A stretch of 64,000 nt of DNA, from positions 1,024 to 65,023 of the forward strand of contig CAZPWZ010000001.1 of NCBI GenBank assembly GCA_964590675.1. Reading direction: 5' to 3'. This DNA is from an uncultured Draconibacterium sp. GTDB taxonomy: Bacteria > Bacteroidota > Bacteroidia > Bacteroidales > FEN-979. The stretch's first letter is position 1; the number at the start of each line of letters is the position of its first letter. The notes below the pieces were generated by a model that worked only from the letters and a program-made list of their open reading frames with translations, ran no database searches and was not told where the DNA came from. The translations under genes and the position numbers were made by a program. Below, in pieces: positions 1-64,000 of this stretch.

Positions 1-372
1 CAGGAGTACCGCAAAATTGCTGAACAGTTTCCCCGTGAGGTACTGTACCCTGGAAATACGGGTTGTGGCAATGATCTGACCGACGCCGGTATCAACATCC
101 CTTTTTACCGAGTTGGAGACCAGGTAAAATCCAATGAGGGAGAAAAACGGAACGCACATGGCAACCATGCTTCCGATCCATGCTGAGTTATAAAAGCCGC
201 GATAGTTGCCAAGCGACACCATGGTGTAGCCCGCATCCAGGGACGGAACGAATGAATAGATGATGAAGACACAAGCACCTGCTGCAATGAGGAAGTAATA
301 ACTCCGGATCCGCTGCAGGAGATCGGCTTTGGCGATATGAAAGATGCTTGCTCCGGTGTATTCAATGTCCAT
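1..372 (-). CDS. ABC-2-type transporter permease, N-terminal part (CDS runs off the window start)
   Basis: Absent from the ORF track because it is open to position 1. My translation of the minus strand from ATG 372-370 gives MDIEYTGASIFHIAKADLLQRIRSYYFLIAAGACVFIIYSF...SAWIGSMVAMCVPFFSLIGFYLVS, which has hydrophobic helices. The start overlaps the stop of the upstream ABC ATPase by 11 nt. Confidence 0.6.
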   Translation of the reverse strand, partial: MDIEYTGASIFHIAKADLLQRIRSYYFLIAAGACVFIIYSFVPSLDAGYTMVSLGNYRGFYNSAWIGSMVAMCVPFFSLIGFYLVSNSVKRDVDTGVGQIIATTRISRVQYLTGKLFSNFAVLL

Positions 373-1087
373 TGGCACCTCCGTTTTTTGCCGCGGAAAT
401 AACACGCATGTACATGTCTTCAAGCGTCCCTTTTGCGACCGGGAAGGTATGCTCGAGTACCCGGCCCTGGTATACGATGGCAATGTCGCCGGCCACTGTT
501 TCAATGTCGGACACGATGTGGGATGAGAGAATGACGATCCGTTCGCCCGACAGATCGGTCAGGAGGTTCCGGAAGCGGATCCGCTCTTCCGGATCGAGGC
601 CCACAGTAGGCTCATCGAGAATAAGCAGTTTCGGATCGCCGATCAGTACCTGTGCAATGCCGATCCGTTGTTTCATTCCGCCGGAATAGGTCCCGATCGG
701 GCGGTTCCTGACCGCTGTAAGGTTGAGCTCTTCGAGCAGCGCTTCAATCCTTAGTTTAATGCTTTTCCCTGTAAATCCCTTGATGGCAGCGATGTATTCA
801 AGAAATTCAACGGCCGTCAGGTTCGGATACACCCCAAAGTCCTGCGGCAGGTAGCCGAGCACCTTCCGCACGGTGTCGGGATATTTCACAATATCAGTGC
901 CATCGAGGGTGACTTTACCTTCTGTTGGCCTGGAAATGGTTGCCAGGATGCGCATCAGGGTCGATTTGCCGGCACCGTTGGGTCCTATCAGGCCCAGGAT
1001 CCCGTTCTTCAACTCCAGGTTGAAATTTTTCAGCCCGTATTTGTCTCCCCTGTACGTTTTTGTGAGGCCGCTTATCGATATTTCCAT
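362..1087 (-). CDS. ABC transporter ATP-binding protein
   Basis: Walker A GPNGAGKST, ABC signature YSGGMKQR and Walker B LLILDEP are present in the 241-aa ORF. Confidence 0.9.
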   Translation of the reverse strand: MEISISGLTKTYRGDKYGLKNFNLELKNGILGLIGPNGAGKSTLMRILATISRPTEGKVTLDGTDIVKYPDTVRKVLGYLPQDFGVYPNLTAVEFLEYIAAIKGFTGKSIKLRIEALLEELNLTAVRNRPIGTYSGGMKQRIGIAQVLIGDPKLLILDEPTVGLDPEERIRFRNLLTDLSGERIVILSSHIVSDIETVAGDIAIVYQGRVLEHTFPVAKGTLEDMYMRVISAAKNGGANGH

Positions 1088-1285
1088 GTTGTTTTTTATT
1101 ACCGGTATATTGAATCACTGCGGGCTTGTTCCCGGCTGTTAGCCTGGCAAGCGAGCAAAAGTTCAAATTCCGATGGGATATAAAAACCCTTGAGGCTTGC
1201 CGCGAAATTTTTCAGTTTGACGTCGGTGATCATGATCCGTTACAACAACATAATTTAAATTAAGTCTAAATTAGAATTAAATCAA

Positions 1286-1293
1286 TATATTTG
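1286..1293 (+). promoter_or_regulatory. Candidate Bacteroidota-type -7 box (TATATTTG)
   Basis: Matches the TAnnTTTG consensus, about 70 bp upstream of ATG 1367. Confidence 0.3.
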
Positions 1294-1366
1294 CATGGAC
1301 ATTGCGTAAACGACTGTCGTTGTGTTGATTGAAATTTCACAGTCCGAACTTTAAAAACCCAATAAA

Positions 1367-1813
1367 ATGAAAACAGTAAAATTATCGATATTGATGGTGA
1401 TCACCGCGTTATTCCTGACAACCGGCAGTGTTTTTGCGCAGGGCAAAAAAGAGTTCAAAGACGGATCCGTATGGGTGATTAGTTTTATTAAAACAAAAGC
1501 AGGAATGGGCGACGATTACCTGAAAAGTCTTAAATCGACCTGGGTTGCCATTCATGAAGAAGCAGTAAAACAAGGACTGCTGGTCTCATATAAGGTTCTA
1601 TCCGGTAATGCTTCCGGTCCGAATGACTATGATATGATGCTGTTGATGGAATATAAAAACCTTGCCGCTATGGAAGGATCAGATGAAAAATGGGATGCGA
1701 TCAGGACCAAAGTTGTCGGCACCGATGAAGCCATGAAAACCCTGATGCAGAACAGGGTAAGCATGCGTGAACTTTATGGAGAAAGAGTTATGCGTGAAGT
1801 GGTATTCAAATAA
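1367..1813 (+). CDS. Small secreted hypothetical protein
   Basis: N-terminal signal peptide MKTVKLSILMVITALFLTTGSVFAQ. No family recognised. Confidence 0.6.
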   Translation: MKTVKLSILMVITALFLTTGSVFAQGKKEFKDGSVWVISFIKTKAGMGDDYLKSLKSTWVAIHEEAVKQGLLVSYKVLSGNASGPNDYDMMLLMEYKNLAAMEGSDEKWDAIRTKVVGTDEAMKTLMQNRVSMRELYGERVMREVVFK

Positions 1814-1887
1814 TTTCCCGGTTTTTTACTAAAAAAGAGGGTATCCCGTGTGACATTTACCGGGCCAAAAGGATTCTTGTGTTTTGC

Positions 1888-3555
1888 TTATCTGATGCAG
1901 ATCATCTTTATGGATTTCGAAAAATTACCGGCGGTAATCCTGCAGTAATACATTCCGCCCGGCCGTAATGAATTTCCCGGGTTAAAAGGAACGGTATAGG
2001 TGCCGGGTTGCTGGGACTTATCGACCAGGGTTGCGACTTCCCTGCCCGTCATGTCATACACTCTCAATTGAACAGTGCCCTCCTCTCGTAATTTATACCT
2101 GATGGAAGTCCCGGTATAAAAAGGATTCGGATAATTCTGCCCGAGCAGGACAGGTTCCGGGGCCCCTGGTATTTCTTCCACCGGGGTTGCGGAGTGTTTC
2201 ACCGAATAAGAAAAAGCCACTTCGCTATTCATGTGCGAGGCATTTTCCTCACCTGGGAGATAGGTCCGGATATAGTCGACTTTTACAGTTGAATCTGAAA
2301 CAGTTATGGACAGAAAACCCCTGCCCGGAAGGAAACTCCCGTTCACATAGCCGTATTGGGCAGCAGACATGTTTGTGATGTTTCTGTTTGAAGGCTGGGG
2401 TACCTCCTGGTAAACGATCCCGTCTTTATCCTGCTTGCCAAAAAAATGGTCATGCCCGTGAAAGAAGATGGTCACATTGTTCTCCTTCATCAGCTCATGA
2501 ATGGGCTTGCCCCAGCCAGGACGGTTCGCATCGAATCCCCAGGTGGAGTCAGTATTTTTTCCTCCCATTTCAAACAGGTCCGCATACTCTGCTCCTCCGC
2601 GTGCGTCGTTTCCGTTGCCGCCCACCAGGTTATGGCAAAAAACAAACTTGAATTTCGCCTGGCTGCTGGCCAGCGTGTTTTTGAACCAGTTGTACTGAAC
2701 ATCCCCAAGTGTACAGCCCCAGCCTGTTTTCGTTGTTGTATACCAGTACGGATCGAGGACGATGAACAGCGCATCCCCCCATTGCCAGGCATAATAGTTC
2801 TCCCGGAGGCCGACGAAATTTTCACTCTTGGTATTCCCTGAATAAAATGAATCGGGAAACGGATTCGGATAATACAGTTTCCGCGTATTGGCGGCCATCA
2901 CAGGGACACAATTTGCAGTTCCGTCGAGTTTCCAGCCCTGTTCGCCTTCATGATTGCCCATTACCAGGAAAAGCGGAACAGAATGACATACCGCACCAAA
3001 GTAGGGACGATACAGAAGGTGCCTTTTGGTTATTTCGTCTTGCGTTTTAACCTGAAGTTTTTCCGACATGAATGTATCTCCAAGGTCGAACAGGAAGTCG
3101 GGATTTTTTGAACCGACATTTTGAAGGGTTAGCGCATAGGCTGCCGGTATGGAGTTGGTATCAAGATGCGGGTCGGCCGCCACGGCAAACGTGAATGTAC
3201 TTCCTTGGGTACGCTGCGTGCGAAAGGTGTGTTCCGGGCCTGATAAAAAAAGTCCGGGAGTGGCCTGGGCCCGGTATCTTGTCCTGTAGTAATAGACCGT
3301 GTTTGGCTGTAAGCCCGTGAACGTAACTTCAAGTGCTGAATCAACTGATGATGGAAAAGTCGGGGTATTTGAGGTGTAGGACCCGCTTGAGGTGCCATAT
3401 TCCCAGTATACATCCGTTTCCTGATCAAAAAGGATGCTCATGGTAATGGAGGAACTTTCGGGCCGGCCTAAAATTTCCGTAAAAGACTGCGCAGATAATG
3501 AACTACTTAAAAGGATTAAAATGAACATTAATGCTGGTACTGAATTAAATCGCAT
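1888..3555 (-). CDS. Secreted calcineurin-like/purple-acid-phosphatase-like metallophosphoesterase with T9SS C-terminal domain
   Basis: Signal peptide, metallophosphatase motifs (GDTF, GNHE, HGHDH), and a C-terminal LGQNYPNPF...MICIR sorting domain. Confidence 0.75.
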   Translation of the reverse strand: MRFNSVPALMFILILLSSSLSAQSFTEILGRPESSSITMSILFDQETDVYWEYGTSSGSYTSNTPTFPSSVDSALEVTFTGLQPNTVYYYRTRYRAQATPGLFLSGPEHTFRTQRTQGSTFTFAVAADPHLDTNSIPAAYALTLQNVGSKNPDFLFDLGDTFMSEKLQVKTQDEITKRHLLYRPYFGAVCHSVPLFLVMGNHEGEQGWKLDGTANCVPVMAANTRKLYYPNPFPDSFYSGNTKSENFVGLRENYYAWQWGDALFIVLDPYWYTTTKTGWGCTLGDVQYNWFKNTLASSQAKFKFVFCHNLVGGNGNDARGGAEYADLFEMGGKNTDSTWGFDANRPGWGKPIHELMKENNVTIFFHGHDHFFGKQDKDGIVYQEVPQPSNRNITNMSAAQYGYVNGSFLPGRGFLSITVSDSTVKVDYIRTYLPGEENASHMNSEVAFSYSVKHSATPVEEIPGAPEPVLLGQNYPNPFYTGTSIRYKLREEGTVQLRVYDMTGREVATLVDKSQQPGTYTVPFNPGNSLRPGGMYYCRITAGNFSKSIKMICIR

Positions 3556-3653
3556 GGTAGAAAGATTGGCGTGAATTGATTTTCCTGTCCGGGATAATTT
3601 ATGCTGACCAGTTTATTCCTGGTTCTGGAGAAGACGGATCCGATTTCCTTTAT

Positions 3654-5330
3654 TTATTGTTTAATTATTTTAATTGTCTGTCCTGAATTTTCGTTTTTTA
3701 TTCTCAGGAAATACAAACCAGTTGCCAGATACGAAAAATCCTGCTGTTCAATAAGTTTCCCTGACCAGATGGTTTGCCCCAGTTTATTTATCAGTTCAAA
3801 GCGCTCCGTCCCGTCCAGGTTTTTCAACCTGATTTTATTTGTAAACGGGTTTGGATAACTCTGTACCGTGGCCGATTTGATGAACTGATCATCATTGCCA
3901 ACCGGAAAAAGTTCGATGACCGCACCCGGCGTCAAATCTTTTCCGACAAATGCCGGATAATCCGGGGAATATCTGTATACCCTGAATACGGAATTCATTG
4001 TTTCATCGGGCCTCACCGGGTTCACCGGTATCTGGTTCCCCTGCGTCATGGGACCGTTGTCATCAACAGGACAAATGTATTTCCAAACAATCTGCCCGGC
4101 CGGGGTAACTTCTGTAAAATCGCCATGCCCACCTTCGTCGATCAGCGTATTCCCATTTGGCTGCCGCTGTGCCCCTGAAATATTTTCCGAGTAGAGCGAT
4201 TCGGGAGGAGTTGCCGTATAGCTCCAGGTAAAATTGACGGGACCGTAAGCAGAACCTGTTGTCAGTGCATAGTTGCCGGTTGCATCAACGGGGGGTGTAA
4301 TCTCATCTACTGTCGAGTATGGCGGAGTGCGGCCAAGGCCATTATTGTAACAGGTTAAATTCCCGGCACCGGGGCAGCCTGGTTTAACCCATTCAACATC
4401 ATGCTGTTCAAAATACTTCCTGTTATTCAGTGTTCCTGCTCCATAGGTTAAAGGATTTCCCCACCGGTAAAGAAGGTCCCCGCCCTTGCCGAAGGTTCCC
4501 CCGGTATGACCGGCTGCCTGCGAGGTTGTTGTGCTGTGATCGATGATCCAAACCTCACTGTTGCCTCTTACGCTCAGCGCTATCTGATCAAAAGCGGGAT
4601 TGTAATCAATGCTGTTCATGTGATTCCAGAAAAGCGGGAGTATCCTGTGATCGCCATCGGCATCAATTAATTCGGGATGCGCGCTGACCACGCCAAAATT
4701 TGCTTTTGCGGAGCTGTAATCCTGTATCAGGTGATCCCAGACGTGCCATTCCCAAACTACTATTCCTCCAACAGGCGGTGTAGGCTGTATTTCAACTATG
4801 TAATCGGGCAGCATATAACCCTTTTGCTGAATTTCGGGATTCAGTTTTGAAGGATCAAACCCTGCCGCAAGAACTTCAGCATAGGTTTTTTTCTCAACGA
4901 CCAGCATGATGATATTCCCGTTGGGCAGCATTTTAATGTCGTGGTGCTGCATGTATGTTGGGGTTGAAAAATCCAGCTCCCATACCAGGTTGTCCTCCCA
5001 GTCATACTCCTCCACTCTTCCGCCCTCACCGCCACCGGTGCCCAGTTGTCCCGGGGTCATGCATGCCCGGAGCAAATTTCCGTTCTCCAGGAGGTAAACA
5101 GCCTGTCCCGGGGGATAGGTGCTTGCATTCCACTCATGAACCTTCCGGCCTTGATTGTCGATCAGATAGGTCATCGTATTTTGTTTAGGCGCAAACAAGG
5201 TGTAACCTTTAAATGAATTCAGCGTGTCGTTGATAAACAAACCCATTGTGATTGTCTGTGTGATTGTCTGCCCGAAGACAGCGACCAGTGGCAGGAGAAT
5301 CAGGGCAATTATGGATATTCTCTTTTGCAT
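3654..5330 (-). CDS. Arylsulfotransferase (ASST)-like beta-propeller protein with T9SS C-terminal domain
   Basis: Signal peptide. Motifs HHDIKMLPNGN, WHVWDHLIQD, HMNSIDYN and IIDHSTTT are typical of ASST-family proteins. SYPNPFTNKIRL tail. Paralog of 7664..9583. Confidence 0.65.
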   Translation of the reverse strand: MQKRISIIALILLPLVAVFGQTITQTITMGLFINDTLNSFKGYTLFAPKQNTMTYLIDNQGRKVHEWNASTYPPGQAVYLLENGNLLRACMTPGQLGTGGGEGGRVEEYDWEDNLVWELDFSTPTYMQHHDIKMLPNGNIIMLVVEKKTYAEVLAAGFDPSKLNPEIQQKGYMLPDYIVEIQPTPPVGGIVVWEWHVWDHLIQDYSSAKANFGVVSAHPELIDADGDHRILPLFWNHMNSIDYNPAFDQIALSVRGNSEVWIIDHSTTTSQAAGHTGGTFGKGGDLLYRWGNPLTYGAGTLNNRKYFEQHDVEWVKPGCPGAGNLTCYNNGLGRTPPYSTVDEITPPVDATGNYALTTGSAYGPVNFTWSYTATPPESLYSENISGAQRQPNGNTLIDEGGHGDFTEVTPAGQIVWKYICPVDDNGPMTQGNQIPVNPVRPDETMNSVFRVYRYSPDYPAFVGKDLTPGAVIELFPVGNDDQFIKSATVQSYPNPFTNKIRLKNLDGTERFELINKLGQTIWSGKLIEQQDFSYLATGLYFLRIKNENSGQTIKIIKQ

Positions 5331-5355
5331 GGTTTTAGTCGGTTTTAGAATTGAA

Positions 5356-7617
5356 TTACTTTAACAGGATCATTTTCTTTACACTAACCCGGTTATCCAG
5401 CTGAAGTTTGCACAAGTAAACTCCGCAAGGAAAAGATTCAGCGTTCCAGGTTAACTCATGCCATCCACCCGGGAGTTTGTCACCGGATAACGTTGCCACG
5501 CAAACGCCAAATGCATTATATACTTTCAGGGATATTAATCCTTCGCGGGGAATATTAAACCTGATGGTTGTTGCGTTTTTAAACGGGTTGGGATAGTTCT
5601 GTTTTAACTGCATATCGCCCGGAACAGATCCCATGCCGTCATCCAACCCGGTAGAAAATTCTGCATATTTTCTTACAACACGGAAACCCACGTGATACCA
5701 GGGATGGTTCGGATCGAGCGGCCCGCGAAAATAGGAGGGATCGCGGTTGCTTACCCTTGAATGACCATCGTTTACATTGTTTGAGTCTATGCCGTTATAC
5801 CAGTTTCCACCTCGCATCGACCTGTAAGGTTTCCCGTCGGGCATGACTGAACCCGCATCTGGACCCTTCGGGTTGTCAAAGGGACTGACACTGTAATAGT
5901 TAGTGCCATACCAGTCCCAGATGAATTCCCACACATTTCCCTGTATGTCATACAATCCATACCCGTTGGCGCCATCTGAGGTCTGGTATGAAGTCGCACT
6001 GCCGGGCCAGTTAAAATCTGATTTATTTTTCAATGACCCATCGTAGAAACCCACAGGAGTGGTCAAAGGCAAAGAGCCTGTTTCATAAGGATCGCCGGAG
6101 TTCGGCAGGTTTGCCTGGTTGATGTCGACGGTATTCCCGTTCGGGTATTTCAGATAGGGATTCAAATGCCCTCCCCTTCCAGCATATTCCCATTCTGCTT
6201 CAGTTGCGAGGCGGTAACCTCCCTTTGTCAAATCGCCTATCCAGGCGGTGAGGTTAAAACATTCATCCAGCCCGTTCTGACGGCTCAGCCAGTTGCAGAA
6301 AACCAGGGCGCCGCGCCCCCTCCCCCCGACTACCGGATGGTTCGCCCTGAAGTCGGCCATTGAAAACACATTCCCGTCGTACCCGATACTGTAATAGGGT
6401 GCATACTGGCTGGTATAGTACAATGTATTTGTATCTCCGGAGAGGTGGACCTTGTTGTTATTCACCTGTATTGTTCCGTCAAGCAGTGATGCATTCAGAA
6501 AGGCCAGGAAATGGTCGTTGGTAATTTCCGTTTTCGACATATAAATGGAATCGACCTTTACCGGGTGAACAGGTATTTCATCATTGGGGTGACTCGGGTC
6601 ATAATGGCCATGATGATCTCCCATTTCATACTCACCGCCTGGGATGGTGACATCAGTAAAATTCAGGTTTTTATTGTCGGTTCCACCCCTGACCAGCAGG
6701 ACATTTTCTTTGTTGGTTTTTGGATTATATGAAACAATCCCGTAATCGACATTTATAGCCCAGGCTTTTGTATCCGTTTGAAACATGGTGGTCGAGGACC
6801 AGAAATTTCCTGACAAAACACCTGGAAAAAAGACTTTGTTGAATGATGGTTTGAATAAACCTGCATCATTTAATGACTGAATTTCCTTGACATTTGGCAA
6901 CCTCCAGTCTGATTTACCAGCCAGGCTGACAGTATGGCTGTATGCCAGCGCCTCATCCCAGGTCATCAAATCAGGACTTTGATTTTTTTGCCAGGTCAGC
7001 CCGGTAAAGTTGTCGGAAATGGTTCCGTCTCCATTGTCGGTAAAGTGTGAAAGTGTAAATGAAGTGGTTACAATATTTCTCACGGCCCTTACATGAAAAC
7101 GCTTGGTCCCCCCGGCACTGATGGTCTCTGTTTTCGGGTGCGCCCCTATCCCTCCTCCCGCATTCACCACCCACACTTTTGTTGGATCATCTGCCTGCCT
7201 TTCGCTTGTCCACCAGTATTCTGCCTGGGTTAACGTAAAAAACACTGTATTCAGAGCCGGGTTAAGGTGGTTGTAATTATTGATGCTGAACAACTCGATC
7301 CCGGTCGGGAGCCTCCAGTCGCTGTAACCTGCAAGTGTCAGGCTGTTGCAATAACTCCCGGCATTTTCAACGGTCATTTCACCCCCGTCGGTTTTTTGCC
7401 ACATCAGCAGGGTATTGTTGTCGGTGATGGTTCCATCCCCGTTGTCGGTAAATGACTGGGGATTGATGAAGAAATCGCAATCCTCTCCCGGTGTAGAGCT
7501 ATAACTTATCGTCTGTCCTGTTTCTTCGAGTTTGAACGGAATGAGCTTCTGTCCAAATGATGGATGAACCGACGAAGCAGCTAAAAGAATGATAAAGTAT
7601 ATTCTTATATTTTTCAT
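5356..7617 (-). CDS. Secreted DUF1566 (Lcl-like) x2 plus FGE-sulfatase (SUMF1-like) domain protein with T9SS C-terminal domain
   Basis: DWRLPTGIEL and DWRLPNVKEI (DUF1566), RLATEAEWEYAGRGG ... GGNWY ... GFRVVRK (FGE-sulfatase fold), and an NYPNPFKNATTIRF tail. Confidence 0.65.
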   Translation of the reverse strand: MKNIRIYFIILLAASSVHPSFGQKLIPFKLEETGQTISYSSTPGEDCDFFINPQSFTDNGDGTITDNNTLLMWQKTDGGEMTVENAGSYCNSLTLAGYSDWRLPTGIELFSINNYNHLNPALNTVFFTLTQAEYWWTSERQADDPTKVWVVNAGGGIGAHPKTETISAGGTKRFHVRAVRNIVTTSFTLSHFTDNGDGTISDNFTGLTWQKNQSPDLMTWDEALAYSHTVSLAGKSDWRLPNVKEIQSLNDAGLFKPSFNKVFFPGVLSGNFWSSTTMFQTDTKAWAINVDYGIVSYNPKTNKENVLLVRGGTDNKNLNFTDVTIPGGEYEMGDHHGHYDPSHPNDEIPVHPVKVDSIYMSKTEITNDHFLAFLNASLLDGTIQVNNNKVHLSGDTNTLYYTSQYAPYYSIGYDGNVFSMADFRANHPVVGGRGRGALVFCNWLSRQNGLDECFNLTAWIGDLTKGGYRLATEAEWEYAGRGGHLNPYLKYPNGNTVDINQANLPNSGDPYETGSLPLTTPVGFYDGSLKNKSDFNWPGSATSYQTSDGANGYGLYDIQGNVWEFIWDWYGTNYYSVSPFDNPKGPDAGSVMPDGKPYRSMRGGNWYNGIDSNNVNDGHSRVSNRDPSYFRGPLDPNHPWYHVGFRVVRKYAEFSTGLDDGMGSVPGDMQLKQNYPNPFKNATTIRFNIPREGLISLKVYNAFGVCVATLSGDKLPGGWHELTWNAESFPCGVYLCKLQLDNRVSVKKMILLK

Positions 7618-7663
7618 TGCAGTAATTCCCTATTTTTCAGATTTCATCCTTTCCGTTGTCTGG

Positions 7664-9583
7664 TTATTGGCAGTAAATCATTTTTTTACTGAGTTGCTTA
7701 TCATCCGCCTTCAGAATATAAATATACATGCCGCTTTGAACTTGCGATCCCTGGTCATTTTTACCATTCCAGTTCCGGGAATATTTCCCAGTGGAACAAT
7801 GTTGATGTACCAGTGATTTCACCTGTTTTCCTGAAAGATCGTAAATGATAAGGGTTATCAGTGCCGGTTCGGCAATCTCGAATTCAATGGTCGTGCTATA
7901 ATTGAAAGGATTTGGAAAATTCTGGTCCAGGATGTTTCCCTGTCCGGAATTTACACCACTTTCAATCACATCCGTGATAGAACCCGGAGTCCAGTAGTTG
8001 GGAGGCTCGCCTGTCATGGTCGCTCCGGGTGTAAGGTCATGGCCCAACAATCCGGGATCGGCAGATGCATAACGATAGGCTCTGAAAACCCCGTTATATG
8101 TAGGATAATTATCAACTTTTATCTTCTTTATTCCATCCCTGGTCATGGGATTTGTATATTCCCACACTACGGATGTGTCGGAAGGATGGACTTCGAAAAT
8201 ATGCCCGTCATTCATGGCGCATACGAGGGTGTTCCCATTTGGTAACCGCTGGGCGCTGGAGCCGATGGTACTGTAAAATGAAGTATTGTTTTTGCTCGAA
8301 TATTTCCAGACGATCTGTTTCGAAACTTTTTTGTTTTCCTTCATCAGGTTAGGATCGGGAGACCCTTCAATTGTATAGCCGGCATCGGGAGGATTTACAA
8401 ACTGACCGGTGTTGACCCCGGAACCATTCAGATAAGGGTTGATCTCCATGATGTATGACTGCGGGGTAAGTTCAAAAAGGTTCTGGGCATTATTAAATAC
8501 CAGGAAATTTCCTTCACCCGGCAGCCCGGGCTTAATCCACTGGATATCGTGGGAGCCTCCGAGCTGTTTATTCCCGGCCGTTGCTTTTTCCCAGTTATCC
8601 AGCACACTTGGTGGGTCTCCCTGATCATACTTGGCCGGATCACCGAACCTGTATTTAAAATCACCAGCCGCACCGGCTGCCAGTGCGATACTGTTTGCCG
8701 GCTGGTTAGGAATAAATGTATTGCCGTGATCAATGACGTAAAATTCGCCATGTACGGAGTTTATGACAATCAAGTCAAGACTCTCATTATAATCCAGGGA
8801 GTTGCAATGCAGCCAGTCACTTTTTACATGATTACCCCTGATATTCAGGTCGATCCTGCCAGGTGTATTCGCGATGATGCCATAGGTGGGTTTTGACGGA
8901 AACATATCCTGCACCACGTGGTCAAAAAACCACCATTCCCAGATTACAGTCCCCTGCCTGTTCACCTCCACGATGGCATCCATCTGTGAACCCGTATAAT
9001 TATACTGGGGGTCGCATCCTGCGTCGAGACATTGCTGGGCAGTTAAATCTTTGTTTGCAATATAAAGAAATGTCGAGTCGCCAAGTTTAGGGTTGTATAT
9101 CTTGATAAAATCGTGATGCCCGTGGTAATTGCTGCGGGTCTCGGTATACTGCCATACCGTGTTGCCAGTCCAGTCAAGTTCCTTCCAGGTATTCTGGTTG
9201 CTGGGATTACCCCCGACGGCATCAAGGAGCACCCCATCCCCGGTAAACCTGGGGTTCGTTCCAATGTTCCAGGTATGGATCACATGTCCTTCAAAATCTA
9301 TTAAATAGGTGACTCCCCTGGTGCCGAACAGGGTATATCCGGCATAGGTTTTTGAATTATCCCAATACCTTGTTTCCGTTTTGACCATGAAACTCTCCTG
9401 GGCAAATAATGACATTGAATAAATGAGCAAAGCCGATAAAAACAGTATTCTTTTCATTACGGTTGATTTTATGTTATACACTTCCAGGAGTTTTCTCCCT
9501 GATCCGGGGTTAAGATTTTCTATTATCTCAATTTTTAGGATGTTTTTTGTCATCTGGCTTTTTCGGCCGGGAAGCTTTTTCAA
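7664..9583 (-). CDS. Arylsulfotransferase (ASST)-like beta-propeller protein with T9SS C-terminal domain (probable start ATG 9457)
   Basis: The signal peptide MKRILFLSALLIYSMSLFAQ begins at codon 43 of the ORF. Motifs HHDFIKIYN, WWFFDHVVQD, HCNSLDYN and VIDHGNTF are present, plus an NFPNPFNYSTTIEF tail. Confidence 0.65.
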   Translation of the reverse strand: MKKLPGRKSQMTKNILKIEIIENLNPGSGRKLLEVYNIKSTVMKRILFLSALLIYSMSLFAQESFMVKTETRYWDNSKTYAGYTLFGTRGVTYLIDFEGHVIHTWNIGTNPRFTGDGVLLDAVGGNPSNQNTWKELDWTGNTVWQYTETRSNYHGHHDFIKIYNPKLGDSTFLYIANKDLTAQQCLDAGCDPQYNYTGSQMDAIVEVNRQGTVIWEWWFFDHVVQDMFPSKPTYGIIANTPGRIDLNIRGNHVKSDWLHCNSLDYNESLDLIVINSVHGEFYVIDHGNTFIPNQPANSIALAAGAAGDFKYRFGDPAKYDQGDPPSVLDNWEKATAGNKQLGGSHDIQWIKPGLPGEGNFLVFNNAQNLFELTPQSYIMEINPYLNGSGVNTGQFVNPPDAGYTIEGSPDPNLMKENKKVSKQIVWKYSSKNNTSFYSTIGSSAQRLPNGNTLVCAMNDGHIFEVHPSDTSVVWEYTNPMTRDGIKKIKVDNYPTYNGVFRAYRYASADPGLLGHDLTPGATMTGEPPNYWTPGSITDVIESGVNSGQGNILDQNFPNPFNYSTTIEFEIAEPALITLIIYDLSGKQVKSLVHQHCSTGKYSRNWNGKNDQGSQVQSGMYIYILKADDKQLSKKMIYCQ

Positions 9584-9790
9584 GCTCCTGGTATTTCACA
9601 AACTGGTCTTTGGATAAAACCGACCTGATCTTCTCATCCCTTGAGTTTTCATAATTCCCTGTTTTTAGTTAATAGATCTGATTTTCTGTTTAAACTGCAG
9701 GGTAGAAGTGTTGCATGCTCGGTTTGTTTTGTTCTTTTGGATTACCAGGATTTTAAGCAAACATACTTCGAAAATAATGGGTAAATAAAA

Positions 9791-9850
9791 GAAATCAATG
9801 AAACGACGGTTTGACAAATTGGATCAAGGAATTTTATCAGTGAATGAACA
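9791..9850. promoter_or_regulatory. Repeat motifs shared with the LytS/LytTR operon upstream region (candidate LytTR operator)
   Basis: GAAACGACGGTTTGACAAATTGG (9800-9822) and TTTTATCAGTGAATGAA (9832-9848) resemble the tandem units at 11931-11984. Confidence 0.35.
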
Positions 9851-9966
9851 TATCAAGTAAAAAGGTGAATTAACCAGATTGCATATGAAACCTGCATCCG
9901 CGCCGATATGTTTAACGGGTGGCAAGAATTACCTGGTTGATGAAATATGAATTTTTCAGGGATGGA

Positions 9967-10686
9967 TTACGGCATGAAATTCTTATCAATGAATTCCTGG
10001 AAATTACTTTTATACTGCTGGCTCACCGGGATGATAACGCCATCGTCATAGACAATTTCATTCCGTTCGATGACATTGATCTTACGGAGGTTCACGATAT
10101 ACGATTTGTGAACCCGCATGAACATGTTTTCAGGCAGCTGGGCTTCCAGCGATTTCAGGCTGAGCAGCGACATGATGGGTTTTCCATGGGTCAGGTGGAT
10201 CCTTACATACTCGCTCATGCCCTGGATGTACCTGATTTCATTAAAATCAATCCGAACGATCTTATATTCCGATTTAATGAAGAGGAACTCCTTGTTCGAC
10301 TGAACGCTTAAATTTTTACCCCTGCGTGCATAAATCCAGTCTTTTGCTTTATTGACAGCCTTTAGAAATTCGGGGTAGTCAATGGGTTTTAACAGGTAAT
10401 CAATGGCATCGACCCGGAAGCCTTCCAGGGCATATTGATCGTAAGCTGTTGTAAAAATAAGGGCGGGCGGGTATTTTAATCCTTTCACAAGGTCAAGTCC
10501 CGACAGATCCGGCATCTGGATATCAATAAAAAGCAGGTCGGTTTCATTTTCAGAAAGGTATTCAAATGCCCTCACCGGATGAGTGAACTTTGCACTGAGC
10601 TCAAGGAAGGGAGTTTGTTTAACATGCCCTTCGATCACACTGATGGCAAGTGGTTCGTCGTCAATAATCACACAGTTAATTATCAT
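9967..10686 (-). CDS. LytTR-family response regulator (REC + LytTR DNA-binding domain)
   Basis: REC motifs (IIDDEP, DLLFIDIQMPDLSG, IFTTAY, YLLKP) and a C-terminal LytTR-type domain (VRIHLTHGKPIMSLLSLKSLE...FMRVHKSYIVN). Confidence 0.85.
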   Translation of the reverse strand: MIINCVIIDDEPLAISVIEGHVKQTPFLELSAKFTHPVRAFEYLSENETDLLFIDIQMPDLSGLDLVKGLKYPPALIFTTAYDQYALEGFRVDAIDYLLKPIDYPEFLKAVNKAKDWIYARRGKNLSVQSNKEFLFIKSEYKIVRIDFNEIRYIQGMSEYVRIHLTHGKPIMSLLSLKSLEAQLPENMFMRVHKSYIVNLRKINVIERNEIVYDDGVIIPVSQQYKSNFQEFIDKNFMP

Positions 10687-11861
10687 GCCAGCGGGATATT
10701 AAGTTCAACTGTAAATATTTTTTCAGTTTCACGCACTGATAATTTGTACCGGTCATTGAACAGAAGTTCCAGTCTTTGTTTACTGTTCTGTAATCCCAGG
10801 CCTCCCTGGCTTTTTGTTTCCCTCTTGCCGGTGATGCTGTTCAAACAGGTAAAGGATAAGGTGTCGGATGTAACCTCAAAAATGACATGGATAAAGCTTT
10901 TTTGCTGGTAACTGGCGCCGTACTTGAAGGCGTTTTCAATATAGGAGATGAAGAGCATAACGGGAATTTCGACATCGGTGTACTTTTCAGGAATATCGAG
11001 ATTTACGTTGATGTCATTGTCAAAACGGATGATCATCAGGTCGACATAACTTTTTATGAACTCAAATTCCTTACTGAGGGTCACCTTACCATTGCTGTTT
11101 TCATATAACATGTACCGCATAAGTTTCGACAGCTTCATAACTGCCTGTTTGGATTTTTGAGTATCGGTATCGATCAGGGCATAGATGTTATTCAATGTAT
11201 TCATGAAAAAATGGGGACTTACCTGGTTGCGGAGCATGGCCAGTTGAACCTTGGTATTTTCTTTTTCGAGCCTGATCTTGTCTTCCTCATTGCGATGCCA
11301 GTTTTTGGTCAATGACAATCCGGTATCGACTGCGACAATCAGCAATGAAAACATAAGCAGATCGGCATAGGGAGGTACTGGAGATGGTTTTTTCGATGAG
11401 GGCTCTCGCTGCTCCAGCTGCCTTGGAGGTTCATTGCGTTCATCCGGCCGTGGTGGATTTATACCTTCTTCCGCCATTCGCCTTTCGATCCGGTCGGTTG
11501 CCCTGCGCGGCCTTGCCTTTTGCGGTATATCATGGAAGTAATACGCCAGTGTAGAGAGCATGATGATCAAAGCCGCCAGACCAGTATATAATTTATATCT
11601 TTTTTTCAGCATAAGCCTGGGAACCAATACCCAGTGATTGATGATGAATATTGGAATAAGCAACACCCTGTCCTGCCAGATCTTAAAGACATTGGTCCAG
11701 CTTATGCCTCCATCCACTTTTGTAAATAGGACAGGCAGCATGAAAAGCAGCAGAAAGATGAAGCTCATCAGCAGGATGTCGATGTTGTGTATGCCGAAAA
11801 GCTTCCTGTTTTTTGCCATGAACCTGAAATTGTTCCTGATGCCGGGGTAAAACCCAACCAT
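10683..11861 (-). CDS. LytS/YehU-type membrane sensor histidine kinase
   Basis: N-terminal TM helices. His_kinase motif QVSPHFFMNTLNNI and a C-terminal ATPase (GGLGLQN). 4-nt overlap with the response regulator. Confidence 0.8.
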   Translation of the reverse strand: MVGFYPGIRNNFRFMAKNRKLFGIHNIDILLMSFIFLLLFMLPVLFTKVDGGISWTNVFKIWQDRVLLIPIFIINHWVLVPRLMLKKRYKLYTGLAALIIMLSTLAYYFHDIPQKARPRRATDRIERRMAEEGINPPRPDERNEPPRQLEQREPSSKKPSPVPPYADLLMFSLLIVAVDTGLSLTKNWHRNEEDKIRLEKENTKVQLAMLRNQVSPHFFMNTLNNIYALIDTDTQKSKQAVMKLSKLMRYMLYENSNGKVTLSKEFEFIKSYVDLMIIRFDNDINVNLDIPEKYTDVEIPVMLFISYIENAFKYGASYQQKSFIHVIFEVTSDTLSFTCLNSITGKRETKSQGGLGLQNSKQRLELLFNDRYKLSVRETEKIFTVELNIPLA

Positions 11862-11920
11862 GATTTAAAAGGAGATGATAAAAGTATCAAATAAACGTAA
11901 ATTCATGGATCATTTCAAAG

Positions 11921-11984
11921 AGGAATCAACGAAACAGGAGTTTTTATCAGTGAAATGAATGAAACAGGCAGTTTTGTCAGTGAA
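11921..11984. promoter_or_regulatory. Tandem 30-bp direct repeats upstream of the LytS/LytTR operon (candidate autoregulatory LytTR sites)
   Basis: GAAACAGGAGTTTTTATCAGTGAA (11931-11954) and GAAACAGGCAGTTTTGTCAGTGAA (11961-11984), 70-120 bp upstream of start 11861. Confidence 0.4.
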
Positions 11985-12092
11985 CGGTCGAAAAAAAACT
12001 CTCAGTTTTTTAACCGGATGATTGTCATCCAACCATGAGTTGATTTGCAGGATGAAAACTTTATCTGAAACCCATCCTCCCTGTCAAACGGA

Positions 12093-12217
12093 GGAAAGAC
12101 CGATCGTATTGACCATCAAAGGCCAATTTAAAAAGACCATCTCAATTCATTGATTTTATAAGGTTGAAAAGGCCGGACTAAACCGGCAAAGGGTGGTCAA
12201 CTGGTCCGGCCCGTCCA
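12093..12217 (+). repeat. Dispersed intergenic TIR repeat, copy A (diverged)
   Basis: GGAAAGACCGATCGTATTGACCATC ... CCGGCAAAGGGTGGTCAACTGGTCCGGCCCGTCCA. Shares the termini and internal TTGACCA/GGTGGTCA blocks with copies C, D, F and I. Confidence 0.55.
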
Positions 12218-12241
12218 ACCTTGGCTTTGAATTCTGCGCTG

Positions 12242-12249
12242 TAATTTTG
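12242..12249 (+). promoter_or_regulatory. Candidate -7 box (TAATTTTG)
   Basis: TAnnTTTG match 25 bp right of repeat copy A and about 113 bp upstream of ATG 12362. Confidence 0.3.
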
Positions 12250-12316
12250 TCTTTTTTTCTCATCATGACAGTAAATTTCAGGGTTTGTTTGTAAACCTTA
12301 ACTAACTGTCCTACTT

Positions 12317-13204
12317 TTGGTAAGTACTATAGTCTCATTTCAACAATCATTGGACAAAAAAATGAGAAAACTATTAATTTTTTTATTGGGGGTATATTTT
12401 AGTAGCTGGACATTTGGACAATCCAATGATGCTCCACCGCAAACCAAAATAATGACACTTGGTGTTTTTCATTTTGCCTATCCCAATCTGGATGCTGTTA
12501 AAACTGCAGATAAAGATAAAATATCAGTACTTGACGAACCTTATCAGTCTGAAATTATGGCTGTTTGTAAAGCCATATGTTATTATAAACCAACCATCAT
12601 TGCTGTTGAAGCCGGGCCGGAAGAGCAATCTAAAATAGACTCTCTGTACTCATTATACAGGAATAATAAATTCAAATTAGGCAAGGGTGAAATTTTTCAA
12701 CTAGGTTTTAGAATCGGAAAGACCTTGAGTTTACCAAAAATTTATTGTGTAGATGACTGGGGCAGGCATTACGATAATATTGAAGGATTATTTAAAGACA
12801 GTATCCGGTTAGCTAAATTTGAAGATTATTTCGCACACTCACCCGATTCCATTTACAGAACTGCAAGTACCTCAAATAAAGTTTCAAGTATAATTAGTGA
12901 ATTGAAAGAGCTGAATGAACCCAATCAGATTAAAGAGAGGTTATCATTCTATTTACTGAATCTTTTCAAGTATGAAGAGCAACCCGGAGATTTTACAGGG
13001 GTTGACTTTGAGACAGGCAGATGGTTTAATCGCAACCTGAGAATATTTCGAAATATTCAAAGAATACCCCGCAGTGCTGATGACAGAATTTTACTGATCA
13101 TTGGAGGAGAGCACCTAAATCTGTTAAACCTGTTTTTTGATATTTCAAAAGAATTTGAGTTTACTTCACCTTTGCCATTTATAGAAAGAGCAAGAAATAA
13201 TTAA
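12317..13204 (+). CDS. Secreted hypothetical protein (possibly TraB/GumN-like, DUF5694-like); probable start ATG 12362
   Basis: The signal peptide MRKLLIFLLGVYFSSWTFGQ begins at codon 16. MTLGVFHFAYPNLD...IIAVEAGPEEQ recalls DUF5694-type proteins, from memory only. Confidence 0.5.
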   Translation: MVSTIVSFQQSLDKKMRKLLIFLLGVYFSSWTFGQSNDAPPQTKIMTLGVFHFAYPNLDAVKTADKDKISVLDEPYQSEIMAVCKAICYYKPTIIAVEAGPEEQSKIDSLYSLYRNNKFKLGKGEIFQLGFRIGKTLSLPKIYCVDDWGRHYDNIEGLFKDSIRLAKFEDYFAHSPDSIYRTASTSNKVSSIISELKELNEPNQIKERLSFYLLNLFKYEEQPGDFTGVDFETGRWFNRNLRIFRNIQRIPRSADDRILLIIGGEHLNLLNLFFDISKEFEFTSPLPFIERARNN

Positions 13205-13385
13205 AAAACGGGTGCAATCGAGCAGGCTGCCCCGTGGAACGATCGTAGTTCCTGACCCCCCTCCAGATTTTCACCGGCAATTTTCCGCTCTCCGGCGGGA
13301 GGTTTATTGCGTCAATCGAAATCACCTCGACCTCACCTCCATTCCGGTATATCTTTGCTTCATCAACCTCAAAAGAAAAATCAAA

Positions 13386-13778
13386 ATGAAAGCAATCAAC
13401 ACCCTCCAAACCCTGATCTTAACCGGAATGCTTCTTATATCAGTAAACACATTGTTTGCATCAACCGATTCCGATTCAAAGGAACTGAGCAATGAAGCAG
13501 CTTCTGTAAATATCAGCATTTTGGCCACGTTAGCCCCGGCAGTTGCACCATTTGAGGAAATTACAGAATCAACCGTATCATGCCTGACCATTTCAACTTT
13601 CGCTCCTGTCGCCCCGGAAGAGGCAACATTTGAAGATGCACCGGATGCCGGAATGGTATTTGATGGCCTTGCTCCGGTTCTGCCAGCTTTTGCATCTTTT
13701 GAGGATGAAATTACAACCACAATGATCGATATTGCATCCTTGGCCCCGGCTACACCGCTATTCGCCGATTTCGAATAG
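13386..13778 (+). CDS. Small secreted acidic repeat protein
   Basis: Signal peptide MKAINTLQTLILTGMLLISVNTLFAS, then four LAPxxPxFE(D/E)-type repeats. The ORF-track start at 13212 is probably a 5' over-extension. Confidence 0.5.
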   Translation: MKAINTLQTLILTGMLLISVNTLFASTDSDSKELSNEAASVNISILATLAPAVAPFEEITESTVSCLTISTFAPVAPEEATFEDAPDAGMVFDGLAPVLPAFASFEDEITTTMIDIASLAPATPLFADFE

Positions 13779-13809
13779 CCCTCAACATATTTCCCGCATA
13801 CGTTTCTGA

Positions 13810-13836
13810 AACCGCTCCAAAAGGGCGGTTTTTTTT
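13810..13836 (+). terminator. Rho-independent terminator candidate
   Basis: AACCGC tccaaaagg GCGGTT followed by a run of T, directly after the stop at 13778. Confidence 0.6.
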
Positions 13837-13861
13837 GTGCGCGCCTGCAACAGGCAATGTT

Positions 13862-15124
13862 TCATTTATACCTGCCGGCACACACGACATACAGCTTTCC
13901 ATCGCTGCCTGTGGTTAACTTGTAATAGGTGGTCTTATAATACAACCCACTCTTGTCGGGCTTTGTATAGATATAATCTTCCCAGCCGGTTCCATGAGCA
14001 AGCGCCCCGCTGATGATCTCATCCCGGAATGGTTTTCCGGCGGCATCCGTCTTCCCTTTAAAATTAACCCCTACCAGCAGCGAATTGGTTGCATGCGCCA
14101 TCATGGTGACGGCCGTATCATATACGAAGGTGTATAAGGAAGCATTATCCGGATCAATATAGGGTGCCGCTCCCCTGTTTATTTCTTCTATGGTAACAGG
14201 AGCGTTCAGTTCAAATTGTACGGAAGTTAAATTTACAAGGTCAATAACCATTTTTTCTGTGATACTATCTTCTACATGTTCAATGACCTTGTACTTATTG
14301 AGGATTTTTTCATACACGCTGCTCCCGTCCACGGTCTTGTCCTTCTTGAATGCATCGAGGGTGGCCTGTAAATATTCAATCAAGGCGTCGGAGGTGCCTG
14401 AATTGAATGCATAATACAATTGTGATACAGCCAGGGTATATGCGATATCGAAGTCCGCCGGATTATAACCCAGGGAGGCAACTACCAGCGCATGACTTAT
14501 CTCCGTATAGGCAATACAATCAAAAGAATCATCCGCCAGCCCTGAATACAGATCAGCCATGTCATCCACTTCGATGAGCTTCGTTTGCGGAACACCCAGG
14601 TTAAGCAACAGGTTGATACTGCTGTATCCTTTAATCACACCGATCGTGTGGGTGGCCAGTTCAGCGGCATTGCCGATGGCAATGTGGGCTGATTTCAAAG
14701 CAATAATCACGTCCTTCTGAGGTGCGATGGGGCCAACCCATTTAAAAAGACTTTCCCGCTCAGGAATCCGTACAACTGAAAACAACATGGTTTTGGGCTG
14801 GTTCAGTGTCCTTTGATATACTGTTTCCCATTGATCGATTGCCAGAGAAATGCCGGTGGGTCCGATCTGCATTTTTGCTAACATGCCATGAAGGATATCT
14901 GACGATACACCATAAATTTCACCGTCATACTCGTAATTAAATGGCGGATAATTTTCTGTCAAAAAAGAAATTGCTTTCATCTCGCCGGCATAATCCGGTG
15001 CATCATTCTTGTCTTTTTTGCACCCCGGTAAAACCAATATGATCATCACCGCAAGCACAATGAACTGGATGATCCAAACAGGATGATTCCGCCGGTTTAC
15101 CTGCCTGTTATTAATTGTTGCCAT
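13862..15124 (-). CDS. Lipoprotein: solute-binding (SBP_bac_3-like) domain fused to a Cache-like sensor domain
   Basis: Lipobox LVLPGCKKD. The N-terminal half resembles amino-acid-binding SBPs. The C-terminus (GKPFRDEIISGALAHGTGWEDYIYTKP...VVCAGRY) resembles sCache domains. Confidence 0.55.
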   Translation of the reverse strand: MATINNRQVNRRNHPVWIIQFIVLAVMIILVLPGCKKDKNDAPDYAGEMKAISFLTENYPPFNYEYDGEIYGVSSDILHGMLAKMQIGPTGISLAIDQWETVYQRTLNQPKTMLFSVVRIPERESLFKWVGPIAPQKDVIIALKSAHIAIGNAAELATHTIGVIKGYSSINLLLNLGVPQTKLIEVDDMADLYSGLADDSFDCIAYTEISHALVVASLGYNPADFDIAYTLAVSQLYYAFNSGTSDALIEYLQATLDAFKKDKTVDGSSVYEKILNKYKVIEHVEDSITEKMVIDLVNLTSVQFELNAPVTIEEINRGAAPYIDPDNASLYTFVYDTAVTMMAHATNSLLVGVNFKGKTDAAGKPFRDEIISGALAHGTGWEDYIYTKPDKSGLYYKTTYYKLTTGSDGKLYVVCAGRYK

Positions 15125-15185
15125 GTTTCGAATGTCTTATGCAAAAGTAAACTATATTGCATTGCTTATCCTACGGGTTGCCCGG

Positions 15186-15321
15186 ATCCATGTCGGGATA
15201 AAATGCACGCGCTGACCTATCTTCACAATTGCAAACTGACCACCCAAAGACATTGATTGTTAACAGGATGGCATGGTCCACACTATCCGGCAGAGAGTGG
15301 TCAGGTGCACCGGCATATCCA
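15186..15321 (+). repeat. Dispersed intergenic TIR repeat, copy B (left end degenerate)
   Basis: CTGACCACCCAAAGACATTGATTGTTAACAGGATGGCATGGTCCACACTATCCGGCAGAGAGTGGTCAGGTGCACCGGCATATCCA is nearly collinear with copies C-left and D. Confidence 0.6.
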
Positions 15322-15340
15322 GCTTTTTCATTATAGTTTG

Positions 15341-15348
15341 TATATTTG
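15341..15348 (+). promoter_or_regulatory. Candidate -7 box (TATATTTG)
   Basis: TAnnTTTG match 20 bp right of repeat copy B and about 90 bp upstream of ATG 15438. Confidence 0.3.
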
Positions 15349-15437
15349 GTGCGCTAAAAACCAAATGAGTTCAGCACACCGTTGACATTCATTGTGAGTG
15401 ACCTCATGGGTATAAAAATTAACTTTAAACACATACT

Positions 15438-16553
15438 ATGAAAAATTCAATCAAATTATTCGGACTATTATTATTCCTTTTGACAGGAAATTTTGATGCG
15501 TCAGCTTGTACCGGCATTCGGCTGATAGCAAAAGATGGCGGGGTAGTTTATGCGAGAACCATGGAATGGGGAGCATTTGATTTACATTCCCGGGTAGCTT
15601 TAATCCCCGTTGGTTATACGTTTACAGGACTTACGCCTGATGGCAGTAACGGTAAGAAGTTTACGGTTAAACACGGTATAGCAGGGCTTGATATGCTTGG
15701 GAAAGATTATATTGCGGACGGCATGAACGAAAAAGGTTTGGCTGTAGGGTTATTTTATCACCCGGGATATGCAAAATATCCGGAATACAATAAAGCCAAC
15801 GCTGCAAATTGCATTTCGGCCCAGGATGTAACTACTTATATTTTATCTCAGTTTTCCAGCATCAATGAAGTAAAAGCAGGTATGAAGGAAATTACGGTTG
15901 TAGGTGTTGTTGAAAAAGCAATCGGAATTGTTGTTGATGCGCATTGGATGGTTACTGACAATTCAGGGACTTCAATTGTGATAGAATTTACCGGGGGAGA
16001 ATTAAGGATTCATGATGCACCGCTGGGTGTTATAACCAATGCCCCAAACTACGATTGGCATATGACCAATTTGAGCAATTATTTAAATCTTTCCATGTTT
16101 TCATTGGAACCCAGGACCTTGTCCGGAGTTAAGTTTGCTCCAACTGGCGCCGGGTCCGGAATGATCGGGCTTCCCGGCGACAATACACCCCCTTCACGAT
16201 TTGTCAGAGCGGTTACATGGACACAATCTGCAAGGAAAATTGAGAATGCAAAGGAAGGTATTTACGAAGCTTTTCGAATACTTGACAACTTCAATTTACC
16301 CTTAGGGCCTGACGGTGCAGAAGGTTCGGGAGCAGGACAAAATATGGATATCATGAGAAGCTCCACAATATGGACAACAGCATGGAACCTGACCGACATG
16401 ACTTTGAATTTCCACACCCAGCACAATAGAAGAGTAAGGAGTGTCAACATCAAAGAGATTGATTTTTCGAAAATCGGTAATGAAATTGTTCATATTGCAT
16501 TTGATGAGAAGAAAGAACAGGATATTTTAAATATAACACCTGACTTTAAATAG
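15438..16553 (+). CDS. Choloylglycine hydrolase / linear amide C-N hydrolase family (Ntn hydrolase)
   Basis: The signal peptide ends ...FDASA, followed immediately by CTGIRL (N-terminal nucleophile Cys). Size (371 aa) and overall pattern fit the bile-salt-hydrolase/penicillin-V-acylase family. Confidence 0.75.
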   Translation: MKNSIKLFGLLLFLLTGNFDASACTGIRLIAKDGGVVYARTMEWGAFDLHSRVALIPVGYTFTGLTPDGSNGKKFTVKHGIAGLDMLGKDYIADGMNEKGLAVGLFYHPGYAKYPEYNKANAANCISAQDVTTYILSQFSSINEVKAGMKEITVVGVVEKAIGIVVDAHWMVTDNSGTSIVIEFTGGELRIHDAPLGVITNAPNYDWHMTNLSNYLNLSMFSLEPRTLSGVKFAPTGAGSGMIGLPGDNTPPSRFVRAVTWTQSARKIENAKEGIYEAFRILDNFNLPLGPDGAEGSGAGQNMDIMRSSTIWTTAWNLTDMTLNFHTQHNRRVRSVNIKEIDFSKIGNEIVHIAFDEKKEQDILNITPDFK

Positions 16554-16752
16554 CACCTAAACAACGAAATGCCCGCAACCGGCAACTTTTCATACCGCCG
16601 CACCTAGGCACCAATGGTAAAAAACCGGCACAAACATGAGTTTAAAACTAGAAACACTGGTTATTGAGAGGTTTATTGTAAAGAAAGTTAATCAGGAAGA
16701 TTGTGAGATTTAATTAAAAGAATCCAGGAAAAACTGCAACCTTCGATGAAAA

Positions 16753-16778
16753 AAGGGAGAACGTTTCCGCCCTCCCTT
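16753..16778. terminator. Weak hairpin, possible terminator downstream of 16799..17689
   Basis: AAGGGAG-N12-CTCCCTT, 20 bp beyond the stop of the minus-strand NERD gene. Confidence 0.25.
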
Positions 16779-16798
16779 CGCTTGAAAAGAGTCCCTGG

Positions 16799-17689
16799 TT
16801 AAAGGGTGACAGTCATTTGATCGGAATGCCCCGGAAAATCGGTTGCTTTTGCGAGGATGGTCACATCGGTTAGATCCGGTACTTCGATGGTGGCGGTAAA
16901 GTCATAGTTACCCGTAATGGGGTCCAAGGTACACGCACCCTCCTCGATCATCTCGTTGTCGGCGCCGAAGATCTGGACCATCACCGAGGATATTTCAAAG
17001 TCATCGCCTGCCGTGACGATGATCTTGTCGCCCGGGTTGCCGGCATAACCTGAAACATCCACCTGATCGACAAACGGCGGTTTCAGCAATTCGGTAAGCA
17101 CTGAGATCCGGGCCTCATCCAGGGTTTCCCATTTAATGCGCATGGCGACATTCCGCTCATCCTGTTTTTCATAGAATTCTGCAATCTGTTCCCTTTGTGA
17201 ATCCATGATCATCGGCAGCCATTCCTTCTCACACCCCCGGTGCCACATATATTTATACTCCATCCCATCGCAATCAAACACACATTCCGGAAAGCACACA
17301 ACGGAACCCACAAAAATATTGAGTTGCCCCTTTTCCCGCAGGAAACTCTGTATCGCATGCGCATTTTCATCCGCCTGGACGAAAGGGTTTTTAACCGGAT
17401 CCCGGTGATCATCTCCCGTGAGGCGGTAAAATCCATGATCATGATGATCAGCAGAACCATAGCCCATGATCCCACCCTTAACCTCCACCACCATGATTCC
17501 CAGCCTGGAGAAAATCACAAAATCACACTCCCCCGACATCTGCACCCGGTGATAACGGGATGAAATACGCAAGCTGTGCATCACGGTTAATGGCTCATCT
17601 TCCATTTTTGCCGGAAGCAACAGCTGCCTGTCGGCCTCGCGTTCTCCATCATTGGTGATCTGCCAGGGATTATATAGGCGTTTGATCAT
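16799..17689 (-). CDS. NERD (nuclease-related domain) protein with C-terminal Ig-like beta-sandwich
   Basis: GECDFVIFSRLGIMVVEVKGG ... NPFVQADENAHAIQSFL matches the NERD pattern. The last ~90 aa (VSGYAGNPGDKIIVTAGDDFEISSV...TILAKATDFPGHSDQMTVTL) look like an Ig-like domain. Confidence 0.65.
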   Translation of the reverse strand: MIKRLYNPWQITNDGEREADRQLLLPAKMEDEPLTVMHSLRISSRYHRVQMSGECDFVIFSRLGIMVVEVKGGIMGYGSADHHDHGFYRLTGDDHRDPVKNPFVQADENAHAIQSFLREKGQLNIFVGSVVCFPECVFDCDGMEYKYMWHRGCEKEWLPMIMDSQREQIAEFYEKQDERNVAMRIKWETLDEARISVLTELLKPPFVDQVDVSGYAGNPGDKIIVTAGDDFEISSVMVQIFGADNEMIEEGACTLDPITGNYDFTATIEVPDLTDVTILAKATDFPGHSDQMTVTL

Positions 17690-17742
17690 GAAACGAAGGT
17701 AATAAAATATTTCCCAAATTTCTGAACAGCCCGTCTATTCTC

Positions 17743-18504
17743 ATGATTAAAAGATTAACATTGCCGGGTAAAACACTAACAATGGATAAAATGGCTGGGA
17801 TCGTTCTAATTATTTTAGGTTCAATGCTTTTAATTATAGGTATTGTCATTTACAGTTCCTCTTCAGGTGATAAGAATAAGGAAAAACCTATTGGTGAGCC
17901 AGCCAAGGTCATTAAATTGGAGGATAAATCAAATTCCCGGTTGAAGAACGTGCCGGTAAAAACAGTGGATTCTCCGGGAAAAAATGAATATATCCCGGTC
18001 AGGAAAGTTAAACATTCAGTCAAGGAGGGCAACCCCAAAACTGCATCAACACCGGAAGAGAAGGGATATGATTTTGAAAAATACGTTATTCAGAAGTTCA
18101 ACAAAGAGTTTTTCAAGGTAAAGGAATGGGCAGGTGATAAATATGTGAAGGGTATATACGCTGAAACAACAACAAACCCTGACATGGTATTTGAATTTAA
18201 AATGAAAGATGTGACCAGGCGCTTTTCCGTTGAATGTAAATGGCGAAATAAATTGAAGGATAAAGCGGTTGAATTTTCCACACCGGAGCAATTGGAGAGA
18301 TACCGGAAATATGAAAAAGAAAATAACACGCCCGTCTATCTGGTAATGGGAATTGGTGGTAAACCTTCATACCCCGCTCATTTGTATGTTATCCCGCTGA
18401 AAAATATCAGGACATCCGTTCTACATCTGGATGAAATGCATCCCTATGAAAAAATCACCTCAAAAGATTTCTTCTACGACGTTGAAACCGGCATGCTGAG
18501 ATAG
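17743..18504 (+). CDS. Membrane-anchored PD-(D/E)xK (restriction-endonuclease-like) protein
   Basis: Single TM helix (GIVLIILGSMLLIIGIVIY), a low-complexity linker, then GYDFEKYV ... NPDMVFEF ... FSVECKWRN (E, PD and ExK catalytic signature). Alternative starts at 17782 and 17791. Confidence 0.6.
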   Translation: MIKRLTLPGKTLTMDKMAGIVLIILGSMLLIIGIVIYSSSSGDKNKEKPIGEPAKVIKLEDKSNSRLKNVPVKTVDSPGKNEYIPVRKVKHSVKEGNPKTASTPEEKGYDFEKYVIQKFNKEFFKVKEWAGDKYVKGIYAETTTNPDMVFEFKMKDVTRRFSVECKWRNKLKDKAVEFSTPEQLERYRKYEKENNTPVYLVMGIGGKPSYPAHLYVIPLKNIRTSVLHLDEMHPYEKITSKDFFYDVETGMLR

Positions 18505-18505
18505 G

Positions 18506-18746
18506 TGGATAGGCCGATTATTTTTACCATCTCTAGTCGATGCTAATCAAGCACCCCAAAGGCATTGATTGTTTACAGGATGGCTTGGTCACTAATTTCC
18601 GGCAGAGAGTGGTCAGATGTGGAAGAAACGTCTGCATAGACCAGCCCTCGCTGGAACGACTTGACCATCTCATTTTATTGATTGCTAATAGGATATGGTG
18701 GTCAATAAAAATCGGCAGAAGGTAGTCACTGACGCCGGCCTGTCCA
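18506..18746 (+). repeat. Dispersed intergenic TIR repeat, copy C (composite, about two units)
   Basis: Starts TGGATAGGCCGATTATTTTTACCATCTCT and ends GACGCCGGCCTGTCCA (inverted termini). The left half is collinear with copy D and the right half with copy I. Confidence 0.7.
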
Positions 18747-18786
18747 ATATATTGCGTTTTTGTTTTTAGGAAAAAAATGTATAATG

Positions 18787-21513
18787 TCAAGTGCATCCAG
18801 CACCTTCACTCCGACTGCCTCCCGGGCAGAAATACTCAATTTTCTCAGGAGGAATAGTTTCGAAAATAAAAGGAAGTGAGAGCGAATTGTCAATCTGAAA
18901 TCTTCCGATACATTGGTAATTTGGCAAGGTAAGTACATTTTCCCTCGTGAGGTAAGGCGTAAAATAGGGCATGATATAATCAACATCATTAATGCCCGGT
19001 CTGAAAAAAATCGTACTCCCCACATTACCAAGGACGGATTGCTTCATGCTTTCATTCAACTGACCAAGGGTTTGGTTCGCCAAAACAAGACTGAGCCTGT
19101 ATTTTCTGGATTCCGACATGGCATACATTATCGATTGGGAAACAAAATTCTGAAATTCATCAACAAAGAGAACGAAATCTTTACGGTCATTTTCATGGAT
19201 ATTTTCGCGTGAAAAGGCAGCATTAATTATTCTTGATAATATGATTGTCCCTAAAATATTAACTCCGATTTTACCAATTTTACCTTTCGATAGTGATACA
19301 AGCAATATTTTATCATTATCAATAATATCTCTGAAGTCAATATTACTTTTTTTTGCAGCAAAAATAGGTCTGATATATTCGTTAATCAGTAATTGGTTAA
19401 GTTTACTGGTTATATATGGAGTGAAATTTGCAAGTGAAAAATCCCCGGAAAGATTAACAGCTGTTTCCCTCCAAAAATCAACCACCTCTTTGTCTTTGCA
19501 TTTTTGTAACAAACTGTTTCTGAACTCAGCATTCTGAAAAATACTGGTTATATCGCCAATGGTACCCAAATTACCGGGATCATCCATGAGAAGGAGTAAT
19601 GAGTTTTTCATAAACAACTCGAACATAGGTCCCATAGTCTGATTTACATCATATTCCTGTCGGAAAAAATTAAATAAATCATCTATCAGAAAACTCTTTT
19701 CCTGCGGATTTTCTTTATTATATTCGAGGAGGTTAATTCTGACAGTATCTGCTGTATTTCCCGGCTCAAAGCGGATGATATCTTTAATTCTATTCTCAGG
19801 TATGTTCTCTAATATAGTTTTATGAAGATCTCCGTGCGGATCGATAACGCAAACACCCTTACCTGCATAAATCCTGTCCATGATCATTGAATAAAGGACA
19901 GTGGTTTTTCCTGTTCCTGTTTGGCCAAGTAAGTAAAGATGCTTTCTCAGATCTTCCATGCTGATCTTTATCGGAATATCACCCTCGCCGATGTTTTTTA
20001 TGCCGGTTACAATACCTGTTTTGCTCAAATTTTCAGGCATATAGCCATATATAGAATTATATGATCGAATACCAGGCATTGTAGCCGAAAATGGGTAAGG
20101 GAATTTGAAAACATTTACAATATTGCTGAAAGAATACAAGCTGTTCAAGACATAACTTTGCTTGCCTTCATCCGGCTTTTTTAATATATCGTTCTGTACA
20201 ATGGCCACAGCCGTGGTATTGACAAGTGTAGCACTGGCAAAAAAAGCTGAAGAGATGGCCGATATCAGATTTTTACCAATGCTCTTTGATTCCTGAGCTC
20301 CGTATACTTCCAGGAAAAAACATTTTGAAGGTGATTGTAAATAGGAAGACAGGGTTTGATAAGCATTTTCTTTGTCGGTTCCGGTGAAATAATATAAGTT
20401 GATCGTGTTGATCAATTCTTTCAGATGGTCAATTTCAAGTCTTGTTAATTTTACAGGTTTAAGAACGAGTTCAACCATGGTTCTGTTTTTTTGTTGAAAC
20501 AGATTTTCGCAAAAATTATCCAGTTTGATCTCAGGTTTCAATGAGGAGGGAAGTACTACCTTTTTCTCTTCCCTTTTTGTAACATCTGCCGAAAAACCAA
20601 TACTATTTGTAGAAAACTGAGCATTTACTGCAAAGTCGGGAATAAATTGCAAAAAATTACTGGTATTGAAAGGAAACAAAACATTTTTCAGATCCTTTTC
20701 GTCTACTATAGGAGCAAAATAAAAAATTGTTTTCCCATATTCCTTTTTTGGTTGCATAAACAGATCAAACTCATTCTGTATTTCGTGAAACCGAACCATG
20801 GCCTGCCAGTACGATTCGGTTTCGAACTCAAGAACAAGAACAGTGTCAATATATTCATCACCCGGTTTATACAAATACCGTAGTCGTAAGGTGAGGCCCG
20901 ATTCATAATATGTCAATGCATTCAGGAAGTTTAAATGCCAATCGTATGCCAACTGGCATAGGTATTCGGTTTCATGTTTATTGCCAAATGAAGCACAAAC
21001 AACCGAAACCAGCCGGTACGCAAAATATCCCTTAACAGTATTTTCATTTCGTGTTGAAACATAAAAAAAAGGGATTACCGCATGCTGGTCGGTTACACTT
21101 TTTGTTAAGTTTAAAAGCTTTTTTCGTTGAACCGACTGTTGAATGGCTTTTTCAATCTGCAAAAATAGAAGATCACCATCCAGGTCGGATTTGGAATAAT
21201 AATCGTTGGCTCCCAACCGGATACATTCCGAGATTCTTTTATGATCATCCTTTTCGCCAGTCAGAATGATTACCGGAATGAAATCATCAAATTCCCTTAT
21301 TTTTAAAATCCCATCAACACCCTGCATTTTCCCTGCTGAAAATGATAACCCGAGTATAACCGCGTCAATGCTGTTGGAATACTCTTTAAGTTTTTCCAAC
21401 CCATCCTCAATACTTTCTGTGTTGGTAACATTAAAATTATATTGGGTTGCAGATTTTTCAATAGCTGGCTGCCATTTTGAAAATCTTTCGTCAATCATCA
21501 GTATATCACGCAT
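18787..21513 (-). CDS. Pseudo-receiver (REC-like) / large unknown middle region / FtsK-HerA-TraD-type P-loop NTPase
   Basis: The N-terminal CheY-like fold has T and K conserved (IILTGE, GANDYYSKS), but the phospho-acceptor position reads DAVILGLSF (Gly, not Asp). The C-terminal has Walker A GQTGTGKTT, VIDPHGDL, Walker B VLFVDEFQNF and ESRKYRLSLVLANQTLGQL. Confidence 0.6.
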   Translation of the reverse strand: MRDILMIDERFSKWQPAIEKSATQYNFNVTNTESIEDGLEKLKEYSNSIDAVILGLSFSAGKMQGVDGILKIREFDDFIPVIILTGEKDDHKRISECIRLGANDYYSKSDLDGDLLFLQIEKAIQQSVQRKKLLNLTKSVTDQHAVIPFFYVSTRNENTVKGYFAYRLVSVVCASFGNKHETEYLCQLAYDWHLNFLNALTYYESGLTLRLRYLYKPGDEYIDTVLVLEFETESYWQAMVRFHEIQNEFDLFMQPKKEYGKTIFYFAPIVDEKDLKNVLFPFNTSNFLQFIPDFAVNAQFSTNSIGFSADVTKREEKKVVLPSSLKPEIKLDNFCENLFQQKNRTMVELVLKPVKLTRLEIDHLKELINTINLYYFTGTDKENAYQTLSSYLQSPSKCFFLEVYGAQESKSIGKNLISAISSAFFASATLVNTTAVAIVQNDILKKPDEGKQSYVLNSLYSFSNIVNVFKFPYPFSATMPGIRSYNSIYGYMPENLSKTGIVTGIKNIGEGDIPIKISMEDLRKHLYLLGQTGTGKTTVLYSMIMDRIYAGKGVCVIDPHGDLHKTILENIPENRIKDIIRFEPGNTADTVRINLLEYNKENPQEKSFLIDDLFNFFRQEYDVNQTMGPMFELFMKNSLLLLMDDPGNLGTIGDITSIFQNAEFRNSLLQKCKDKEVVDFWRETAVNLSGDFSLANFTPYITSKLNQLLINEYIRPIFAAKKSNIDFRDIIDNDKILLVSLSKGKIGKIGVNILGTIILSRIINAAFSRENIHENDRKDFVLFVDEFQNFVSQSIMYAMSESRKYRLSLVLANQTLGQLNESMKQSVLGNVGSTIFFRPGINDVDYIMPYFTPYLTRENVLTLPNYQCIGRFQIDNSLSLPFIFETIPPEKIEYFCPGGSRSEGAGCT

Positions 21514-21719
21514 ATTTCTTGTATTTTTCGATCAGCGAAGTTTTGAAGTTAAATCTGCTCCCAATTTATATATTTTCCAGTCAACATTTCCAATACTCGG
21601 ATACATTTTGGTGTAATACAACACCTGCCTTGAATCCTTCGCAAATCCTGATTCCACTTGTCAGATTGAACTTATTACTTGATTCAGCATTTTTTCCCAG
21701 TTGCTGATTTTATCGTGTC

Positions 21720-24179
21720 TCCTTTGCAGTCCTTGGACAGAATCCTTTGATAAGACAGGAGAACATGGAGAAATTGTTTTTAGTAGCGTTCTAGCAGTCC
21801 TTGGACGGAATCCTTTGATATGAGTCTTACGCAAATGACACAATTTCTTTGTTTGTGTTTCAGCAGTCCTTGGACGGAATCCTTTGATAAGAAAACTACT
21901 GAACAATTCTAACAACGCTTAAATTACGTTTCAGCAGTCCTTGGACGGAATCTTTTGATAAGAGAAACCTTTAAAACCATACGATATGACAAATTTTCTG
22001 TTTCAGCAGTCCTTGGACGGAATCCTTTGATAAGGTACTTAAAACCTGTTCTTATGAAAACAAAAGTCGTTTCAGCAGTCCTTGGACGGAATCCTTTGAT
22101 AAGCAATCAAAATAAACGAAAGCAATGAAAAAGATTACGTTTCAGCAGTCCTTGGACGGAATCCTTTGATAAGTCCACGATCCCGATGGCAAAATAAAGC
22201 AAAAAGTTTCAGCAGTCCTTGGACGGAATCCTTTGATAAGATTTTTTGCTACGAAGGAAACTCCTGTTTAGAATCAAGTTTCAGCAGTCCTTGGACGGAA
22301 TCCTTTGATAAGCGTAAAGAGCTCCGCCAGGCACAAAGAAATTCGTTTCAGCAGTCCTTGGACGGAATCCTTTGATAAGAAAGAAAATGAAAACACTGAC
22401 AAATTTCCATTTTGTTTCAGCAGTCCTTGGACGGAATCCTTTGATAAGATTTATAGCATACTTTATTTCTAATGTATGTTACTGATTCAGCAGTCCTTGG
22501 ACGGAATCCTTTGATAAGAAAAAAGCTCTTATGAAAAAACTGTTTCAATTTGTTTCAGCAGTCCTTGGACGGAATCCTTTGATAAGTTTTCGCTGGGACG
22601 ACCTGGAAGAAACTGCTTCGTTTCAGCAGTCCTTGGACGGAATCCTTTGATAAGACCCTTTTAAAAATGAAAAAAGTATTCCAGGCGTTTCAGCAGTCCT
22701 TGGACGGAATCCTTTGATAAGGTTAAAAATCTCTTTAAATTTTCATTATGGAGCAAGTTTCAGCAGTCCTTGGACGGAATCCTTTGATAAGATTTACAGA
22801 GAAGTAATGCTGAATCTATCACACTTGGTTTCAGCAGTCCTTGGACGGAATCCTTTGATAAGTTTTGCTCTTTATATTCATATGTTGTTTTATCGCTGTT
22901 TCAGCAGTCCTTGGACGGAATCCTTTGATAAGTTTAATCACTTTTCCCTTGATGAGTTTTTTATTCGTTTCAGCAGTCCTTGGACGGAATCCTTTGATAA
23001 GGAAGTGTTTGCTAGCTATGTGCTAGATTCTGTTCGTTTCAGCAGTCCTTGGACGGAATCCTTTGATAAGATGACAAAACATATCACCTGAAATGGAGTC
23101 GAACGTTTCAGCAGTCCTTGGACGGAATCCTTTGATAAGATGATCGAAGATTGAAACCAAATTGAAACGAATTGTTTCAGCAGTCCTTGGACGGAATCCT
23201 TTGATAAGTTATTGAAAGATTACAGCACAAGTGGTTTCCGTTTCAGCAGTCCTTGGACGGAATCCTTTGATAAGTTATTGAAAGATTACAGCACAAGTGG
23301 TTTCCGTTTCAGCAGTCCTTGGACGGAATCCTTTGATAAGAAAATAAAGAAAGGAAGTAACTATGCAAAAAGTATAGTTTCAGCAGTCCTTGGACGGAAT
23401 CCTTTGATAAGAAATTTGGAGGAGGACACCATGGATTACTACAACGTTTCAGCAGTCCTTGGACGGAATCCTTTGATAAGAAACCAATTAAAAATGCAAT
23501 CGATGGAAACGACCGTTTCAGCAGTCCTTGGACGGAATCCTTTGATAAGCTCTATCGTCGTGCTCATCCGGTATGGTATTCGTTTCAGCAGTCCTTGGAC
23601 GGAATCCTTTGATAAGAAATTATATAATTCAGTTCACACCAAACCAAAACCGTTTCAGCAGTCCTTGGACGGAATCCTTTGATAAGAACTTTGAGCAGAA
23701 AGGCGAGGCAGAATATGCCTAAACTGTTTCAGCAGTCCTTGGACGGAATCCTTTGATAAGTTAGAGAAAAATTTGTATGTAAAAATCCACAATCGTTTCA
23801 GCAGTCCTTGGACGGAATCCTTTGATAAGAAACGAAAGCAATGAAAAAGAAGATTACAATGCGTTTCAGCAGTCCTTGGACGGAATCCTTTGATAAGGAT
23901 CTTATATATATTCACAAATCTAAAAAATGACGTTTCAGCAGTCCTTGGACGGAATCCTTTGATAAGAACAGTTTTCAATCCAAATGGTATTTGGGAAACT
24001 TTTGTTTCAGCAGTCCTTGGACGGAATCCTTTGATAAGTTCAGATTTTCCCAGGAAAAGGCCATCAGGTTATTTTGTTTCAGCAGTCCTTGGACGGAATC
24101 CTTTGATAAGATACTCCAGAAAAAGAATAACAACAGCAAATTTCGTTTCAGCAGTCCTTGGACGGAATCCTTTGATAAG
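21720..24179 (-). CRISPR. CRISPR array, 36 repeats / 35 spacers. Plus-strand repeat GTTTCAGCAGTCCTTGGACGGAATCCTTTGATAAG (35 nt). Spacers 31-39 nt.
   Basis: Repeat starts were located by hand from 21720 to 24145 with a 66-74 nt period. Repeats at 21720, 21788 and 21928 are degenerate (trailer end), so the leader is at 24180+. Transcript-sense repeat is CTTATCAAAGGATTCCGTCCAAGGACTGCTGAAAC, ending in a GAAAC-type 5'-handle. Confidence 0.97.
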
Positions 24180-24639
24180 ACAATGTCTATCTGGTATTTA
24201 TAAAATATCAAAAGCAACATGTTTTATCAAAGTATTCATTTTTAATCACATTATCAAAAGATTATGAAAGTCAAACGATAATATTCGAAAATATGACAAT
24301 TTTTCTGGTTATATCCCTCACTTTTTTTTCATCATGGCTCTATTGTTATGAATAATAGCCTATTACAAATAATTTCGATTTCGCAAATGCATTATAACAT
24401 GTTCTGTTTTAGTGATTTTCGAAATTCATCCGTTTTTCCAATATGTCAAAGAACTCATTTTGTTCCTTTTAGATGAGAACGAATGGTCCCATTTTCGCAA
24501 GAAAACCAATATAATAATTTCTTATATTGGTTTTGCGAAAAGAACTTGTAAGTGTTGTTATGAATAAAACCATGCAATTCTGGTTTAGTCATCTGTATAC
24601 CAGTAAAATAAGCGTTTTATAATAAACTTCGCAAATGAA
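24180..24639 (-). promoter_or_regulatory. CRISPR leader (AT-rich, 460 bp between cas2 stop and first repeat)
   Basis: Adjacent to the intact-repeat end of the array. Contains three TTATCAAA(A)G copies (24206, 24224, 24251), a 20-bp-arm palindrome and TTCGCAAAT motifs. Confidence 0.7.
24492..24541. promoter_or_regulatory. Long imperfect palindrome/hairpin in the leader
   Basis: TTTTCGCAA(GAA)AACCAATATAA - TAATTTC - TTATATTGGTTTTGCGAAAA. The arms are 20 nt with one 3-nt bulge and a 7-nt spacer. No flanking T-run. Confidence 0.6.
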
Positions 24640-24924
24640 TTAAACAACAATCACCTGATCCATTCTGTCATTTACCCTTCCTATCCCCGACCTCTTAGGT
24701 ACACACGATTTGCAAAGATAATAATACAGTACACAATCCTCCGTTTCTTTTATCATATTTTTAAGTCTGATTTGTAATTTCATTAACTGACCTTGTGTTA
24801 CCAAACACTCGAAAACACTGTAATTGATGCGCATGCCAATGGCTTCAAGTGTTTTGGCAACCTTTGACCTGCGTTTGTCATCAGCAATATCATATGCGAT
24901 GACCCAGTACTCCTTGTCTACCAT
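24640..24924 (-). CDS. cas2: CRISPR-associated endoribonuclease Cas2
   Basis: YWVIAYDIADDKRRSKVAKTLEAIGMRINYSVFEC is the classic Cas2 N-terminus. 94 aa. Overlaps the RT-cas1 stop. Confidence 0.9.
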   Translation of the reverse strand: MVDKEYWVIAYDIADDKRRSKVAKTLEAIGMRINYSVFECLVTQGQLMKLQIRLKNMIKETEDCVLYYYLCKSCVPKRSGIGRVNDRMDQVIVV

Positions 24925-27203
24925 TTGTGAATATAGGATTTGTAATGTGGTGTTAAATCCAAAAGATAATCCCTTAAATTCCGGGCCTGGTGGTAAATTA
25001 TCTCGAATAACCTCATTTCAATGCCCCGGAATAATTCAATACCATTCAATCGCTCAATGACTTTGGTAGCCAATATTTTCTTGGTGTAAGCATCTAACAA
25101 CCCATTTTCACATTTTAACCTGGGATTCTTCATTAGCAAAGCAAACACCGGACGGTCAACTGCCTGCTGTCTGAACTCTTCTATAAAATCATAAACCAGC
25201 GAGGGCCGATTGTTTTCGGGCTTGTGAAGATAGCTTAGATTCGGGTTTAACCTCGTTCGAACCAGGGCTTCGGTAATTCGTCCATACAGAATTCCATAAC
25301 CATAATTCAGCATGCAATTGACCAGATCTGTAGCTCCCTGGCGTTCTCTTTTTTCAAAAGAGTTCTTTGTATTGATTATGATTGCCATAGTTTCCCAATA
25401 GTTCGTCGCCGCAAGACCTTCCATCGCAAATGCTTTCATGCGAAAATCATCCAGTTCTTCTTCCTCCAGCGCCAATATTTCATCAGCATATTTTATCATT
25501 GAATCACATGCTTTTACCACGGCCGACTCATAGCCTGTAATCCTGCTCTTGTAGTATTTACCGTAATATTTAATAAGGTTGACCTGGTTTGATATTTTCG
25601 CACGAACAATTTTCCGGATAAGATAAAAGCATTTCCCATTTGAATAACTTTTCAACTGGGCAAGTCCATTGGATTCTTCAAACCATTCGGGTTGATGAAT
25701 GATTGCATAAGGTTTCCCGTCATGACCTAAAAAATTGATTGAAATATGATATTCAGCGCATGCAGCAATTACATTTGACGAAAAAACAACGCCTTCACCC
25801 TGAATAATAATGGACTTCAAATTCAGCAGCGGAATCTCCTGAACTACTACATCTTTGTGTTTGACAACAATCCTCCCCTCCTGTTTACCAATCCAGGTGG
25901 ATGGTGTATTTACAACAAGATCGAAACCGGAGGATTCGAGTTTCTGATATTCCCGTTTCCGCTTTTTAACCCCTTTTACACTGCTGAAGGCTGCAGATGA
26001 TTGTTTAGCTGGTTTTAGCGTAGCTTTTTGGTTACGCCTAATGGATAATTGAGACTCAATGTACTCTCGTTTTTTAAAATTATGTTGTTTACCAAAGAAA
26101 TCAAATTTTGTTAATTCAAGGATGACCTTTTTCATTTGAGTTTCTGTACAATGTTCAATATTGGCTTTATGTCGCAGAACCGACATCAACTCATCATCAA
26201 GCAAGCACAAGGTTTCCTGCGGGACCAACTTTGCATAAAAAGTCGTTATCCCTATCAATACTTCGTGGAGTTTTTGTGTGATTAGCCCCTCTCCGATCTG
26301 TGCTGCTTCGGTCATTTTGGATACAAGTCGTTTATATTTGCGCTCGGAAAGTGATAAACCTGTCCCGGAAAAACTTATCCCGAGAAATTCAAAACCTTTT
26401 TCGACTGGAATAACTTTACTTCCTTCATTAAGATTCAGTTGCAGGTGTGATGTAATAACAGAAATTGCGTGGTTTAATGCCCTGACAGCTTCCGTTTCGC
26501 TCTTGCAAAGTATGATGAAATCATCCGCGTACCTGACATAACCAAACTGATTATCAACCATGGTTTTATCAAGAAGGTAGAGATAAAAGTTCGCAAGCAT
26601 AGGCGATATCACACCTCCCTGAGGAATGCCTTTGGTAGAGTCTTTCCAGGAATAATTTCTATTCACCCTCCCCATCGAAACAAACATCCTGATAATTTCT
26701 ACCATACCGGGACTTTTTAAAAAAGAGAGGAGTTTGCTATAGAGAAGATGATGTGGTATCGTATCGAAGAAATTGTCGATATCGCAAACAGCCAGCCAGG
26801 TTAAGTTCTCTTTTGTTATTAAGTGTTGTACCCGACAGATCGCTTTTACTGCTCCCTTTTTACTTCGATAGGCATAACTGACATTGAGGAAACTCTTTTC
26901 AAAAATGGGTGTTAGCACAAATGAAGCCGCCGTTTGTACAATTTTATCATTGATCGTAAGCAGCCCCAAGGTTCTTTTTTCTTTCTCATTCTTCGGAATT
27001 CTAGCCTCTAAATAGGGCTGCTGAATATATTTGCCGCTTTCAAGCAATGCAGCTAACTGCTCAATCTGTTTTTCGGCATGTTGCTGGTAATTTTCTACGG
27101 TTTGATGATCAATGCCCCCGGCTGTATGCTTCATTTTGACCCTTTGCCAAGCCAGGTTCAATGTTTCTTTACTGCAAAATTTTTGAAAAAGCGGGTCATT
27201 CAT
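24918..27203 (-). CDS. cas1: Reverse transcriptase-Cas1 fusion protein
   Basis: The N-terminal half carries group-II-intron-like RT motifs: DIDNFFDTIPH, GIPQGGVISPMLANFYL and VRYADDFIILC (YADD at 26520-26531). The C-terminal half carries Cas1 motifs: NCMLNYGYGILY and LSYLHKPENNRPSLVYDFIEEFR. Confidence 0.9.
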   Translation of the reverse strand: MNDPLFQKFCSKETLNLAWQRVKMKHTAGGIDHQTVENYQQHAEKQIEQLAALLESGKYIQQPYLEARIPKNEKEKRTLGLLTINDKIVQTAASFVLTPIFEKSFLNVSYAYRSKKGAVKAICRVQHLITKENLTWLAVCDIDNFFDTIPHHLLYSKLLSFLKSPGMVEIIRMFVSMGRVNRNYSWKDSTKGIPQGGVISPMLANFYLYLLDKTMVDNQFGYVRYADDFIILCKSETEAVRALNHAISVITSHLQLNLNEGSKVIPVEKGFEFLGISFSGTGLSLSERKYKRLVSKMTEAAQIGEGLITQKLHEVLIGITTFYAKLVPQETLCLLDDELMSVLRHKANIEHCTETQMKKVILELTKFDFFGKQHNFKKREYIESQLSIRRNQKATLKPAKQSSAAFSSVKGVKKRKREYQKLESSGFDLVVNTPSTWIGKQEGRIVVKHKDVVVQEIPLLNLKSIIIQGEGVVFSSNVIAACAEYHISINFLGHDGKPYAIIHQPEWFEESNGLAQLKSYSNGKCFYLIRKIVRAKISNQVNLIKYYGKYYKSRITGYESAVVKACDSMIKYADEILALEEEELDDFRMKAFAMEGLAATNYWETMAIIINTKNSFEKRERQGATDLVNCMLNYGYGILYGRITEALVRTRLNPNLSYLHKPENNRPSLVYDFIEEFRQQAVDRPVFALLMKNPRLKCENGLLDAYTKKILATKVIERLNGIELFRGIEMRLFEIIYHQARNLRDYLLDLTPHYKSYIHKW

Positions 27204-28186
27204 AATACAATCCGAAACTTTCCATATCCAAAAGTAGCGGTGGAGCCAACATGGATCCGCTCACCGGCCCAAAGCAGCTCCGACCAGGGTTCAATGGCTC
27301 CGGTATAGGTTATCTTACCTGTATAACCGTTAAGCCATTTCGCTTTTTCTTTCGTTTCAGTACCTGCGGAATTTCTTGTTTCCGAAGAGAAATGTTTGTG
27401 TTTTTTCCACACCAGGTGATGATCTTTGATGTTAATCCCCGATTCGATCTCACTTAAGGACTTTTCAATATCAAACCATGGCATTTTACAATAAATGGTC
27501 GCGATAAGTGCCAATCTTTTGAATATGGCTTTTGCAAAACGATCAAATTCAGGGATTGATTCTTCGTAATTTCCATTCGACTCAAGCCTCAGTGGCGTTT
27601 CAAAATGTAGCGTGACCTTGTTGTGGAGGCTTCGTTCCCGGGTGTTGGAAAGTGCATGAACAAAGGGCAACCCTATTGCAGGAAGGATCTCGAAAACCCC
27701 TGACTGATTTGTAAAGGAGAGATCAACCGGGTGAAATTTCTTATGGCCTTTGCCGATTCCTTCTTCACCCATTGCCCTTATTATTCCTGGTATATATGGT
27801 AGAAAGATTTCAGCGCTTTCTCCTATCAGTATCAGTTCGAACCAGAACCGGCTACCCTTGTCGAATTGGGCAGAGTTATCGGGCATGGGGTTAATGATAT
27901 AGGATTTTGGAGGTTTAGTGTACCTTCCATACCCTGGGTGATTCTTTTGAAGTTCATTGGAGAATAATTGAAAAAATGGACATTCGAATCGTACTTTACA
28001 CTGTTCGCATGGGGGCATCGTGTCAAATTTACAAACCTGTTTGCGAAATGCATCGCCCATACAACCTCTGAATGTAGCCCCCTTTGTGAACCTGGGCAGG
28101 ATAATCTCTTCATCGGCTTCGAAAGTAATCAAAAGCCTGATATAAGTAATCGATTCGATGATCTGGTCGATGATTCCGAAGGCCAT
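27200..28186 (-). CDS. cas6: Cas6-family crRNA endoribonuclease (stand-alone, Cys-rich N-terminal region)
   Basis: C-terminal glycine-rich loop HVGSTATFGYGKFRIVL. RAMP-like size (328 aa). ATGA overlap with RT-cas1. Cys cluster CKFDTMPPCEQCKVRFEC. Confidence 0.65.
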   Translation of the reverse strand: MAFGIIDQIIESITYIRLLITFEADEEIILPRFTKGATFRGCMGDAFRKQVCKFDTMPPCEQCKVRFECPFFQLFSNELQKNHPGYGRYTKPPKSYIINPMPDNSAQFDKGSRFWFELILIGESAEIFLPYIPGIIRAMGEEGIGKGHKKFHPVDLSFTNQSGVFEILPAIGLPFVHALSNTRERSLHNKVTLHFETPLRLESNGNYEESIPEFDRFAKAIFKRLALIATIYCKMPWFDIEKSLSEIESGINIKDHHLVWKKHKHFSSETRNSAGTETKEKAKWLNGYTGKITYTGAIEPWSELLWAGERIHVGSTATFGYGKFRIVL

Positions 28187-28265
28187 AAATTTCCGTTCTT
28201 TGCTGCTTAATAATTCTTATATATTTTCCTTGTCAGGTGCATTCATGTTTTAAGTAAGCAGTCAA

Positions 28266-29639
28266 TTAAGGATATAAAACATCATCAACGAAGTTGAATT
28301 TCCCGAATCCCCTCCTTGATTTTGCTCCCAGTCCAAACTCGCTGATCAGTCGTTTGATCAGCGTTAACTTATCCTCCTTACTTATCAACCCATCCACCAG
28401 CACAAGGTTAAATTGAAAAACAACACCCGGTAGTACTTTTAAAAAGGGGATGCTGGCCTTGGGACTTTGGTGGGGCTGGCCTTCCGGAGTAATACTGTCA
28501 ATCCCTAGAAACCTGCCACCCATGTTGTCAGAACGAACAGGAAACGAAGTCAAAAAATTATCTCTGGCCATCTTTTTGGTATCTGAACCAGACCTCTTAT
28601 TCTCTTTTGGAAACTCAAATAATTCATATAATAAATCATTTACTAGAATGCCATCTCCCTTTTCTTTCCTCGGATATGCGAGTAGGTTCATCTCTGACAG
28701 AATCTCAACAATGATTTCTGGCTGTTCCTCAAAAACACTTCGCAAAGCACCTTTCAGCGCTTCTCCTGGCAATACGGGCAACCCGGAGGTTTGATCAAAG
28801 TACATTCCCAATAATAGCTCACCTTTTGCGAAAGGTGTCCTCTCCGGAGAATCCGGAGTTGGGATGCCAAAATCATGCGGAATTCCTGTCCCGGATAAAA
28901 AACCGTCACCCGTTGTCCGCGCCAGGAAACTGAAATGAGTGATTAAATTACTCCTGTGTAATAACTCCTGGTCCAGTTGTAATTCGCCTATTTCCTGCTT
29001 GTATTCCGTCAGATTAAGAAGGCAAATGAGTTTATTCTGATTTTTAAAATAATTGGTATCACAATGGTCGAGTTCATCGAATGTATTCGGATAGTAATAT
29101 GTATAATAATACTGGCCTATATTAATTTTGTTTATCGCTTCGTATGAAGGAGAAACCAATGGTGGCATCTTTTTTTGCCTGATCAACTTGGGTTCTTCGC
29201 ATTCCAGCTGAGTAAAGGCACCGGCGGCTTTTTTCAGAACGGTCAATGCAGTCTCAATGAGTTCCCTTGCCATCCATCCCTCACCCCTGGTTTGCTTATT
29301 TTCGACAAAAAGTCGTAATGACATATTTGACGGGATGTTCCGGTTGCAGGAACAATCTCCTTGCCTACTCTCGCAATCCGGACATCCGTATCGCATCAAC
29401 TCTTCAGCAATAGCAACTTTCAAAACGGCCTTTGACAATTCTATATCCGACTTATACCTTCCATTACCAAAATTCCAAACCACCAGTGGCAATTCATAGT
29501 AATGCAACATGGTGAGGAACCCGGATATTTTATTGTCAAAAGTTTCCGGAATGCCCCATTTATGATCTTTTTCTTTCACAATTTCGCACTCATGCAGAAC
29601 AGCAAAAGCAGTTTTTACGATTTCTTCCGAGAATGGCAT
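28266..29639 (-). CDS. cmr6: Cmr6-like RAMP with an ~200-aa helical N-terminal extension (possible Cmr5/Cas11-Cmr6 fusion)
   Basis: The C-terminal half has GLPVLPGEALKGALRSVF and a terminal G-rich loop GLGAKSRRGFGKF. It sits last in the effector block. No separate small-subunit gene is present. Confidence 0.6.
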   Translation of the reverse strand: MPFSEEIVKTAFAVLHECEIVKEKDHKWGIPETFDNKISGFLTMLHYYELPLVVWNFGNGRYKSDIELSKAVLKVAIAEELMRYGCPDCESRQGDCSCNRNIPSNMSLRLFVENKQTRGEGWMARELIETALTVLKKAAGAFTQLECEEPKLIRQKKMPPLVSPSYEAINKINIGQYYYTYYYPNTFDELDHCDTNYFKNQNKLICLLNLTEYKQEIGELQLDQELLHRSNLITHFSFLARTTGDGFLSGTGIPHDFGIPTPDSPERTPFAKGELLLGMYFDQTSGLPVLPGEALKGALRSVFEEQPEIIVEILSEMNLLAYPRKEKGDGILVNDLLYELFEFPKENKRSGSDTKKMARDNFLTSFPVRSDNMGGRFLGIDSITPEGQPHQSPKASIPFLKVLPGVVFQFNLVLVDGLISKEDKLTLIKRLISEFGLGAKSRRGFGKFNFVDDVLYP

Positions 29640-29645
29640 AATTGA

Positions 29646-30551
29646 TTATTTAAGAATATTAAAATAACATGAACCATATCCCACGGATTTATTCGCACCT
29701 GCCTGGATACATTTACCATTCACTTCAGTTTCGAAGATGGTAATGTGGTCGGCGATTTCTGAATTGTCTTTTTTATACAGTACATCCGGTACACGTAAAT
29801 GCGTGATAAACCTTGTTCCCCGGGGGAGAAACTGTTCAACCCAAAGGTTGTTACTCTCGCCCCAATCAATCTTATTCCGGTGTTTAACCGGCAAGGCATC
29901 ATCGTTTGTCAGTTTTTCAAAATGATGTGGCTGGGTTATTACCAGGGTTTTTACCGTATCAGATTCATCAAAGACCACGTTACTTAACCACTCAGGCAAT
30001 ACTTTCGAGGGACCCTCAGTGAGTTGTGTGACAAATTTACCAAGTGTGGTCATTCGATTTATATTGATGTTTGAACCTGTATAAGCAAATATCGATGGAG
30101 TTTCTGATACATAATGTTCATTCCTGAAACTGATATAAAACTTGTGAAAATCATTCATAACAGTAGCATCAGGCTTGTAAATATCGATATCTTCATAAAG
30201 ACGGTCGAGGATTTCCCAGGATGTTACCAAAACAGTTGTGTTCATTCCTAAGGGGACAGGATGGATGGGTATCGGAATAGCCAGCAAATCAAGTTGCTTC
30301 GGGCCGTACTGCCCGACAGATAGCGCTGCACCGTTAAATCCCTCGGCTCCAAATGCTGCATCGATGAACTTCTGATTAGATGGTTTTTGCTCGAAATGCA
30401 TTTTCAGGGCCCCTTTGAAACTGGTACTTTCCACGCATGGAATGCCCCCCACATCTCGTTGCACTACTTTATCAATGCTGTCGGTCGAAGCGTTGGCCCG
30501 ACCCGGATGAAGATTTTCGATTGCCTTGGCTTGAAGAAAATAAAATTTCAT
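29646..30551 (-). CDS. cmr4: Cmr4 (Cas7-family backbone subunit)
   Basis: ENLHPGRANASTDSIDKVVQRDVGGIPCVESTSFKGALK matches the Cmr4 N-terminal pattern. C-terminal loop GANKSVGYGSCYF. Confidence 0.7.
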   Translation of the reverse strand: MKFYFLQAKAIENLHPGRANASTDSIDKVVQRDVGGIPCVESTSFKGALKMHFEQKPSNQKFIDAAFGAEGFNGAALSVGQYGPKQLDLLAIPIPIHPVPLGMNTTVLVTSWEILDRLYEDIDIYKPDATVMNDFHKFYISFRNEHYVSETPSIFAYTGSNININRMTTLGKFVTQLTEGPSKVLPEWLSNVVFDESDTVKTLVITQPHHFEKLTNDDALPVKHRNKIDWGESNNLWVEQFLPRGTRFITHLRVPDVLYKKDNSEIADHITIFETEVNGKCIQAGANKSVGYGSCYFNILK

Positions 30552-30558
30552 AGTTCAG

Positions 30559-31683
30559 TTATTTTATTCGGGTGAAACAATTATATCCAATCTTCTTAAA
30601 CTCGTCGTTATTGAGGAATGAAGTGTCGTCATCTTTCAGAAAAAGCACGGAACCTCGTTTCAACATGTACTTATTTTCTGACCGCCGGGTACTCCCTGAA
30701 ATTTCACTTTCCTTTGATTCCTTCTGGTTGATTGCGGCATAGTCCGTTGTATTTTTTACCGAAGATCGTATGTGCCTGAAAGGGGTGAATTGGTTTATTG
30801 CAAATAAGCAGCGTTCTTCAAAACCTGCTGAAACCATTGCGTCGCTCAATAGTAAAATTTTGTTCCCTTTGAGAGAACTATCATGTAAACACATTTGAAA
30901 ATCAGGCATCTCATCTGTTTCCTGAAAATGAACCAATACCTCTTTTTGTTCTTTTCCCATCACCGAAAAAATACGACTTTCGTTAACGGGCAATGTAGAT
31001 CCATCCGGAACCATTTCATCCACCTCCATCCAAAACCCGAAGGAGTATTCTTTTGGCATAACAAGAAACTCCTGCTTGTAAAAGGCCTCATCATCGGGGG
31101 TTCCATCCTTACTGTTGCGGTTGCCAGAAATCAAATGCCTTTTGAACACCTCCACGAGCGGGGTGAAAATGCCCGATGAATCGGTAAAGCCATCGGCAAA
31201 TCCCTCTTTGGCATTGAAGCCATCCAGGTAAAAAGCAGGGGTTCCCCCTTCGTTTCCATCCTTTTGTAAAAAAAGATGCGCTTTCCCAACATTCTTTCTT
31301 AAGGCAACGGGGATGAACTTGTTTTTACATGTTTCCACGAACTCGTTGGGGCGGTAAAAGAGTGGGGTCTCTTTATGAAAAAGAAATACCGGTGAAATAT
31401 CACGAATACGGCCGGTGGCACCTACCTGTTCGCTGTTTTCCCCAATCAGGTCAATAGCTTTATTAATCGCTTCATCACTGATCTTCCCACCGGCAGGGTA
31501 TAAAATACCATTGATTTGCAGTAAAAGATAACGCAGGAATCCGCGTACACCCGTTTGTTGTGGAAAATAATTACTATGTAGAAAATAGTTAGAGGTGTTT
31601 CCGAGTGGTCCCGTCTCTTCAAGGCCCTGGCCGAAGAAGAGAGAACCTGTGAATTTTACTTTAACCAGGAAGTATTTACTCAT
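30559..31683 (-). CDS. cmr3: Cmr3 (Cas5-family subunit)
   Basis: Position between cas10 and cmr4, with an 8-nt overlap with cas10. The N-terminal VKFTGSLFFGQG resembles the Cmr3 start. Confidence 0.55.
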   Translation of the reverse strand: MSKYFLVKVKFTGSLFFGQGLEETGPLGNTSNYFLHSNYFPQQTGVRGFLRYLLLQINGILYPAGGKISDEAINKAIDLIGENSEQVGATGRIRDISPVFLFHKETPLFYRPNEFVETCKNKFIPVALRKNVGKAHLFLQKDGNEGGTPAFYLDGFNAKEGFADGFTDSSGIFTPLVEVFKRHLISGNRNSKDGTPDDEAFYKQEFLVMPKEYSFGFWMEVDEMVPDGSTLPVNESRIFSVMGKEQKEVLVHFQETDEMPDFQMCLHDSSLKGNKILLLSDAMVSAGFEERCLFAINQFTPFRHIRSSVKNTTDYAAINQKESKESEISGSTRRSENKYMLKRGSVLFLKDDDTSFLNNDEFKKIGYNCFTRIK

Positions 31684-33238
31684 TTGTTTCGGAATTTAAA
31701 AAGTCAATAAAACGTATTGCAAAATAGACTAACTCAGCCTTTTTATCGGCCTCGGATGGAGCTAAATAGGCTTCTGAGATAACCTCACCCAGTCGTTTCC
31801 AATATCCTGCCTTTTTGAAGTCATGTTCACTGAAGTTTTTCTCGAGAAAATTGGACACCGTGCCACCATAAGCAACGGCATATTTCAGGAAAGGATGATA
31901 TTCAGCACTTTTTCTTCGGAATGAATTGTACTCCTCTTTTTCATTTTCGTTGACAACGCGAAAATCGATAATAAATGGAAAGATTTTGCCCAAATAAAAG
32001 AGATCTGATTTTTCAAAGCCTGTTTCGATTTGTTGACCAGAGTGTTTTTGCAGGGTTATGAAAAGTGAATTCTTTTTTTTGAATTGTCCCGACTTGGCCC
32101 TTTGAAGATTAAGGTAAGAGTTTTCAAAACTTTCCTTCAACGGATACTTGAAGAAATTCACCGAAATCCCAAAGGAAAAGGAGGGATCCACGATCTCATT
32201 GCCAAGTAACTTCGTGATGGATTCTTTATGCTTGGTTTCGAACTCCGTATCCAGTTTTTGGACCAATTCAAGGATGTTTTTCGCGTCTTTTCCATGGGGA
32301 TTGGCAAGCGGAGCAAAGAAGAGCAGGTCATCACCCCCGATGTAAACGGGAAATCCACCATAGGCTTTGATAATCTTCGCCGATGCAATACCGAATTGAT
32401 AAAGTGTTGCTGAGAAATCCATTATTTTATCGGCATCATGTCCGATAGAGGTAACAATTTTGCCCATATTATCGCCATCAGCATGTACCAGCGCAAAATA
32501 TTTGTGGAAGGGCTTGAACTCTTTACCAAAGGTGGTTTTACAGTTATTGGTAAACTGTTCAAGGCGTTCTTTTATCTCTTTAGATTGGGTTCTCTCGTAA
32601 CGATCAACATCACTGAAATGCTTTTTTATAAATGGCATGAAGTTATCGTGGCCGGAAAGAGATACAGCCGAAATTTCAAATAAAGATTCAAGGGTTTTAC
32701 TTTGCGGCCATCCGCTCTTCTTGTACAAGATAGTTTCGTTTACTTTTTCAAGGTATTCAAGAAGAACCTGGTTAATAGGAGGCATCTGGTTGAAGAGCTC
32801 CATGTTGTCTAATTGGGTAAAGAGCTTAAGGATGATGTTTTCTCCTTTTGGTATTTTGGCTTTGTAACCATGAATTTGGATGGCGTTTTGTAAAGTTTTA
32901 AGCACCTCCTCCCTTTTGGATTTTTCGGTATGTTTAAAGATGTTACAATAATCTGCTGCAATCTCGGTGAATACCTCTTTGATTTCATTGTGGATCCGTT
33001 CGATGGTCAGTTTTTCACCACTTTTATTCATTTCAAGGATAATCCTGTCGGGATATAAGCCAACAGGATATATTGCATCCTCTACATGAGGCAGGATGAC
33101 CCATTTTTTCAGACGCAATACCACCAGTTTAAAGATGGAAGAAAAAAGGAAACTGGCACCCCAGAGTTCGCGGGTTCGCCGTGCCTGCTTCAGGGTGGGG
33201 TAAATGGGACCAATGGTCAATCCGATGTATTCGCTCAT
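31676..33238 (-). CDS. cas10: Cas10/Cmr2, short form lacking the HD domain, cyclase palm motifs intact
   Basis: Begins MSEYIGLTIGPIYPTLKQARRTRELWGASFLFS, the motif that normally follows the HD domain. HADGDNMG is present, as is GGDD (codons 301-304, nt 32327-32338, checked as GGG GGT GAT GAC). Confidence 0.8.
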   Translation of the reverse strand: MSEYIGLTIGPIYPTLKQARRTRELWGASFLFSSIFKLVVLRLKKWVILPHVEDAIYPVGLYPDRIILEMNKSGEKLTIERIHNEIKEVFTEIAADYCNIFKHTEKSKREEVLKTLQNAIQIHGYKAKIPKGENIILKLFTQLDNMELFNQMPPINQVLLEYLEKVNETILYKKSGWPQSKTLESLFEISAVSLSGHDNFMPFIKKHFSDVDRYERTQSKEIKERLEQFTNNCKTTFGKEFKPFHKYFALVHADGDNMGKIVTSIGHDADKIMDFSATLYQFGIASAKIIKAYGGFPVYIGGDDLLFFAPLANPHGKDAKNILELVQKLDTEFETKHKESITKLLGNEIVDPSFSFGISVNFFKYPLKESFENSYLNLQRAKSGQFKKKNSLFITLQKHSGQQIETGFEKSDLFYLGKIFPFIIDFRVVNENEKEEYNSFRRKSAEYHPFLKYAVAYGGTVSNFLEKNFSEHDFKKAGYWKRLGEVISEAYLAPSEADKKAELVYFAIRFIDFLNSETNE

Positions 33239-33285
33239 ATTTTACTTCCTTTAAAGATCTTTAGGGAACCTGCTTTGATAATCTT

Positions 33286-34908
33286 TCATTTGCTTTCTTG
33301 TACTGTTAATTGCTGGTATTTATCACAGAGAGGGTGTCCGGCTTCATACTTTTTAGTGTTTGTAAGAATTTCAACAAAGCAATCTTTTAATCCGTGCAGC
33401 GGGATTTCGACTCCAAGTCTGCTGAAACCCTTAAAATTCAAGGCGTTCTTTTTATAAATAAATTCAAACCTTGCATCACGGAGGATTTCATTTACCGAAT
33501 CAACAATTATGAAAATCGTATTAAAAAACACCTTGAATTGTACAGGTGATGGTATGCGCTCGATATCCTTGTTCTCTGGTTTCACAGAAATGGTTATTTC
33601 TTGTTTATTATTAATCCATTTTCTATCCAGCAACCGATATTCATATTTTTCCGCCAGGCCTAACAGTACTCTGAAAAATTGATAAAAAGTTGGATGAGGT
33701 GGATCTGTTTCAAATCGCATTTCACCATTATTTTCTCTTAAATTTCTTTTAAGTAATTTAAAATCTTGCTCGTGGTCAATTTTCAATGCTTCTTTAATAA
33801 ACCTTTTTTCCCAACCGGTAGTATTGCCATATTGTCCGCAGAAATATTGCCAAAGTAATGATTTTTTATATGGCTTATTTTTTCCGCTTTTAAGTAGTTT
33901 CCAGTGATCCGTAATTATTTGTTCTAAAGATGAAAAATAATAATTGGTATCATTAAGTGCCTTTTCTGAAATCTCTTTTTGATGATGAGATGTATCTTTG
34001 AATAAAATATTTGTCGGATGTTCAACAATTATCTTATCCTTAAATTTCCATTCGCCATTTAACTCGTATCCCCAATACTTAGAATTAATAATGTCTCTCA
34101 AGCGTTGGAATTCCTCCTTTGAAGATCCATTTGGAATACTCAACTCCTCTTCTTTCTTACAAAAAGACACGAGATGTGTTGTACACAATGTAGAAATCTC
34201 CAATTCATCAATATTATGGCAGAAAACAATTTTATCCGAATTTTCTTCTTCCTTATCAGAATTAAAATACTTAAATAAAACTTTCTTAATGTCGTTTTCC
34301 GTTGACTCCTTCAGAGTAAAACAGCCAAACCCTTTTGAGCTATTATATCCCAAACCAGTAAGGATGAAAAACTCAGAAAGAGAATCCACAATAAATTTCT
34401 GAAGCCCTTTTGACGAGCAAGAAATAGCACCATGTACCTGCCGGTTTTCATAAAGAACATGAGCACGGTCCTGCATCATCGTCTTTCCGAGATATGAGGC
34501 TGTTTCGTCCACCTTGCATTCAAATGACAAATTGTAGTTAAAAGCGATGTTTTCCAGTTCTTTTTTGTTTCGGAACCAGCCGGCAAACTCACAACCACCT
34601 TCTTTACCCGCCCTGCACTTGCCCGTCTCCCCATCTTCATCCTGGCTCAGTACGCATGCCCCCGCATTCCATACTTTATCCCTGCAAATACCACAGGCTA
34701 CCCTGAACTTATTCCTGAATGCCTTTTCGGCTTCTTCCCCCTTATATCCGGTGTTCCTTTCTGCAAGAAATCTATTTAGCATCGGGGTTATTGCTTTGGA
34801 CTGTAATCCAGACCAGGACTCCAATCCAAGATGATGGATGATCGGGGTATGTTGAATTAAAGTGAAACTATACTTAGACATCTTAAAGCGGTTTTGGTAA
34901 AAATTCAT
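33286..34908 (-). CDS. cmr1: Cmr1-like RAMP protein with Cys cluster and large C-terminal extension
   Basis: Sits upstream of cas10 as in cmr operons. G-rich loop GLGYNSSKGFGCF at about residue 190. Cys-rich insert CGICRDKVWNAGACVLSQDEDGETGKCRAGKEGGCEFAGW. The remaining ~330 aa are unassigned. Confidence 0.45.
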   Translation of the reverse strand: MNFYQNRFKMSKYSFTLIQHTPIIHHLGLESWSGLQSKAITPMLNRFLAERNTGYKGEEAEKAFRNKFRVACGICRDKVWNAGACVLSQDEDGETGKCRAGKEGGCEFAGWFRNKKELENIAFNYNLSFECKVDETASYLGKTMMQDRAHVLYENRQVHGAISCSSKGLQKFIVDSLSEFFILTGLGYNSSKGFGCFTLKESTENDIKKVLFKYFNSDKEEENSDKIVFCHNIDELEISTLCTTHLVSFCKKEEELSIPNGSSKEEFQRLRDIINSKYWGYELNGEWKFKDKIIVEHPTNILFKDTSHHQKEISEKALNDTNYYFSSLEQIITDHWKLLKSGKNKPYKKSLLWQYFCGQYGNTTGWEKRFIKEALKIDHEQDFKLLKRNLRENNGEMRFETDPPHPTFYQFFRVLLGLAEKYEYRLLDRKWINNKQEITISVKPENKDIERIPSPVQFKVFFNTIFIIVDSVNEILRDARFEFIYKKNALNFKGFSRLGVEIPLHGLKDCFVEILTNTKKYEAGHPLCDKYQQLTVQESK

Positions 34909-37358
34909 TTCTCGATAAAAAACTGGAAGGAAAGTATATATAATAGTAACAAAATTGCAGAAAAATAGACAAGATACTTTCCTTTGATTTTAAAATATGT
35001 CTTTTGATTTTTTTTAAGATAGATTGTTTTATCCAAATTATAGAAACCAATGGCCGAAAATCCACTCAGTAACACAATCGTAATGAGCAGTAGGACACTA
35101 TCTTTATAGAATCCAATCCATTGAATAGAATCCAATGCAGGCAATTCTTTAAAAAACCTATTATTCAATAAGTTAAAAAGAAATGTCGGAACAACGATTA
35201 AAGCCGCAAGAATAGAAAGTCGACGTGTGCTTTTATTGATTTGCTCCGTTTTCTTTAAGTTGATGTAGTTGAAAAATTCCCTGATCTCCTTTTTTATTTC
35301 TTTTGCATGCCTTTCAATTCTCAAACTCTTTTGCAACATATCATACAGTTCAATACCTTGTTCCTGTGCTGAAATTTCATGGTGATAAATCCTGTTAATA
35401 TATTGTACATATCCTTTGTATAATTTGTCAACTGTTGTAAATTTCTCAATCAGATTATTTGAATCAAACTCATCACCGAATGTAGCAATATCAGATGAAA
35501 ATCTTAAAATTGAGGCCCGTTGCAACAATGTCAACATAACCATTTTTTCATACAATGTCCTAAAATGAGTAAGTAACACATTCCTTGAAAATGAATTATC
35601 CGCTGTTAGCACCATGAAAGAATAACGAGTAACACCGAACAGGGTACCGTATTTTTGCCATCTTGGATATGTATGTTGTTTCAATAATTTTTCCTGCATT
35701 CTTCTATTCTGACACGTACTATCTCCAGAGTCAATAAAAATGAACTCATGCCATGCGTCACTTCTCAAATATTTTTCATATTCCTGGGGACTTTTGCTGA
35801 TTTCCGCGTGACCGTCATTAATCGCCCAGCACATAGTGAACATCCGGTCATCAATCACGGGTTGAGGGTAAAGGTTCTCCCTAAAGTCAAACAAAAGATT
35901 TTTAATGAATCGGGCCGGTTGCCAGAACTTTGATACTCCAAATTCTGAAAAATCTTCCCTGTATCTTACAGGATCTCCATCAAGACCGGTAATTTTTATT
36001 TCGTCCGCTATTTCATTAAAGTTTTTTGGCTGCTCAACTCCCGATATCTTGTCAATAAACGGAGGAAAAATTCTGCGTCCAAAATGATTGATCTTTTTAA
36101 TATCGCTGAAATGTGAATATTGTGTATTGATCAAATGAAAACTTAAAATACCCGTACCTGTGGAAAAAAAGTCAAGAGATAATTTTTCGATTGATAGCGT
36201 GAACGGTTGATCAATACCTCTGACTTTAATTTCATAGCATAATTGTCTATCATGAGTTTCCGTTCTTTCATAATGTTTGATTCCCCATATTAATTTCGGC
36301 GTATTATAGATCAGGGGATGAATAAATTCATAAAAATAATTTCGTTCATTATACTGCTCAACTGCTTTATCCTTTTTGCCGGAAGAAGATGCCTGAACCC
36401 ATACATCTTCTTTATTTGAACCGCTTTGCTTATCCTTTTTCGAGTCTATATTCTCCCATGTCAATTTGTTGGTAAAGTTCTTTTCTTTTGGATTTTCAGG
36501 TTTTTCCCAACGAAATGGAAACATGAATATATGATAACTCTTTGCTTCCAATGCTTTTATATAATCAATTATTTCAGAATTAATCCACGATGCCTCTTCT
36601 TTAGCACACTTAACTGCATCCAACCCGAAGTAGCCAGGATTTGCTCCCCCCGTATATGCTTTATTTTCCTTAATCTGAGATTGGTACTTTTCACCTAATT
36701 CTGTGCTTTTTTTTCCGTAATATGTAAAACTCTGCTGATGCCTGATAAACAATTCATCAAATGGATAAAGCTTGTCGGTAATCGTTGAAAATCGTGGTGT
36801 AAGTGATTCGACAACTGTTACTTTGCCTATTTTAAAGGAGTGTGATTGTATGGATTCATCTGCCAACCGTTCATCTTCTTTAGTGACACCCTGTGCCTTC
36901 TTATCTTCATACCTGACTTTTTTTATCTCTTCTTCAGTCGCCCCCATGGCTTCGAGTGCAGGTATATAACCCTTGTCATTTGCTGCAGCCAAAAGCTGAT
37001 CCCGGTTAAGCGAAAATCCGAGCAGTTCTGCAACTTGTTCTATAGATGAATGTAAATCTTTTTTATCGTTATGGTGATCTATCTCGCGATAGTGCTTTGG
37101 AAGGGGGCAATCCTGTTTAAGTTCAATGCCAACAAACACATTTTCATCATTAAAAACAGATGCATAACTACTCAATGGGGCATTGTCCCATTGCAAATCA
37201 TTATCCTCAACCTTGCTACCCTTGAGCATCTTCTTGATTTCCTCCATTTCAAGATCATGCCCGCCAAGCAGGAATATCATTTTATTGGAATCCTTATGTT
37301 CTTTCATAATAATATATTTGTCCCTTGGATAGTTGCTATGCTGATTGAATTCTTTCAA
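34905..37358 (-). CDS. corA: DHH-family phosphoesterase (NrN-like) fused to a CRISPR-associated CorA-like membrane protein
   Basis: N-terminus: LLGGHDLEME, REIDHHNDK (DHH at nt 37071-37079) and YTGGANPGYFG. C-terminus (nt about 34908-35225): RRLSILAALIVVPTFLFNLLNNRFFKELP aligns with the CorA TM1-GMN-loop region, but GMN reads LNN. Two further hydrophobic helices follow. The ORF-track start is TTG at 37358; the first ATG is at 37307. Confidence 0.6.
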   Translation of the reverse strand: MKEFNQHSNYPRDKYIIMKEHKDSNKMIFLLGGHDLEMEEIKKMLKGSKVEDNDLQWDNAPLSSYASVFNDENVFVGIELKQDCPLPKHYREIDHHNDKKDLHSSIEQVAELLGFSLNRDQLLAAANDKGYIPALEAMGATEEEIKKVRYEDKKAQGVTKEDERLADESIQSHSFKIGKVTVVESLTPRFSTITDKLYPFDELFIRHQQSFTYYGKKSTELGEKYQSQIKENKAYTGGANPGYFGLDAVKCAKEEASWINSEIIDYIKALEAKSYHIFMFPFRWEKPENPKEKNFTNKLTWENIDSKKDKQSGSNKEDVWVQASSSGKKDKAVEQYNERNYFYEFIHPLIYNTPKLIWGIKHYERTETHDRQLCYEIKVRGIDQPFTLSIEKLSLDFFSTGTGILSFHLINTQYSHFSDIKKINHFGRRIFPPFIDKISGVEQPKNFNEIADEIKITGLDGDPVRYREDFSEFGVSKFWQPARFIKNLLFDFRENLYPQPVIDDRMFTMCWAINDGHAEISKSPQEYEKYLRSDAWHEFIFIDSGDSTCQNRRMQEKLLKQHTYPRWQKYGTLFGVTRYSFMVLTADNSFSRNVLLTHFRTLYEKMVMLTLLQRASILRFSSDIATFGDEFDSNNLIEKFTTVDKLYKGYVQYINRIYHHEISAQEQGIELYDMLQKSLRIERHAKEIKKEIREFFNYINLKKTEQINKSTRRLSILAALIVVPTFLFNLLNNRFFKELPALDSIQWIGFYKDSVLLLITIVLLSGFSAIGFYNLDKTIYLKKNQKTYFKIKGKYLVYFSAILLLLYILSFQFFIEK

Positions 37359-38290
37359 ACATAAGTTAACTTATTATTATCAAGCTTACTTTCTTCATCA
37401 AATGTGTAAGCGATTAGTTTACCCCCTTCAGCCACACTATAATCTAAACAACAAACATTATTTTTGTATACAGAGGGTTCTCCTTTCAGACAATAATGAC
37501 CAAAAAAAACATTTTTATCATTGGGAGAATAATAATCAGTGGCTTCAAATTCAGCACTATTAACAGGTTCTTTGGATAAATCTATAACGGGTTCAGCACT
37601 TCTTGAGTTTTGAGTCCTTTCAAATGGACTTTCCCACCATTTAATTCGAATTTCATTTCTTTCCGTCCCATCTATATCCCTAAAGAATAGTCCGTCTGGC
37701 ATCTTCATTTCTTTCCCTTTCAATGCTTGATTAATCGCTTCATTTAAAGTTGTTCCGACTTTGGCCGATTGAGCAATAAGGAAGTCAGGCAGTCTGTCGT
37801 CTATTAAAGTTCTTCTAAGATATTGAATGTTATTGTTGTCCCAACAGGCGTGAACAGCTCTGAACTTCTTAGTTTCATAAAATAGAGGTAATGTTTTAAA
37901 CCAATCTACATATTTTTCGTATTCTTCTTGTCTGTTCTGAAATTGTTTGAGTGTTTCATAATGTTGAATGATATTTTTAATTAAATGCTTTCTAAGATGT
38001 CCTCCCTCAGTATCTTGCATATGGAAACAAAGTGCATTGTATTCATGATTTCCCATTAAAGCAATTGCATTTTCACTGTCAACCATTGCTTTCACTATTT
38101 CAAGAGTTTTTCTTATCTGAGGACCCTTGTCGATGTAGTCACCAACAAATAAAACTGTTCTTTCCGGATGGGCATAAGTTCCCCCTTTTTTCGCATATCC
38201 TAACTTCAGGAGCAACTCTTCAAGTTTGTTTGCGTATCCGTGTATATCTCCGATAAGGTCTATCATGTTTTGTTGGTCATCTATAAACAC
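37355..38290 (-). CDS. Calcineurin-like metallophosphoesterase (PrpE/ApaH-like), first gene of the cas operon
   Basis: IGDIHGYANKLEELLLKLGY, VLFVGDYIDKGP and LMGNHEYN are motifs I-III of PPP/ApaH-type phosphoesterases. The stop overlaps the corA-like start (TTGA). The ORF-track start is GTG at 38290; ATG 38266 (MIDLIGDIHG) is more likely. Confidence 0.75.
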   Translation of the reverse strand: MFIDDQQNMIDLIGDIHGYANKLEELLLKLGYAKKGGTYAHPERTVLFVGDYIDKGPQIRKTLEIVKAMVDSENAIALMGNHEYNALCFHMQDTEGGHLRKHLIKNIIQHYETLKQFQNRQEEYEKYVDWFKTLPLFYETKKFRAVHACWDNNNIQYLRRTLIDDRLPDFLIAQSAKVGTTLNEAINQALKGKEMKMPDGLFFRDIDGTERNEIRIKWWESPFERTQNSRSAEPVIDLSKEPVNSAEFEATDYYSPNDKNVFFGHYCLKGEPSVYKNNVCCLDYSVAEGGKLIAYTFDEESKLDNNKLTYV

Positions 38291-38670
38291 CTGCCGTATC
38301 GCTTCTTTCCAGAGAAATTAAAAACTTTGCAATTGTCTTAATTGCATCTACGTTCATCACAATTTTCGTTGTGTTTGGCACTCTTATCTGGATAGTCTGT
38401 CCTAACTGACCCCTGTTCTAAACTCTAAGTTGACCCCCAAAAGTTAATTGACCATTTTTAACATTTACCGTGTGTTTAGAATGCCTTAAGCAAAGTTAAA
38501 CTTTATTACATTGTTATTAATGATAATCAAGTGCTAATATAGTTAAAACTGCGCCAGATTGTAAAAATCAGTCCCCTTGACCATGTTTCGTCGATTTTGT
38601 TGAACCACAACCGATTAACATCAATTTACTATTATGGTCAATTTTCTACGGCTAAAAGTATTCGATGTAT

Positions 38671-38798
38671 TGGACAGGCCGATTATTTTGATCATCTCTG
38701 GCCGGTGCTGATCAACCACCCAAAAGGCATTGATCGTTAACAGGATGGCATGGTCAATAATATCCGGCAGAGAGCGGTCAGATGCAGCGATTTATCCA
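38671..38798 (+). repeat. Dispersed intergenic TIR repeat, copy D
   Basis: TGGACAGGCCGATTATTTTGATCATCTCTGGCC...CACCCAAAAGGCATTGATCGTTAACAGGATGGCATGGTCAATAATATCCGGCAGAGAGCGGTCAGATG...TTTATCCA. A further degenerate unit seems to lie at about 38575-38670. Confidence 0.7.
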
Positions 38799-38842
38799 GG
38801 TAGGTCTTATCTGCTTGTATTTTTTTTACATTTACATTACAT

Positions 38843-39919
38843 ATGTTCTGTGCTTGTCATTTAACAGGCAGACAAATGGGAATGCACACAAGAATAAATG
38901 AGAAAATATTGGGTATGAAGGCATTCAAACAACAATTCATATTGCTCATTTTCATTGCAGGAATGGTCATCGTTCCTGCGTTACACGCACAAAATCTTAA
39001 AATATACCAGATTGATGTTGAACAAGCCGACGCTACGCTGATTATTGCCCCCAACGGGAAAACTCTGCTCATCGATTCTGGTAAGAACCCGCATGGAAAC
39101 AAGATCGAAGCGATTTTAAAACAGGAAAATATCAAACAAATTGATGTTTTTGTTTGTACTCATTATGATGAAGATCACCTGGGGGGCATTGACGAGATAG
39201 CAAAGGGTGGGACGTTTAAGATTGTTGAAGTATTTGATCGGGGAGAAAAAGATCAATATATAAAACTTAAAACGCCTTCAAAATCCTTTAACAGTTATGA
39301 ACATCATGTTGGATTTAAAGCCCAGCAGTTAGATCCCGGAGAAAGTATTGATCTTGATAGTATGGTAAAGATAACCTGCGTTGCTTCCAATGAGCGTGTC
39401 ACGAGGAATTCTTCAGTTGGCAATGGCATAGATGAAAATGATAAAAGTATAGCCTTGCTGCTCCAATTTGGCAATTTCGAATATTTTACCGGAGGCGACA
39501 TCGCTTATAGTACCGAGAGAAAGATTGCAGAAAAAGACCTGGTGACGGATGTGGATGTTTGCAAGGCCGATCATCATGGTTCACACCTGAGTTCGGATTG
39601 TGATTTTATGGAGGAGTTAAATCCGACTGTTATCATCATCTCCAATGGTTCACATAACGGGTTTCAACATCCCCGGAAAGTTACTTTGCAGTGTTACAAA
39701 AAACTCTCCGCTCACCCAACAGTATTTCAAACCAACAAATATATTGCAGGAGGAAACAAAGCAGGAAATGTTCCCGACCAATTTATTGCCGATCCCGAAT
39801 CGACCGATGAGGATGGAACGATCCTGGTTGATGTGAATCTGGCTCAAAATTGTTATGAAGTCAAATATCGGACTGTAAAACTGAAGTACTTTATAAAAAA
39901 CCGGATACAGAAGGATTGA
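38843..39919 (+). CDS. Secreted metallo-beta-lactamase-fold hydrolase (ComEC/Rec2-related MBL domain); probable start ATG 38915
   Basis: The signal peptide MKAFKQQFILLIFIAGMVIVPALHAQ begins at codon 25. CTHYDEDHLGG (HxHxDH-like) and KADHHGS motifs are present. Confidence 0.7.
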   Translation: MFCACHLTGRQMGMHTRINEKILGMKAFKQQFILLIFIAGMVIVPALHAQNLKIYQIDVEQADATLIIAPNGKTLLIDSGKNPHGNKIEAILKQENIKQIDVFVCTHYDEDHLGGIDEIAKGGTFKIVEVFDRGEKDQYIKLKTPSKSFNSYEHHVGFKAQQLDPGESIDLDSMVKITCVASNERVTRNSSVGNGIDENDKSIALLLQFGNFEYFTGGDIAYSTERKIAEKDLVTDVDVCKADHHGSHLSSDCDFMEELNPTVIIISNGSHNGFQHPRKVTLQCYKKLSAHPTVFQTNKYIAGGNKAGNVPDQFIADPESTDEDGTILVDVNLAQNCYEVKYRTVKLKYFIKNRIQKD

Positions 39920-39953
39920 AATGCAGTTCCACGGAAAGGATGAAACATCCTGT

Positions 39954-40260
39954 TTACTGTTTGATGAAGGTTACTTTGTTCAGATTAACAGTGTAGCTCT
40001 GTTTGACTGCCCAGGTTGTTCCGCCGTTCAGGGTTTTCAGGATCGTTCCGTGCGGCGGCCATCCTGCCAGGGTTCCGACAGCCAACGCAAGCTGGCTGTT
40101 CCTCCATCGGTACTGACCATGTAGCAGTACTTTGTGCCATAGATAACAATCGTGTTTCCGGAAGCAGTAACGCCAATCCACTCGTGCTTGTTAAAATCGC
40201 CGGAATTGCTGACACCTGGTCGTTACAAAAGTTTTTCCACAGGCGAAGGCATTGAATTCC
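39954..40260 (-). pseudogene. Frameshifted C-terminal remnant of a BNR/Ycf48-like repeat protein
   Basis: Two adjacent minus-strand frames read ...GVTASGNTIVIYGTKYCYMVSTDGGTAS... and ...GTILKTLNGGTTWAVKQSYTVNLNKVTFIKQ*. These are BNR-type SxDxGxTW-like motifs split by a frameshift. No N-terminal part is present. Confidence 0.4.
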
Positions 40261-40427
40261 AGGATTAATTTGTTGCATGCGGCTTATTTACCTGGGAAAT
40301 GTGTGAATGATGTAACTTATTCCCGGATTTGTGTAATGCTTTCCGGGTTGAATGGACTCACCTTTGTGCCGTGTAACTCCATTCACAACTTAATTTCAAA
40401 AAATGATTACCACGGAAGTGAACGGAA

Positions 40428-41141
40428 GTGAGACAGATTTTTATTGGATTGATTCATTTACAGGCAATAGCAATGAAGACCCCGATTACAACCGAACAGT
40501 TTTTCTCAGTTTTTGAAAAGTATAATCATGCGATTTTTCCGGTCCAGATCATACTCTTTCTTTTGTGCATCCTGGCTTTTATCGCAATCGGAACAAAGAT
40601 CAGGCATAAGGATACATTCGTGACCGTTATCCTTGGCGTTCTGTGGTTATGGATGGGCATTGGTTATCACTTTGCATTCCTTTCCGGAATCAGCAATGTT
40701 GCCTACGGATTTGGATTGCTGTTTATCCTGCAGGGCCTGTTTTTATTATGGGAAGGCGCTTTATTGTACAACCTGAAATTTGAATTGAAAAATTCAATTC
40801 AGTCGTACTTCGGATATTTTTTCATCCTTTACGGATTGATAATCTATCCTGTGGCTGGTTACCTCACTGAACCGGATTTATCACGGACTCTCTCTATCGG
40901 ATTACCAGGCCCCACCCTTATCCTGACATTTGGTTTCCTGCTTTTGTGTGATAAAAAGTTTTCAAAGTACCTGTTGATCATTCCATCACTTTGGGCGGCA
41001 ATCGGATTTATTGCAGCAATAAAACTGGGCATTTACCAGGACTCTGTGATGTTAATCGCTGCGATTATTGCGGATGTCATGATCCTGAGAAGTAAAAAAC
41101 CGATTGATGAAAAGGAAGAACTTCTGTCGGAAAGAATATAA
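40428..41141 (+). CDS. Integral membrane protein of unknown function (probable start ATG 40473)
   Basis: Six or so hydrophobic helices. MKTPITTEQFFSVFEKYNHAIFPVQIILF recalls the DUF6064 family, from memory only. Confidence 0.55.
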   Translation: MRQIFIGLIHLQAIAMKTPITTEQFFSVFEKYNHAIFPVQIILFLLCILAFIAIGTKIRHKDTFVTVILGVLWLWMGIGYHFAFLSGISNVAYGFGLLFILQGLFLLWEGALLYNLKFELKNSIQSYFGYFFILYGLIIYPVAGYLTEPDLSRTLSIGLPGPTLILTFGFLLLCDKKFSKYLLIIPSLWAAIGFIAAIKLGIYQDSVMLIAAIIADVMILRSKKPIDEKEELLSERI

Positions 41142-41263
41142 GACACCCCAATCGGGATAGTGTGTGAATGATGCATCTTGTTTTAAAAATTGTAAAATGG
41201 TTTGCTGAATAAAGGATTGCACCTTTATGCAGTATTCATAAAAATAAAGAAAGGAGAATTATT

Positions 41264-41569
41264 ATGCCGGAATTTGGATCACCATTTTCAGGATTAGCGA
41301 ATAAAAAGAAGCTCACGGACGAAGAACTTGTCAGAGCAATTCGTTTTATGGTTGCCGCAGAGTACGAAGCGATACAGTTATATGTGCAGCTTGCCGAGTC
41401 GACCGACAACAAACTTGCCGTTGAAGTGCTCAGGGACATTGCAGACGAAGAACGGGTGCACGCCGGAGAGTTTCTTAGATTGCTCTATGAGCTTTCGCCC
41501 GACGAAAAAAAGTTCTATTCCAAAGGGGAAAAAGAAGTTGAAGCAGAAATTAAGAAAATGAAAGGTTAA
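41264..41569 (+). CDS. Encapsulated-ferritin-like (EncFtn/rubrerythrin-like) small ferritin-fold protein
   Basis: 101 aa. LTDEELVRAIRFMVAAEYEAIQLYVQLAE...LRDIADEERVHAGEFLRLL provides the E, ExxH di-iron ligand pattern of EncFtn-type proteins. Preceded by an unusual strong AAAGGAG Shine-Dalgarno. Confidence 0.65.
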   Translation: MPEFGSPFSGLANKKKLTDEELVRAIRFMVAAEYEAIQLYVQLAESTDNKLAVEVLRDIADEERVHAGEFLRLLYELSPDEKKFYSKGEKEVEAEIKKMKG

Positions 41570-41575
41570 ATTGCC

Positions 41576-41794
41576 ATGAAAAACGCCCGGCCTGTAACGA
41601 CAGCTGATGTAATTGACAACAGGTTGAAAATATCAAATCATCAAGGCACCGTGCCCAAATCAAAACTCGCAACTGGTTCAGTGGTGGGTTTATTCCCGGT
41701 AATACTTGATGGCGGCAGAACTATAATATATATTTCTGATCTGCGTAAGGAAGCAGAGACACGAAAAAAATATGAATTGCGAAAGGTCAACTGA
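41576..41794 (+). CDS. Hypothetical small protein (72 aa)
   Basis: The ORF starts 7 nt after the EncFtn-like stop on the same strand. No recognisable motif. Confidence 0.35.
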   Translation: MKNARPVTTADVIDNRLKISNHQGTVPKSKLATGSVVGLFPVILDGGRTIIYISDLRKEAETRKKYELRKVN

Positions 41795-41952
41795 TCAGGG
41801 ACCGGGTAGCTTTTTGCCATAAATTTGAGAACCAGGGGTTCGGGGATTTGATCGTGGATGAATTCTGGAGAGATTATGTGAAAAGGATGGGGTGAAATAT
41901 TCACACCATTTTTTTTTGGTTTAAAACCAACTTTTTTGTCATAACTTCGTAT

Positions 41953-42354
41953 TTGACAAAAACTATTCCCATGAAAAATTTGAACTTCAGCTTTTTAACA
42001 AACAAATTGTTTCTGTCCGGACTGATTACAGGGATTGTAATCTCTGCTTTTGCTTTCACCCTGATCATGATGCCAAAGTTCACGGCTCAGGACAAAGAGA
42101 AAATCAAAGGTACCATGGCCGAAACCACCTATGTGCCCGCGGTAGGCGAAATAGGCACAATACAGAGTGCCGGCACTCAATGCAATAATGATTACAGTGA
42201 TGTTATTTTTAACAATGACCCCAACCATACTGTGATCCGGTGTCATTCAGCTCCGGCCACACCTGGTATGGAAGTGCGGGTTATAACAGTTAACGGCGGG
42301 CAATTCTGTTCCGGGGGTGGCATTATTGTGTCCGTGATCCCTGTTAGTTATTGA
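41953..42354 (+). CDS. Hypothetical small membrane-anchored/secreted protein (probable start ATG 41971)
   Basis: An N-terminal hydrophobic helix LFLSGLITGIVISAFAFTLIMM follows MKNLNFSFLTNK. Confidence 0.4.
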   Translation: MTKTIPMKNLNFSFLTNKLFLSGLITGIVISAFAFTLIMMPKFTAQDKEKIKGTMAETTYVPAVGEIGTIQSAGTQCNNDYSDVIFNNDPNHTVIRCHSAPATPGMEVRVITVNGGQFCSGGGIIVSVIPVSY

Positions 42355-42518
42355 GTTCCGGAAATCCAGGCATAGTGGTCATCTTCGCTGAGTCTTTCCA
42401 AAGGTAAGGAGACATTGGTTTATGTGTATATGGACAGTAACATGAGATATGTAAAGTAACGTAGACTTGCACCAGAGAATTGGGAAATTGTCGATCATAT
42501 GCATCTTAAAAAGCAATC

Positions 42519-43637
42519 ATGGAAACAAAATATGCAAGTGCAGCCAGAAGTTCATCTGAAAGTCTTTTAAAAAGCAGGATCAGTCTCGATAAAATTTCCT
42601 TTTTGAATGACATTTTTTGCTCGATCTCATTTGCATCGATTATTCTTGATGATAACAGGCAAATCGTATACGCAAACGATACCATGCTGAAATCAGTAAA
42701 AGTGGAAAGTGTGGACTATATTATTGGCAAGCGCTTTGGTGAAGCTATCAGTTGCCGTTATGCTTTCCAGGAGGAAGGAGGATGCGGAACCACTGAACAT
42801 TGCCGGTATTGTGGTACGGTAAATGCGACCTTGCAATCTCAGAAGACAAAATTAAAAACAGTTACGGAAAGCAGGATACGCGAAAAAGTCAACGGGAGTG
42901 AAAAATTCCTCGATATCGAAGTTACCACGGCTCCTTTTGTTCATGAAAATGCGGACTACACCATATTCTCCTTCACTGACATTTCGGATCGAAAACGCAG
43001 GGCGATCATTGAAAGGATGTTTTTTCATGATATTATGAATGCTGCCGTGGGGGTACAGGGTTTTTTTGAGCTGTTTGAATCACTAAACGAAGCGGAGCAG
43101 CGCAGTTTTATACAAATGGGTTCATCGCTCAGCAAACAAATTATTGACGAAATTGTGACCCAGAGATTGATTACACAGGCTGAAAACCATGAGCTGGTTG
43201 TGAATCTTCAACCGATTGATTCCCTGGATTTCATTCATCAGATCGCCAATAATCTTCAATTTCTCGATGTTGCGAAAGGTAAAAAAATTGTGATCAGTGA
43301 AAACTCAGCCGCCGTAAGCGTGGATACCGATCCCATACTTCTGCGTCGCATTTTAAACAATATGGTCAAAAATGCACTTGAGGCAAGCACGGAGGGGCAG
43401 ACTATCACCCTGGCGGCCGGTATCGTTGATCAAAAAGTAAAATTCTCCGTCCAAAACCCAAAATTCATCCCGCGCGACATTGAGATGCAGGTGTTTATGC
43501 GTTCATTTTCCACCAAAGGCGCTCAGCGGGGTATCGGAACCTACAGCATGAAAATTCTTGGTGAACAGTACCTTGGAGGAAAAGTAGATTTTACAACTAC
43601 CGAGCTGGAAGGGACTACATTCTTTATCATCTTATAA
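42519..43637 (+). CDS. Cytoplasmic PAS-domain sensor histidine kinase with a four-Cys cluster
   Basis: PAS-like N-terminus containing CRYAFQEEGGCGTTEHCRYCG (nt 42753-42812). H-box FFHDIMNAA. HATPase_c (NMVKNALEAS ... GIGTYSMK). Confidence 0.8.
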   Translation: METKYASAARSSSESLLKSRISLDKISFLNDIFCSISFASIILDDNRQIVYANDTMLKSVKVESVDYIIGKRFGEAISCRYAFQEEGGCGTTEHCRYCGTVNATLQSQKTKLKTVTESRIREKVNGSEKFLDIEVTTAPFVHENADYTIFSFTDISDRKRRAIIERMFFHDIMNAAVGVQGFFELFESLNEAEQRSFIQMGSSLSKQIIDEIVTQRLITQAENHELVVNLQPIDSLDFIHQIANNLQFLDVAKGKKIVISENSAAVSVDTDPILLRRILNNMVKNALEASTEGQTITLAAGIVDQKVKFSVQNPKFIPRDIEMQVFMRSFSTKGAQRGIGTYSMKILGEQYLGGKVDFTTTELEGTTFFIIL

Positions 43638-43640
43638 ACC

Positions 43641-43668
43641 GGGACGCGGGACACGGGACACGGGACGC
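43641..43668 (+). repeat. Heptad tandem repeat GGGACGC GGGACAC GGGACAC GGGACGC (G3N4 x4, G-quadruplex-capable)
   Basis: Read directly, 4 bp after the stop of 42519..43637 and 30 bp before repeat copy E. Confidence 0.8.
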
Positions 43669-43697
43669 CGTAAGCCGGGCGCAGATTGACCCTTGTC

Positions 43698-43824
43698 TGG
43701 ACAGGCCACTCATCCTGACTACATCGCACCGGTTTAGGCTGACCCATTTAACCAGCTAACATTCAATTTACAAGGGTGGTCATTTTTTACTGGCCCGGGA
43801 TGGTCAAGGCCATCGGCCTGCACA
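43698..43824 (+). repeat. Dispersed intergenic TIR repeat, copy E (subfamily 2)
   Basis: TGGACAGGCCACTCATCCTGACTACATCGCACCGGTTTAGGCTGACCCATTTAACCAGCTAACATTCAATTTACAAGGGTGGTCATTTTTTACTGGCC...GGCCATCGGCCTGCACA. Nearly identical to copy G. Confidence 0.8.
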
Positions 43825-43963
43825 GTAATCCCTTTGGACCAATTCGAAAAATTCATCACTCTGATTGAGGAGCGTAGGGATTTGCAGAACAAATATTATG
43901 ACACCCGAACCGAAGTGGTACTTATTGAGGAATGCAAAAATCCGAAGACTAACCGATAGGATT

Positions 43964-46900
43964 TCATTGCTTAATGATCTTAACAGTTTCAGCCTTGTCG
44001 CCAGAGACAACGCGGATAAAGTATATTCCCACTGGTTTGCCGGATAATGAGAACTCATGCTTGCGATCTCCGCTTAATACAGTGCTCAACACCTTTTCGC
44101 CCCAAATTCCATAGATATCTACTTTGACATGGTCAGCATCATTGGTTAACTCCAGAATAAAAGTGCCGGTTGTTGGATTGGGATAGACTTTGATGGATGA
44201 TTGCTGAATGCTCCTTGGGATTTCATCTTCAGCCATTACAACTGCTGGCATTGAAGGTGTTTGACACCAGGGGCCAGCGGGTGCAATGTAACCCCACAAA
44301 TATCCTCCGGATTGAACAGTTGTCGTCGGCAGGTATATGATGTTCTGTCCAGCAATCATTGTTGCCATGCCACCAGTTTTAACCAGGAAGGTGGTGCCGT
44401 TGCCGGCGACAGTAATGGTTTGGGTGGCATCATAGCAATTGGCCTCTCCATTAGTAACAGTATCATTGGTGAGAATAATACTGGCAGGCACAGCCGGGAT
44501 TATTGTGAAGGATTGTACCGGAGCAAAAGGGCTACCCGCAAAGGAGTTGTCGATTGCCTGAACGCTCCAGTAGTAGGTGCCGGCTGGCAGACTGTCGATA
44601 TGCCATTGATTATTCATGCTGGTGTTTCCATTCTGCATAACTCTGTGATATCCGGTTGACAAACAAGATAAGGGAGAAACTATTTGCAAACTGTCAGATG
44701 AAATACCGACGCGTAGATTGTAGGACAGGCCATCCTGGGCCGTTTGGGCATCAGTAGATTTGGCCCATGATAAATTCATGCTGCCGCCTGACTGCTGCGT
44801 ATTGAGATTTGTGGGGGTAGTTGGACAAGTATTTATTGAAGCTGGTTCGATTCCCAGAAAATTCCGGAGCATTTTTATGACTGATGTCCCGGTTCTGTCT
44901 TCACCTGAAACCAGAATATCACTGTACCCATCAGCATCATAATCACAAAAGAGAATATTTCCGAATGCAAGATCTGAAAGCCCGTCATTCATTGACGCAA
45001 ATGATCCATTTGTATTTTTCAGTACAAACGAAACGTTTCGTTCCTCCATGCTCCAGACCAGGGTAGCATATCCTGTTCCCACGATATCAAGGATCCCATT
45101 GTTATCATAATCAAACCACTTTGCGCTTCCATCCCTGATATAATGCATCCCATCTGAATATGGCAGGAGGACTTCTGTAAAATGCCCTTCATCATTGCGG
45201 TAAATATCGAGGAGTGCCCCTGCGAAATCTTTTCTGCCGCAAACAAGCAGGTCCATATCTCCGTCACGGTCATAATCTCCCCAGTCAATTGACCCACGAC
45301 AGTATCCGTTTGCATCGATAATAAGTGGGGCAAACTGATCATTACCCAGATTCCTGTAAAGTGTTAGTGTCCCCGTTTCACCCCATCCCTGGTAGGAGGT
45401 CGCTCCCATCAGAACAAAATCCTGCAATCCGTCGTTATTATAGTCTCCCCAGGCAGCGCTTGATGAATAGTATCCGGGAAAGCAAGCGTTACAAACTTCG
45501 ACAAAGCCTGTATCTGTTTGTTGGAGCAATTTTGTGTACAAGGCTGAATTTGCATCGTTAAGCTGCCCGGTTATAAGCATGTCGATCATCCCATCATTGT
45601 TGTAATCAGCAGGAAACACACTGGCCGAGATTATGCTGTTTGCAGGCAACATGTTCTCTAAAGTGAAGGCCAGGTTTGTATTCTTATAAATGCTGGTTCC
45701 GTTAATGATATCAAGATCCCCGTCATTATCAATGTCGGTCATGACCACATTCGATCCATTCCCTGAAAGGGTATCAATAATCAGATTGTAATTACCGTTG
45801 TCATATGAGTAAAGATGGTTTCCTGTCAATACGTCCATTTTGCCATCATGATTTACATCCCCAACGGCTATTTTATTCATACGCTCACTGGTCAGAGGGA
45901 ATGAAAAGGCTTCCTTGTAAAGAAAACTTTCAAAAGTCACGCACGCGGCTTTTTCAGAAAAAGAAGAGCCGTCAAAGGCCTTCCATTTCAGGGAATCCAC
46001 TCCTATTGAATCTGTTACAAAACGGAGTAACCCCAGATCGTTTATGGAGATTGACTGTTCGCATTCGACAGCTACCTGGTTCAGATAAAGCACTCCAAAC
46101 AATGGCAGCTGAGTGATCTTTACCGTGTGCAATGAATCTTCTTCCGGATCCAGATAATTCACCAGGAAATTGCCGGCCTGAATAGCCAGGGTATCTTTGA
46201 TTATTGCACTCAATTTGAATGAACTGATTTCAGGAGAGAGGTTATTCCCCTGAATCAGAAAACTATCCCGTAGGGCAAAGGCTGAGGCTTTGTACTCCTG
46301 ATCTATCGCCTGCACATTCCAGAAGTATTTCCCGTTGATCAGATTATGTATTTTCCAGGATGTATTTGTATTAACATTGCCATTTCCTGCAATCTGCCTT
46401 TCTCCGGTCGTCAGATCAGCCATCGGGCATACGATAGTTGTGGAATCTGCCGCCCGCTGTATATAAATATTATAAGAAATTGCCGCCGCAGGGGTATGAT
46501 CATCTGTTGAGGGATCCCAGCTTATACGGATGGAATTAACCGAATCAATTGATGCGAGATTTCCGGGCACAGAGGGCGAAATATTTGTATCCAGGCTGTT
46601 GTTTCTAAACAGGATTAATGGATAATTTGATCCATTTGCATTCACAAGATGGCACAATCCAAAATCAAGATCTCCGTCATTGTCGTAATCCCCACATTTT
46701 ACTTTTCCATTTGAGTTGTAATGATACACAAAGGAACTATCAAGCTGGTATGACAAATTGCCGTTGTTTTTCAGGATCCTGGTATTTGATCCTGAATATA
46801 CGATATCAAGAAAGCCGTCATTATCAAGATCCGCCCATTCGATTGATTCAAACAGTCCTGGATTGCCGCCAAGTTCACCATAGTTGACATAATCGAATGC

Positions 46901-48928
46901 CCCGTTGTTATTCCTGAAAATCCCCCTCGAAATATCATTTCCGCTATTATACCCGGTAACGAGTAGATCAAGGTCTCCGTCAAAATCAAAATCCTGCAAT
47001 GTCCCATTCATAACATCATAAACAGGAGAAAAAGAAAATCCCGGTATGATTGAAAAAAATCCGGAAACATTCTTCATAACCCCACTGGTTGTAAGGATGT
47101 CCTTATCTCCGTCACGATCATAGTCGGCAACTGCCAATGCCGTTCCATTCAGATTCTGTGTAAATGTGAATTTGCCGTTTCGAAATTCATAAACTTTATT
47201 GCCCGACAGAAAATCCAGGTTTCCATCGTTATCAAGGTCATCAAAAACAGGATTATAACCCCATGGAGGCGTTGTGATTTGAAAATCCATTTTATTAAAA
47301 GTTCCATTTTGATTTTCGTAAAATGCATTGCTGGAATAAAAGTCAAGCAGTCCGTCTTTGTTAAAATCAATGAACTTGCAGTGCGATTCGTTTGAGGCAA
47401 GCTGGTTAATCAGCAAAGGTGTGAAATTCCCGTTACCTTCATTTCTTAATAAAACTGTCATGTAATCTCTTATTCCCTGAAACTGAACCATGCCAGAAAC
47501 AAGCAAATCCATATCTCCATCATTTTCAGCATCACCCCAGTCCAGATCGCCCTGTTCAACTATTGCAGCATTGATTTTCATATTTGAGAATGATGCTGGG
47601 AGGAAAATGTTTTTAGAAATTGTATCTGCTAAACCCGCTTTGGTCACGATCAAGCTTACCGTCCTGGTTCCGGCAGAAGAAAACTGATGAATGGGGTTTT
47701 GAACCGAGTCTGTTGATCCATCTCCGAAGTCCCACTGCCATGTTTCCGGGTTTCCCTTACTAAAATCAATAAACCTTATTGTCAATAAACTGTCGGCATT
47801 GTCAATCGTCAAATAATCAGCAGACAAGCCTGAGTGCATCGGCATTATGCCAATCAGGGCAAAATTGCCGGAGTTAAACAAAGGAAGTGTTTCAAGCAGG
47901 TAAAAACCATTGTAGGCTCCAGACCATCCATAATTAAAGTGAAAATAATCACCCGTGTATCCGTCACATACCAAAGCATGGGAACCCCACATCCCATTCC
48001 CTTCATATAGAAGTGGCCTGGCACTGTCGAGTTCTGTTCTTAAAAGGTTTTTCCATTCTTCCATGGTATAAAGTGCAGAATTCACATACCTGATCGATGT
48101 CGGGTTATAATCGAAATAGTGAATCAAACCATACGCTGCATCTGAAAAATATGCTCCCGATCCACTGGAATTATATTGCATTGATCCTGCAACACCGATA
48201 TCGAAAAGCAGCTCACTTAAAGAGGAATTTTGTCCGGTGAGTGCGTTCGGCATCGAATCAAAACGGATCGGATGGCTGAAGTTTTTGGTAATGTATCCAT
48301 ATTTCGAAGAGTAATACTCGCGATACCCGATACCGGATGGAGGGTAAGTATGATATTTCATTACCTGGGCAACAGCGGTTGCCGTGGATCCGGCCCAGGC
48401 GTGGCTGCAAGGCCCGGATGCATCAACCGGGCACAATTCATTGTAGTAACACCCCTGATCCCACGTCGTGGTCAGCATCGGCCCCACACTGTCTCCGGTC
48501 GCCGGGGCAAACCGGTTCGCCAGGATCTCATTCCATTTTGACATGGAAGCATCCGGCTGGATATTCAGCACAAACGCCGTATCAATCTGCCGGGCATAAT
48601 TATCATACCACCCTTTCACTGCTTCATTGGTGATGGAATCGGGAACCGAATGATTAAACCCGAAGCCCAGCACGGGGGTTACCGCGTCGTTGGCTGAAAC
48701 AAGCACAAAGCCGCCTTTATCAAATGAGAATATGTGGAAACACTCCCTGCCATTGTATGTATATGGAATAGTTTTAGTGATCACAGCCTGTTTTTTTGAC
48801 TGTGGTGCGTAGTGACGGTACCAGTTGACCGCCACTTGCCTGGCAAGGTTTTCATCAACTCTACCTGCAAAAAGATTACAAGAAAACAAGGTCAGAGTTC
48901 CAAGCAATAAATAGAGTCGTAATCGCAT
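43964..48928 (-). CDS. 1654-aa secreted multidomain protein: C10 (streptopain-like) peptidase homolog with Cys-to-Ser at the nucleophile, PKD, many FG-GAP/VCBS repeats, Fn3-like domains, T9SS C-terminal domain
   Basis: Signal peptide. TTTWDQGCYYNELCP ... WAGSTATAVAQVMKYH (versus SpeB TGCVATATAQIMKYH) ... GSHALVCDGY ... HFNYGWSG. DFGDGSTDSVQNPIHQF (PKD). Repeated DxDxDGDLD motifs. KVYPNPTTGTFILEL tail. Confidence 0.75.
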   Translation of the reverse strand: MRLRLYLLLGTLTLFSCNLFAGRVDENLARQVAVNWYRHYAPQSKKQAVITKTIPYTYNGRECFHIFSFDKGGFVLVSANDAVTPVLGFGFNHSVPDSITNEAVKGWYDNYARQIDTAFVLNIQPDASMSKWNEILANRFAPATGDSVGPMLTTTWDQGCYYNELCPVDASGPCSHAWAGSTATAVAQVMKYHTYPPSGIGYREYYSSKYGYITKNFSHPIRFDSMPNALTGQNSSLSELLFDIGVAGSMQYNSSGSGAYFSDAAYGLIHYFDYNPTSIRYVNSALYTMEEWKNLLRTELDSARPLLYEGNGMWGSHALVCDGYTGDYFHFNYGWSGAYNGFYLLETLPLFNSGNFALIGIMPMHSGLSADYLTIDNADSLLTIRFIDFSKGNPETWQWDFGDGSTDSVQNPIHQFSSAGTRTVSLIVTKAGLADTISKNIFLPASFSNMKINAAIVEQGDLDWGDAENDGDMDLLVSGMVQFQGIRDYMTVLLRNEGNGNFTPLLINQLASNESHCKFIDFNKDGLLDFYSSNAFYENQNGTFNKMDFQITTPPWGYNPVFDDLDNDGNLDFLSGNKVYEFRNGKFTFTQNLNGTALAVADYDRDGDKDILTTSGVMKNVSGFFSIIPGFSFSPVYDVMNGTLQDFDFDGDLDLLVTGYNSGNDISRGIFRNNNGAFDYVNYGELGGNPGLFESIEWADLDNDGFLDIVYSGSNTRILKNNGNLSYQLDSSFVYHYNSNGKVKCGDYDNDGDLDFGLCHLVNANGSNYPLILFRNNSLDTNISPSVPGNLASIDSVNSIRISWDPSTDDHTPAAAISYNIYIQRAADSTTIVCPMADLTTGERQIAGNGNVNTNTSWKIHNLINGKYFWNVQAIDQEYKASAFALRDSFLIQGNNLSPEISSFKLSAIIKDTLAIQAGNFLVNYLDPEEDSLHTVKITQLPLFGVLYLNQVAVECEQSISINDLGLLRFVTDSIGVDSLKWKAFDGSSFSEKAACVTFESFLYKEAFSFPLTSERMNKIAVGDVNHDGKMDVLTGNHLYSYDNGNYNLIIDTLSGNGSNVVMTDIDNDGDLDIINGTSIYKNTNLAFTLENMLPANSIISASVFPADYNNDGMIDMLITGQLNDANSALYTKLLQQTDTGFVEVCNACFPGYYSSSAAWGDYNNDGLQDFVLMGATSYQGWGETGTLTLYRNLGNDQFAPLIIDANGYCRGSIDWGDYDRDGDMDLLVCGRKDFAGALLDIYRNDEGHFTEVLLPYSDGMHYIRDGSAKWFDYDNNGILDIVGTGYATLVWSMEERNVSFVLKNTNGSFASMNDGLSDLAFGNILFCDYDADGYSDILVSGEDRTGTSVIKMLRNFLGIEPASINTCPTTPTNLNTQQSGGSMNLSWAKSTDAQTAQDGLSYNLRVGISSDSLQIVSPLSCLSTGYHRVMQNGNTSMNNQWHIDSLPAGTYYWSVQAIDNSFAGSPFAPVQSFTIIPAVPASIILTNDTVTNGEANCYDATQTITVAGNGTTFLVKTGGMATMIAGQNIIYLPTTTVQSGGYLWGYIAPAGPWCQTPSMPAVVMAEDEIPRSIQQSSIKVYPNPTTGTFILELTNDADHVKVDIYGIWGEKVLSTVLSGDRKHEFSLSGKPVGIYFIRVVSGDKAETVKIIKQ

Positions 48929-49019
48929 TGTGCTTTGTTTGTTAGGTTGATGATGTAAATGTAGTGACTAACTGGTTATATAAACCAACTGTCGTCAAAT
49001 TATGATGGTCATTTACGCC

Positions 49020-49146
49020 TGGATACGCCAATGATCTTTACGATCTCTGGCCAATGCAAATTGATCACCCCTATCCATTGATTAATAAAAGGTTGAAGTA
49101 GTCCGTTAAAATCGGCGAAGGGTAGTTAATGTGACCGGCTTGTCCA
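49020..49146 (+). repeat. Dispersed intergenic TIR repeat, copy F
   Basis: TGGATACGCCAATGATCTTTACGATCTCTGGCC ... AATCGGCGAAGGGTAGTTAATGTGACCGGCTTGTCCA. Confidence 0.65.
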
Positions 49147-49179
49147 TTGGATCAATTATTCAACCGGATCGTTGAAGGT

Positions 49180-51813
49180 CTATTTTTCAGGCTTATCGGT
49201 GTTAATCTGGAATAGTTTCATCAACAATACAATTAAAGCTGCTTTATTGAAAGGTTTTGGAATATAATCATTGCATCCCGCTTCTATTGCCTTTTCCCGG
49301 TCACCGGAAAGTCCAAAGGCGGTTTGTGCAATGATAACCACATCGTTGTTGAATTGCCGGATTTGCCTGGTAGCCGTATATCCGTCCATTACGGGCATCT
49401 TTATATCCATCAGGATCAAATCGATATCTGGATTATTCCGGCACACTTCAACTGCTTCCAACCCGGTTCTTACATTTAAAAATTCTTTGACAAACATGTT
49501 GATTGTTGCTGTCAGTAACATGGCAGATGTTTCATCATCTTCGGCTATTAATATTTTCAGCTTTCTAATTTGATTTTCTTCCCTATCATCCGAAACAACA
49601 TGCTGTATGATCATTTTTTCTTCCGGCTTAATAACCCAGGGAATGGTAAAATAAAATGTTGAACCTTTCCCAAACTCACTCTCAACCCAGATTTTCCCAC
49701 CCAGCATTTCCACATACGCTTTCGAAATGGATAACCCTAATCCGGCTCCTTCATAATTTCGTGTAAGCAACTCACTGCCTTGCCTGAACCTTTCAAAAAT
49801 GATCTCCATTTGTTCCTGGCCAATACCCTCACCTGTATCTTTCACAAAAAATTCAAGGAATTCCCCTTTTTGTTCATATCCAATTTCAATGGATCCCTCA
49901 CGCGTAAATTTTATCGCATTTTTAACAAGATTGGTTAAAATGGCATACAATTTCTCCCGGTCTGTTTGAATGATTGTTTCTATTGCAGACTTGGAATTTT
50001 TTAAGAAAAGTTGTATTCCTTTGCGCTCAACCTCCGGCTTAAAGAAAGTATAAATGAATTCGATCTGATCTTTAATATTCGTCTCTGAAATAGAAATTTC
50101 CATTTGTCCCGATTCTATTTTCGAGATACTGACGATGTCGTTGATGATGTTCAGCATGCGGGCCCCGCTTTTCTCAATGATGCTGATGTACTTATGCTGT
50201 TCTTCACCGGTAAGTCCGGGCTCTTTAAGCAAGTCGGCAAAACCCAGGATACCGTTCATGGGGGTTCTTATTTCATGACTCATATTGGCAAGAAAAGCTG
50301 ATTTCAGATGGTCACTTTGCTCGGCGTGTTCTTTTGCGATGACCAGTTCTTCGTTTGCTTTCTCACGATCAGTGATGTCCTGCATGACTCCTGTAACTCT
50401 CAATGGGTTGCCATTCACATCCCTGACCAATTCAGCGATTGAGTTTAATGTAATCTTTTCAGTTGAGTTTCGGGGAATTATGTCAAATTTGATATTATAG
50501 GGCTTGTTTTTTTCAACAAGGTCGGTCATTGCCTGGTTGACCCGTTCCCTGTCAGTAACACAAAGCATAACTTCTTCGGCTGTAAAAACGTCAGTTTCCA
50601 AATTGAAACCATAAATTTTTTTCCCTTCATCCGAACCCCAGAAGATATCGTTTTCCAAATCATATTCCCAACCGCCGATATGACCAACCTCCTGGGCCCT
50701 TTTGTACCGTTCCTCGCTTCTGCGCAGTTCGTCTGCCGCCTGTTTACGTATCAGTGCCGTTCCGATAATTGAACAAATACCCTCAAAAAAGGCGATCAGG
50801 TCGCTGGTAAAGGCTCCTTTTTTCTTTTCATTGAGTTGGAGAAGGCCTGCTATTTTTTCATTGGTCCGAATGGGAATGAGTGCCACAGATCCATACCCTG
50901 AGTGAATACATTTATTTCGTGGATTAAGTCTGGGGTCCTCATCCGCAGTGAGTTCCAATAACGGAAATGAGTCATTTGTCCAAAAACTTCCTGCTTTCGT
51001 AAATAGCGGGTTCGACGGATCTGTTTTTCCTGAAATAACCAAACCACAGGTACATTCCAGCAGAGGGTCACCATTTGCATCCCGGCAAATACTGCCGTTT
51101 CTGTCTTGCACCGTGAGCGAGTTTTCAGTCAGAAGAAAATCTTCGGAAAAACCTGACTGTTCGACATAGGGGAAATCATTGCCCTGTTTGAGGCGCATTC
51201 CAACAGCGGAATACCTGGTTACCTGCTGGATGGTTTTGAGAACACCGGCAATCTTGTCGTCCAGGCTGATATTACTCGTGAGGACGCCCAGTATTTCATT
51301 GGAAAGATGGTGAAGACGTTCAACCCTCACCCGTTCGGTCATATCCCGGATATTGCATTGGATTACCTTCAGATGATCTACCAGATAAACATTGCTGACA
51401 AACTCAACATGAATCGTTCTGCCGTCAGCTGTTTCAAGGGGCATATCTTCGTAACGGAGATATTCCTTCTCCTGTAATTCCAGAAAATTATCTTTATTGG
51501 CAACAATATCTTTAAAAAATCCAATTTCCCAGATTGATTTTTCAATGAATTGGTTTTTGGAATATCCTAACAATTCGATCAAAAATGGATTTACATCCAC
51601 AATCATTCCGGTCTCTGCATCGAGTATGAGGATCCCATCTTTCGCTGTTTCAAAAAGACGGCGATAACGGGTTTCAGAAATAGTTAATGCCTCTTCCACC
51701 CGGGTTCGGTTGGTGACATCGGATTTGTATGATGCTTTTAGTGCGTCATACTCCTTCCTGAATTCGTGAAGTTCATTTACGAGTTCTTCCTTTGTTTTCC
51801 CGATGTCTTCCAT
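49180..51813 (-). CDS. Hybrid sensor histidine kinase (PAS-GAF-PAS-HisKA-HATPase_c-REC)
   Basis: H-box SHEIRTPMNGILG. N/G boxes LVKNAIKFT and DTGEGI ... GAGLGLSISK. C-terminal receiver ILIAEDDETS ... DLILMDIKMPVMDG ... IIAQTA ... YIPKP. Confidence 0.9.
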   Translation of the reverse strand: MEDIGKTKEELVNELHEFRKEYDALKASYKSDVTNRTRVEEALTISETRYRRLFETAKDGILILDAETGMIVDVNPFLIELLGYSKNQFIEKSIWEIGFFKDIVANKDNFLELQEKEYLRYEDMPLETADGRTIHVEFVSNVYLVDHLKVIQCNIRDMTERVRVERLHHLSNEILGVLTSNISLDDKIAGVLKTIQQVTRYSAVGMRLKQGNDFPYVEQSGFSEDFLLTENSLTVQDRNGSICRDANGDPLLECTCGLVISGKTDPSNPLFTKAGSFWTNDSFPLLELTADEDPRLNPRNKCIHSGYGSVALIPIRTNEKIAGLLQLNEKKKGAFTSDLIAFFEGICSIIGTALIRKQAADELRRSEERYKRAQEVGHIGGWEYDLENDIFWGSDEGKKIYGFNLETDVFTAEEVMLCVTDRERVNQAMTDLVEKNKPYNIKFDIIPRNSTEKITLNSIAELVRDVNGNPLRVTGVMQDITDREKANEELVIAKEHAEQSDHLKSAFLANMSHEIRTPMNGILGFADLLKEPGLTGEEQHKYISIIEKSGARMLNIINDIVSISKIESGQMEISISETNIKDQIEFIYTFFKPEVERKGIQLFLKNSKSAIETIIQTDREKLYAILTNLVKNAIKFTREGSIEIGYEQKGEFLEFFVKDTGEGIGQEQMEIIFERFRQGSELLTRNYEGAGLGLSISKAYVEMLGGKIWVESEFGKGSTFYFTIPWVIKPEEKMIIQHVVSDDREENQIRKLKILIAEDDETSAMLLTATINMFVKEFLNVRTGLEAVEVCRNNPDIDLILMDIKMPVMDGYTATRQIRQFNNDVVIIAQTAFGLSGDREKAIEAGCNDYIPKPFNKAALIVLLMKLFQINTDKPEK

Positions 51814-51890
51814 AAGTTATTTATTCTCAATCTGTAAAGATACATCAAACAGGGTGCTAATCCTATTAAAAAGCACAATTTGTTTTCCAA

Positions 51891-52013
51891 TGGACAGGCC
51901 ACTCATCCTGACCACATCGCGCCGGTTTAGGCTGACCCATTTAACCAGCTAACATTCAATTTACAAGGATGATCATTTTTTACTGGCCAGGGCTAAGGCC
52001 ATCGGCCTGCACA
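51891..52013 (+). repeat. Dispersed intergenic TIR repeat, copy G (subfamily 2)
   Basis: Collinear with copy E, with four substitutions and one short indel block by eye. Confidence 0.8.
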
Positions 52014-52322
52014 CAGGATCCCTATTGCAGACAGTTTCTTTTTCATTATTCCCGGATGGAAGCCAAAGGTATAGAAATTTCAATAGTTACAGGAATGTAG
52101 AATTTGTAATAGCATCTCAGAGAGGATCAACGCAAATTCCATAAATTTGCCCTATGCCGTTCCCCATACCCAAATACAACATTGAAACCGAAGAGCACGT
52201 GGAAACAACCACAGTAACTCCAGCCGTCAAGTTCGATGACAAACTGAAGAATGAAATTCTAAGCCAGATTCATGAAGAAAAAGCCGTGAAACTGAAAAAC
52301 AAAACTATAATTCTCTAATCTC

Positions 52323-52958
52323 ATGAAAGTAATCGCAATAAACGGAAGTCCGAGAAAAGAAGGAAACACCTACCATGCCCTAAAAATGATCGGTGATGAA
52401 CTTCTTTCAAATGGTATTGAGTTCGAGATTTTGCATGTCGGACATAAACTGATTCATGGATGTATCGCATGTGGTAAATGTGCAGAAACCAGAGATGAAA
52501 AATGCAGCCTTGGAGCAGATGGTCTAAATCAATGGATACAAATAGTTAAAGCTGCTGATGGTATTATCATTGGCTCTCCTGTCCATTATTCAGGTATTGG
52601 CGGCACTATGAAATGTTTTTTAGACAGGTTATTCTATGTTTCAGGATCAAATGGGAACCTCTTACGGCACAAAGTTGGAGCAGCAGTGGTTGCTGTGAGA
52701 AGAACTGGTGGGTCGGCTACCTTAGATCATTTGTACCACTATCTTACCTACGCCGAAATGGTTGTTGCTACCGCCAACTATTGGAATGTCATTCATGGCA
52801 GAAGTGCTGGAGAAGTATCCCAAGATGGTGAAGGTGTGCAGATTATGCATGTTTTGGGCAAGAACATGGCTTGGCTATTGAAAATGAAAGAAGCAACTTC
52901 AGGTACTATTCAACCGCCAATAACTGAAAAGAAGGTTATTACCAATTTTATCAGATAA
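52323..52958 (+). CDS. Flavodoxin-fold NAD(P)H-dependent FMN reductase / iron-sulfur flavoprotein family
   Basis: MKVIAINGSPRKEGNT start, CIACGKC motif, GSPVHYSG. Confidence 0.75.
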   Translation: MKVIAINGSPRKEGNTYHALKMIGDELLSNGIEFEILHVGHKLIHGCIACGKCAETRDEKCSLGADGLNQWIQIVKAADGIIIGSPVHYSGIGGTMKCFLDRLFYVSGSNGNLLRHKVGAAVVAVRRTGGSATLDHLYHYLTYAEMVVATANYWNVIHGRSAGEVSQDGEGVQIMHVLGKNMAWLLKMKEATSGTIQPPITEKKVITNFIR

Positions 52959-53187
52959 TTCAGGATATTAATAGTTCAATATACGATTATATGAAAACCA
53001 AGATGTTGTAAATATCCATAATTCAACATTATACTTCAAAACCTTTATTGAACAAGTTTCTGAGTTGGTATCAGAGAAGTCACAGGTGGACGTATTCTAA
53101 AAGACATCTGGAATAACCGATCTTTTCATTGCAACTACAACCCGATTAACTTCTCATTTGCTCATATATCTGTCGTGGGCTCAGCGT

Positions 53188-53769
53188 CTATTTGTTATCA
53201 TGTTCAACCCAAATCAGGGCTGATGTGATAAATCCCAACTTTTTAGCAATGGCGATGTAGTTCTGCTTTATATCTTCAGGTATTGTAGTCTCACGTGATA
53301 GTATCCACAGATAGCTCAATTTATTGCCGCAAACAAGGGCATACTTGTAATCATTGTCGATGGCAATCACGTTATACCCTCCATAAAACGGACGAAAAAA
53401 TGACACCTTCAGCATGGCAACATCCGATCCTCCAACAAATTTTGCGATTCCAGTGGCTTCCTCCCATTTCATTTTCTCATAATTATATCCCCGGTTAAGG
53501 ACTTTTATGGTGCCATCATCGTTGATGGAATATTGAGCTGTGGTGTTATTTAAATTTCGCTCAAATCTAAAATCGAAGCGGGCAATCTCATACCACCTGC
53601 CCAGATATTTCTCCTTGTTAAATGGCTTTATTGCAACCACTCCCTCTGGAATAGTGGAACATGAACCGAATAGAATACCGAGAATTCCCATAACCGAGTT
53701 TCTTATAAATGTTTTTAAGTTCATATCTTTTCTATTCAATAAGCTCACTATAATACAATTCCGCGTCAA
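53188..53769 (-). CDS. blc: Bacterial lipocalin (Blc-like outer-membrane lipoprotein); probable start ATG 53724
   Basis: Lipobox LFGSCS. Lipocalin signature YLGRWYEIARF. About 178 aa from the internal ATG. Confidence 0.8.
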   Translation of the reverse strand: MTRNCIIVSLLNRKDMNLKTFIRNSVMGILGILFGSCSTIPEGVVAIKPFNKEKYLGRWYEIARFDFRFERNLNNTTAQYSINDDGTIKVLNRGYNYEKMKWEEATGIAKFVGGSDVAMLKVSFFRPFYGGYNVIAIDNDYKYALVCGNKLSYLWILSRETTIPEDIKQNYIAIAKKLGFITSALIWVEHDNK

Positions 53770-53778
53770 TTACCTGAC

Positions 53779-54150
53779 CTAATCAGATTTGGATTTCTGT
53801 AAAAATATACTTACAACCAGCCCCGCCGTCACAACCACATCAACAATAATCCAAACCTGCCTGCCCAGAGGAATTGATGCAAGGGGCTGGAACAGGACCA
53901 TCAATCCAATAAACACAATGACCACCGGAATGTTCTTCCTTTCATATTCGTAATATGCGAGGATGCCAAACCCGACAACGGCGACAAACCTGACCAGCTG
54001 GTAATAGCCAAAAGGCATTTGGAAAAGGCATACTAAGAGCAGGGTAGCAAGGACAATTTTTATCAGGTTTTCGGTGGTGGGTTTCATTTTTACAGTGGGA
54101 TTTAATCCCCGGGGGAAATCATTACCCTGCAAATTAATAAATCTTTCCAC
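53779..54150 (-). CDS. Small integral membrane protein (probable start ATG 54087)
   Basis: Three to four hydrophobic helices from MKPTTENLIKIVLATLLLVCLF. Confidence 0.5.
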   Translation of the reverse strand: MERFINLQGNDFPRGLNPTVKMKPTTENLIKIVLATLLLVCLFQMPFGYYQLVRFVAVVGFGILAYYEYERKNIPVVIVFIGLMVLFQPLASIPLGRQVWIIVDVVVTAGLVVSIFLQKSKSD

Positions 54151-54183
54151 ATAAATAGATTTTCAAAGCAACTTTTCCGTTTT

Positions 54184-54238
54184 TGGACATGCCGGACACT
54201 TTGACCAGTCTTCGCACGAGCACGCTGACCGCCTCTCC
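54184..54238 (+). repeat. Dispersed intergenic TIR repeat, copy H (left half only)
   Basis: TGGACATGCCGGACACTTTGACCAGTCTTCGCACGAGCACGCTGACCGCCTCTCC differs from the left half of copy I at 3 of 55 positions. Confidence 0.7.
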
Positions 54239-54432
54239 TCAAGTAATTCTTTATTTGTTTTTTTCTAAACAAAATGTTTTTATAATTATTTTTACAGGTA
54301 AAAGCATTTACCCAAACCATGTCCGGCGTGCAGTAAATGGCTACCAGCTTATTCTGACATAAATTATCCGACAGAAAAAATGTCAACATTCAACTCGTTG
54401 ACCATTTATTGTCAAACTAAAGACTGAATCAT

Positions 54433-55503
54433 ATGAAAAAATTCATCTTTATTCAAACAGTTTTGATGTTTTATTTGATTTTCCCGGTATTTAGCCAGAG
54501 CGATACCATTGTCCATCCGCTGGACGCGGTCGATACATTAAACCAGGACTTCGGCCTTTTTACAAAGGACGAAATACTGAATCTCACCCTACGGTTCGAT
54601 ATTACACATTATACGAGAAAAAAACCAAAGGATGAATATCTGAAAGCCATATTGACCTATCACATTAGCAAAGAAGACTCAATAAATAAGGAGATACGAC
54701 TTAAGTCACGGGGAGAAATGCGCAACGGGTATTGTGATTTCCCGCCTATCAGGTTGAATTTCAGGAAAACTGAATTCCCGAAGGCCGCCGACCTGAGAAA
54801 GATAGAAAAACTTAAACTGGTTACTCATTGCGAAGAGGGGAATACAGATTATCTGTTTAAAGAATACCTGATCTACAAATTATTTAACGTTCTCACCGAT
54901 TCAAGCTTCCGGGTAAGATTAGTGAGAATCGAATACATCAACACGTATAAAAAAAGCGACCCTGTATATGCATATGGTTTCTTTATTGAACCTGTGGAGA
55001 TTCTTGCTGAACGGATCAACTGCGTTCCGGTAACTTCATTATATTTATCACAGAAAAATATTTTCCCCCGAATCATGGACAGGATGGCGATTTTCAATTA
55101 TATGATAGGAAACACCGACTGGTCAGTTCCCAACCAGCATAATTGCAAAGTATTGTCATCACTTGATTTCAATAATTCTGCACTTGGAATAGCAGTACCA
55201 TATGACTTTGATTATTCGGGCCTGGTGGATGCAGATTATGCCGTTCCTTATGAACCTCTTGGCTTGACATCGGTTCGTGAACGGCGTTATTTAGGGATGT
55301 GCAGGACAGAAGATGTATTTATGAACGCAATTAAGGAATTTTCCGGTAAAAAAGATGCGTTCTATAAGGTGATCAATGATTTTCAATTGCTAAGCGAAAA
55401 AGAGAAATCAACCATGATCAGATACCTGGATAGTTTTTATGCTGATTTTGATGACCGTAACAGTATAGTTAAAACCCTTCTCGATGAATGCAAGAGTTTC
55501 TGA
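54433..55503 (+). CDS. Secreted hypothetical protein
   Basis: Signal peptide MKKFIFIQTVLMFYLIFPVFSQ. No family recognised by eye. Confidence 0.55.
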   Translation: MKKFIFIQTVLMFYLIFPVFSQSDTIVHPLDAVDTLNQDFGLFTKDEILNLTLRFDITHYTRKKPKDEYLKAILTYHISKEDSINKEIRLKSRGEMRNGYCDFPPIRLNFRKTEFPKAADLRKIEKLKLVTHCEEGNTDYLFKEYLIYKLFNVLTDSSFRVRLVRIEYINTYKKSDPVYAYGFFIEPVEILAERINCVPVTSLYLSQKNIFPRIMDRMAIFNYMIGNTDWSVPNQHNCKVLSSLDFNNSALGIAVPYDFDYSGLVDADYAVPYEPLGLTSVRERRYLGMCRTEDVFMNAIKEFSGKKDAFYKVINDFQLLSEKEKSTMIRYLDSFYADFDDRNSIVKTLLDECKSF

Positions 55504-55522
55504 CAAATAAAACCAAAACATT

Positions 55523-56236
55523 ATGACGACGCAAACAATTATCACCCCGGATGCATTCTTAATTGAGTCCCTGGCGCGGTTAGCGATCAATATTGCGGTA
55601 TTATTCATAATTATCAGTCTGATATACGGCAGGTACATGGATAAAAAGGGGAATCCCTTTGCTTTTTTCCTGATGGGAATTATGATTTTTTTGCTGTGTA
55701 TTGTGCTTAAAGACGTGGAAATGAAGTTGGGAATGGTTTTGGGACTTTTTGCCGTTTTCTCCATTATCCGCTATCGGACAAAAAATTTGGCAATACGGGA
55801 TATGGCATACCTGTTCACCGTGATTGGCATCTCAGCAATTAATGCATTGCTGGATTATCCAAGACCTGTGAGAGGGACGATAATCGTTAATTCAATCGTA
55901 ATTTTAACCATCTATTTACTGGAAATCTCTTTCGGAACAAAGGGCAAAGAGAATTCCGGCAAAGTTGAGATGCATAAGAAACCTGAGGAAAAGCAAGAAA
56001 ATGAACCTGGGGATGACCCTCTGATGAGCAAGCATGATCTTTTGTACGATAAGATTGAATTACTCAATCCTGACAAATTGAACGACTTGATTGCGGATAT
56101 TTCCGTCAGAACGGGAATTAAGGTTGAGAAAATCCGGATCCGTAAAATAAATTTAGTGGACGGTAATGCAGAGCTTGATTTGTTTTGCAAGGCGCAACAT
56201 CAGGAACCTGAAACCCGGCTGAGTATGGATCTCTGA
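55523..56236 (+). CDS. DUF4956-like membrane protein
   Basis: Four TM helices with GLFAVFSIIRYRTKNLAIRDMAYLF, a pattern I associate with DUF4956. Acidic soluble C-terminus. Confidence 0.55.
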   Translation: MTTQTIITPDAFLIESLARLAINIAVLFIIISLIYGRYMDKKGNPFAFFLMGIMIFLLCIVLKDVEMKLGMVLGLFAVFSIIRYRTKNLAIRDMAYLFTVIGISAINALLDYPRPVRGTIIVNSIVILTIYLLEISFGTKGKENSGKVEMHKKPEEKQENEPGDDPLMSKHDLLYDKIELLNPDKLNDLIADISVRTGIKVEKIRIRKINLVDGNAELDLFCKAQHQEPETRLSMDL

Positions 56237-56250
56237 TTTTAGCAATATCA

Positions 56251-57369
56251 ATGAATATCAGAAATTGTCGCAGGAATATGAAAAAATCAATACTGTTTCT
56301 GTTAATTTGTCTTTATAATTTCAGTTTACCTGCAGTATCTAAGGACAGGTCGGTTGATAAACCGATCAATGATGGTCCTTACGTTTTTTATATAAATGAT
56401 ACGCTTAAAGCCAGAATGATTGAAAATAATGTATTGAGAGAATACATTATTTCTTCCGGGAATTTCTCAGAGATTAAAAAAGTCATTCATTTATCATGTA
56501 GTTATAACGACCTGCTTGACGTTTATTCACAAAAGGCAGATTATAGTCAAACCTTCAGTGAAGTTGATAGTGTTTTCGCTATCAGTGATGTTCATGGCCA
56601 ATATGTGAGTTTTATTAATTTATTAATTATCAACGGAATAATAGATAAAAACCTCAATTGGAACTTCGGGAAGGGACATCTTGTATTTCTTGGCGACGCT
56701 TTCGACAGAGGGGATATGGTTACAGAATTACTCTGGATTCTTTTCAATTTGGAAAAGCAAGCTGTAAAGGCAGGCGGCATGGTTCACGTACTGTTAGGGA
56801 ACCACGAGAACATGGTGCTCAGCGGCGATCTGAACTACATTAACGAAAAATATAAAAAAACTGAAGAATTAACCGGTACCAAATACACTGACCTGTACTC
56901 TGAAAATTCCGTACTGGGAAAATGGTTACGCCTGCAACCCGTTATGATTTCTATTAACGATATCCTGTTTGTTCATGCCGGTATTTCAATTGATTTGGTA
57001 AAAATGAAACTGACTGTGAAGCAAGTCAACAATTTATATTCAAACAAAATTATAGGGAAAGAAATTGCTCCGGGTTACGAAAATATAAAGGTGACATTGC
57101 TCAGTGGAAAAAATGGGCCTTTGTGGTATAGAGGATACTTCGAGGATTCAACTTTCAGTGAAAGCAGATCAGATTCCATTCTCAGGTTTTATAACAAGAA
57201 ACATATAATAGTCGGACATACCACTTTTAAAACAATTAAAAGTCTGTACGGCAATAAAATCATTGGAATAGATGCCGGAATAGGTTACAAACAGCCTGGC
57301 GAAGTACTTATTTATAAAAACAAAGATTTCTATATAGGCACAGCCAGGGGTGAAAGAATAAAGCTGTGA
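56251..57369 (+). CDS. Secreted calcineurin-like metallophosphoesterase (probable start ATG 56278)
   Basis: Signal peptide MKKSILFLLICLYNFSLPAVS. ISDVHGQY, GDAFDRGD, GNHE. Confidence 0.75.
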   Translation: MNIRNCRRNMKKSILFLLICLYNFSLPAVSKDRSVDKPINDGPYVFYINDTLKARMIENNVLREYIISSGNFSEIKKVIHLSCSYNDLLDVYSQKADYSQTFSEVDSVFAISDVHGQYVSFINLLIINGIIDKNLNWNFGKGHLVFLGDAFDRGDMVTELLWILFNLEKQAVKAGGMVHVLLGNHENMVLSGDLNYINEKYKKTEELTGTKYTDLYSENSVLGKWLRLQPVMISINDILFVHAGISIDLVKMKLTVKQVNNLYSNKIIGKEIAPGYENIKVTLLSGKNGPLWYRGYFEDSTFSESRSDSILRFYNKKHIIVGHTTFKTIKSLYGNKIIGIDAGIGYKQPGEVLIYKNKDFYIGTARGERIKL

Positions 57370-59105
57370 ATAGTGAAACTAAAGGTACTTCCTTTTCCTT
57401 CTTCACTTTCAACCCAAAATTTACCGCCATGTTTTTCGACAAAGTCTTTACAAATCATCAAACCCAGGCCTGAGCTTGCTTCATTATTTGTGCCTTTGCG
57501 GCTGGTGTTCACATCTATTCGGAACAAACTTCTGATCATTGCCTGACTCATTCCTATTCCAGTATCTGAAATGGAAACTTTAACAGACGAGTCGGGCATC
57601 GACTCCGCCATAACAGAGACATGCCCGTTTTCATTCGTGAATTTTATAGCATTGGAAATCAAATTCCGAAGAATGGAATCAAGCATGGTTTTGTCGGCAA
57701 TTACTTGTATACCGGCAGGAATGTCATCGCTGATTCCAATTTTTTTCTTGTTCGCCGTTTCCGCAAGTACTCCGATTGTATCCATTATTTCCTGCCTCAA
57801 TGATAAGCACTCTGGATTGAAACTGATCAGATTCCGCTGCATCAATGACCATTCCAGTAAATTCTCAAGCAGACTGTACAAGTCAAGGGTCGATTTTCTC
57901 ATGCTTCGCACCATCTTTTGAACCTCATTCCGGGTTAGTGTTGGTAATTCTTCATCCAGCAATTGAGTAAAGCCCAGCAATGAAGTAAAAGGACTCCGCA
58001 AATCGTGGGCAATTATGGATAACAACCTGTCTTTTTCAGCATTTGCACTAAAAAGTTGTTCATTTTTGCGTTTGATTTCCTGTTCAGCCAGCTTGCGGTC
58101 AGTGATATCTCTTGTCACACTTATTATGCTGGTATTCCCATTAAGGTTAATGATGCGGGCCGACATCAGCCCTGTGAACGTGCTGCCATCCTTTCTCTGA
58201 AATTCCGCCTCAAAGTTATCGGAAAATCCATTTTCTTTCAGTAGCGTAATGATACGGTCCCGATCTGCGGAATCATGCCAAATATTTGTGCCCAGACTGG
58301 ATTTGCCAATTATTTCTTCTTTTGAGTAGCCCGACATCGCTAAAAAGGTTGAATTGCACTCGTAGATATCACCATCGGAAAGACTCGTGATCGCTACTGC
58401 ATCCGGACTCGTATTGAAGATCGAAATGAATCGTTCACTGGACTCAGACTTTTCTGCATTCAACCTTTGGTTGACCATGACCAGAAAACCGAAAGTCCAT
58501 GCCAGTCCTACGATCAATGCGTCAAAATATGCAAGAAGACTTACCGGGGTGCTCCGGAAAACCTCTTCCATGGGTGAACCTGCAAGAATCAAAAAGGCAC
58601 GAACAGCGAAGATCGCCCCATGAACAAGAAAAATGAAGGCGATGAACCTTGTGGTGACCCTGATAGACTTTATCTGGTTTTGAAATAATACAAAAGAAGC
58701 AAGGAATCCTGTAAAACTGAGCGTAATGCTTATAATGAAAGAACGAATTACAATGTCATCCTTTATAAAGAGGAAAACAAGAAGAAGAATTAAAAAAACG
58801 GAGAAAGAGCCGAGGATCAGCTTTCGGTTTTCCTGTTTTCCGAAAAATCTCATCACCCCAATGTAAACACAGTAGGTTCCGCCTACAATGAAAATGTTCT
58901 GGAATATGATAACAAGCGGGAGTATGAAAGTGAAATCCCTAAGGAAGAGCATTGTAAAACCCAGGATCTCCAGGCCGCACCATAAAAGCCACCATCCGAT
59001 TCCCTGATAGACTTTCACAACCCGGTACAGGTGGTAGAATATGATAAACTGCGTCAGGTGAATGAGTGCGATGATTATGCTAACCGTTTTAAGATCGATT
59101 CCCAT
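57330..59105 (-). CDS. Membrane sensor histidine kinase (multi-TM N-terminus, PAS, HisKA, HATPase_c)
   Basis: About six TM helices, PAS region, H-box AHDLRSPFTSLLG, NLISNAIKFT, DTGIGM, GLGLMICK. Confidence 0.85.
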   Translation of the reverse strand: MGIDLKTVSIIIALIHLTQFIIFYHLYRVVKVYQGIGWWLLWCGLEILGFTMLFLRDFTFILPLVIIFQNIFIVGGTYCVYIGVMRFFGKQENRKLILGSFSVFLILLLVFLFIKDDIVIRSFIISITLSFTGFLASFVLFQNQIKSIRVTTRFIAFIFLVHGAIFAVRAFLILAGSPMEEVFRSTPVSLLAYFDALIVGLAWTFGFLVMVNQRLNAEKSESSERFISIFNTSPDAVAITSLSDGDIYECNSTFLAMSGYSKEEIIGKSSLGTNIWHDSADRDRIITLLKENGFSDNFEAEFQRKDGSTFTGLMSARIINLNGNTSIISVTRDITDRKLAEQEIKRKNEQLFSANAEKDRLLSIIAHDLRSPFTSLLGFTQLLDEELPTLTRNEVQKMVRSMRKSTLDLYSLLENLLEWSLMQRNLISFNPECLSLRQEIMDTIGVLAETANKKKIGISDDIPAGIQVIADKTMLDSILRNLISNAIKFTNENGHVSVMAESMPDSSVKVSISDTGIGMSQAMIRSLFRIDVNTSRKGTNNEASSGLGLMICKDFVEKHGGKFWVESEEGKGSTFSFTIHSFILSPLAVPI

Positions 59106-59185
59106 ATAAAGAGTATACTGCGTTTATTAAGTTATTCCATCATATTGGAAAAATCGGAGCTCGATGAAGCCAATTGTAAATCCTT

Positions 59186-62100
59186 CTAATCCTGGACACA
59201 CCGAATTCCGTCGCCGCAAGTTTTTTCGAACTGGAACTGGTAGAAATCCGCGCTCTGGTAGTTCAAGTTGCGGTAATAGGCATCATACGATCCGGTTTGC
59301 GTGGCGGTCCAGAACTGGCAACTGGTGAAGATGGCGTGAAACGCATTGTCGACCCAGCGGTATCCGTTCGGGAGTGCCGTGAACCCTGACGAATTCGTCG
59401 CGCCGGTATTCGGGGGCGCCCAGTGGGCTAAGCCTGCCTCTTTCATTTGCCCGCCGATCCCGGAGCCCCCGATCGAGCCGCTCAGCGTGGAAAATTCGGG
59501 ATCCTTCGGCACATGCCATCCCGGTGGACAGATCCCCTGGATGTTCCCGGTTGGCGTCGGGCTCCATGAGGTTGTGTTGCTAGCCCCGTTGATGTACTGA
59601 ACGGCCTCACCCCACTGGTACATGCCCCCGTAAACATCGCAGTTGGCGTCGAGGTTGTCGTAACAGTACTTCTCGGCGATCCCGTTGTTCGTTTGTTCGT
59701 TCACACCGGCGATCTTCGTGCCATAGTTGAGATTTTCGGCCATCCAGCACTGGCTGCCGATCATCAGCGCCGAGTACGACTGTCCGTCCCTCGGATCCGT
59801 AAATATACTGCAATCCTTGGTATGGATGGTGATCTCGTTACCGTAGCAGGTGCCGACGGCATTGGTGGCATAGGCCCTGACGAAATAAACCATGTTCATG
59901 GCCAGCCCGGTCATCAAACTGGTATAGGCGCCTGTGCCTGATCCGTTCAGGGTGATGTTGTTCGCGGTGGTCGGGTTCGGGTTGACACTCCAGCATACGC
60001 CGCGTATGGTCACCGACGATCCTCCGTCACCGGTGATGGTGCCGCCGGAGGTGGCCGTGTAGAAAGAGATGTTTGTTGCGGCCGTTGTCGAAAGGATGAT
60101 GATTCCGTTCTGTGTGGTAAAGCTCAGCTCGTTTCCGTACCAGGTGCCGATGGCATTGGTGGCATAGGCCCTCAGGTAATATGTTGCCGAGGGATTAAGA
60201 CCGGTCAGGCTGCTGGTAAAGGATCCTGTGCTGCTTCCATTGGTGGTTTTAAAGTCATTGACGGTCGGGCCCGGAGTCAGGCTCCAGCACACTCCCCTGG
60301 CTGTGATGGTGGAACCTCCGTCGCCGGAGATCGTTCCGCCGGAGGTGGCCGTCTGGGCCATGACGGCAGTTGCCGCGGTGGTGGTGAGGTTTGCCACGCC
60401 GCTTTGGGTGGTTAAAACGAGTTCATTCCCGTACCATGTCCCCGTCCCGTTGGTGGCATAGGCCCTCAGGTAGTAAACAGTCGATGGATTGAGTCCTGTA
60501 AGGCTGCTGGTGAAGGACCCGGTGCCGCTCCCGTTGACGGTCTTGAAATCACTGACCGTGGGCCCGGTTGTGGTGCTCCAGCACACTCCCCTGGCTGTGA
60601 TGGCCGACCCCCCGTCGCTGGTGATGCTCCCGCCCGAAGATGCGGTCTGGGCCATGAGGGAGGTGACGGCGGTAGTCGTTACGGTGGCAACTCCGCTCTG
60701 CGTCGTGAATGAAAGTTCGTTGCCGTAGTATGTGTCCGTTGCGTTCGTTGCATAGGCCCTTACGAAATAAGTGCCCGATGCCGACAGTGCGGTGAGGCTG
60801 CTGCTGAAGGAACCGGTCCCGCTCCCGTTGGTGCTTTTAAAATCATTGATGGTGGGTCCCGGCGAGGTATTCCAGCATACCCCCCTCGCGGTAACGGGCG
60901 CCCCGCCGTCGCTGCTGATATAACCGCCACTCATTGCACTCTGGGCCTGGATGGAAGTCACGCTGTTGGTGGTGATGGTGACCGACCCCGACAGGGTGGT
61001 AAATGTAATCTCGTTGCCATAGGCCGTTCCCTGGGCATTGGTGGCATAAGCCCTTGCGTAATAGCCGGTCGATTGCGTCAGCGTACTGAGGGTGACACTG
61101 AAACTGCCCGGCCCGTTGCCCGAAGATGCCTTGTTGTTGGCCAGTGTGGGGTTTGGAATGGTATTCCAGCATACGCCCCGTTCGGTGACCGGGGAGCCGC
61201 CGTCACTGCAAATGAAACCGCCGGATACTGCCGAAAGTGCGAGGATGGAGGTGGCCGCGTTGGTGATGACCAGGGGCAGCTGCGCGCCACCCCACACCGG
61301 GATCCCGTTGTTCAGGGTCAGTACCTGTCCATTGCTGCCCACCGGCACGATGACCCAGCTTATCCCGTTCCAGTAGAGCATATCTCCCGGGTTGCTGCCA
61401 TCGGGGATGATCACCGGCACCCACCGGGTGCCTTTCCAGCAGTAATAACCGGGGATGACCTGGTTGGGGGGAGTTCCGGCATTGGCCGTGTTGTAAACAA
61501 AGAGTCCGGTGGCGGGTGAAGTAACCGGGCCGGGATCGGTGACCGACAACAGTGCGACACGCGGAGGTAAAAATCCCCTGGCGGATGACGAAACATCCAG
61601 TGCCGCCGATGGATCGGCAATGGGAGAGCCAATCACCACCTGTCCCGCCGGATAAGATATACCCCACGGATTGCTGGTCCAGGGACTCGATACTTTGCTG
61701 TTGAACGCATTCCAGTCGGAGGCGGTAAGGTACCCGCCGGTAAGAGCGGAAGCGGCAGGCAGGGAGCCGGAAAGCGTGTTGTTCGCGAAGGTGATGACAA
61801 GTGGCGAAGCGGCGTCGACTGTAATGATACGACTTCCGAAGGCCATATTCCAGTTCAGCATGTCCGAAGTGGTGATGCTTGCCGAGGGGTGAGCCAGAAA
61901 TACCGGGTCGGTCTCGGTGAAACTGTTCTCGTTGAATTTTTTCCATGCCGTCCCGTCGAACCAATAAAGTGAATTGACGTCGGTGTTGTAAACGATCAGT
62001 CCGTTCGGCGGGGTGATAACCGAATTCATCTGCCCGGTGGTCATCCTCGGTGGCAGAAACCCCCGCGTGACAGACTTTACATCGAGCATGGCCGCCGGAT

Positions 62101-62293
62101 GGGGGTCAGACTGGTCATGGTTGATGCCCACCTGCGCGTGCGTCATTTTTACCAGCGAAAGGCAGAGGAACAGGAGGAGGATATTTCTGATCATGGGGCA
62201 GGATGCAACCTTGAGCTGCTTAAACACAATATCGGGTTTACCAAAAGCTGTATTATCATTCATTCTCTTATTTATGGCATTTTCAGTGTTCAT
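59186..62293 (-). CDS. Large secreted protein with five ~98-aa tandem domains and a C-terminal Fibrobacter-succinogenes-major-paralogous (FISUMP, TIGR02145-like) domain; probable start ATG 62194
   Basis: Signal peptide MIRNILLLFLCLSLVKMTHAQ. Five repeats of the consensus pattern SGG.I.SDGG..(V/I)TARGVCW....P.PT....(T/S).NGSGTGSF.S.LT.L....TY(Y/F).RAYATN..GT.YGNE..FTT. C-terminal DPRDGQSYSALMIGSQCWMAENLNY...CPPGWHVP. Confidence 0.75.
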   Translation of the reverse strand: MNTENAINKRMNDNTAFGKPDIVFKQLKVASCPMIRNILLLFLCLSLVKMTHAQVGINHDQSDPHPAAMLDVKSVTRGFLPPRMTTGQMNSVITPPNGLIVYNTDVNSLYWFDGTAWKKFNENSFTETDPVFLAHPSASITTSDMLNWNMAFGSRIITVDAASPLVITFANNTLSGSLPAASALTGGYLTASDWNAFNSKVSSPWTSNPWGISYPAGQVVIGSPIADPSAALDVSSSARGFLPPRVALLSVTDPGPVTSPATGLFVYNTANAGTPPNQVIPGYYCWKGTRWVPVIIPDGSNPGDMLYWNGISWVIVPVGSNGQVLTLNNGIPVWGGAQLPLVITNAATSILALSAVSGGFICSDGGSPVTERGVCWNTIPNPTLANNKASSGNGPGSFSVTLSTLTQSTGYYARAYATNAQGTAYGNEITFTTLSGSVTITTNSVTSIQAQSAMSGGYISSDGGAPVTARGVCWNTSPGPTINDFKSTNGSGTGSFSSSLTALSASGTYFVRAYATNATDTYYGNELSFTTQSGVATVTTTAVTSLMAQTASSGGSITSDGGSAITARGVCWSTTTGPTVSDFKTVNGSGTGSFTSSLTGLNPSTVYYLRAYATNGTGTWYGNELVLTTQSGVANLTTTAATAVMAQTATSGGTISGDGGSTITARGVCWSLTPGPTVNDFKTTNGSSTGSFTSSLTGLNPSATYYLRAYATNAIGTWYGNELSFTTQNGIIILSTTAATNISFYTATSGGTITGDGGSSVTIRGVCWSVNPNPTTANNITLNGSGTGAYTSLMTGLAMNMVYFVRAYATNAVGTCYGNEITIHTKDCSIFTDPRDGQSYSALMIGSQCWMAENLNYGTKIAGVNEQTNNGIAEKYCYDNLDANCDVYGGMYQWGEAVQYINGASNTTSWSPTPTGNIQGICPPGWHVPKDPEFSTLSGSIGGSGIGGQMKEAGLAHWAPPNTGATNSSGFTALPNGYRWVDNAFHAIFTSCQFWTATQTGSYDAYYRNLNYQSADFYQFQFEKTCGDGIRCVQD

Positions 62294-62410
62294 AATAATC
62301 CAAGAATGGTCTGTCTTCTGTTAAGAGGAGTGCAGGGGTAAATTTACGAGTTTTTAAATACTGACAATCGTAAAATTTCACTCAAAATGAAAAGAGAAAT
62401 GCACACACAC

Positions 62411-62537
62411 TGGACATGCCGGACACTTTGACCAGTCTTCGCCGGAGCACTCTGACCGCCTCTCCTTGTTGATTGTCAAGAAGATATGGTGGTCAGCAAA
62501 AATCGGCAGAGGGTGGTCAAGACCTCCGGCTTTTCCA
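62411..62537 (+). repeat. Dispersed intergenic TIR repeat, copy I
   Basis: TGGACATGCCGGACACTTTGACCAG ... GATATGGTGGTCAGCAAAAATCGGCAGAGGGTGGTCAAGACCTCCGGCTTTTCCA. The termini form imperfect inverted repeats of about 25 bp (TGGAnAnGCCGGA...TTGACCA). Confidence 0.75.
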
Positions 62538-62569
62538 ATAAAATCGATTTAAGGGTGGTAATGCAGTCG

Positions 62570-62899
62570 TCAAACTATCCCCATGAGATCCTCTTTTAGC
62601 TTCGGAATATGATTTTGAATTATTTGCCAAACTTCCTCTTCGTCAGTGCCGAAATAATCATGAGCAATAATGTTCCTAAATGCGTTGATTTTCCTCCAAT
62701 CTATTTGCTCATGTCTCATCCTGAATTCAGGAGATAGTTTATTTACGAGTTCTCCTATGGCAATAAAATTCATTAATGTGGCATCATAAGACTTTGAATC
62801 GTTGACAAAACTCTCGGCAGAATCAAAATCACCTGAGTACACAATGATCTTGTCAATCAGTTCGACCATTTGTTGCACAATCAGATTATCTTTAAACAT
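62570..62899 (-). CDS. hepT: HepT-like HEPN-domain toxin (DUF86)
   Basis: RNIIAHDYF (Rx4HxY HEPN motif). 109 aa. Overlaps the upstream MNT gene by 8 nt. Confidence 0.85.
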   Translation of the reverse strand: MFKDNLIVQQMVELIDKIIVYSGDFDSAESFVNDSKSYDATLMNFIAIGELVNKLSPEFRMRHEQIDWRKINAFRNIIAHDYFGTDEEEVWQIIQNHIPKLKEDLMGIV

Positions 62900-63206
62900 A
62901 AATAGCCTCGTTTAAGATCATAGGTCTGAAAATAGGACGAATTGCTTTTTCTCTGCATATATCGACCTTACGGCTAAATTGCTGTTCAAGAGTAGTCCGA
63001 AGTTCTTGTTTAATTTCAAAAATATCCTGTGTCCCTGGTTCGAGTTCAATGATGATATCCAGATCGCTTGTTTCATTTGCCTCTTCTCTTGCGAATGAAC
63101 CAAATAAACCCAGTTTCAGTAAATGAAATCGTTCCTGAAAAGTCGGTTTGTTTTCAGCCAGATAGGCAAGTATTTCATTTTTTGATATCATCTCTAATAT
63201 TTTCAC
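62892..63206 (-). CDS. mntA: MntA-like minimal nucleotidyltransferase antitoxin
   Basis: GLFGSFAREEANETSDLDIIIEL (GSx10DxD nucleotidyltransferase motif). 104 aa. Confidence 0.85.
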   Translation of the reverse strand: MKILEMISKNEILAYLAENKPTFQERFHLLKLGLFGSFAREEANETSDLDIIIELEPGTQDIFEIKQELRTTLEQQFSRKVDICREKAIRPIFRPMILNEAIYV

Positions 63207-63419
63207 AAAGATAACACATTTTCTCTTTTTCCATCCCGGTTAAGCACAAACTGAACTCACTGTATCTGGTTATAAAGAATCGAACTTGCGATACTAATTT
63301 GACAAAACCAATCAAAATTATTCATCGATGACCAGGTCCGATGGCTAATCCTTTTCGATCTCAAATATTTTCCCTGGTCATTTCTTTTCTTTGGTACACC
63401 CTTTCAAAGTGATCAAAGT

Positions 63420-64000
63420 CTACTTCATAAAATGGCTGAAATGATTTCTGATATCTTCAAAAAGTTCTTCATTGGCATTTTGTGGTGTTATTGAATCTAT
63501 ATACTGTTCAGGTAGTTTGAGACAGGTCAGATAAGATTTGAGCCTGTCAATGTTTGTACTGGTAATAAAATCAGGTTCCATGGTGATTGGTTCATAATCT
63601 TTAAATGCGCATTGGTATATATATCCATCACAAAACTTGTCTAAGGTAAAGCCCGGATAACCAAATGCATAATAGGTGTCCGTGGCTGTCAGTTTGCCAA
63701 ACGGAGTGTCAGCCACATCAAATCCCACCCTTTTATTGGTAAACTGTTTCATTACCTCATCAATTGCACCATTAACGGGTCGAACACAATTAGAGTCAAA
63801 ACCTTGACTTGAAATCCAGCCAGCATGTAAATAAATATTAAATGCCTTTTCTTTAACAGAGTCATAGACGATATTTCCCATTCTTGTATGGTTAAGCCCG
63901 TACAATGTATCTTTCCCAAAATCGTATAATGGCTGGTGATACTTAGTAAACGCATGGTGGCACCCAGAATAAATTAAAGCCTTTTGTTTTTTTGCTACCA
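63420..64000 (-). CDS. Hypothetical protein, C-terminal part (frame stays open to the window end)
   Basis: The ORF-track start at 63905 is a TTG. My translation upstream in the same frame (VAKKQKALIYSGCHHAFTKYHQPLYDFGKDT-LYGLNH...) has no stop up to position 64000. Confidence 0.5.
   Translation of the reverse strand, partial: VAKKQKALIYSGCHHAFTKYHQPLYDFGKDTLYGLNHTRMGNIVYDSVKEKAFNIYLHAGWISSQGFDSNCVRPVNGAIDEVMKQFTNKRVGFDVADTPFGKLTATDTYYAFGYPGFTLDKFCDGYIYQCAFKDYEPITMEPDFITSTNIDRLKSYLTCLKLPEQYIDSITPQNANEELFEDIRNHFSHFMK

Follow-up and report, generated by a model that had tools for sequence, protein, structure and literature searches.

The gene studied here is the one-chain form of a known two-protein CRISPR defence module, which pairs a SAM-AMP-responsive membrane protein with a SAM-AMP-destroying enzyme. 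It lies on the minus strand of a 64,000-nucleotide stretch of an uncultured Draconibacterium sp. contig (the window). We consider it highly likely that its product, with NrN and CorA in a single chain, serves as an ancillary effector in a type III-B (Cmr) CRISPR-Cas system with SAM-AMP signalling. According to the first-pass annotation, one polypeptide beside Cmr combined a signal-degrading DHH enzyme of the NrN type with a CRISPR-associated CorA effector. This reading is supported by the superposition of the N-terminal part on NrN and the CorA-like fold of the remainder. DHH-CorA fusions were already reported in 2018 (Shmakov et al., preprint 10.1101/270033) and 2023 (Chi et al., PMC10600005). 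The NrN-CorA architecture is thus not new, and it is common, so that the gene is well identified but ordinary. Fused homologues number in the hundreds, and clustering at 50% identity places the fusion in more than 100 clusters. Fused forms in the sample examined came from Bacteroidota, Campylobacterota, Ignavibacteriota and one archaeal MAG. In unfused loci, nrn is mostly found directly upstream of corA.

The gene and its CRISPR locus

The nrn-corA gene heads a type III-B locus with the following features:

34905..37358, minus strand: nrn-corA fusion gene, maximal ORF of 817 aa from TTG, stop codon at 34905-34907
33286..34908, minus strand: cmr1, 540 aa (PADLOC Cmr1, E 1e-40), start overlapping the corA stop
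31676..33238, minus strand: cas10/cmr2, 520 aa, GGDD at 301-304
30559..31683, minus strand: cmr3
29646..30551, minus strand: cmr4
28266..29639, minus strand: cmr6, 457 aa, Cmr6 match over aa ~234-448
27200..28186, minus strand: cas6
24918..27203, minus strand: RT-cas1 fusion
24640..24924, minus strand: cas2
21720..24179, minus strand: CRISPR array, 36 repeats of 35 nt and 35 spacers of 31-39 nt

The ORF exists as first annotated, and all four peptides quoted from it were found in the translation (GGHDLEME at aa 32, IDHHNDK at aa 93, TGGANPGYFG at aa 236 and RRLSILAALIVVPTFLFNLLNNRFFKELP at aa 712). A start at the TTG of 37358 would give the longest possible version. However, NrN homology sets in only with the ATG of aa 18 (37307; 800 aa protein), and P0001, a database copy, has aa 27 (ATG, 37280; 791 aa protein) as its first residue, which makes a length of 791-800 aa probable.

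A separate cmr5 was not recognised in the locus, and the N-terminal ~230 aa of Cmr6, which are unassigned, showed no similarity to a relative's Cmr5. The array repeat reads GTTTCAGCAGTCCTTGGACGGAATCCTTTGATAAG on the plus strand, with a reverse complement ending in ...GCTGAAAC, and the repeats are degenerate at the cas2-distal end. None of the array spacers matched the phage collection. We rejected an upstream metallophosphoesterase as part of the system, as it is a conserved flanking gene. Cas10 contains GGDD, and no HD-domain match was found in it. In a 66-sequence alignment, its D64 corresponds to B. fragilis D70 (D in all 66) and its E147 to E151 (E in 65 of the 66). Such an acidic pair is the signature of SAM-AMP synthases.

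The NrN domain and the CorA soluble domain

The soluble part of the protein comprises two domains:

36564..37307, minus strand: NrN domain, aa 18-265, DHH family, predicted SAM-AMP phosphodiesterase (PDB, profile and Foldseek matches)
37248-37250 (E37), 37071-37079 (D94-H95-H96) and 36975-36977 (D128), minus strand: NrN catalytic residues, from column conservation
35319..36563, minus strand: CRISPR-CorA soluble (cytoplasmic) domain, aa 266-680, putative SAM-AMP sensor (PADLOC CorA, invariant columns)
36072-36077, minus strand: R428-R429, equivalent to B. fragilis CorA R152/R153
35847-35852, minus strand: D503-D504, equivalent to B. fragilis CorA D219/D220

[quoted passage not shown] Domain matches of the product were far above chance level in both profile and structure-sequence searches. 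Residues 18-251 matched the solved NrN structures 9lq9, 9lqa and 9lqc (phmmer, E 3.6e-50), residues 26-265 matched the PADLOC model DHH_CorA (E 3e-74), and the NrN domain profile matched with an E-value of 9e-93. The full-length AF2 model was confident (pLDDT 87.7, pTM 0.81), and the junction between NrN and CorA contained no linker of low confidence. Using Foldseek, the N-terminal part of this model superposed on the NrN-SAM-AMP complex 9lqa (E 8e-24, target-normalised TM 0.89, rmsd 2.1 Å, 40% identity), and the range over 9lqa, 9lqb and 9lqc was TM 0.89-0.90 and rmsd 1.9-2.1 Å at 40% identity. The catalytic residues are conserved as well, with NrN E21, D85-H86-H87 and D119 corresponding to E37, D94-H95-H96 and D128, which are kept in at least 112 of 121 homologues. 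E21 and D119 are the residues mutated in the substrate-bound crystals 9lqa and 9lqc, and the DHH triad D85/H86/H87 of B. fragilis NrN is needed for immunity.

The effector could instead answer another nucleotide signal, such as SAM-AMP2 (type III-D2) or cA6, the ligand suggested for the CorA clade of Actinomyces, as some CorA clades have further ligands or different proposed ones (PMC11229360; PMC13294483). We consider this very improbable. The NrN to which the fused domain is 40% identical was crystallised with SAM-AMP, and the B. fragilis NrN cuts neither cA2-6 nor pApA. Moreover, the D70/E151-equivalent pair of Cas10 favours SAM over ATP, and the locus is of type III-B, without Csm6-2.

About 400 aa behind the DHH part had been left unassigned in the first-pass annotation. 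Residues 271-765 match the PADLOC CRISPR 'CorA' model PDLC01174 (E 1.2e-109) over its whole length (positions 4-433 of 446), so the unassigned residues belong to the soluble N-terminal domain of a CRISPR-associated CorA. Among 67-70 homologues, D503, D504 and R428 are invariant and R429 is at least 90% conserved; B. fragilis CorA numbering was transferred to these residues through a proxy, B. hominis L051. In B. fragilis CorA, mutation of R152/R153 and D219/D220 abolishes immunity (PMC10600005). The full-length profile match, these residue pairs, the acidic pair and GGDD of Cas10 and the fused NrN agree with the CorA-1 cluster of type III-B SAM-AMP effectors. AF2 pLDDT exceeded 90 across most of the soluble domain. 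The search with the rest of the protein recovered a CorA-like fold, with an α/β cytoplasmic domain, a long stalk helix and a TM hairpin. Foldseek ranks 1-19 were all CorA or CmaX and ranks 24-25 were ZntB cytoplasmic domains, while the top match was 4i0u_A (E 6.4e-4, probability 0.96). TM-scores to CorA structures were low (0.17-0.27), as expected with a monomer model that has long helices.

The membrane module and the GMN column

The C-terminal part carries the following features:

34908..35318, minus strand: stalk helix and membrane module, aa 681-817 (family profile, hydropathy, AF2)
35166-35222, minus strand: TM1, aa 713-731 (hydropathy and AF2 helices)
35157-35165, minus strand: N732-N733-R734 (NNR) replacing GMN (family profile column)
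35034-35099, minus strand: TM2, aa 754-775 (hydropathy and AF2 helices)
aa 776-797, minus strand: lysine-rich loop (charge count, 7 K/R after TM2)
34914-34967, minus strand: extra TM3, aa 798-815 (hydropathy and AF2 helices)

Hydropathy and the AF2 helices confirmed the two further hydrophobic segments that had been noticed after TM1. Because of the third helix, the C-terminus is predicted to lie outside the cell, unlike in the canonical CorA layout of two TM helices and a cytoplasmic C-terminus. Canonical CorA has a basic C-terminal tail, which the lysine-rich stretch after TM2 recalls. The family profile aligned with the TM1-GMN-TM2 region of T. maritima CorA (E 1e-5), with its 'gmn' column exactly on G-M-N. 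GMN is thus lost, as first annotated, but the replacement described as LNN was one register off, since NNR occupies the column.

It is almost certain that the gene does not encode a CorA-family Mg2+ transporter, housekeeping or decaying, that adjoins the cas genes by chance. There is a weak match to Pfam CorA (PF01544, E 2.5e-4, aa 654-727 only), and some homologues carry the NCBI name 'CorA family divalent cation transporter'. However, the Pfam score is under the gathering cut-off (20.9 versus 27 bits), the model matched over the whole length is the CRISPR-specific CorA, GMN is absent and there are three TM helices. All related loci examined with enough downstream flank contained cas10, and cmr1 was present in many of them. 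The intact ORF also has a 78%-identical homologue in the same operon. GMN loss was first taken to argue against a Mg2+ housekeeping role, but it does not discriminate from housekeeping CorA, since about half of the CRISPR-CorA relatives retain GMN or GIN in the same cas loci. The column is highly variable among CRISPR-CorAs (GIG, GMS, SAN, GMD and others), and both GMN loss and three helices are recurrent in the family.

In exactly this form, the NNR/three-helix module is conserved in ~20 related sequence clusters, and it was found in none of the 80 representative genomes retrieved. The NNR module LL[NK]N[RK]FF and the TM3 sequence LLxYLLSFQFF are common to two groups with a soluble-domain identity of only ~34%, whose stalk and TM regions are closer to each other than either is to the GMN/GIN types. 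This pattern hints at an exchange of membrane modules between lineages. Tentatively, the module may be a distinct, selected CRISPR-CorA pore variant, with LL[NK]N[RK]FF for xxGMNx, a lysine-rich inner loop and the third helix. With NNR at the position of the GMN ring and a third helix, CorA-style selective Mg2+ flux through or across the membrane is unlikely for effectors of this lineage. Since the module is unlike that of the B. fragilis CorA that was assayed, the behaviour of the pore may also differ.

Alternatively, the membrane part could be no gated pore but serve chiefly to hold the NrN nuclease or the Cmr complex at the membrane, with the loss of GMN reflecting lost channel function. 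The idea of membrane tethering was first published by Shmakov et al. (10.1101/270033), and both NNR in place of GMN and the variability of this column agree with it. We nevertheless find it improbable, as the conservation of the NNR module and TM3 across such divergent groups points to selection for more than an anchor. In addition, the CorA of B. fragilis has been found to bind SAM-AMP and to be toxic, and immunity there depends on its TM domain. The RR and DD putative ligand-site residues are retained here.

Proposed mechanism and comparison with known systems

The domain identities, conserved residues, fold, predicted topology and locus composition were established here, whereas we infer the mechanism from homology with B. 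fragilis, and with it the nature of the signal, the pentamer, the gating and what NrN does physiologically. Foreign RNA would be bound by the crRNA-guided Cmr complex, whereupon Cas10, with its GGDD and an acidic D64/E147 acceptor pocket and no HD match, would join SAM and ATP into SAM-AMP. The signal would then bind the cytoplasmic domain of the CorA part, presumably a pentamer, at a site including R428/R429 and D503/D504. Binding would open or disturb the membrane module, and the infected cell would stop growing. The NrN part would limit basal toxicity and either reset the channel or keep it responsive. The fusion had been read as a built-in off-switch, which is only one published hypothesis. 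In B. fragilis, NrN or SAM-AMP-lyase activity reduces the toxicity of CorA, but immunity also depends on it (PMC10600005, PMC12255297).

The gene is a cleanly annotated further example of a known defence architecture, and reading the raw sequence correctly identified a SAM-AMP-type CRISPR effector. The fusion sets NrN and CorA at 1:1, and the confident one-body model could aid structural work on why CorA-mediated immunity needs SAM-AMP degradation. With no physical contact detected between NrN and CorA as separate proteins in B. fragilis, the single chain, with its confidently modelled junction, would be a good object for studying their cooperation. The conserved GMN-less three-helix module and the variable GMN column argue that CRISPR-CorA effectors are not Mg2+-selective channels. 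If the module is indeed a pore variant, these effectors need no Mg2+-type selectivity filter, and nature provides a module pair for dissecting how CorA harms membranes. The practical value of the 1:1 fusion and the GMN-less module is modest, and specialists will find little surprise in them.

The closest characterised system is the type III-B CorA and NrN of B. fragilis (Chi et al. 2023, Nature 622:826; PMC10600005). It shares the Cmr locus, an HD-less Cas10 with D70/E151 and GGDD, the RR and DD pairs of CorA, and E21, DHH and D119 of NrN. Identity is ~40% in the NrN domain and ~36% in the CorA part (by the B. hominis proxy). However, B. fragilis has two separate proteins instead of one chain, and the B. 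hominis proxy CorA keeps GMN (FWGMNQ) where NNR is found here. Also unlike B. fragilis CorA, a third TM helix follows the lysine-rich loop and the C-terminus is predicted outside. The locus differs in containing RT-Cas1 and Cas6, and no NYN nuclease was seen in it.

By description, the same order of an N-terminal DHH/NrN and a C-terminal CorA in a type III-B context is found in Beggiatoa sp. PS (EDN71418.1; 10.1101/270033) and in Aliarcobacter butzleri and relatives (Chi et al. 2023). The fused Campylobacterota loci L073 and L074 keep GMN, whereas the window's protein belongs to the NNR/three-TM subgroup. The Actinomyces CorA-Csm6-2 (Hoikkala et al. 2024, PMC11229360) likewise joins a CRISPR CorA to a second signalling-pathway domain. 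Its partner is a C-terminal cA6-activated CARF-HEPN RNase, in a type III-D system without SAM-AMP-degrading enzymes, in contrast to the N-terminal SAM-AMP phosphodiesterase here. The best fold match was T. maritima CorA (4i0u, 3jcf, 2iub), the canonical pentameric Mg2+ channel, with a homologous stalk helix, TM1, loop and TM2. Compared with this channel, the window's protein lacks GMN, matches Pfam below threshold, and has an extra TM helix, a CRISPR-specific cytoplasmic domain of ~415 aa and an N-terminal enzyme.

Domain composition of the fusion protein

The ORF encoding the putative phosphoesterase-CorA fusion is present at 34905-37358 (-) with every peptide quoted in the first-pass annotation, and measures 817 aa when read from a TTG codon, from which all residues are numbered here. 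This TTG is merely the longest possible start, and minus-strand ATG codons occur at aa 18 (37307) and aa 27 (37280). [quoted passage not shown]

No DHH hit was obtained for the fusion protein in Pfam or NCBIfam, which had limited the first-pass annotation to motifs. Compared with the PDB by sequence alone, aa 18-251 matched NrN (9lq9, 9lqa/9lqb and 9lqc; E 3.6e-50), a match that rose to E 9e-93 with a profile of 70 homologues, and aa 26-265 matched the PADLOC model DHH_CorA ("DHH family hydrolase, CorA associated"; E 3e-74). The AF2 model of the full-length fusion (pLDDT 87.7, pTM 0.81) aligned to 9lqa ("NrN E21A in complex with SAM-AMP") with an E-value of 8e-24, a target-normalised TM-score of 0.89, an rmsd of 2.1 Å and 40% identity. 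NrN residues E21 and D119, which are altered in the crystal variants, and the triad D85-H86-H87 correspond to E37, D128 and D94-H95-H96 of the query, each of them retained by 112 or more of the 121 homologues aligned. Mutating the triad in B. fragilis NrN abolished immunity (PMC10600005). As the N-terminal model fits onto 9lqa and the catalytic residues are conserved, the result that would have refuted the first-pass reading, DHH-like residues off a DHH active site, was not obtained.

The CorA likeness had initially been confined to the C-terminal end, leaving about 400 aa unassigned. Residues 271-765 match the PADLOC model of CRISPR-associated CorA (E 1.2e-109, model positions 4-433 of 446), which identifies the unassigned stretch as the soluble N-terminal domain specific to these CorA proteins. 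The general Pfam CorA model scored 20.9 bits, short of its cut-off of 27, over aa 654-727 only. A CorA-like architecture, whose absence would have spoken against the first-pass reading, was found in the predicted structure and in profile comparison: the family profile matched T. maritima CorA (E 1e-5) over the stalk, TM1, GMN, loop and TM2, and when residues 263-817 were modelled with AF2 (pLDDT 87.6, pTM 0.82) and submitted to Foldseek, the first 19 matches were all CorA or CmaX chains, and ZntB cytoplasmic domains took ranks 24-25. The top match was 4i0u_A (E 6.4e-4, probability 0.96); the low TM-scores (0.17-0.27) are no surprise for a monomer model with very long helices. Sequence and fold searches brought up no experimental structure for the soluble domain of a CRISPR-associated CorA.

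In B. fragilis CorA, the R152A/R153A and D219A/D220A variants lose immunity (Chi et al., PMC10600005). We used the B. hominis CorA of a homologue locus (L051) as a numbering proxy, as its RR and DD pairs fall exactly at 152/153 and 219/220. By this proxy, the query equivalents are R428/R429 and D503/D504. Across 67-70 homologues, R428, D503 and D504 never vary, and R429 is kept in at least 90%.

The GMN site and membrane helices

The CorA GMN motif had been described as replaced by LNN. Its loss stands, but the register does not: the "gmn" column of the family profile aligns exactly with T. maritima G-M-N and places N732-N733-R734 (NNR) of the query there, while a pairwise alignment sets B. 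hominis FWGMNQ opposite query LLNNRF. Hydropathy showed three segments (713-731, 754-775 and 798-815) and nothing comparable elsewhere in the fusion protein, which bears out the two hydrophobic segments noticed beyond TM1; the AF2 helices sit at the same places. With seven K/R in the TM2-TM3 loop and a neutral TM1-TM2 loop, the protein is predicted to have its N-terminus inside and its C-terminus outside.

Neither the loss of GMN nor the third helix is unique to the query. Of the 120 top-scoring homologues, 42 have GMN in this column and 19 have GIN, the others differing from both. We also compared 80 representative-genome loci, the best 80 of 257 related loci in GTDB representatives. G[MIVL]N is absent in about 20 of the 80, and three helices are predicted in about 20-25, with GMN present or not. 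About 20 of the 120 nearest clusters combine LL[NK]N[RK]FF with a third helix ending in LLxYLLSFQFF; none of the 80 representative-genome loci does.

These NNR-type proteins form two groups, A (780-817 aa, including the query) and B (900-950 aa, whose soluble domain carries six insertions). Groups A and B share 47% identity in the stalk and 37% in the TM region, where either is 17-41% identical to the GIN and GMN types. In the soluble domain the relation is reversed: A and B are 34% identical to each other, against 42-46% when compared with GIN types and three-helix GMN types. A single clade for the NNR type was considered and rejected, as a neighbour-joining tree of the soluble domain (no bootstrap) kept the two groups apart. 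The region-wise identities suggest mosaicism, and the NNR/three-helix module may have moved between lineages, judging from identities only, with no supported tree. Given the stronger likeness of A and B in the stalk and TM region and the occurrence in about 20 clusters, the module is conserved rather than decayed.

The NNR in place of GMN and the additional helix make selective Mg2+ conduction by the fusion protein unlikely, and the family-wide variability of the GMN column likewise argues against it. We found no discussion of the GMN state of CRISPR-associated CorAs in the literature searched, and "GMN" is absent from Chi et al. (PMC10600005).

The type III-B locus and its flanks

The fusion gene heads a minus-strand operon, followed by cmr1, cas10/cmr2, cmr3, cmr4, cmr6, cas6, RT-cas1, cas2 and a CRISPR array. 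The features discussed here are the following.

Features of the type III-B locus and its surroundings
16799-17689 (-): protein with a NERD (nuclease-related) domain, close to the CRISPR locus
18787-21513 (-): 908-aa protein just past the array trailer end
21720-24179: CRISPR array, 36 repeats, after cas2
28266-29639 (-): Cmr6, 457 aa
33286-34908 (-): Cmr1, 540 aa
37355-38290 (-): calcineurin-like metallophosphoesterase, directly upstream of the fusion gene
38843-39919 (+): divergent metallo-β-lactamase-fold protein
43964-48928 (-): secreted protease, 1,654 aa
59186-62293: ORF of 1,035 aa

Cas10 (520 aa) has no HD-domain match. In an alignment of 66 sequences, it carries GGDD at 301-304, and its D64 and E147 correspond to B. 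fragilis D70 (D in 66/66) and E151 (E in 65/66), the acidic pair that tilts the acceptor site toward SAM (PMC10600005). By these sequence features, the locus is a SAM-AMP type of type III-B system.

No separate cmr5 gene was recognisable in the locus. Cmr6 matches its family only over aa ~234-448, and its N-terminal ~230 aa have no similarity to Cmr5 of a related locus (L002); a Cmr5-Cmr6 fusion may exist but draws no support from this comparison. Cmr6 of the sister locus L001, which encodes a 78%-identical homologue of the fusion, is equally long-form (475 aa). Cmr1 is ~100-130 aa longer than its counterparts in L001 (443 aa) and L002 (407 aa); PADLOC reported two Cmr1 stretches, the best at aa 10-228. 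Two neighbouring repeat-spacer units of the array are perfectly identical (23174-23305, +), so that the spacer TTATTGAAAGATTACAGCACAAGTGGTTTCC occurs twice. Degeneracy of the two outermost repeats (21720 and 21788) identifies that side as the trailer end. None of the spacers had a match in the phage collection, and an Rfam scan of the whole window was likewise empty.

The metallophosphoesterase, which has weak ApaH, PrpE and Pnkp-phosphatase matches, was considered as a third component, since its stop seemed to run into the TTG of the fusion ORF. If translation begins at a likelier ATG, no overlap exists and ~48 nt separate the two genes, as in L001. Homologues of the protein number more than 7,500 at E ≤ 1e-10; the best of those listed are 303 aa long, 70-75% identical and drawn from numerous Bacteroidota. 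Three of its homologue loci contained no cas genes, and in one (L085) it adjoins AbiE and WYL genes. Because it is a strongly conserved Bacteroidota gene, occurs elsewhere without cas neighbours and is missing from related CorA loci with the sole exception of L001, we rejected this candidate; it is most likely a conserved chromosomal flank and not a CRISPR component.

In the 908-aa protein, an N-terminal response-regulator receiver domain is joined to a HerA/TraD/FtsK-like P-loop ATPase. The protein has weak PADLOC matches to "mad8" and "HerA, type III coevolved", and could be a defence or mobile-element gene. The metallo-β-lactamase-fold protein weakly matches MBL models of defence systems (LmuA, Avs1a and PDC-M48B) and the ComEC C-terminal domain. 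Together with the NERD protein and the other items, they suggest a small defence-island-like neighbourhood. Farther away, the secreted protease contains Peptidase_C10, a Spi inhibitor prodomain, FG-GAP and PKD repeats and a T9SS Por_Secre_tail. This sorting domain, together with the taxa in which homologues of neighbouring genes occur, assigns the window to a Bacteroidota chromosome. A G+C peak at 60001-62000 (0.59 versus 0.36-0.49 elsewhere) lies inside the 1,035-aa ORF, which has Fib_succ_major and fn3-like matches.

Proposed mechanism and distribution of the fusion

In B. fragilis, Cas10 makes SAM-AMP, CorA binds it and NrN cleaves it specifically (Chi et al., PMC10600005). Immunity needs NrN or SAM-AMP lyase activity, and NrN lowers CorA toxicity; the authors propose that NrN is needed either as an off-switch or to prevent channel desensitisation, and detected no physical NrN-CorA interaction in vitro (PMC10600005). 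The proposal that a SAM-AMP-degrading DHH enzyme and a CRISPR CorA share one chain draws support from homology, fold, residues and locus. The evidence best fits one polypeptide that serves as SAM-AMP sensor, membrane effector and SAM-AMP phosphodiesterase. This analysis shows directly which domains the protein has, its catalytic and ligand-site residues, its fold, its predicted topology and the make-up of the locus; by homology, SAM-AMP would be the signal, and the protein would form pentamers, gate and arrest growth. The fusion ensures equimolar NrN at the channel. The full-length model has no low-confidence linker at the NrN-CorA junction, in keeping with two activities set at a constant geometry to one another.

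A word-indexed search found 365 clusters at E < 1e-5, the best 120 mostly 700-950 aa long and covering 85-98% of the query. When 1.84 billion representatives clustered at 50% identity were searched exhaustively, 2,635 relatives emerged, of which 1,716 had E ≤ 1e-10 and 851 had E ≤ 1e-30. Counting as fused those of 690 aa or more, which for the most part align from query residue ~5-12 onward, about 120 of the top 150 qualify. The 80 representative-genome loci comprise ~15 with fused forms, ~45 with a separate nrn immediately upstream and ~20 without NrN; in line with the literature, these last presumably carry DEDD or a lyase instead. The fusion was seen in Bacteroidota, Campylobacterota, Ignavibacteriota and one archaeal MAG. 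The NrN-CorA architecture is already known, with EDN71418.1 of Beggiatoa sp. PS cited as a fusion example by Shmakov et al. (10.1101/270033) and fusions of Aliarcobacter butzleri and its relatives noted by Chi et al. (PMC10600005), and the query adds one more member.
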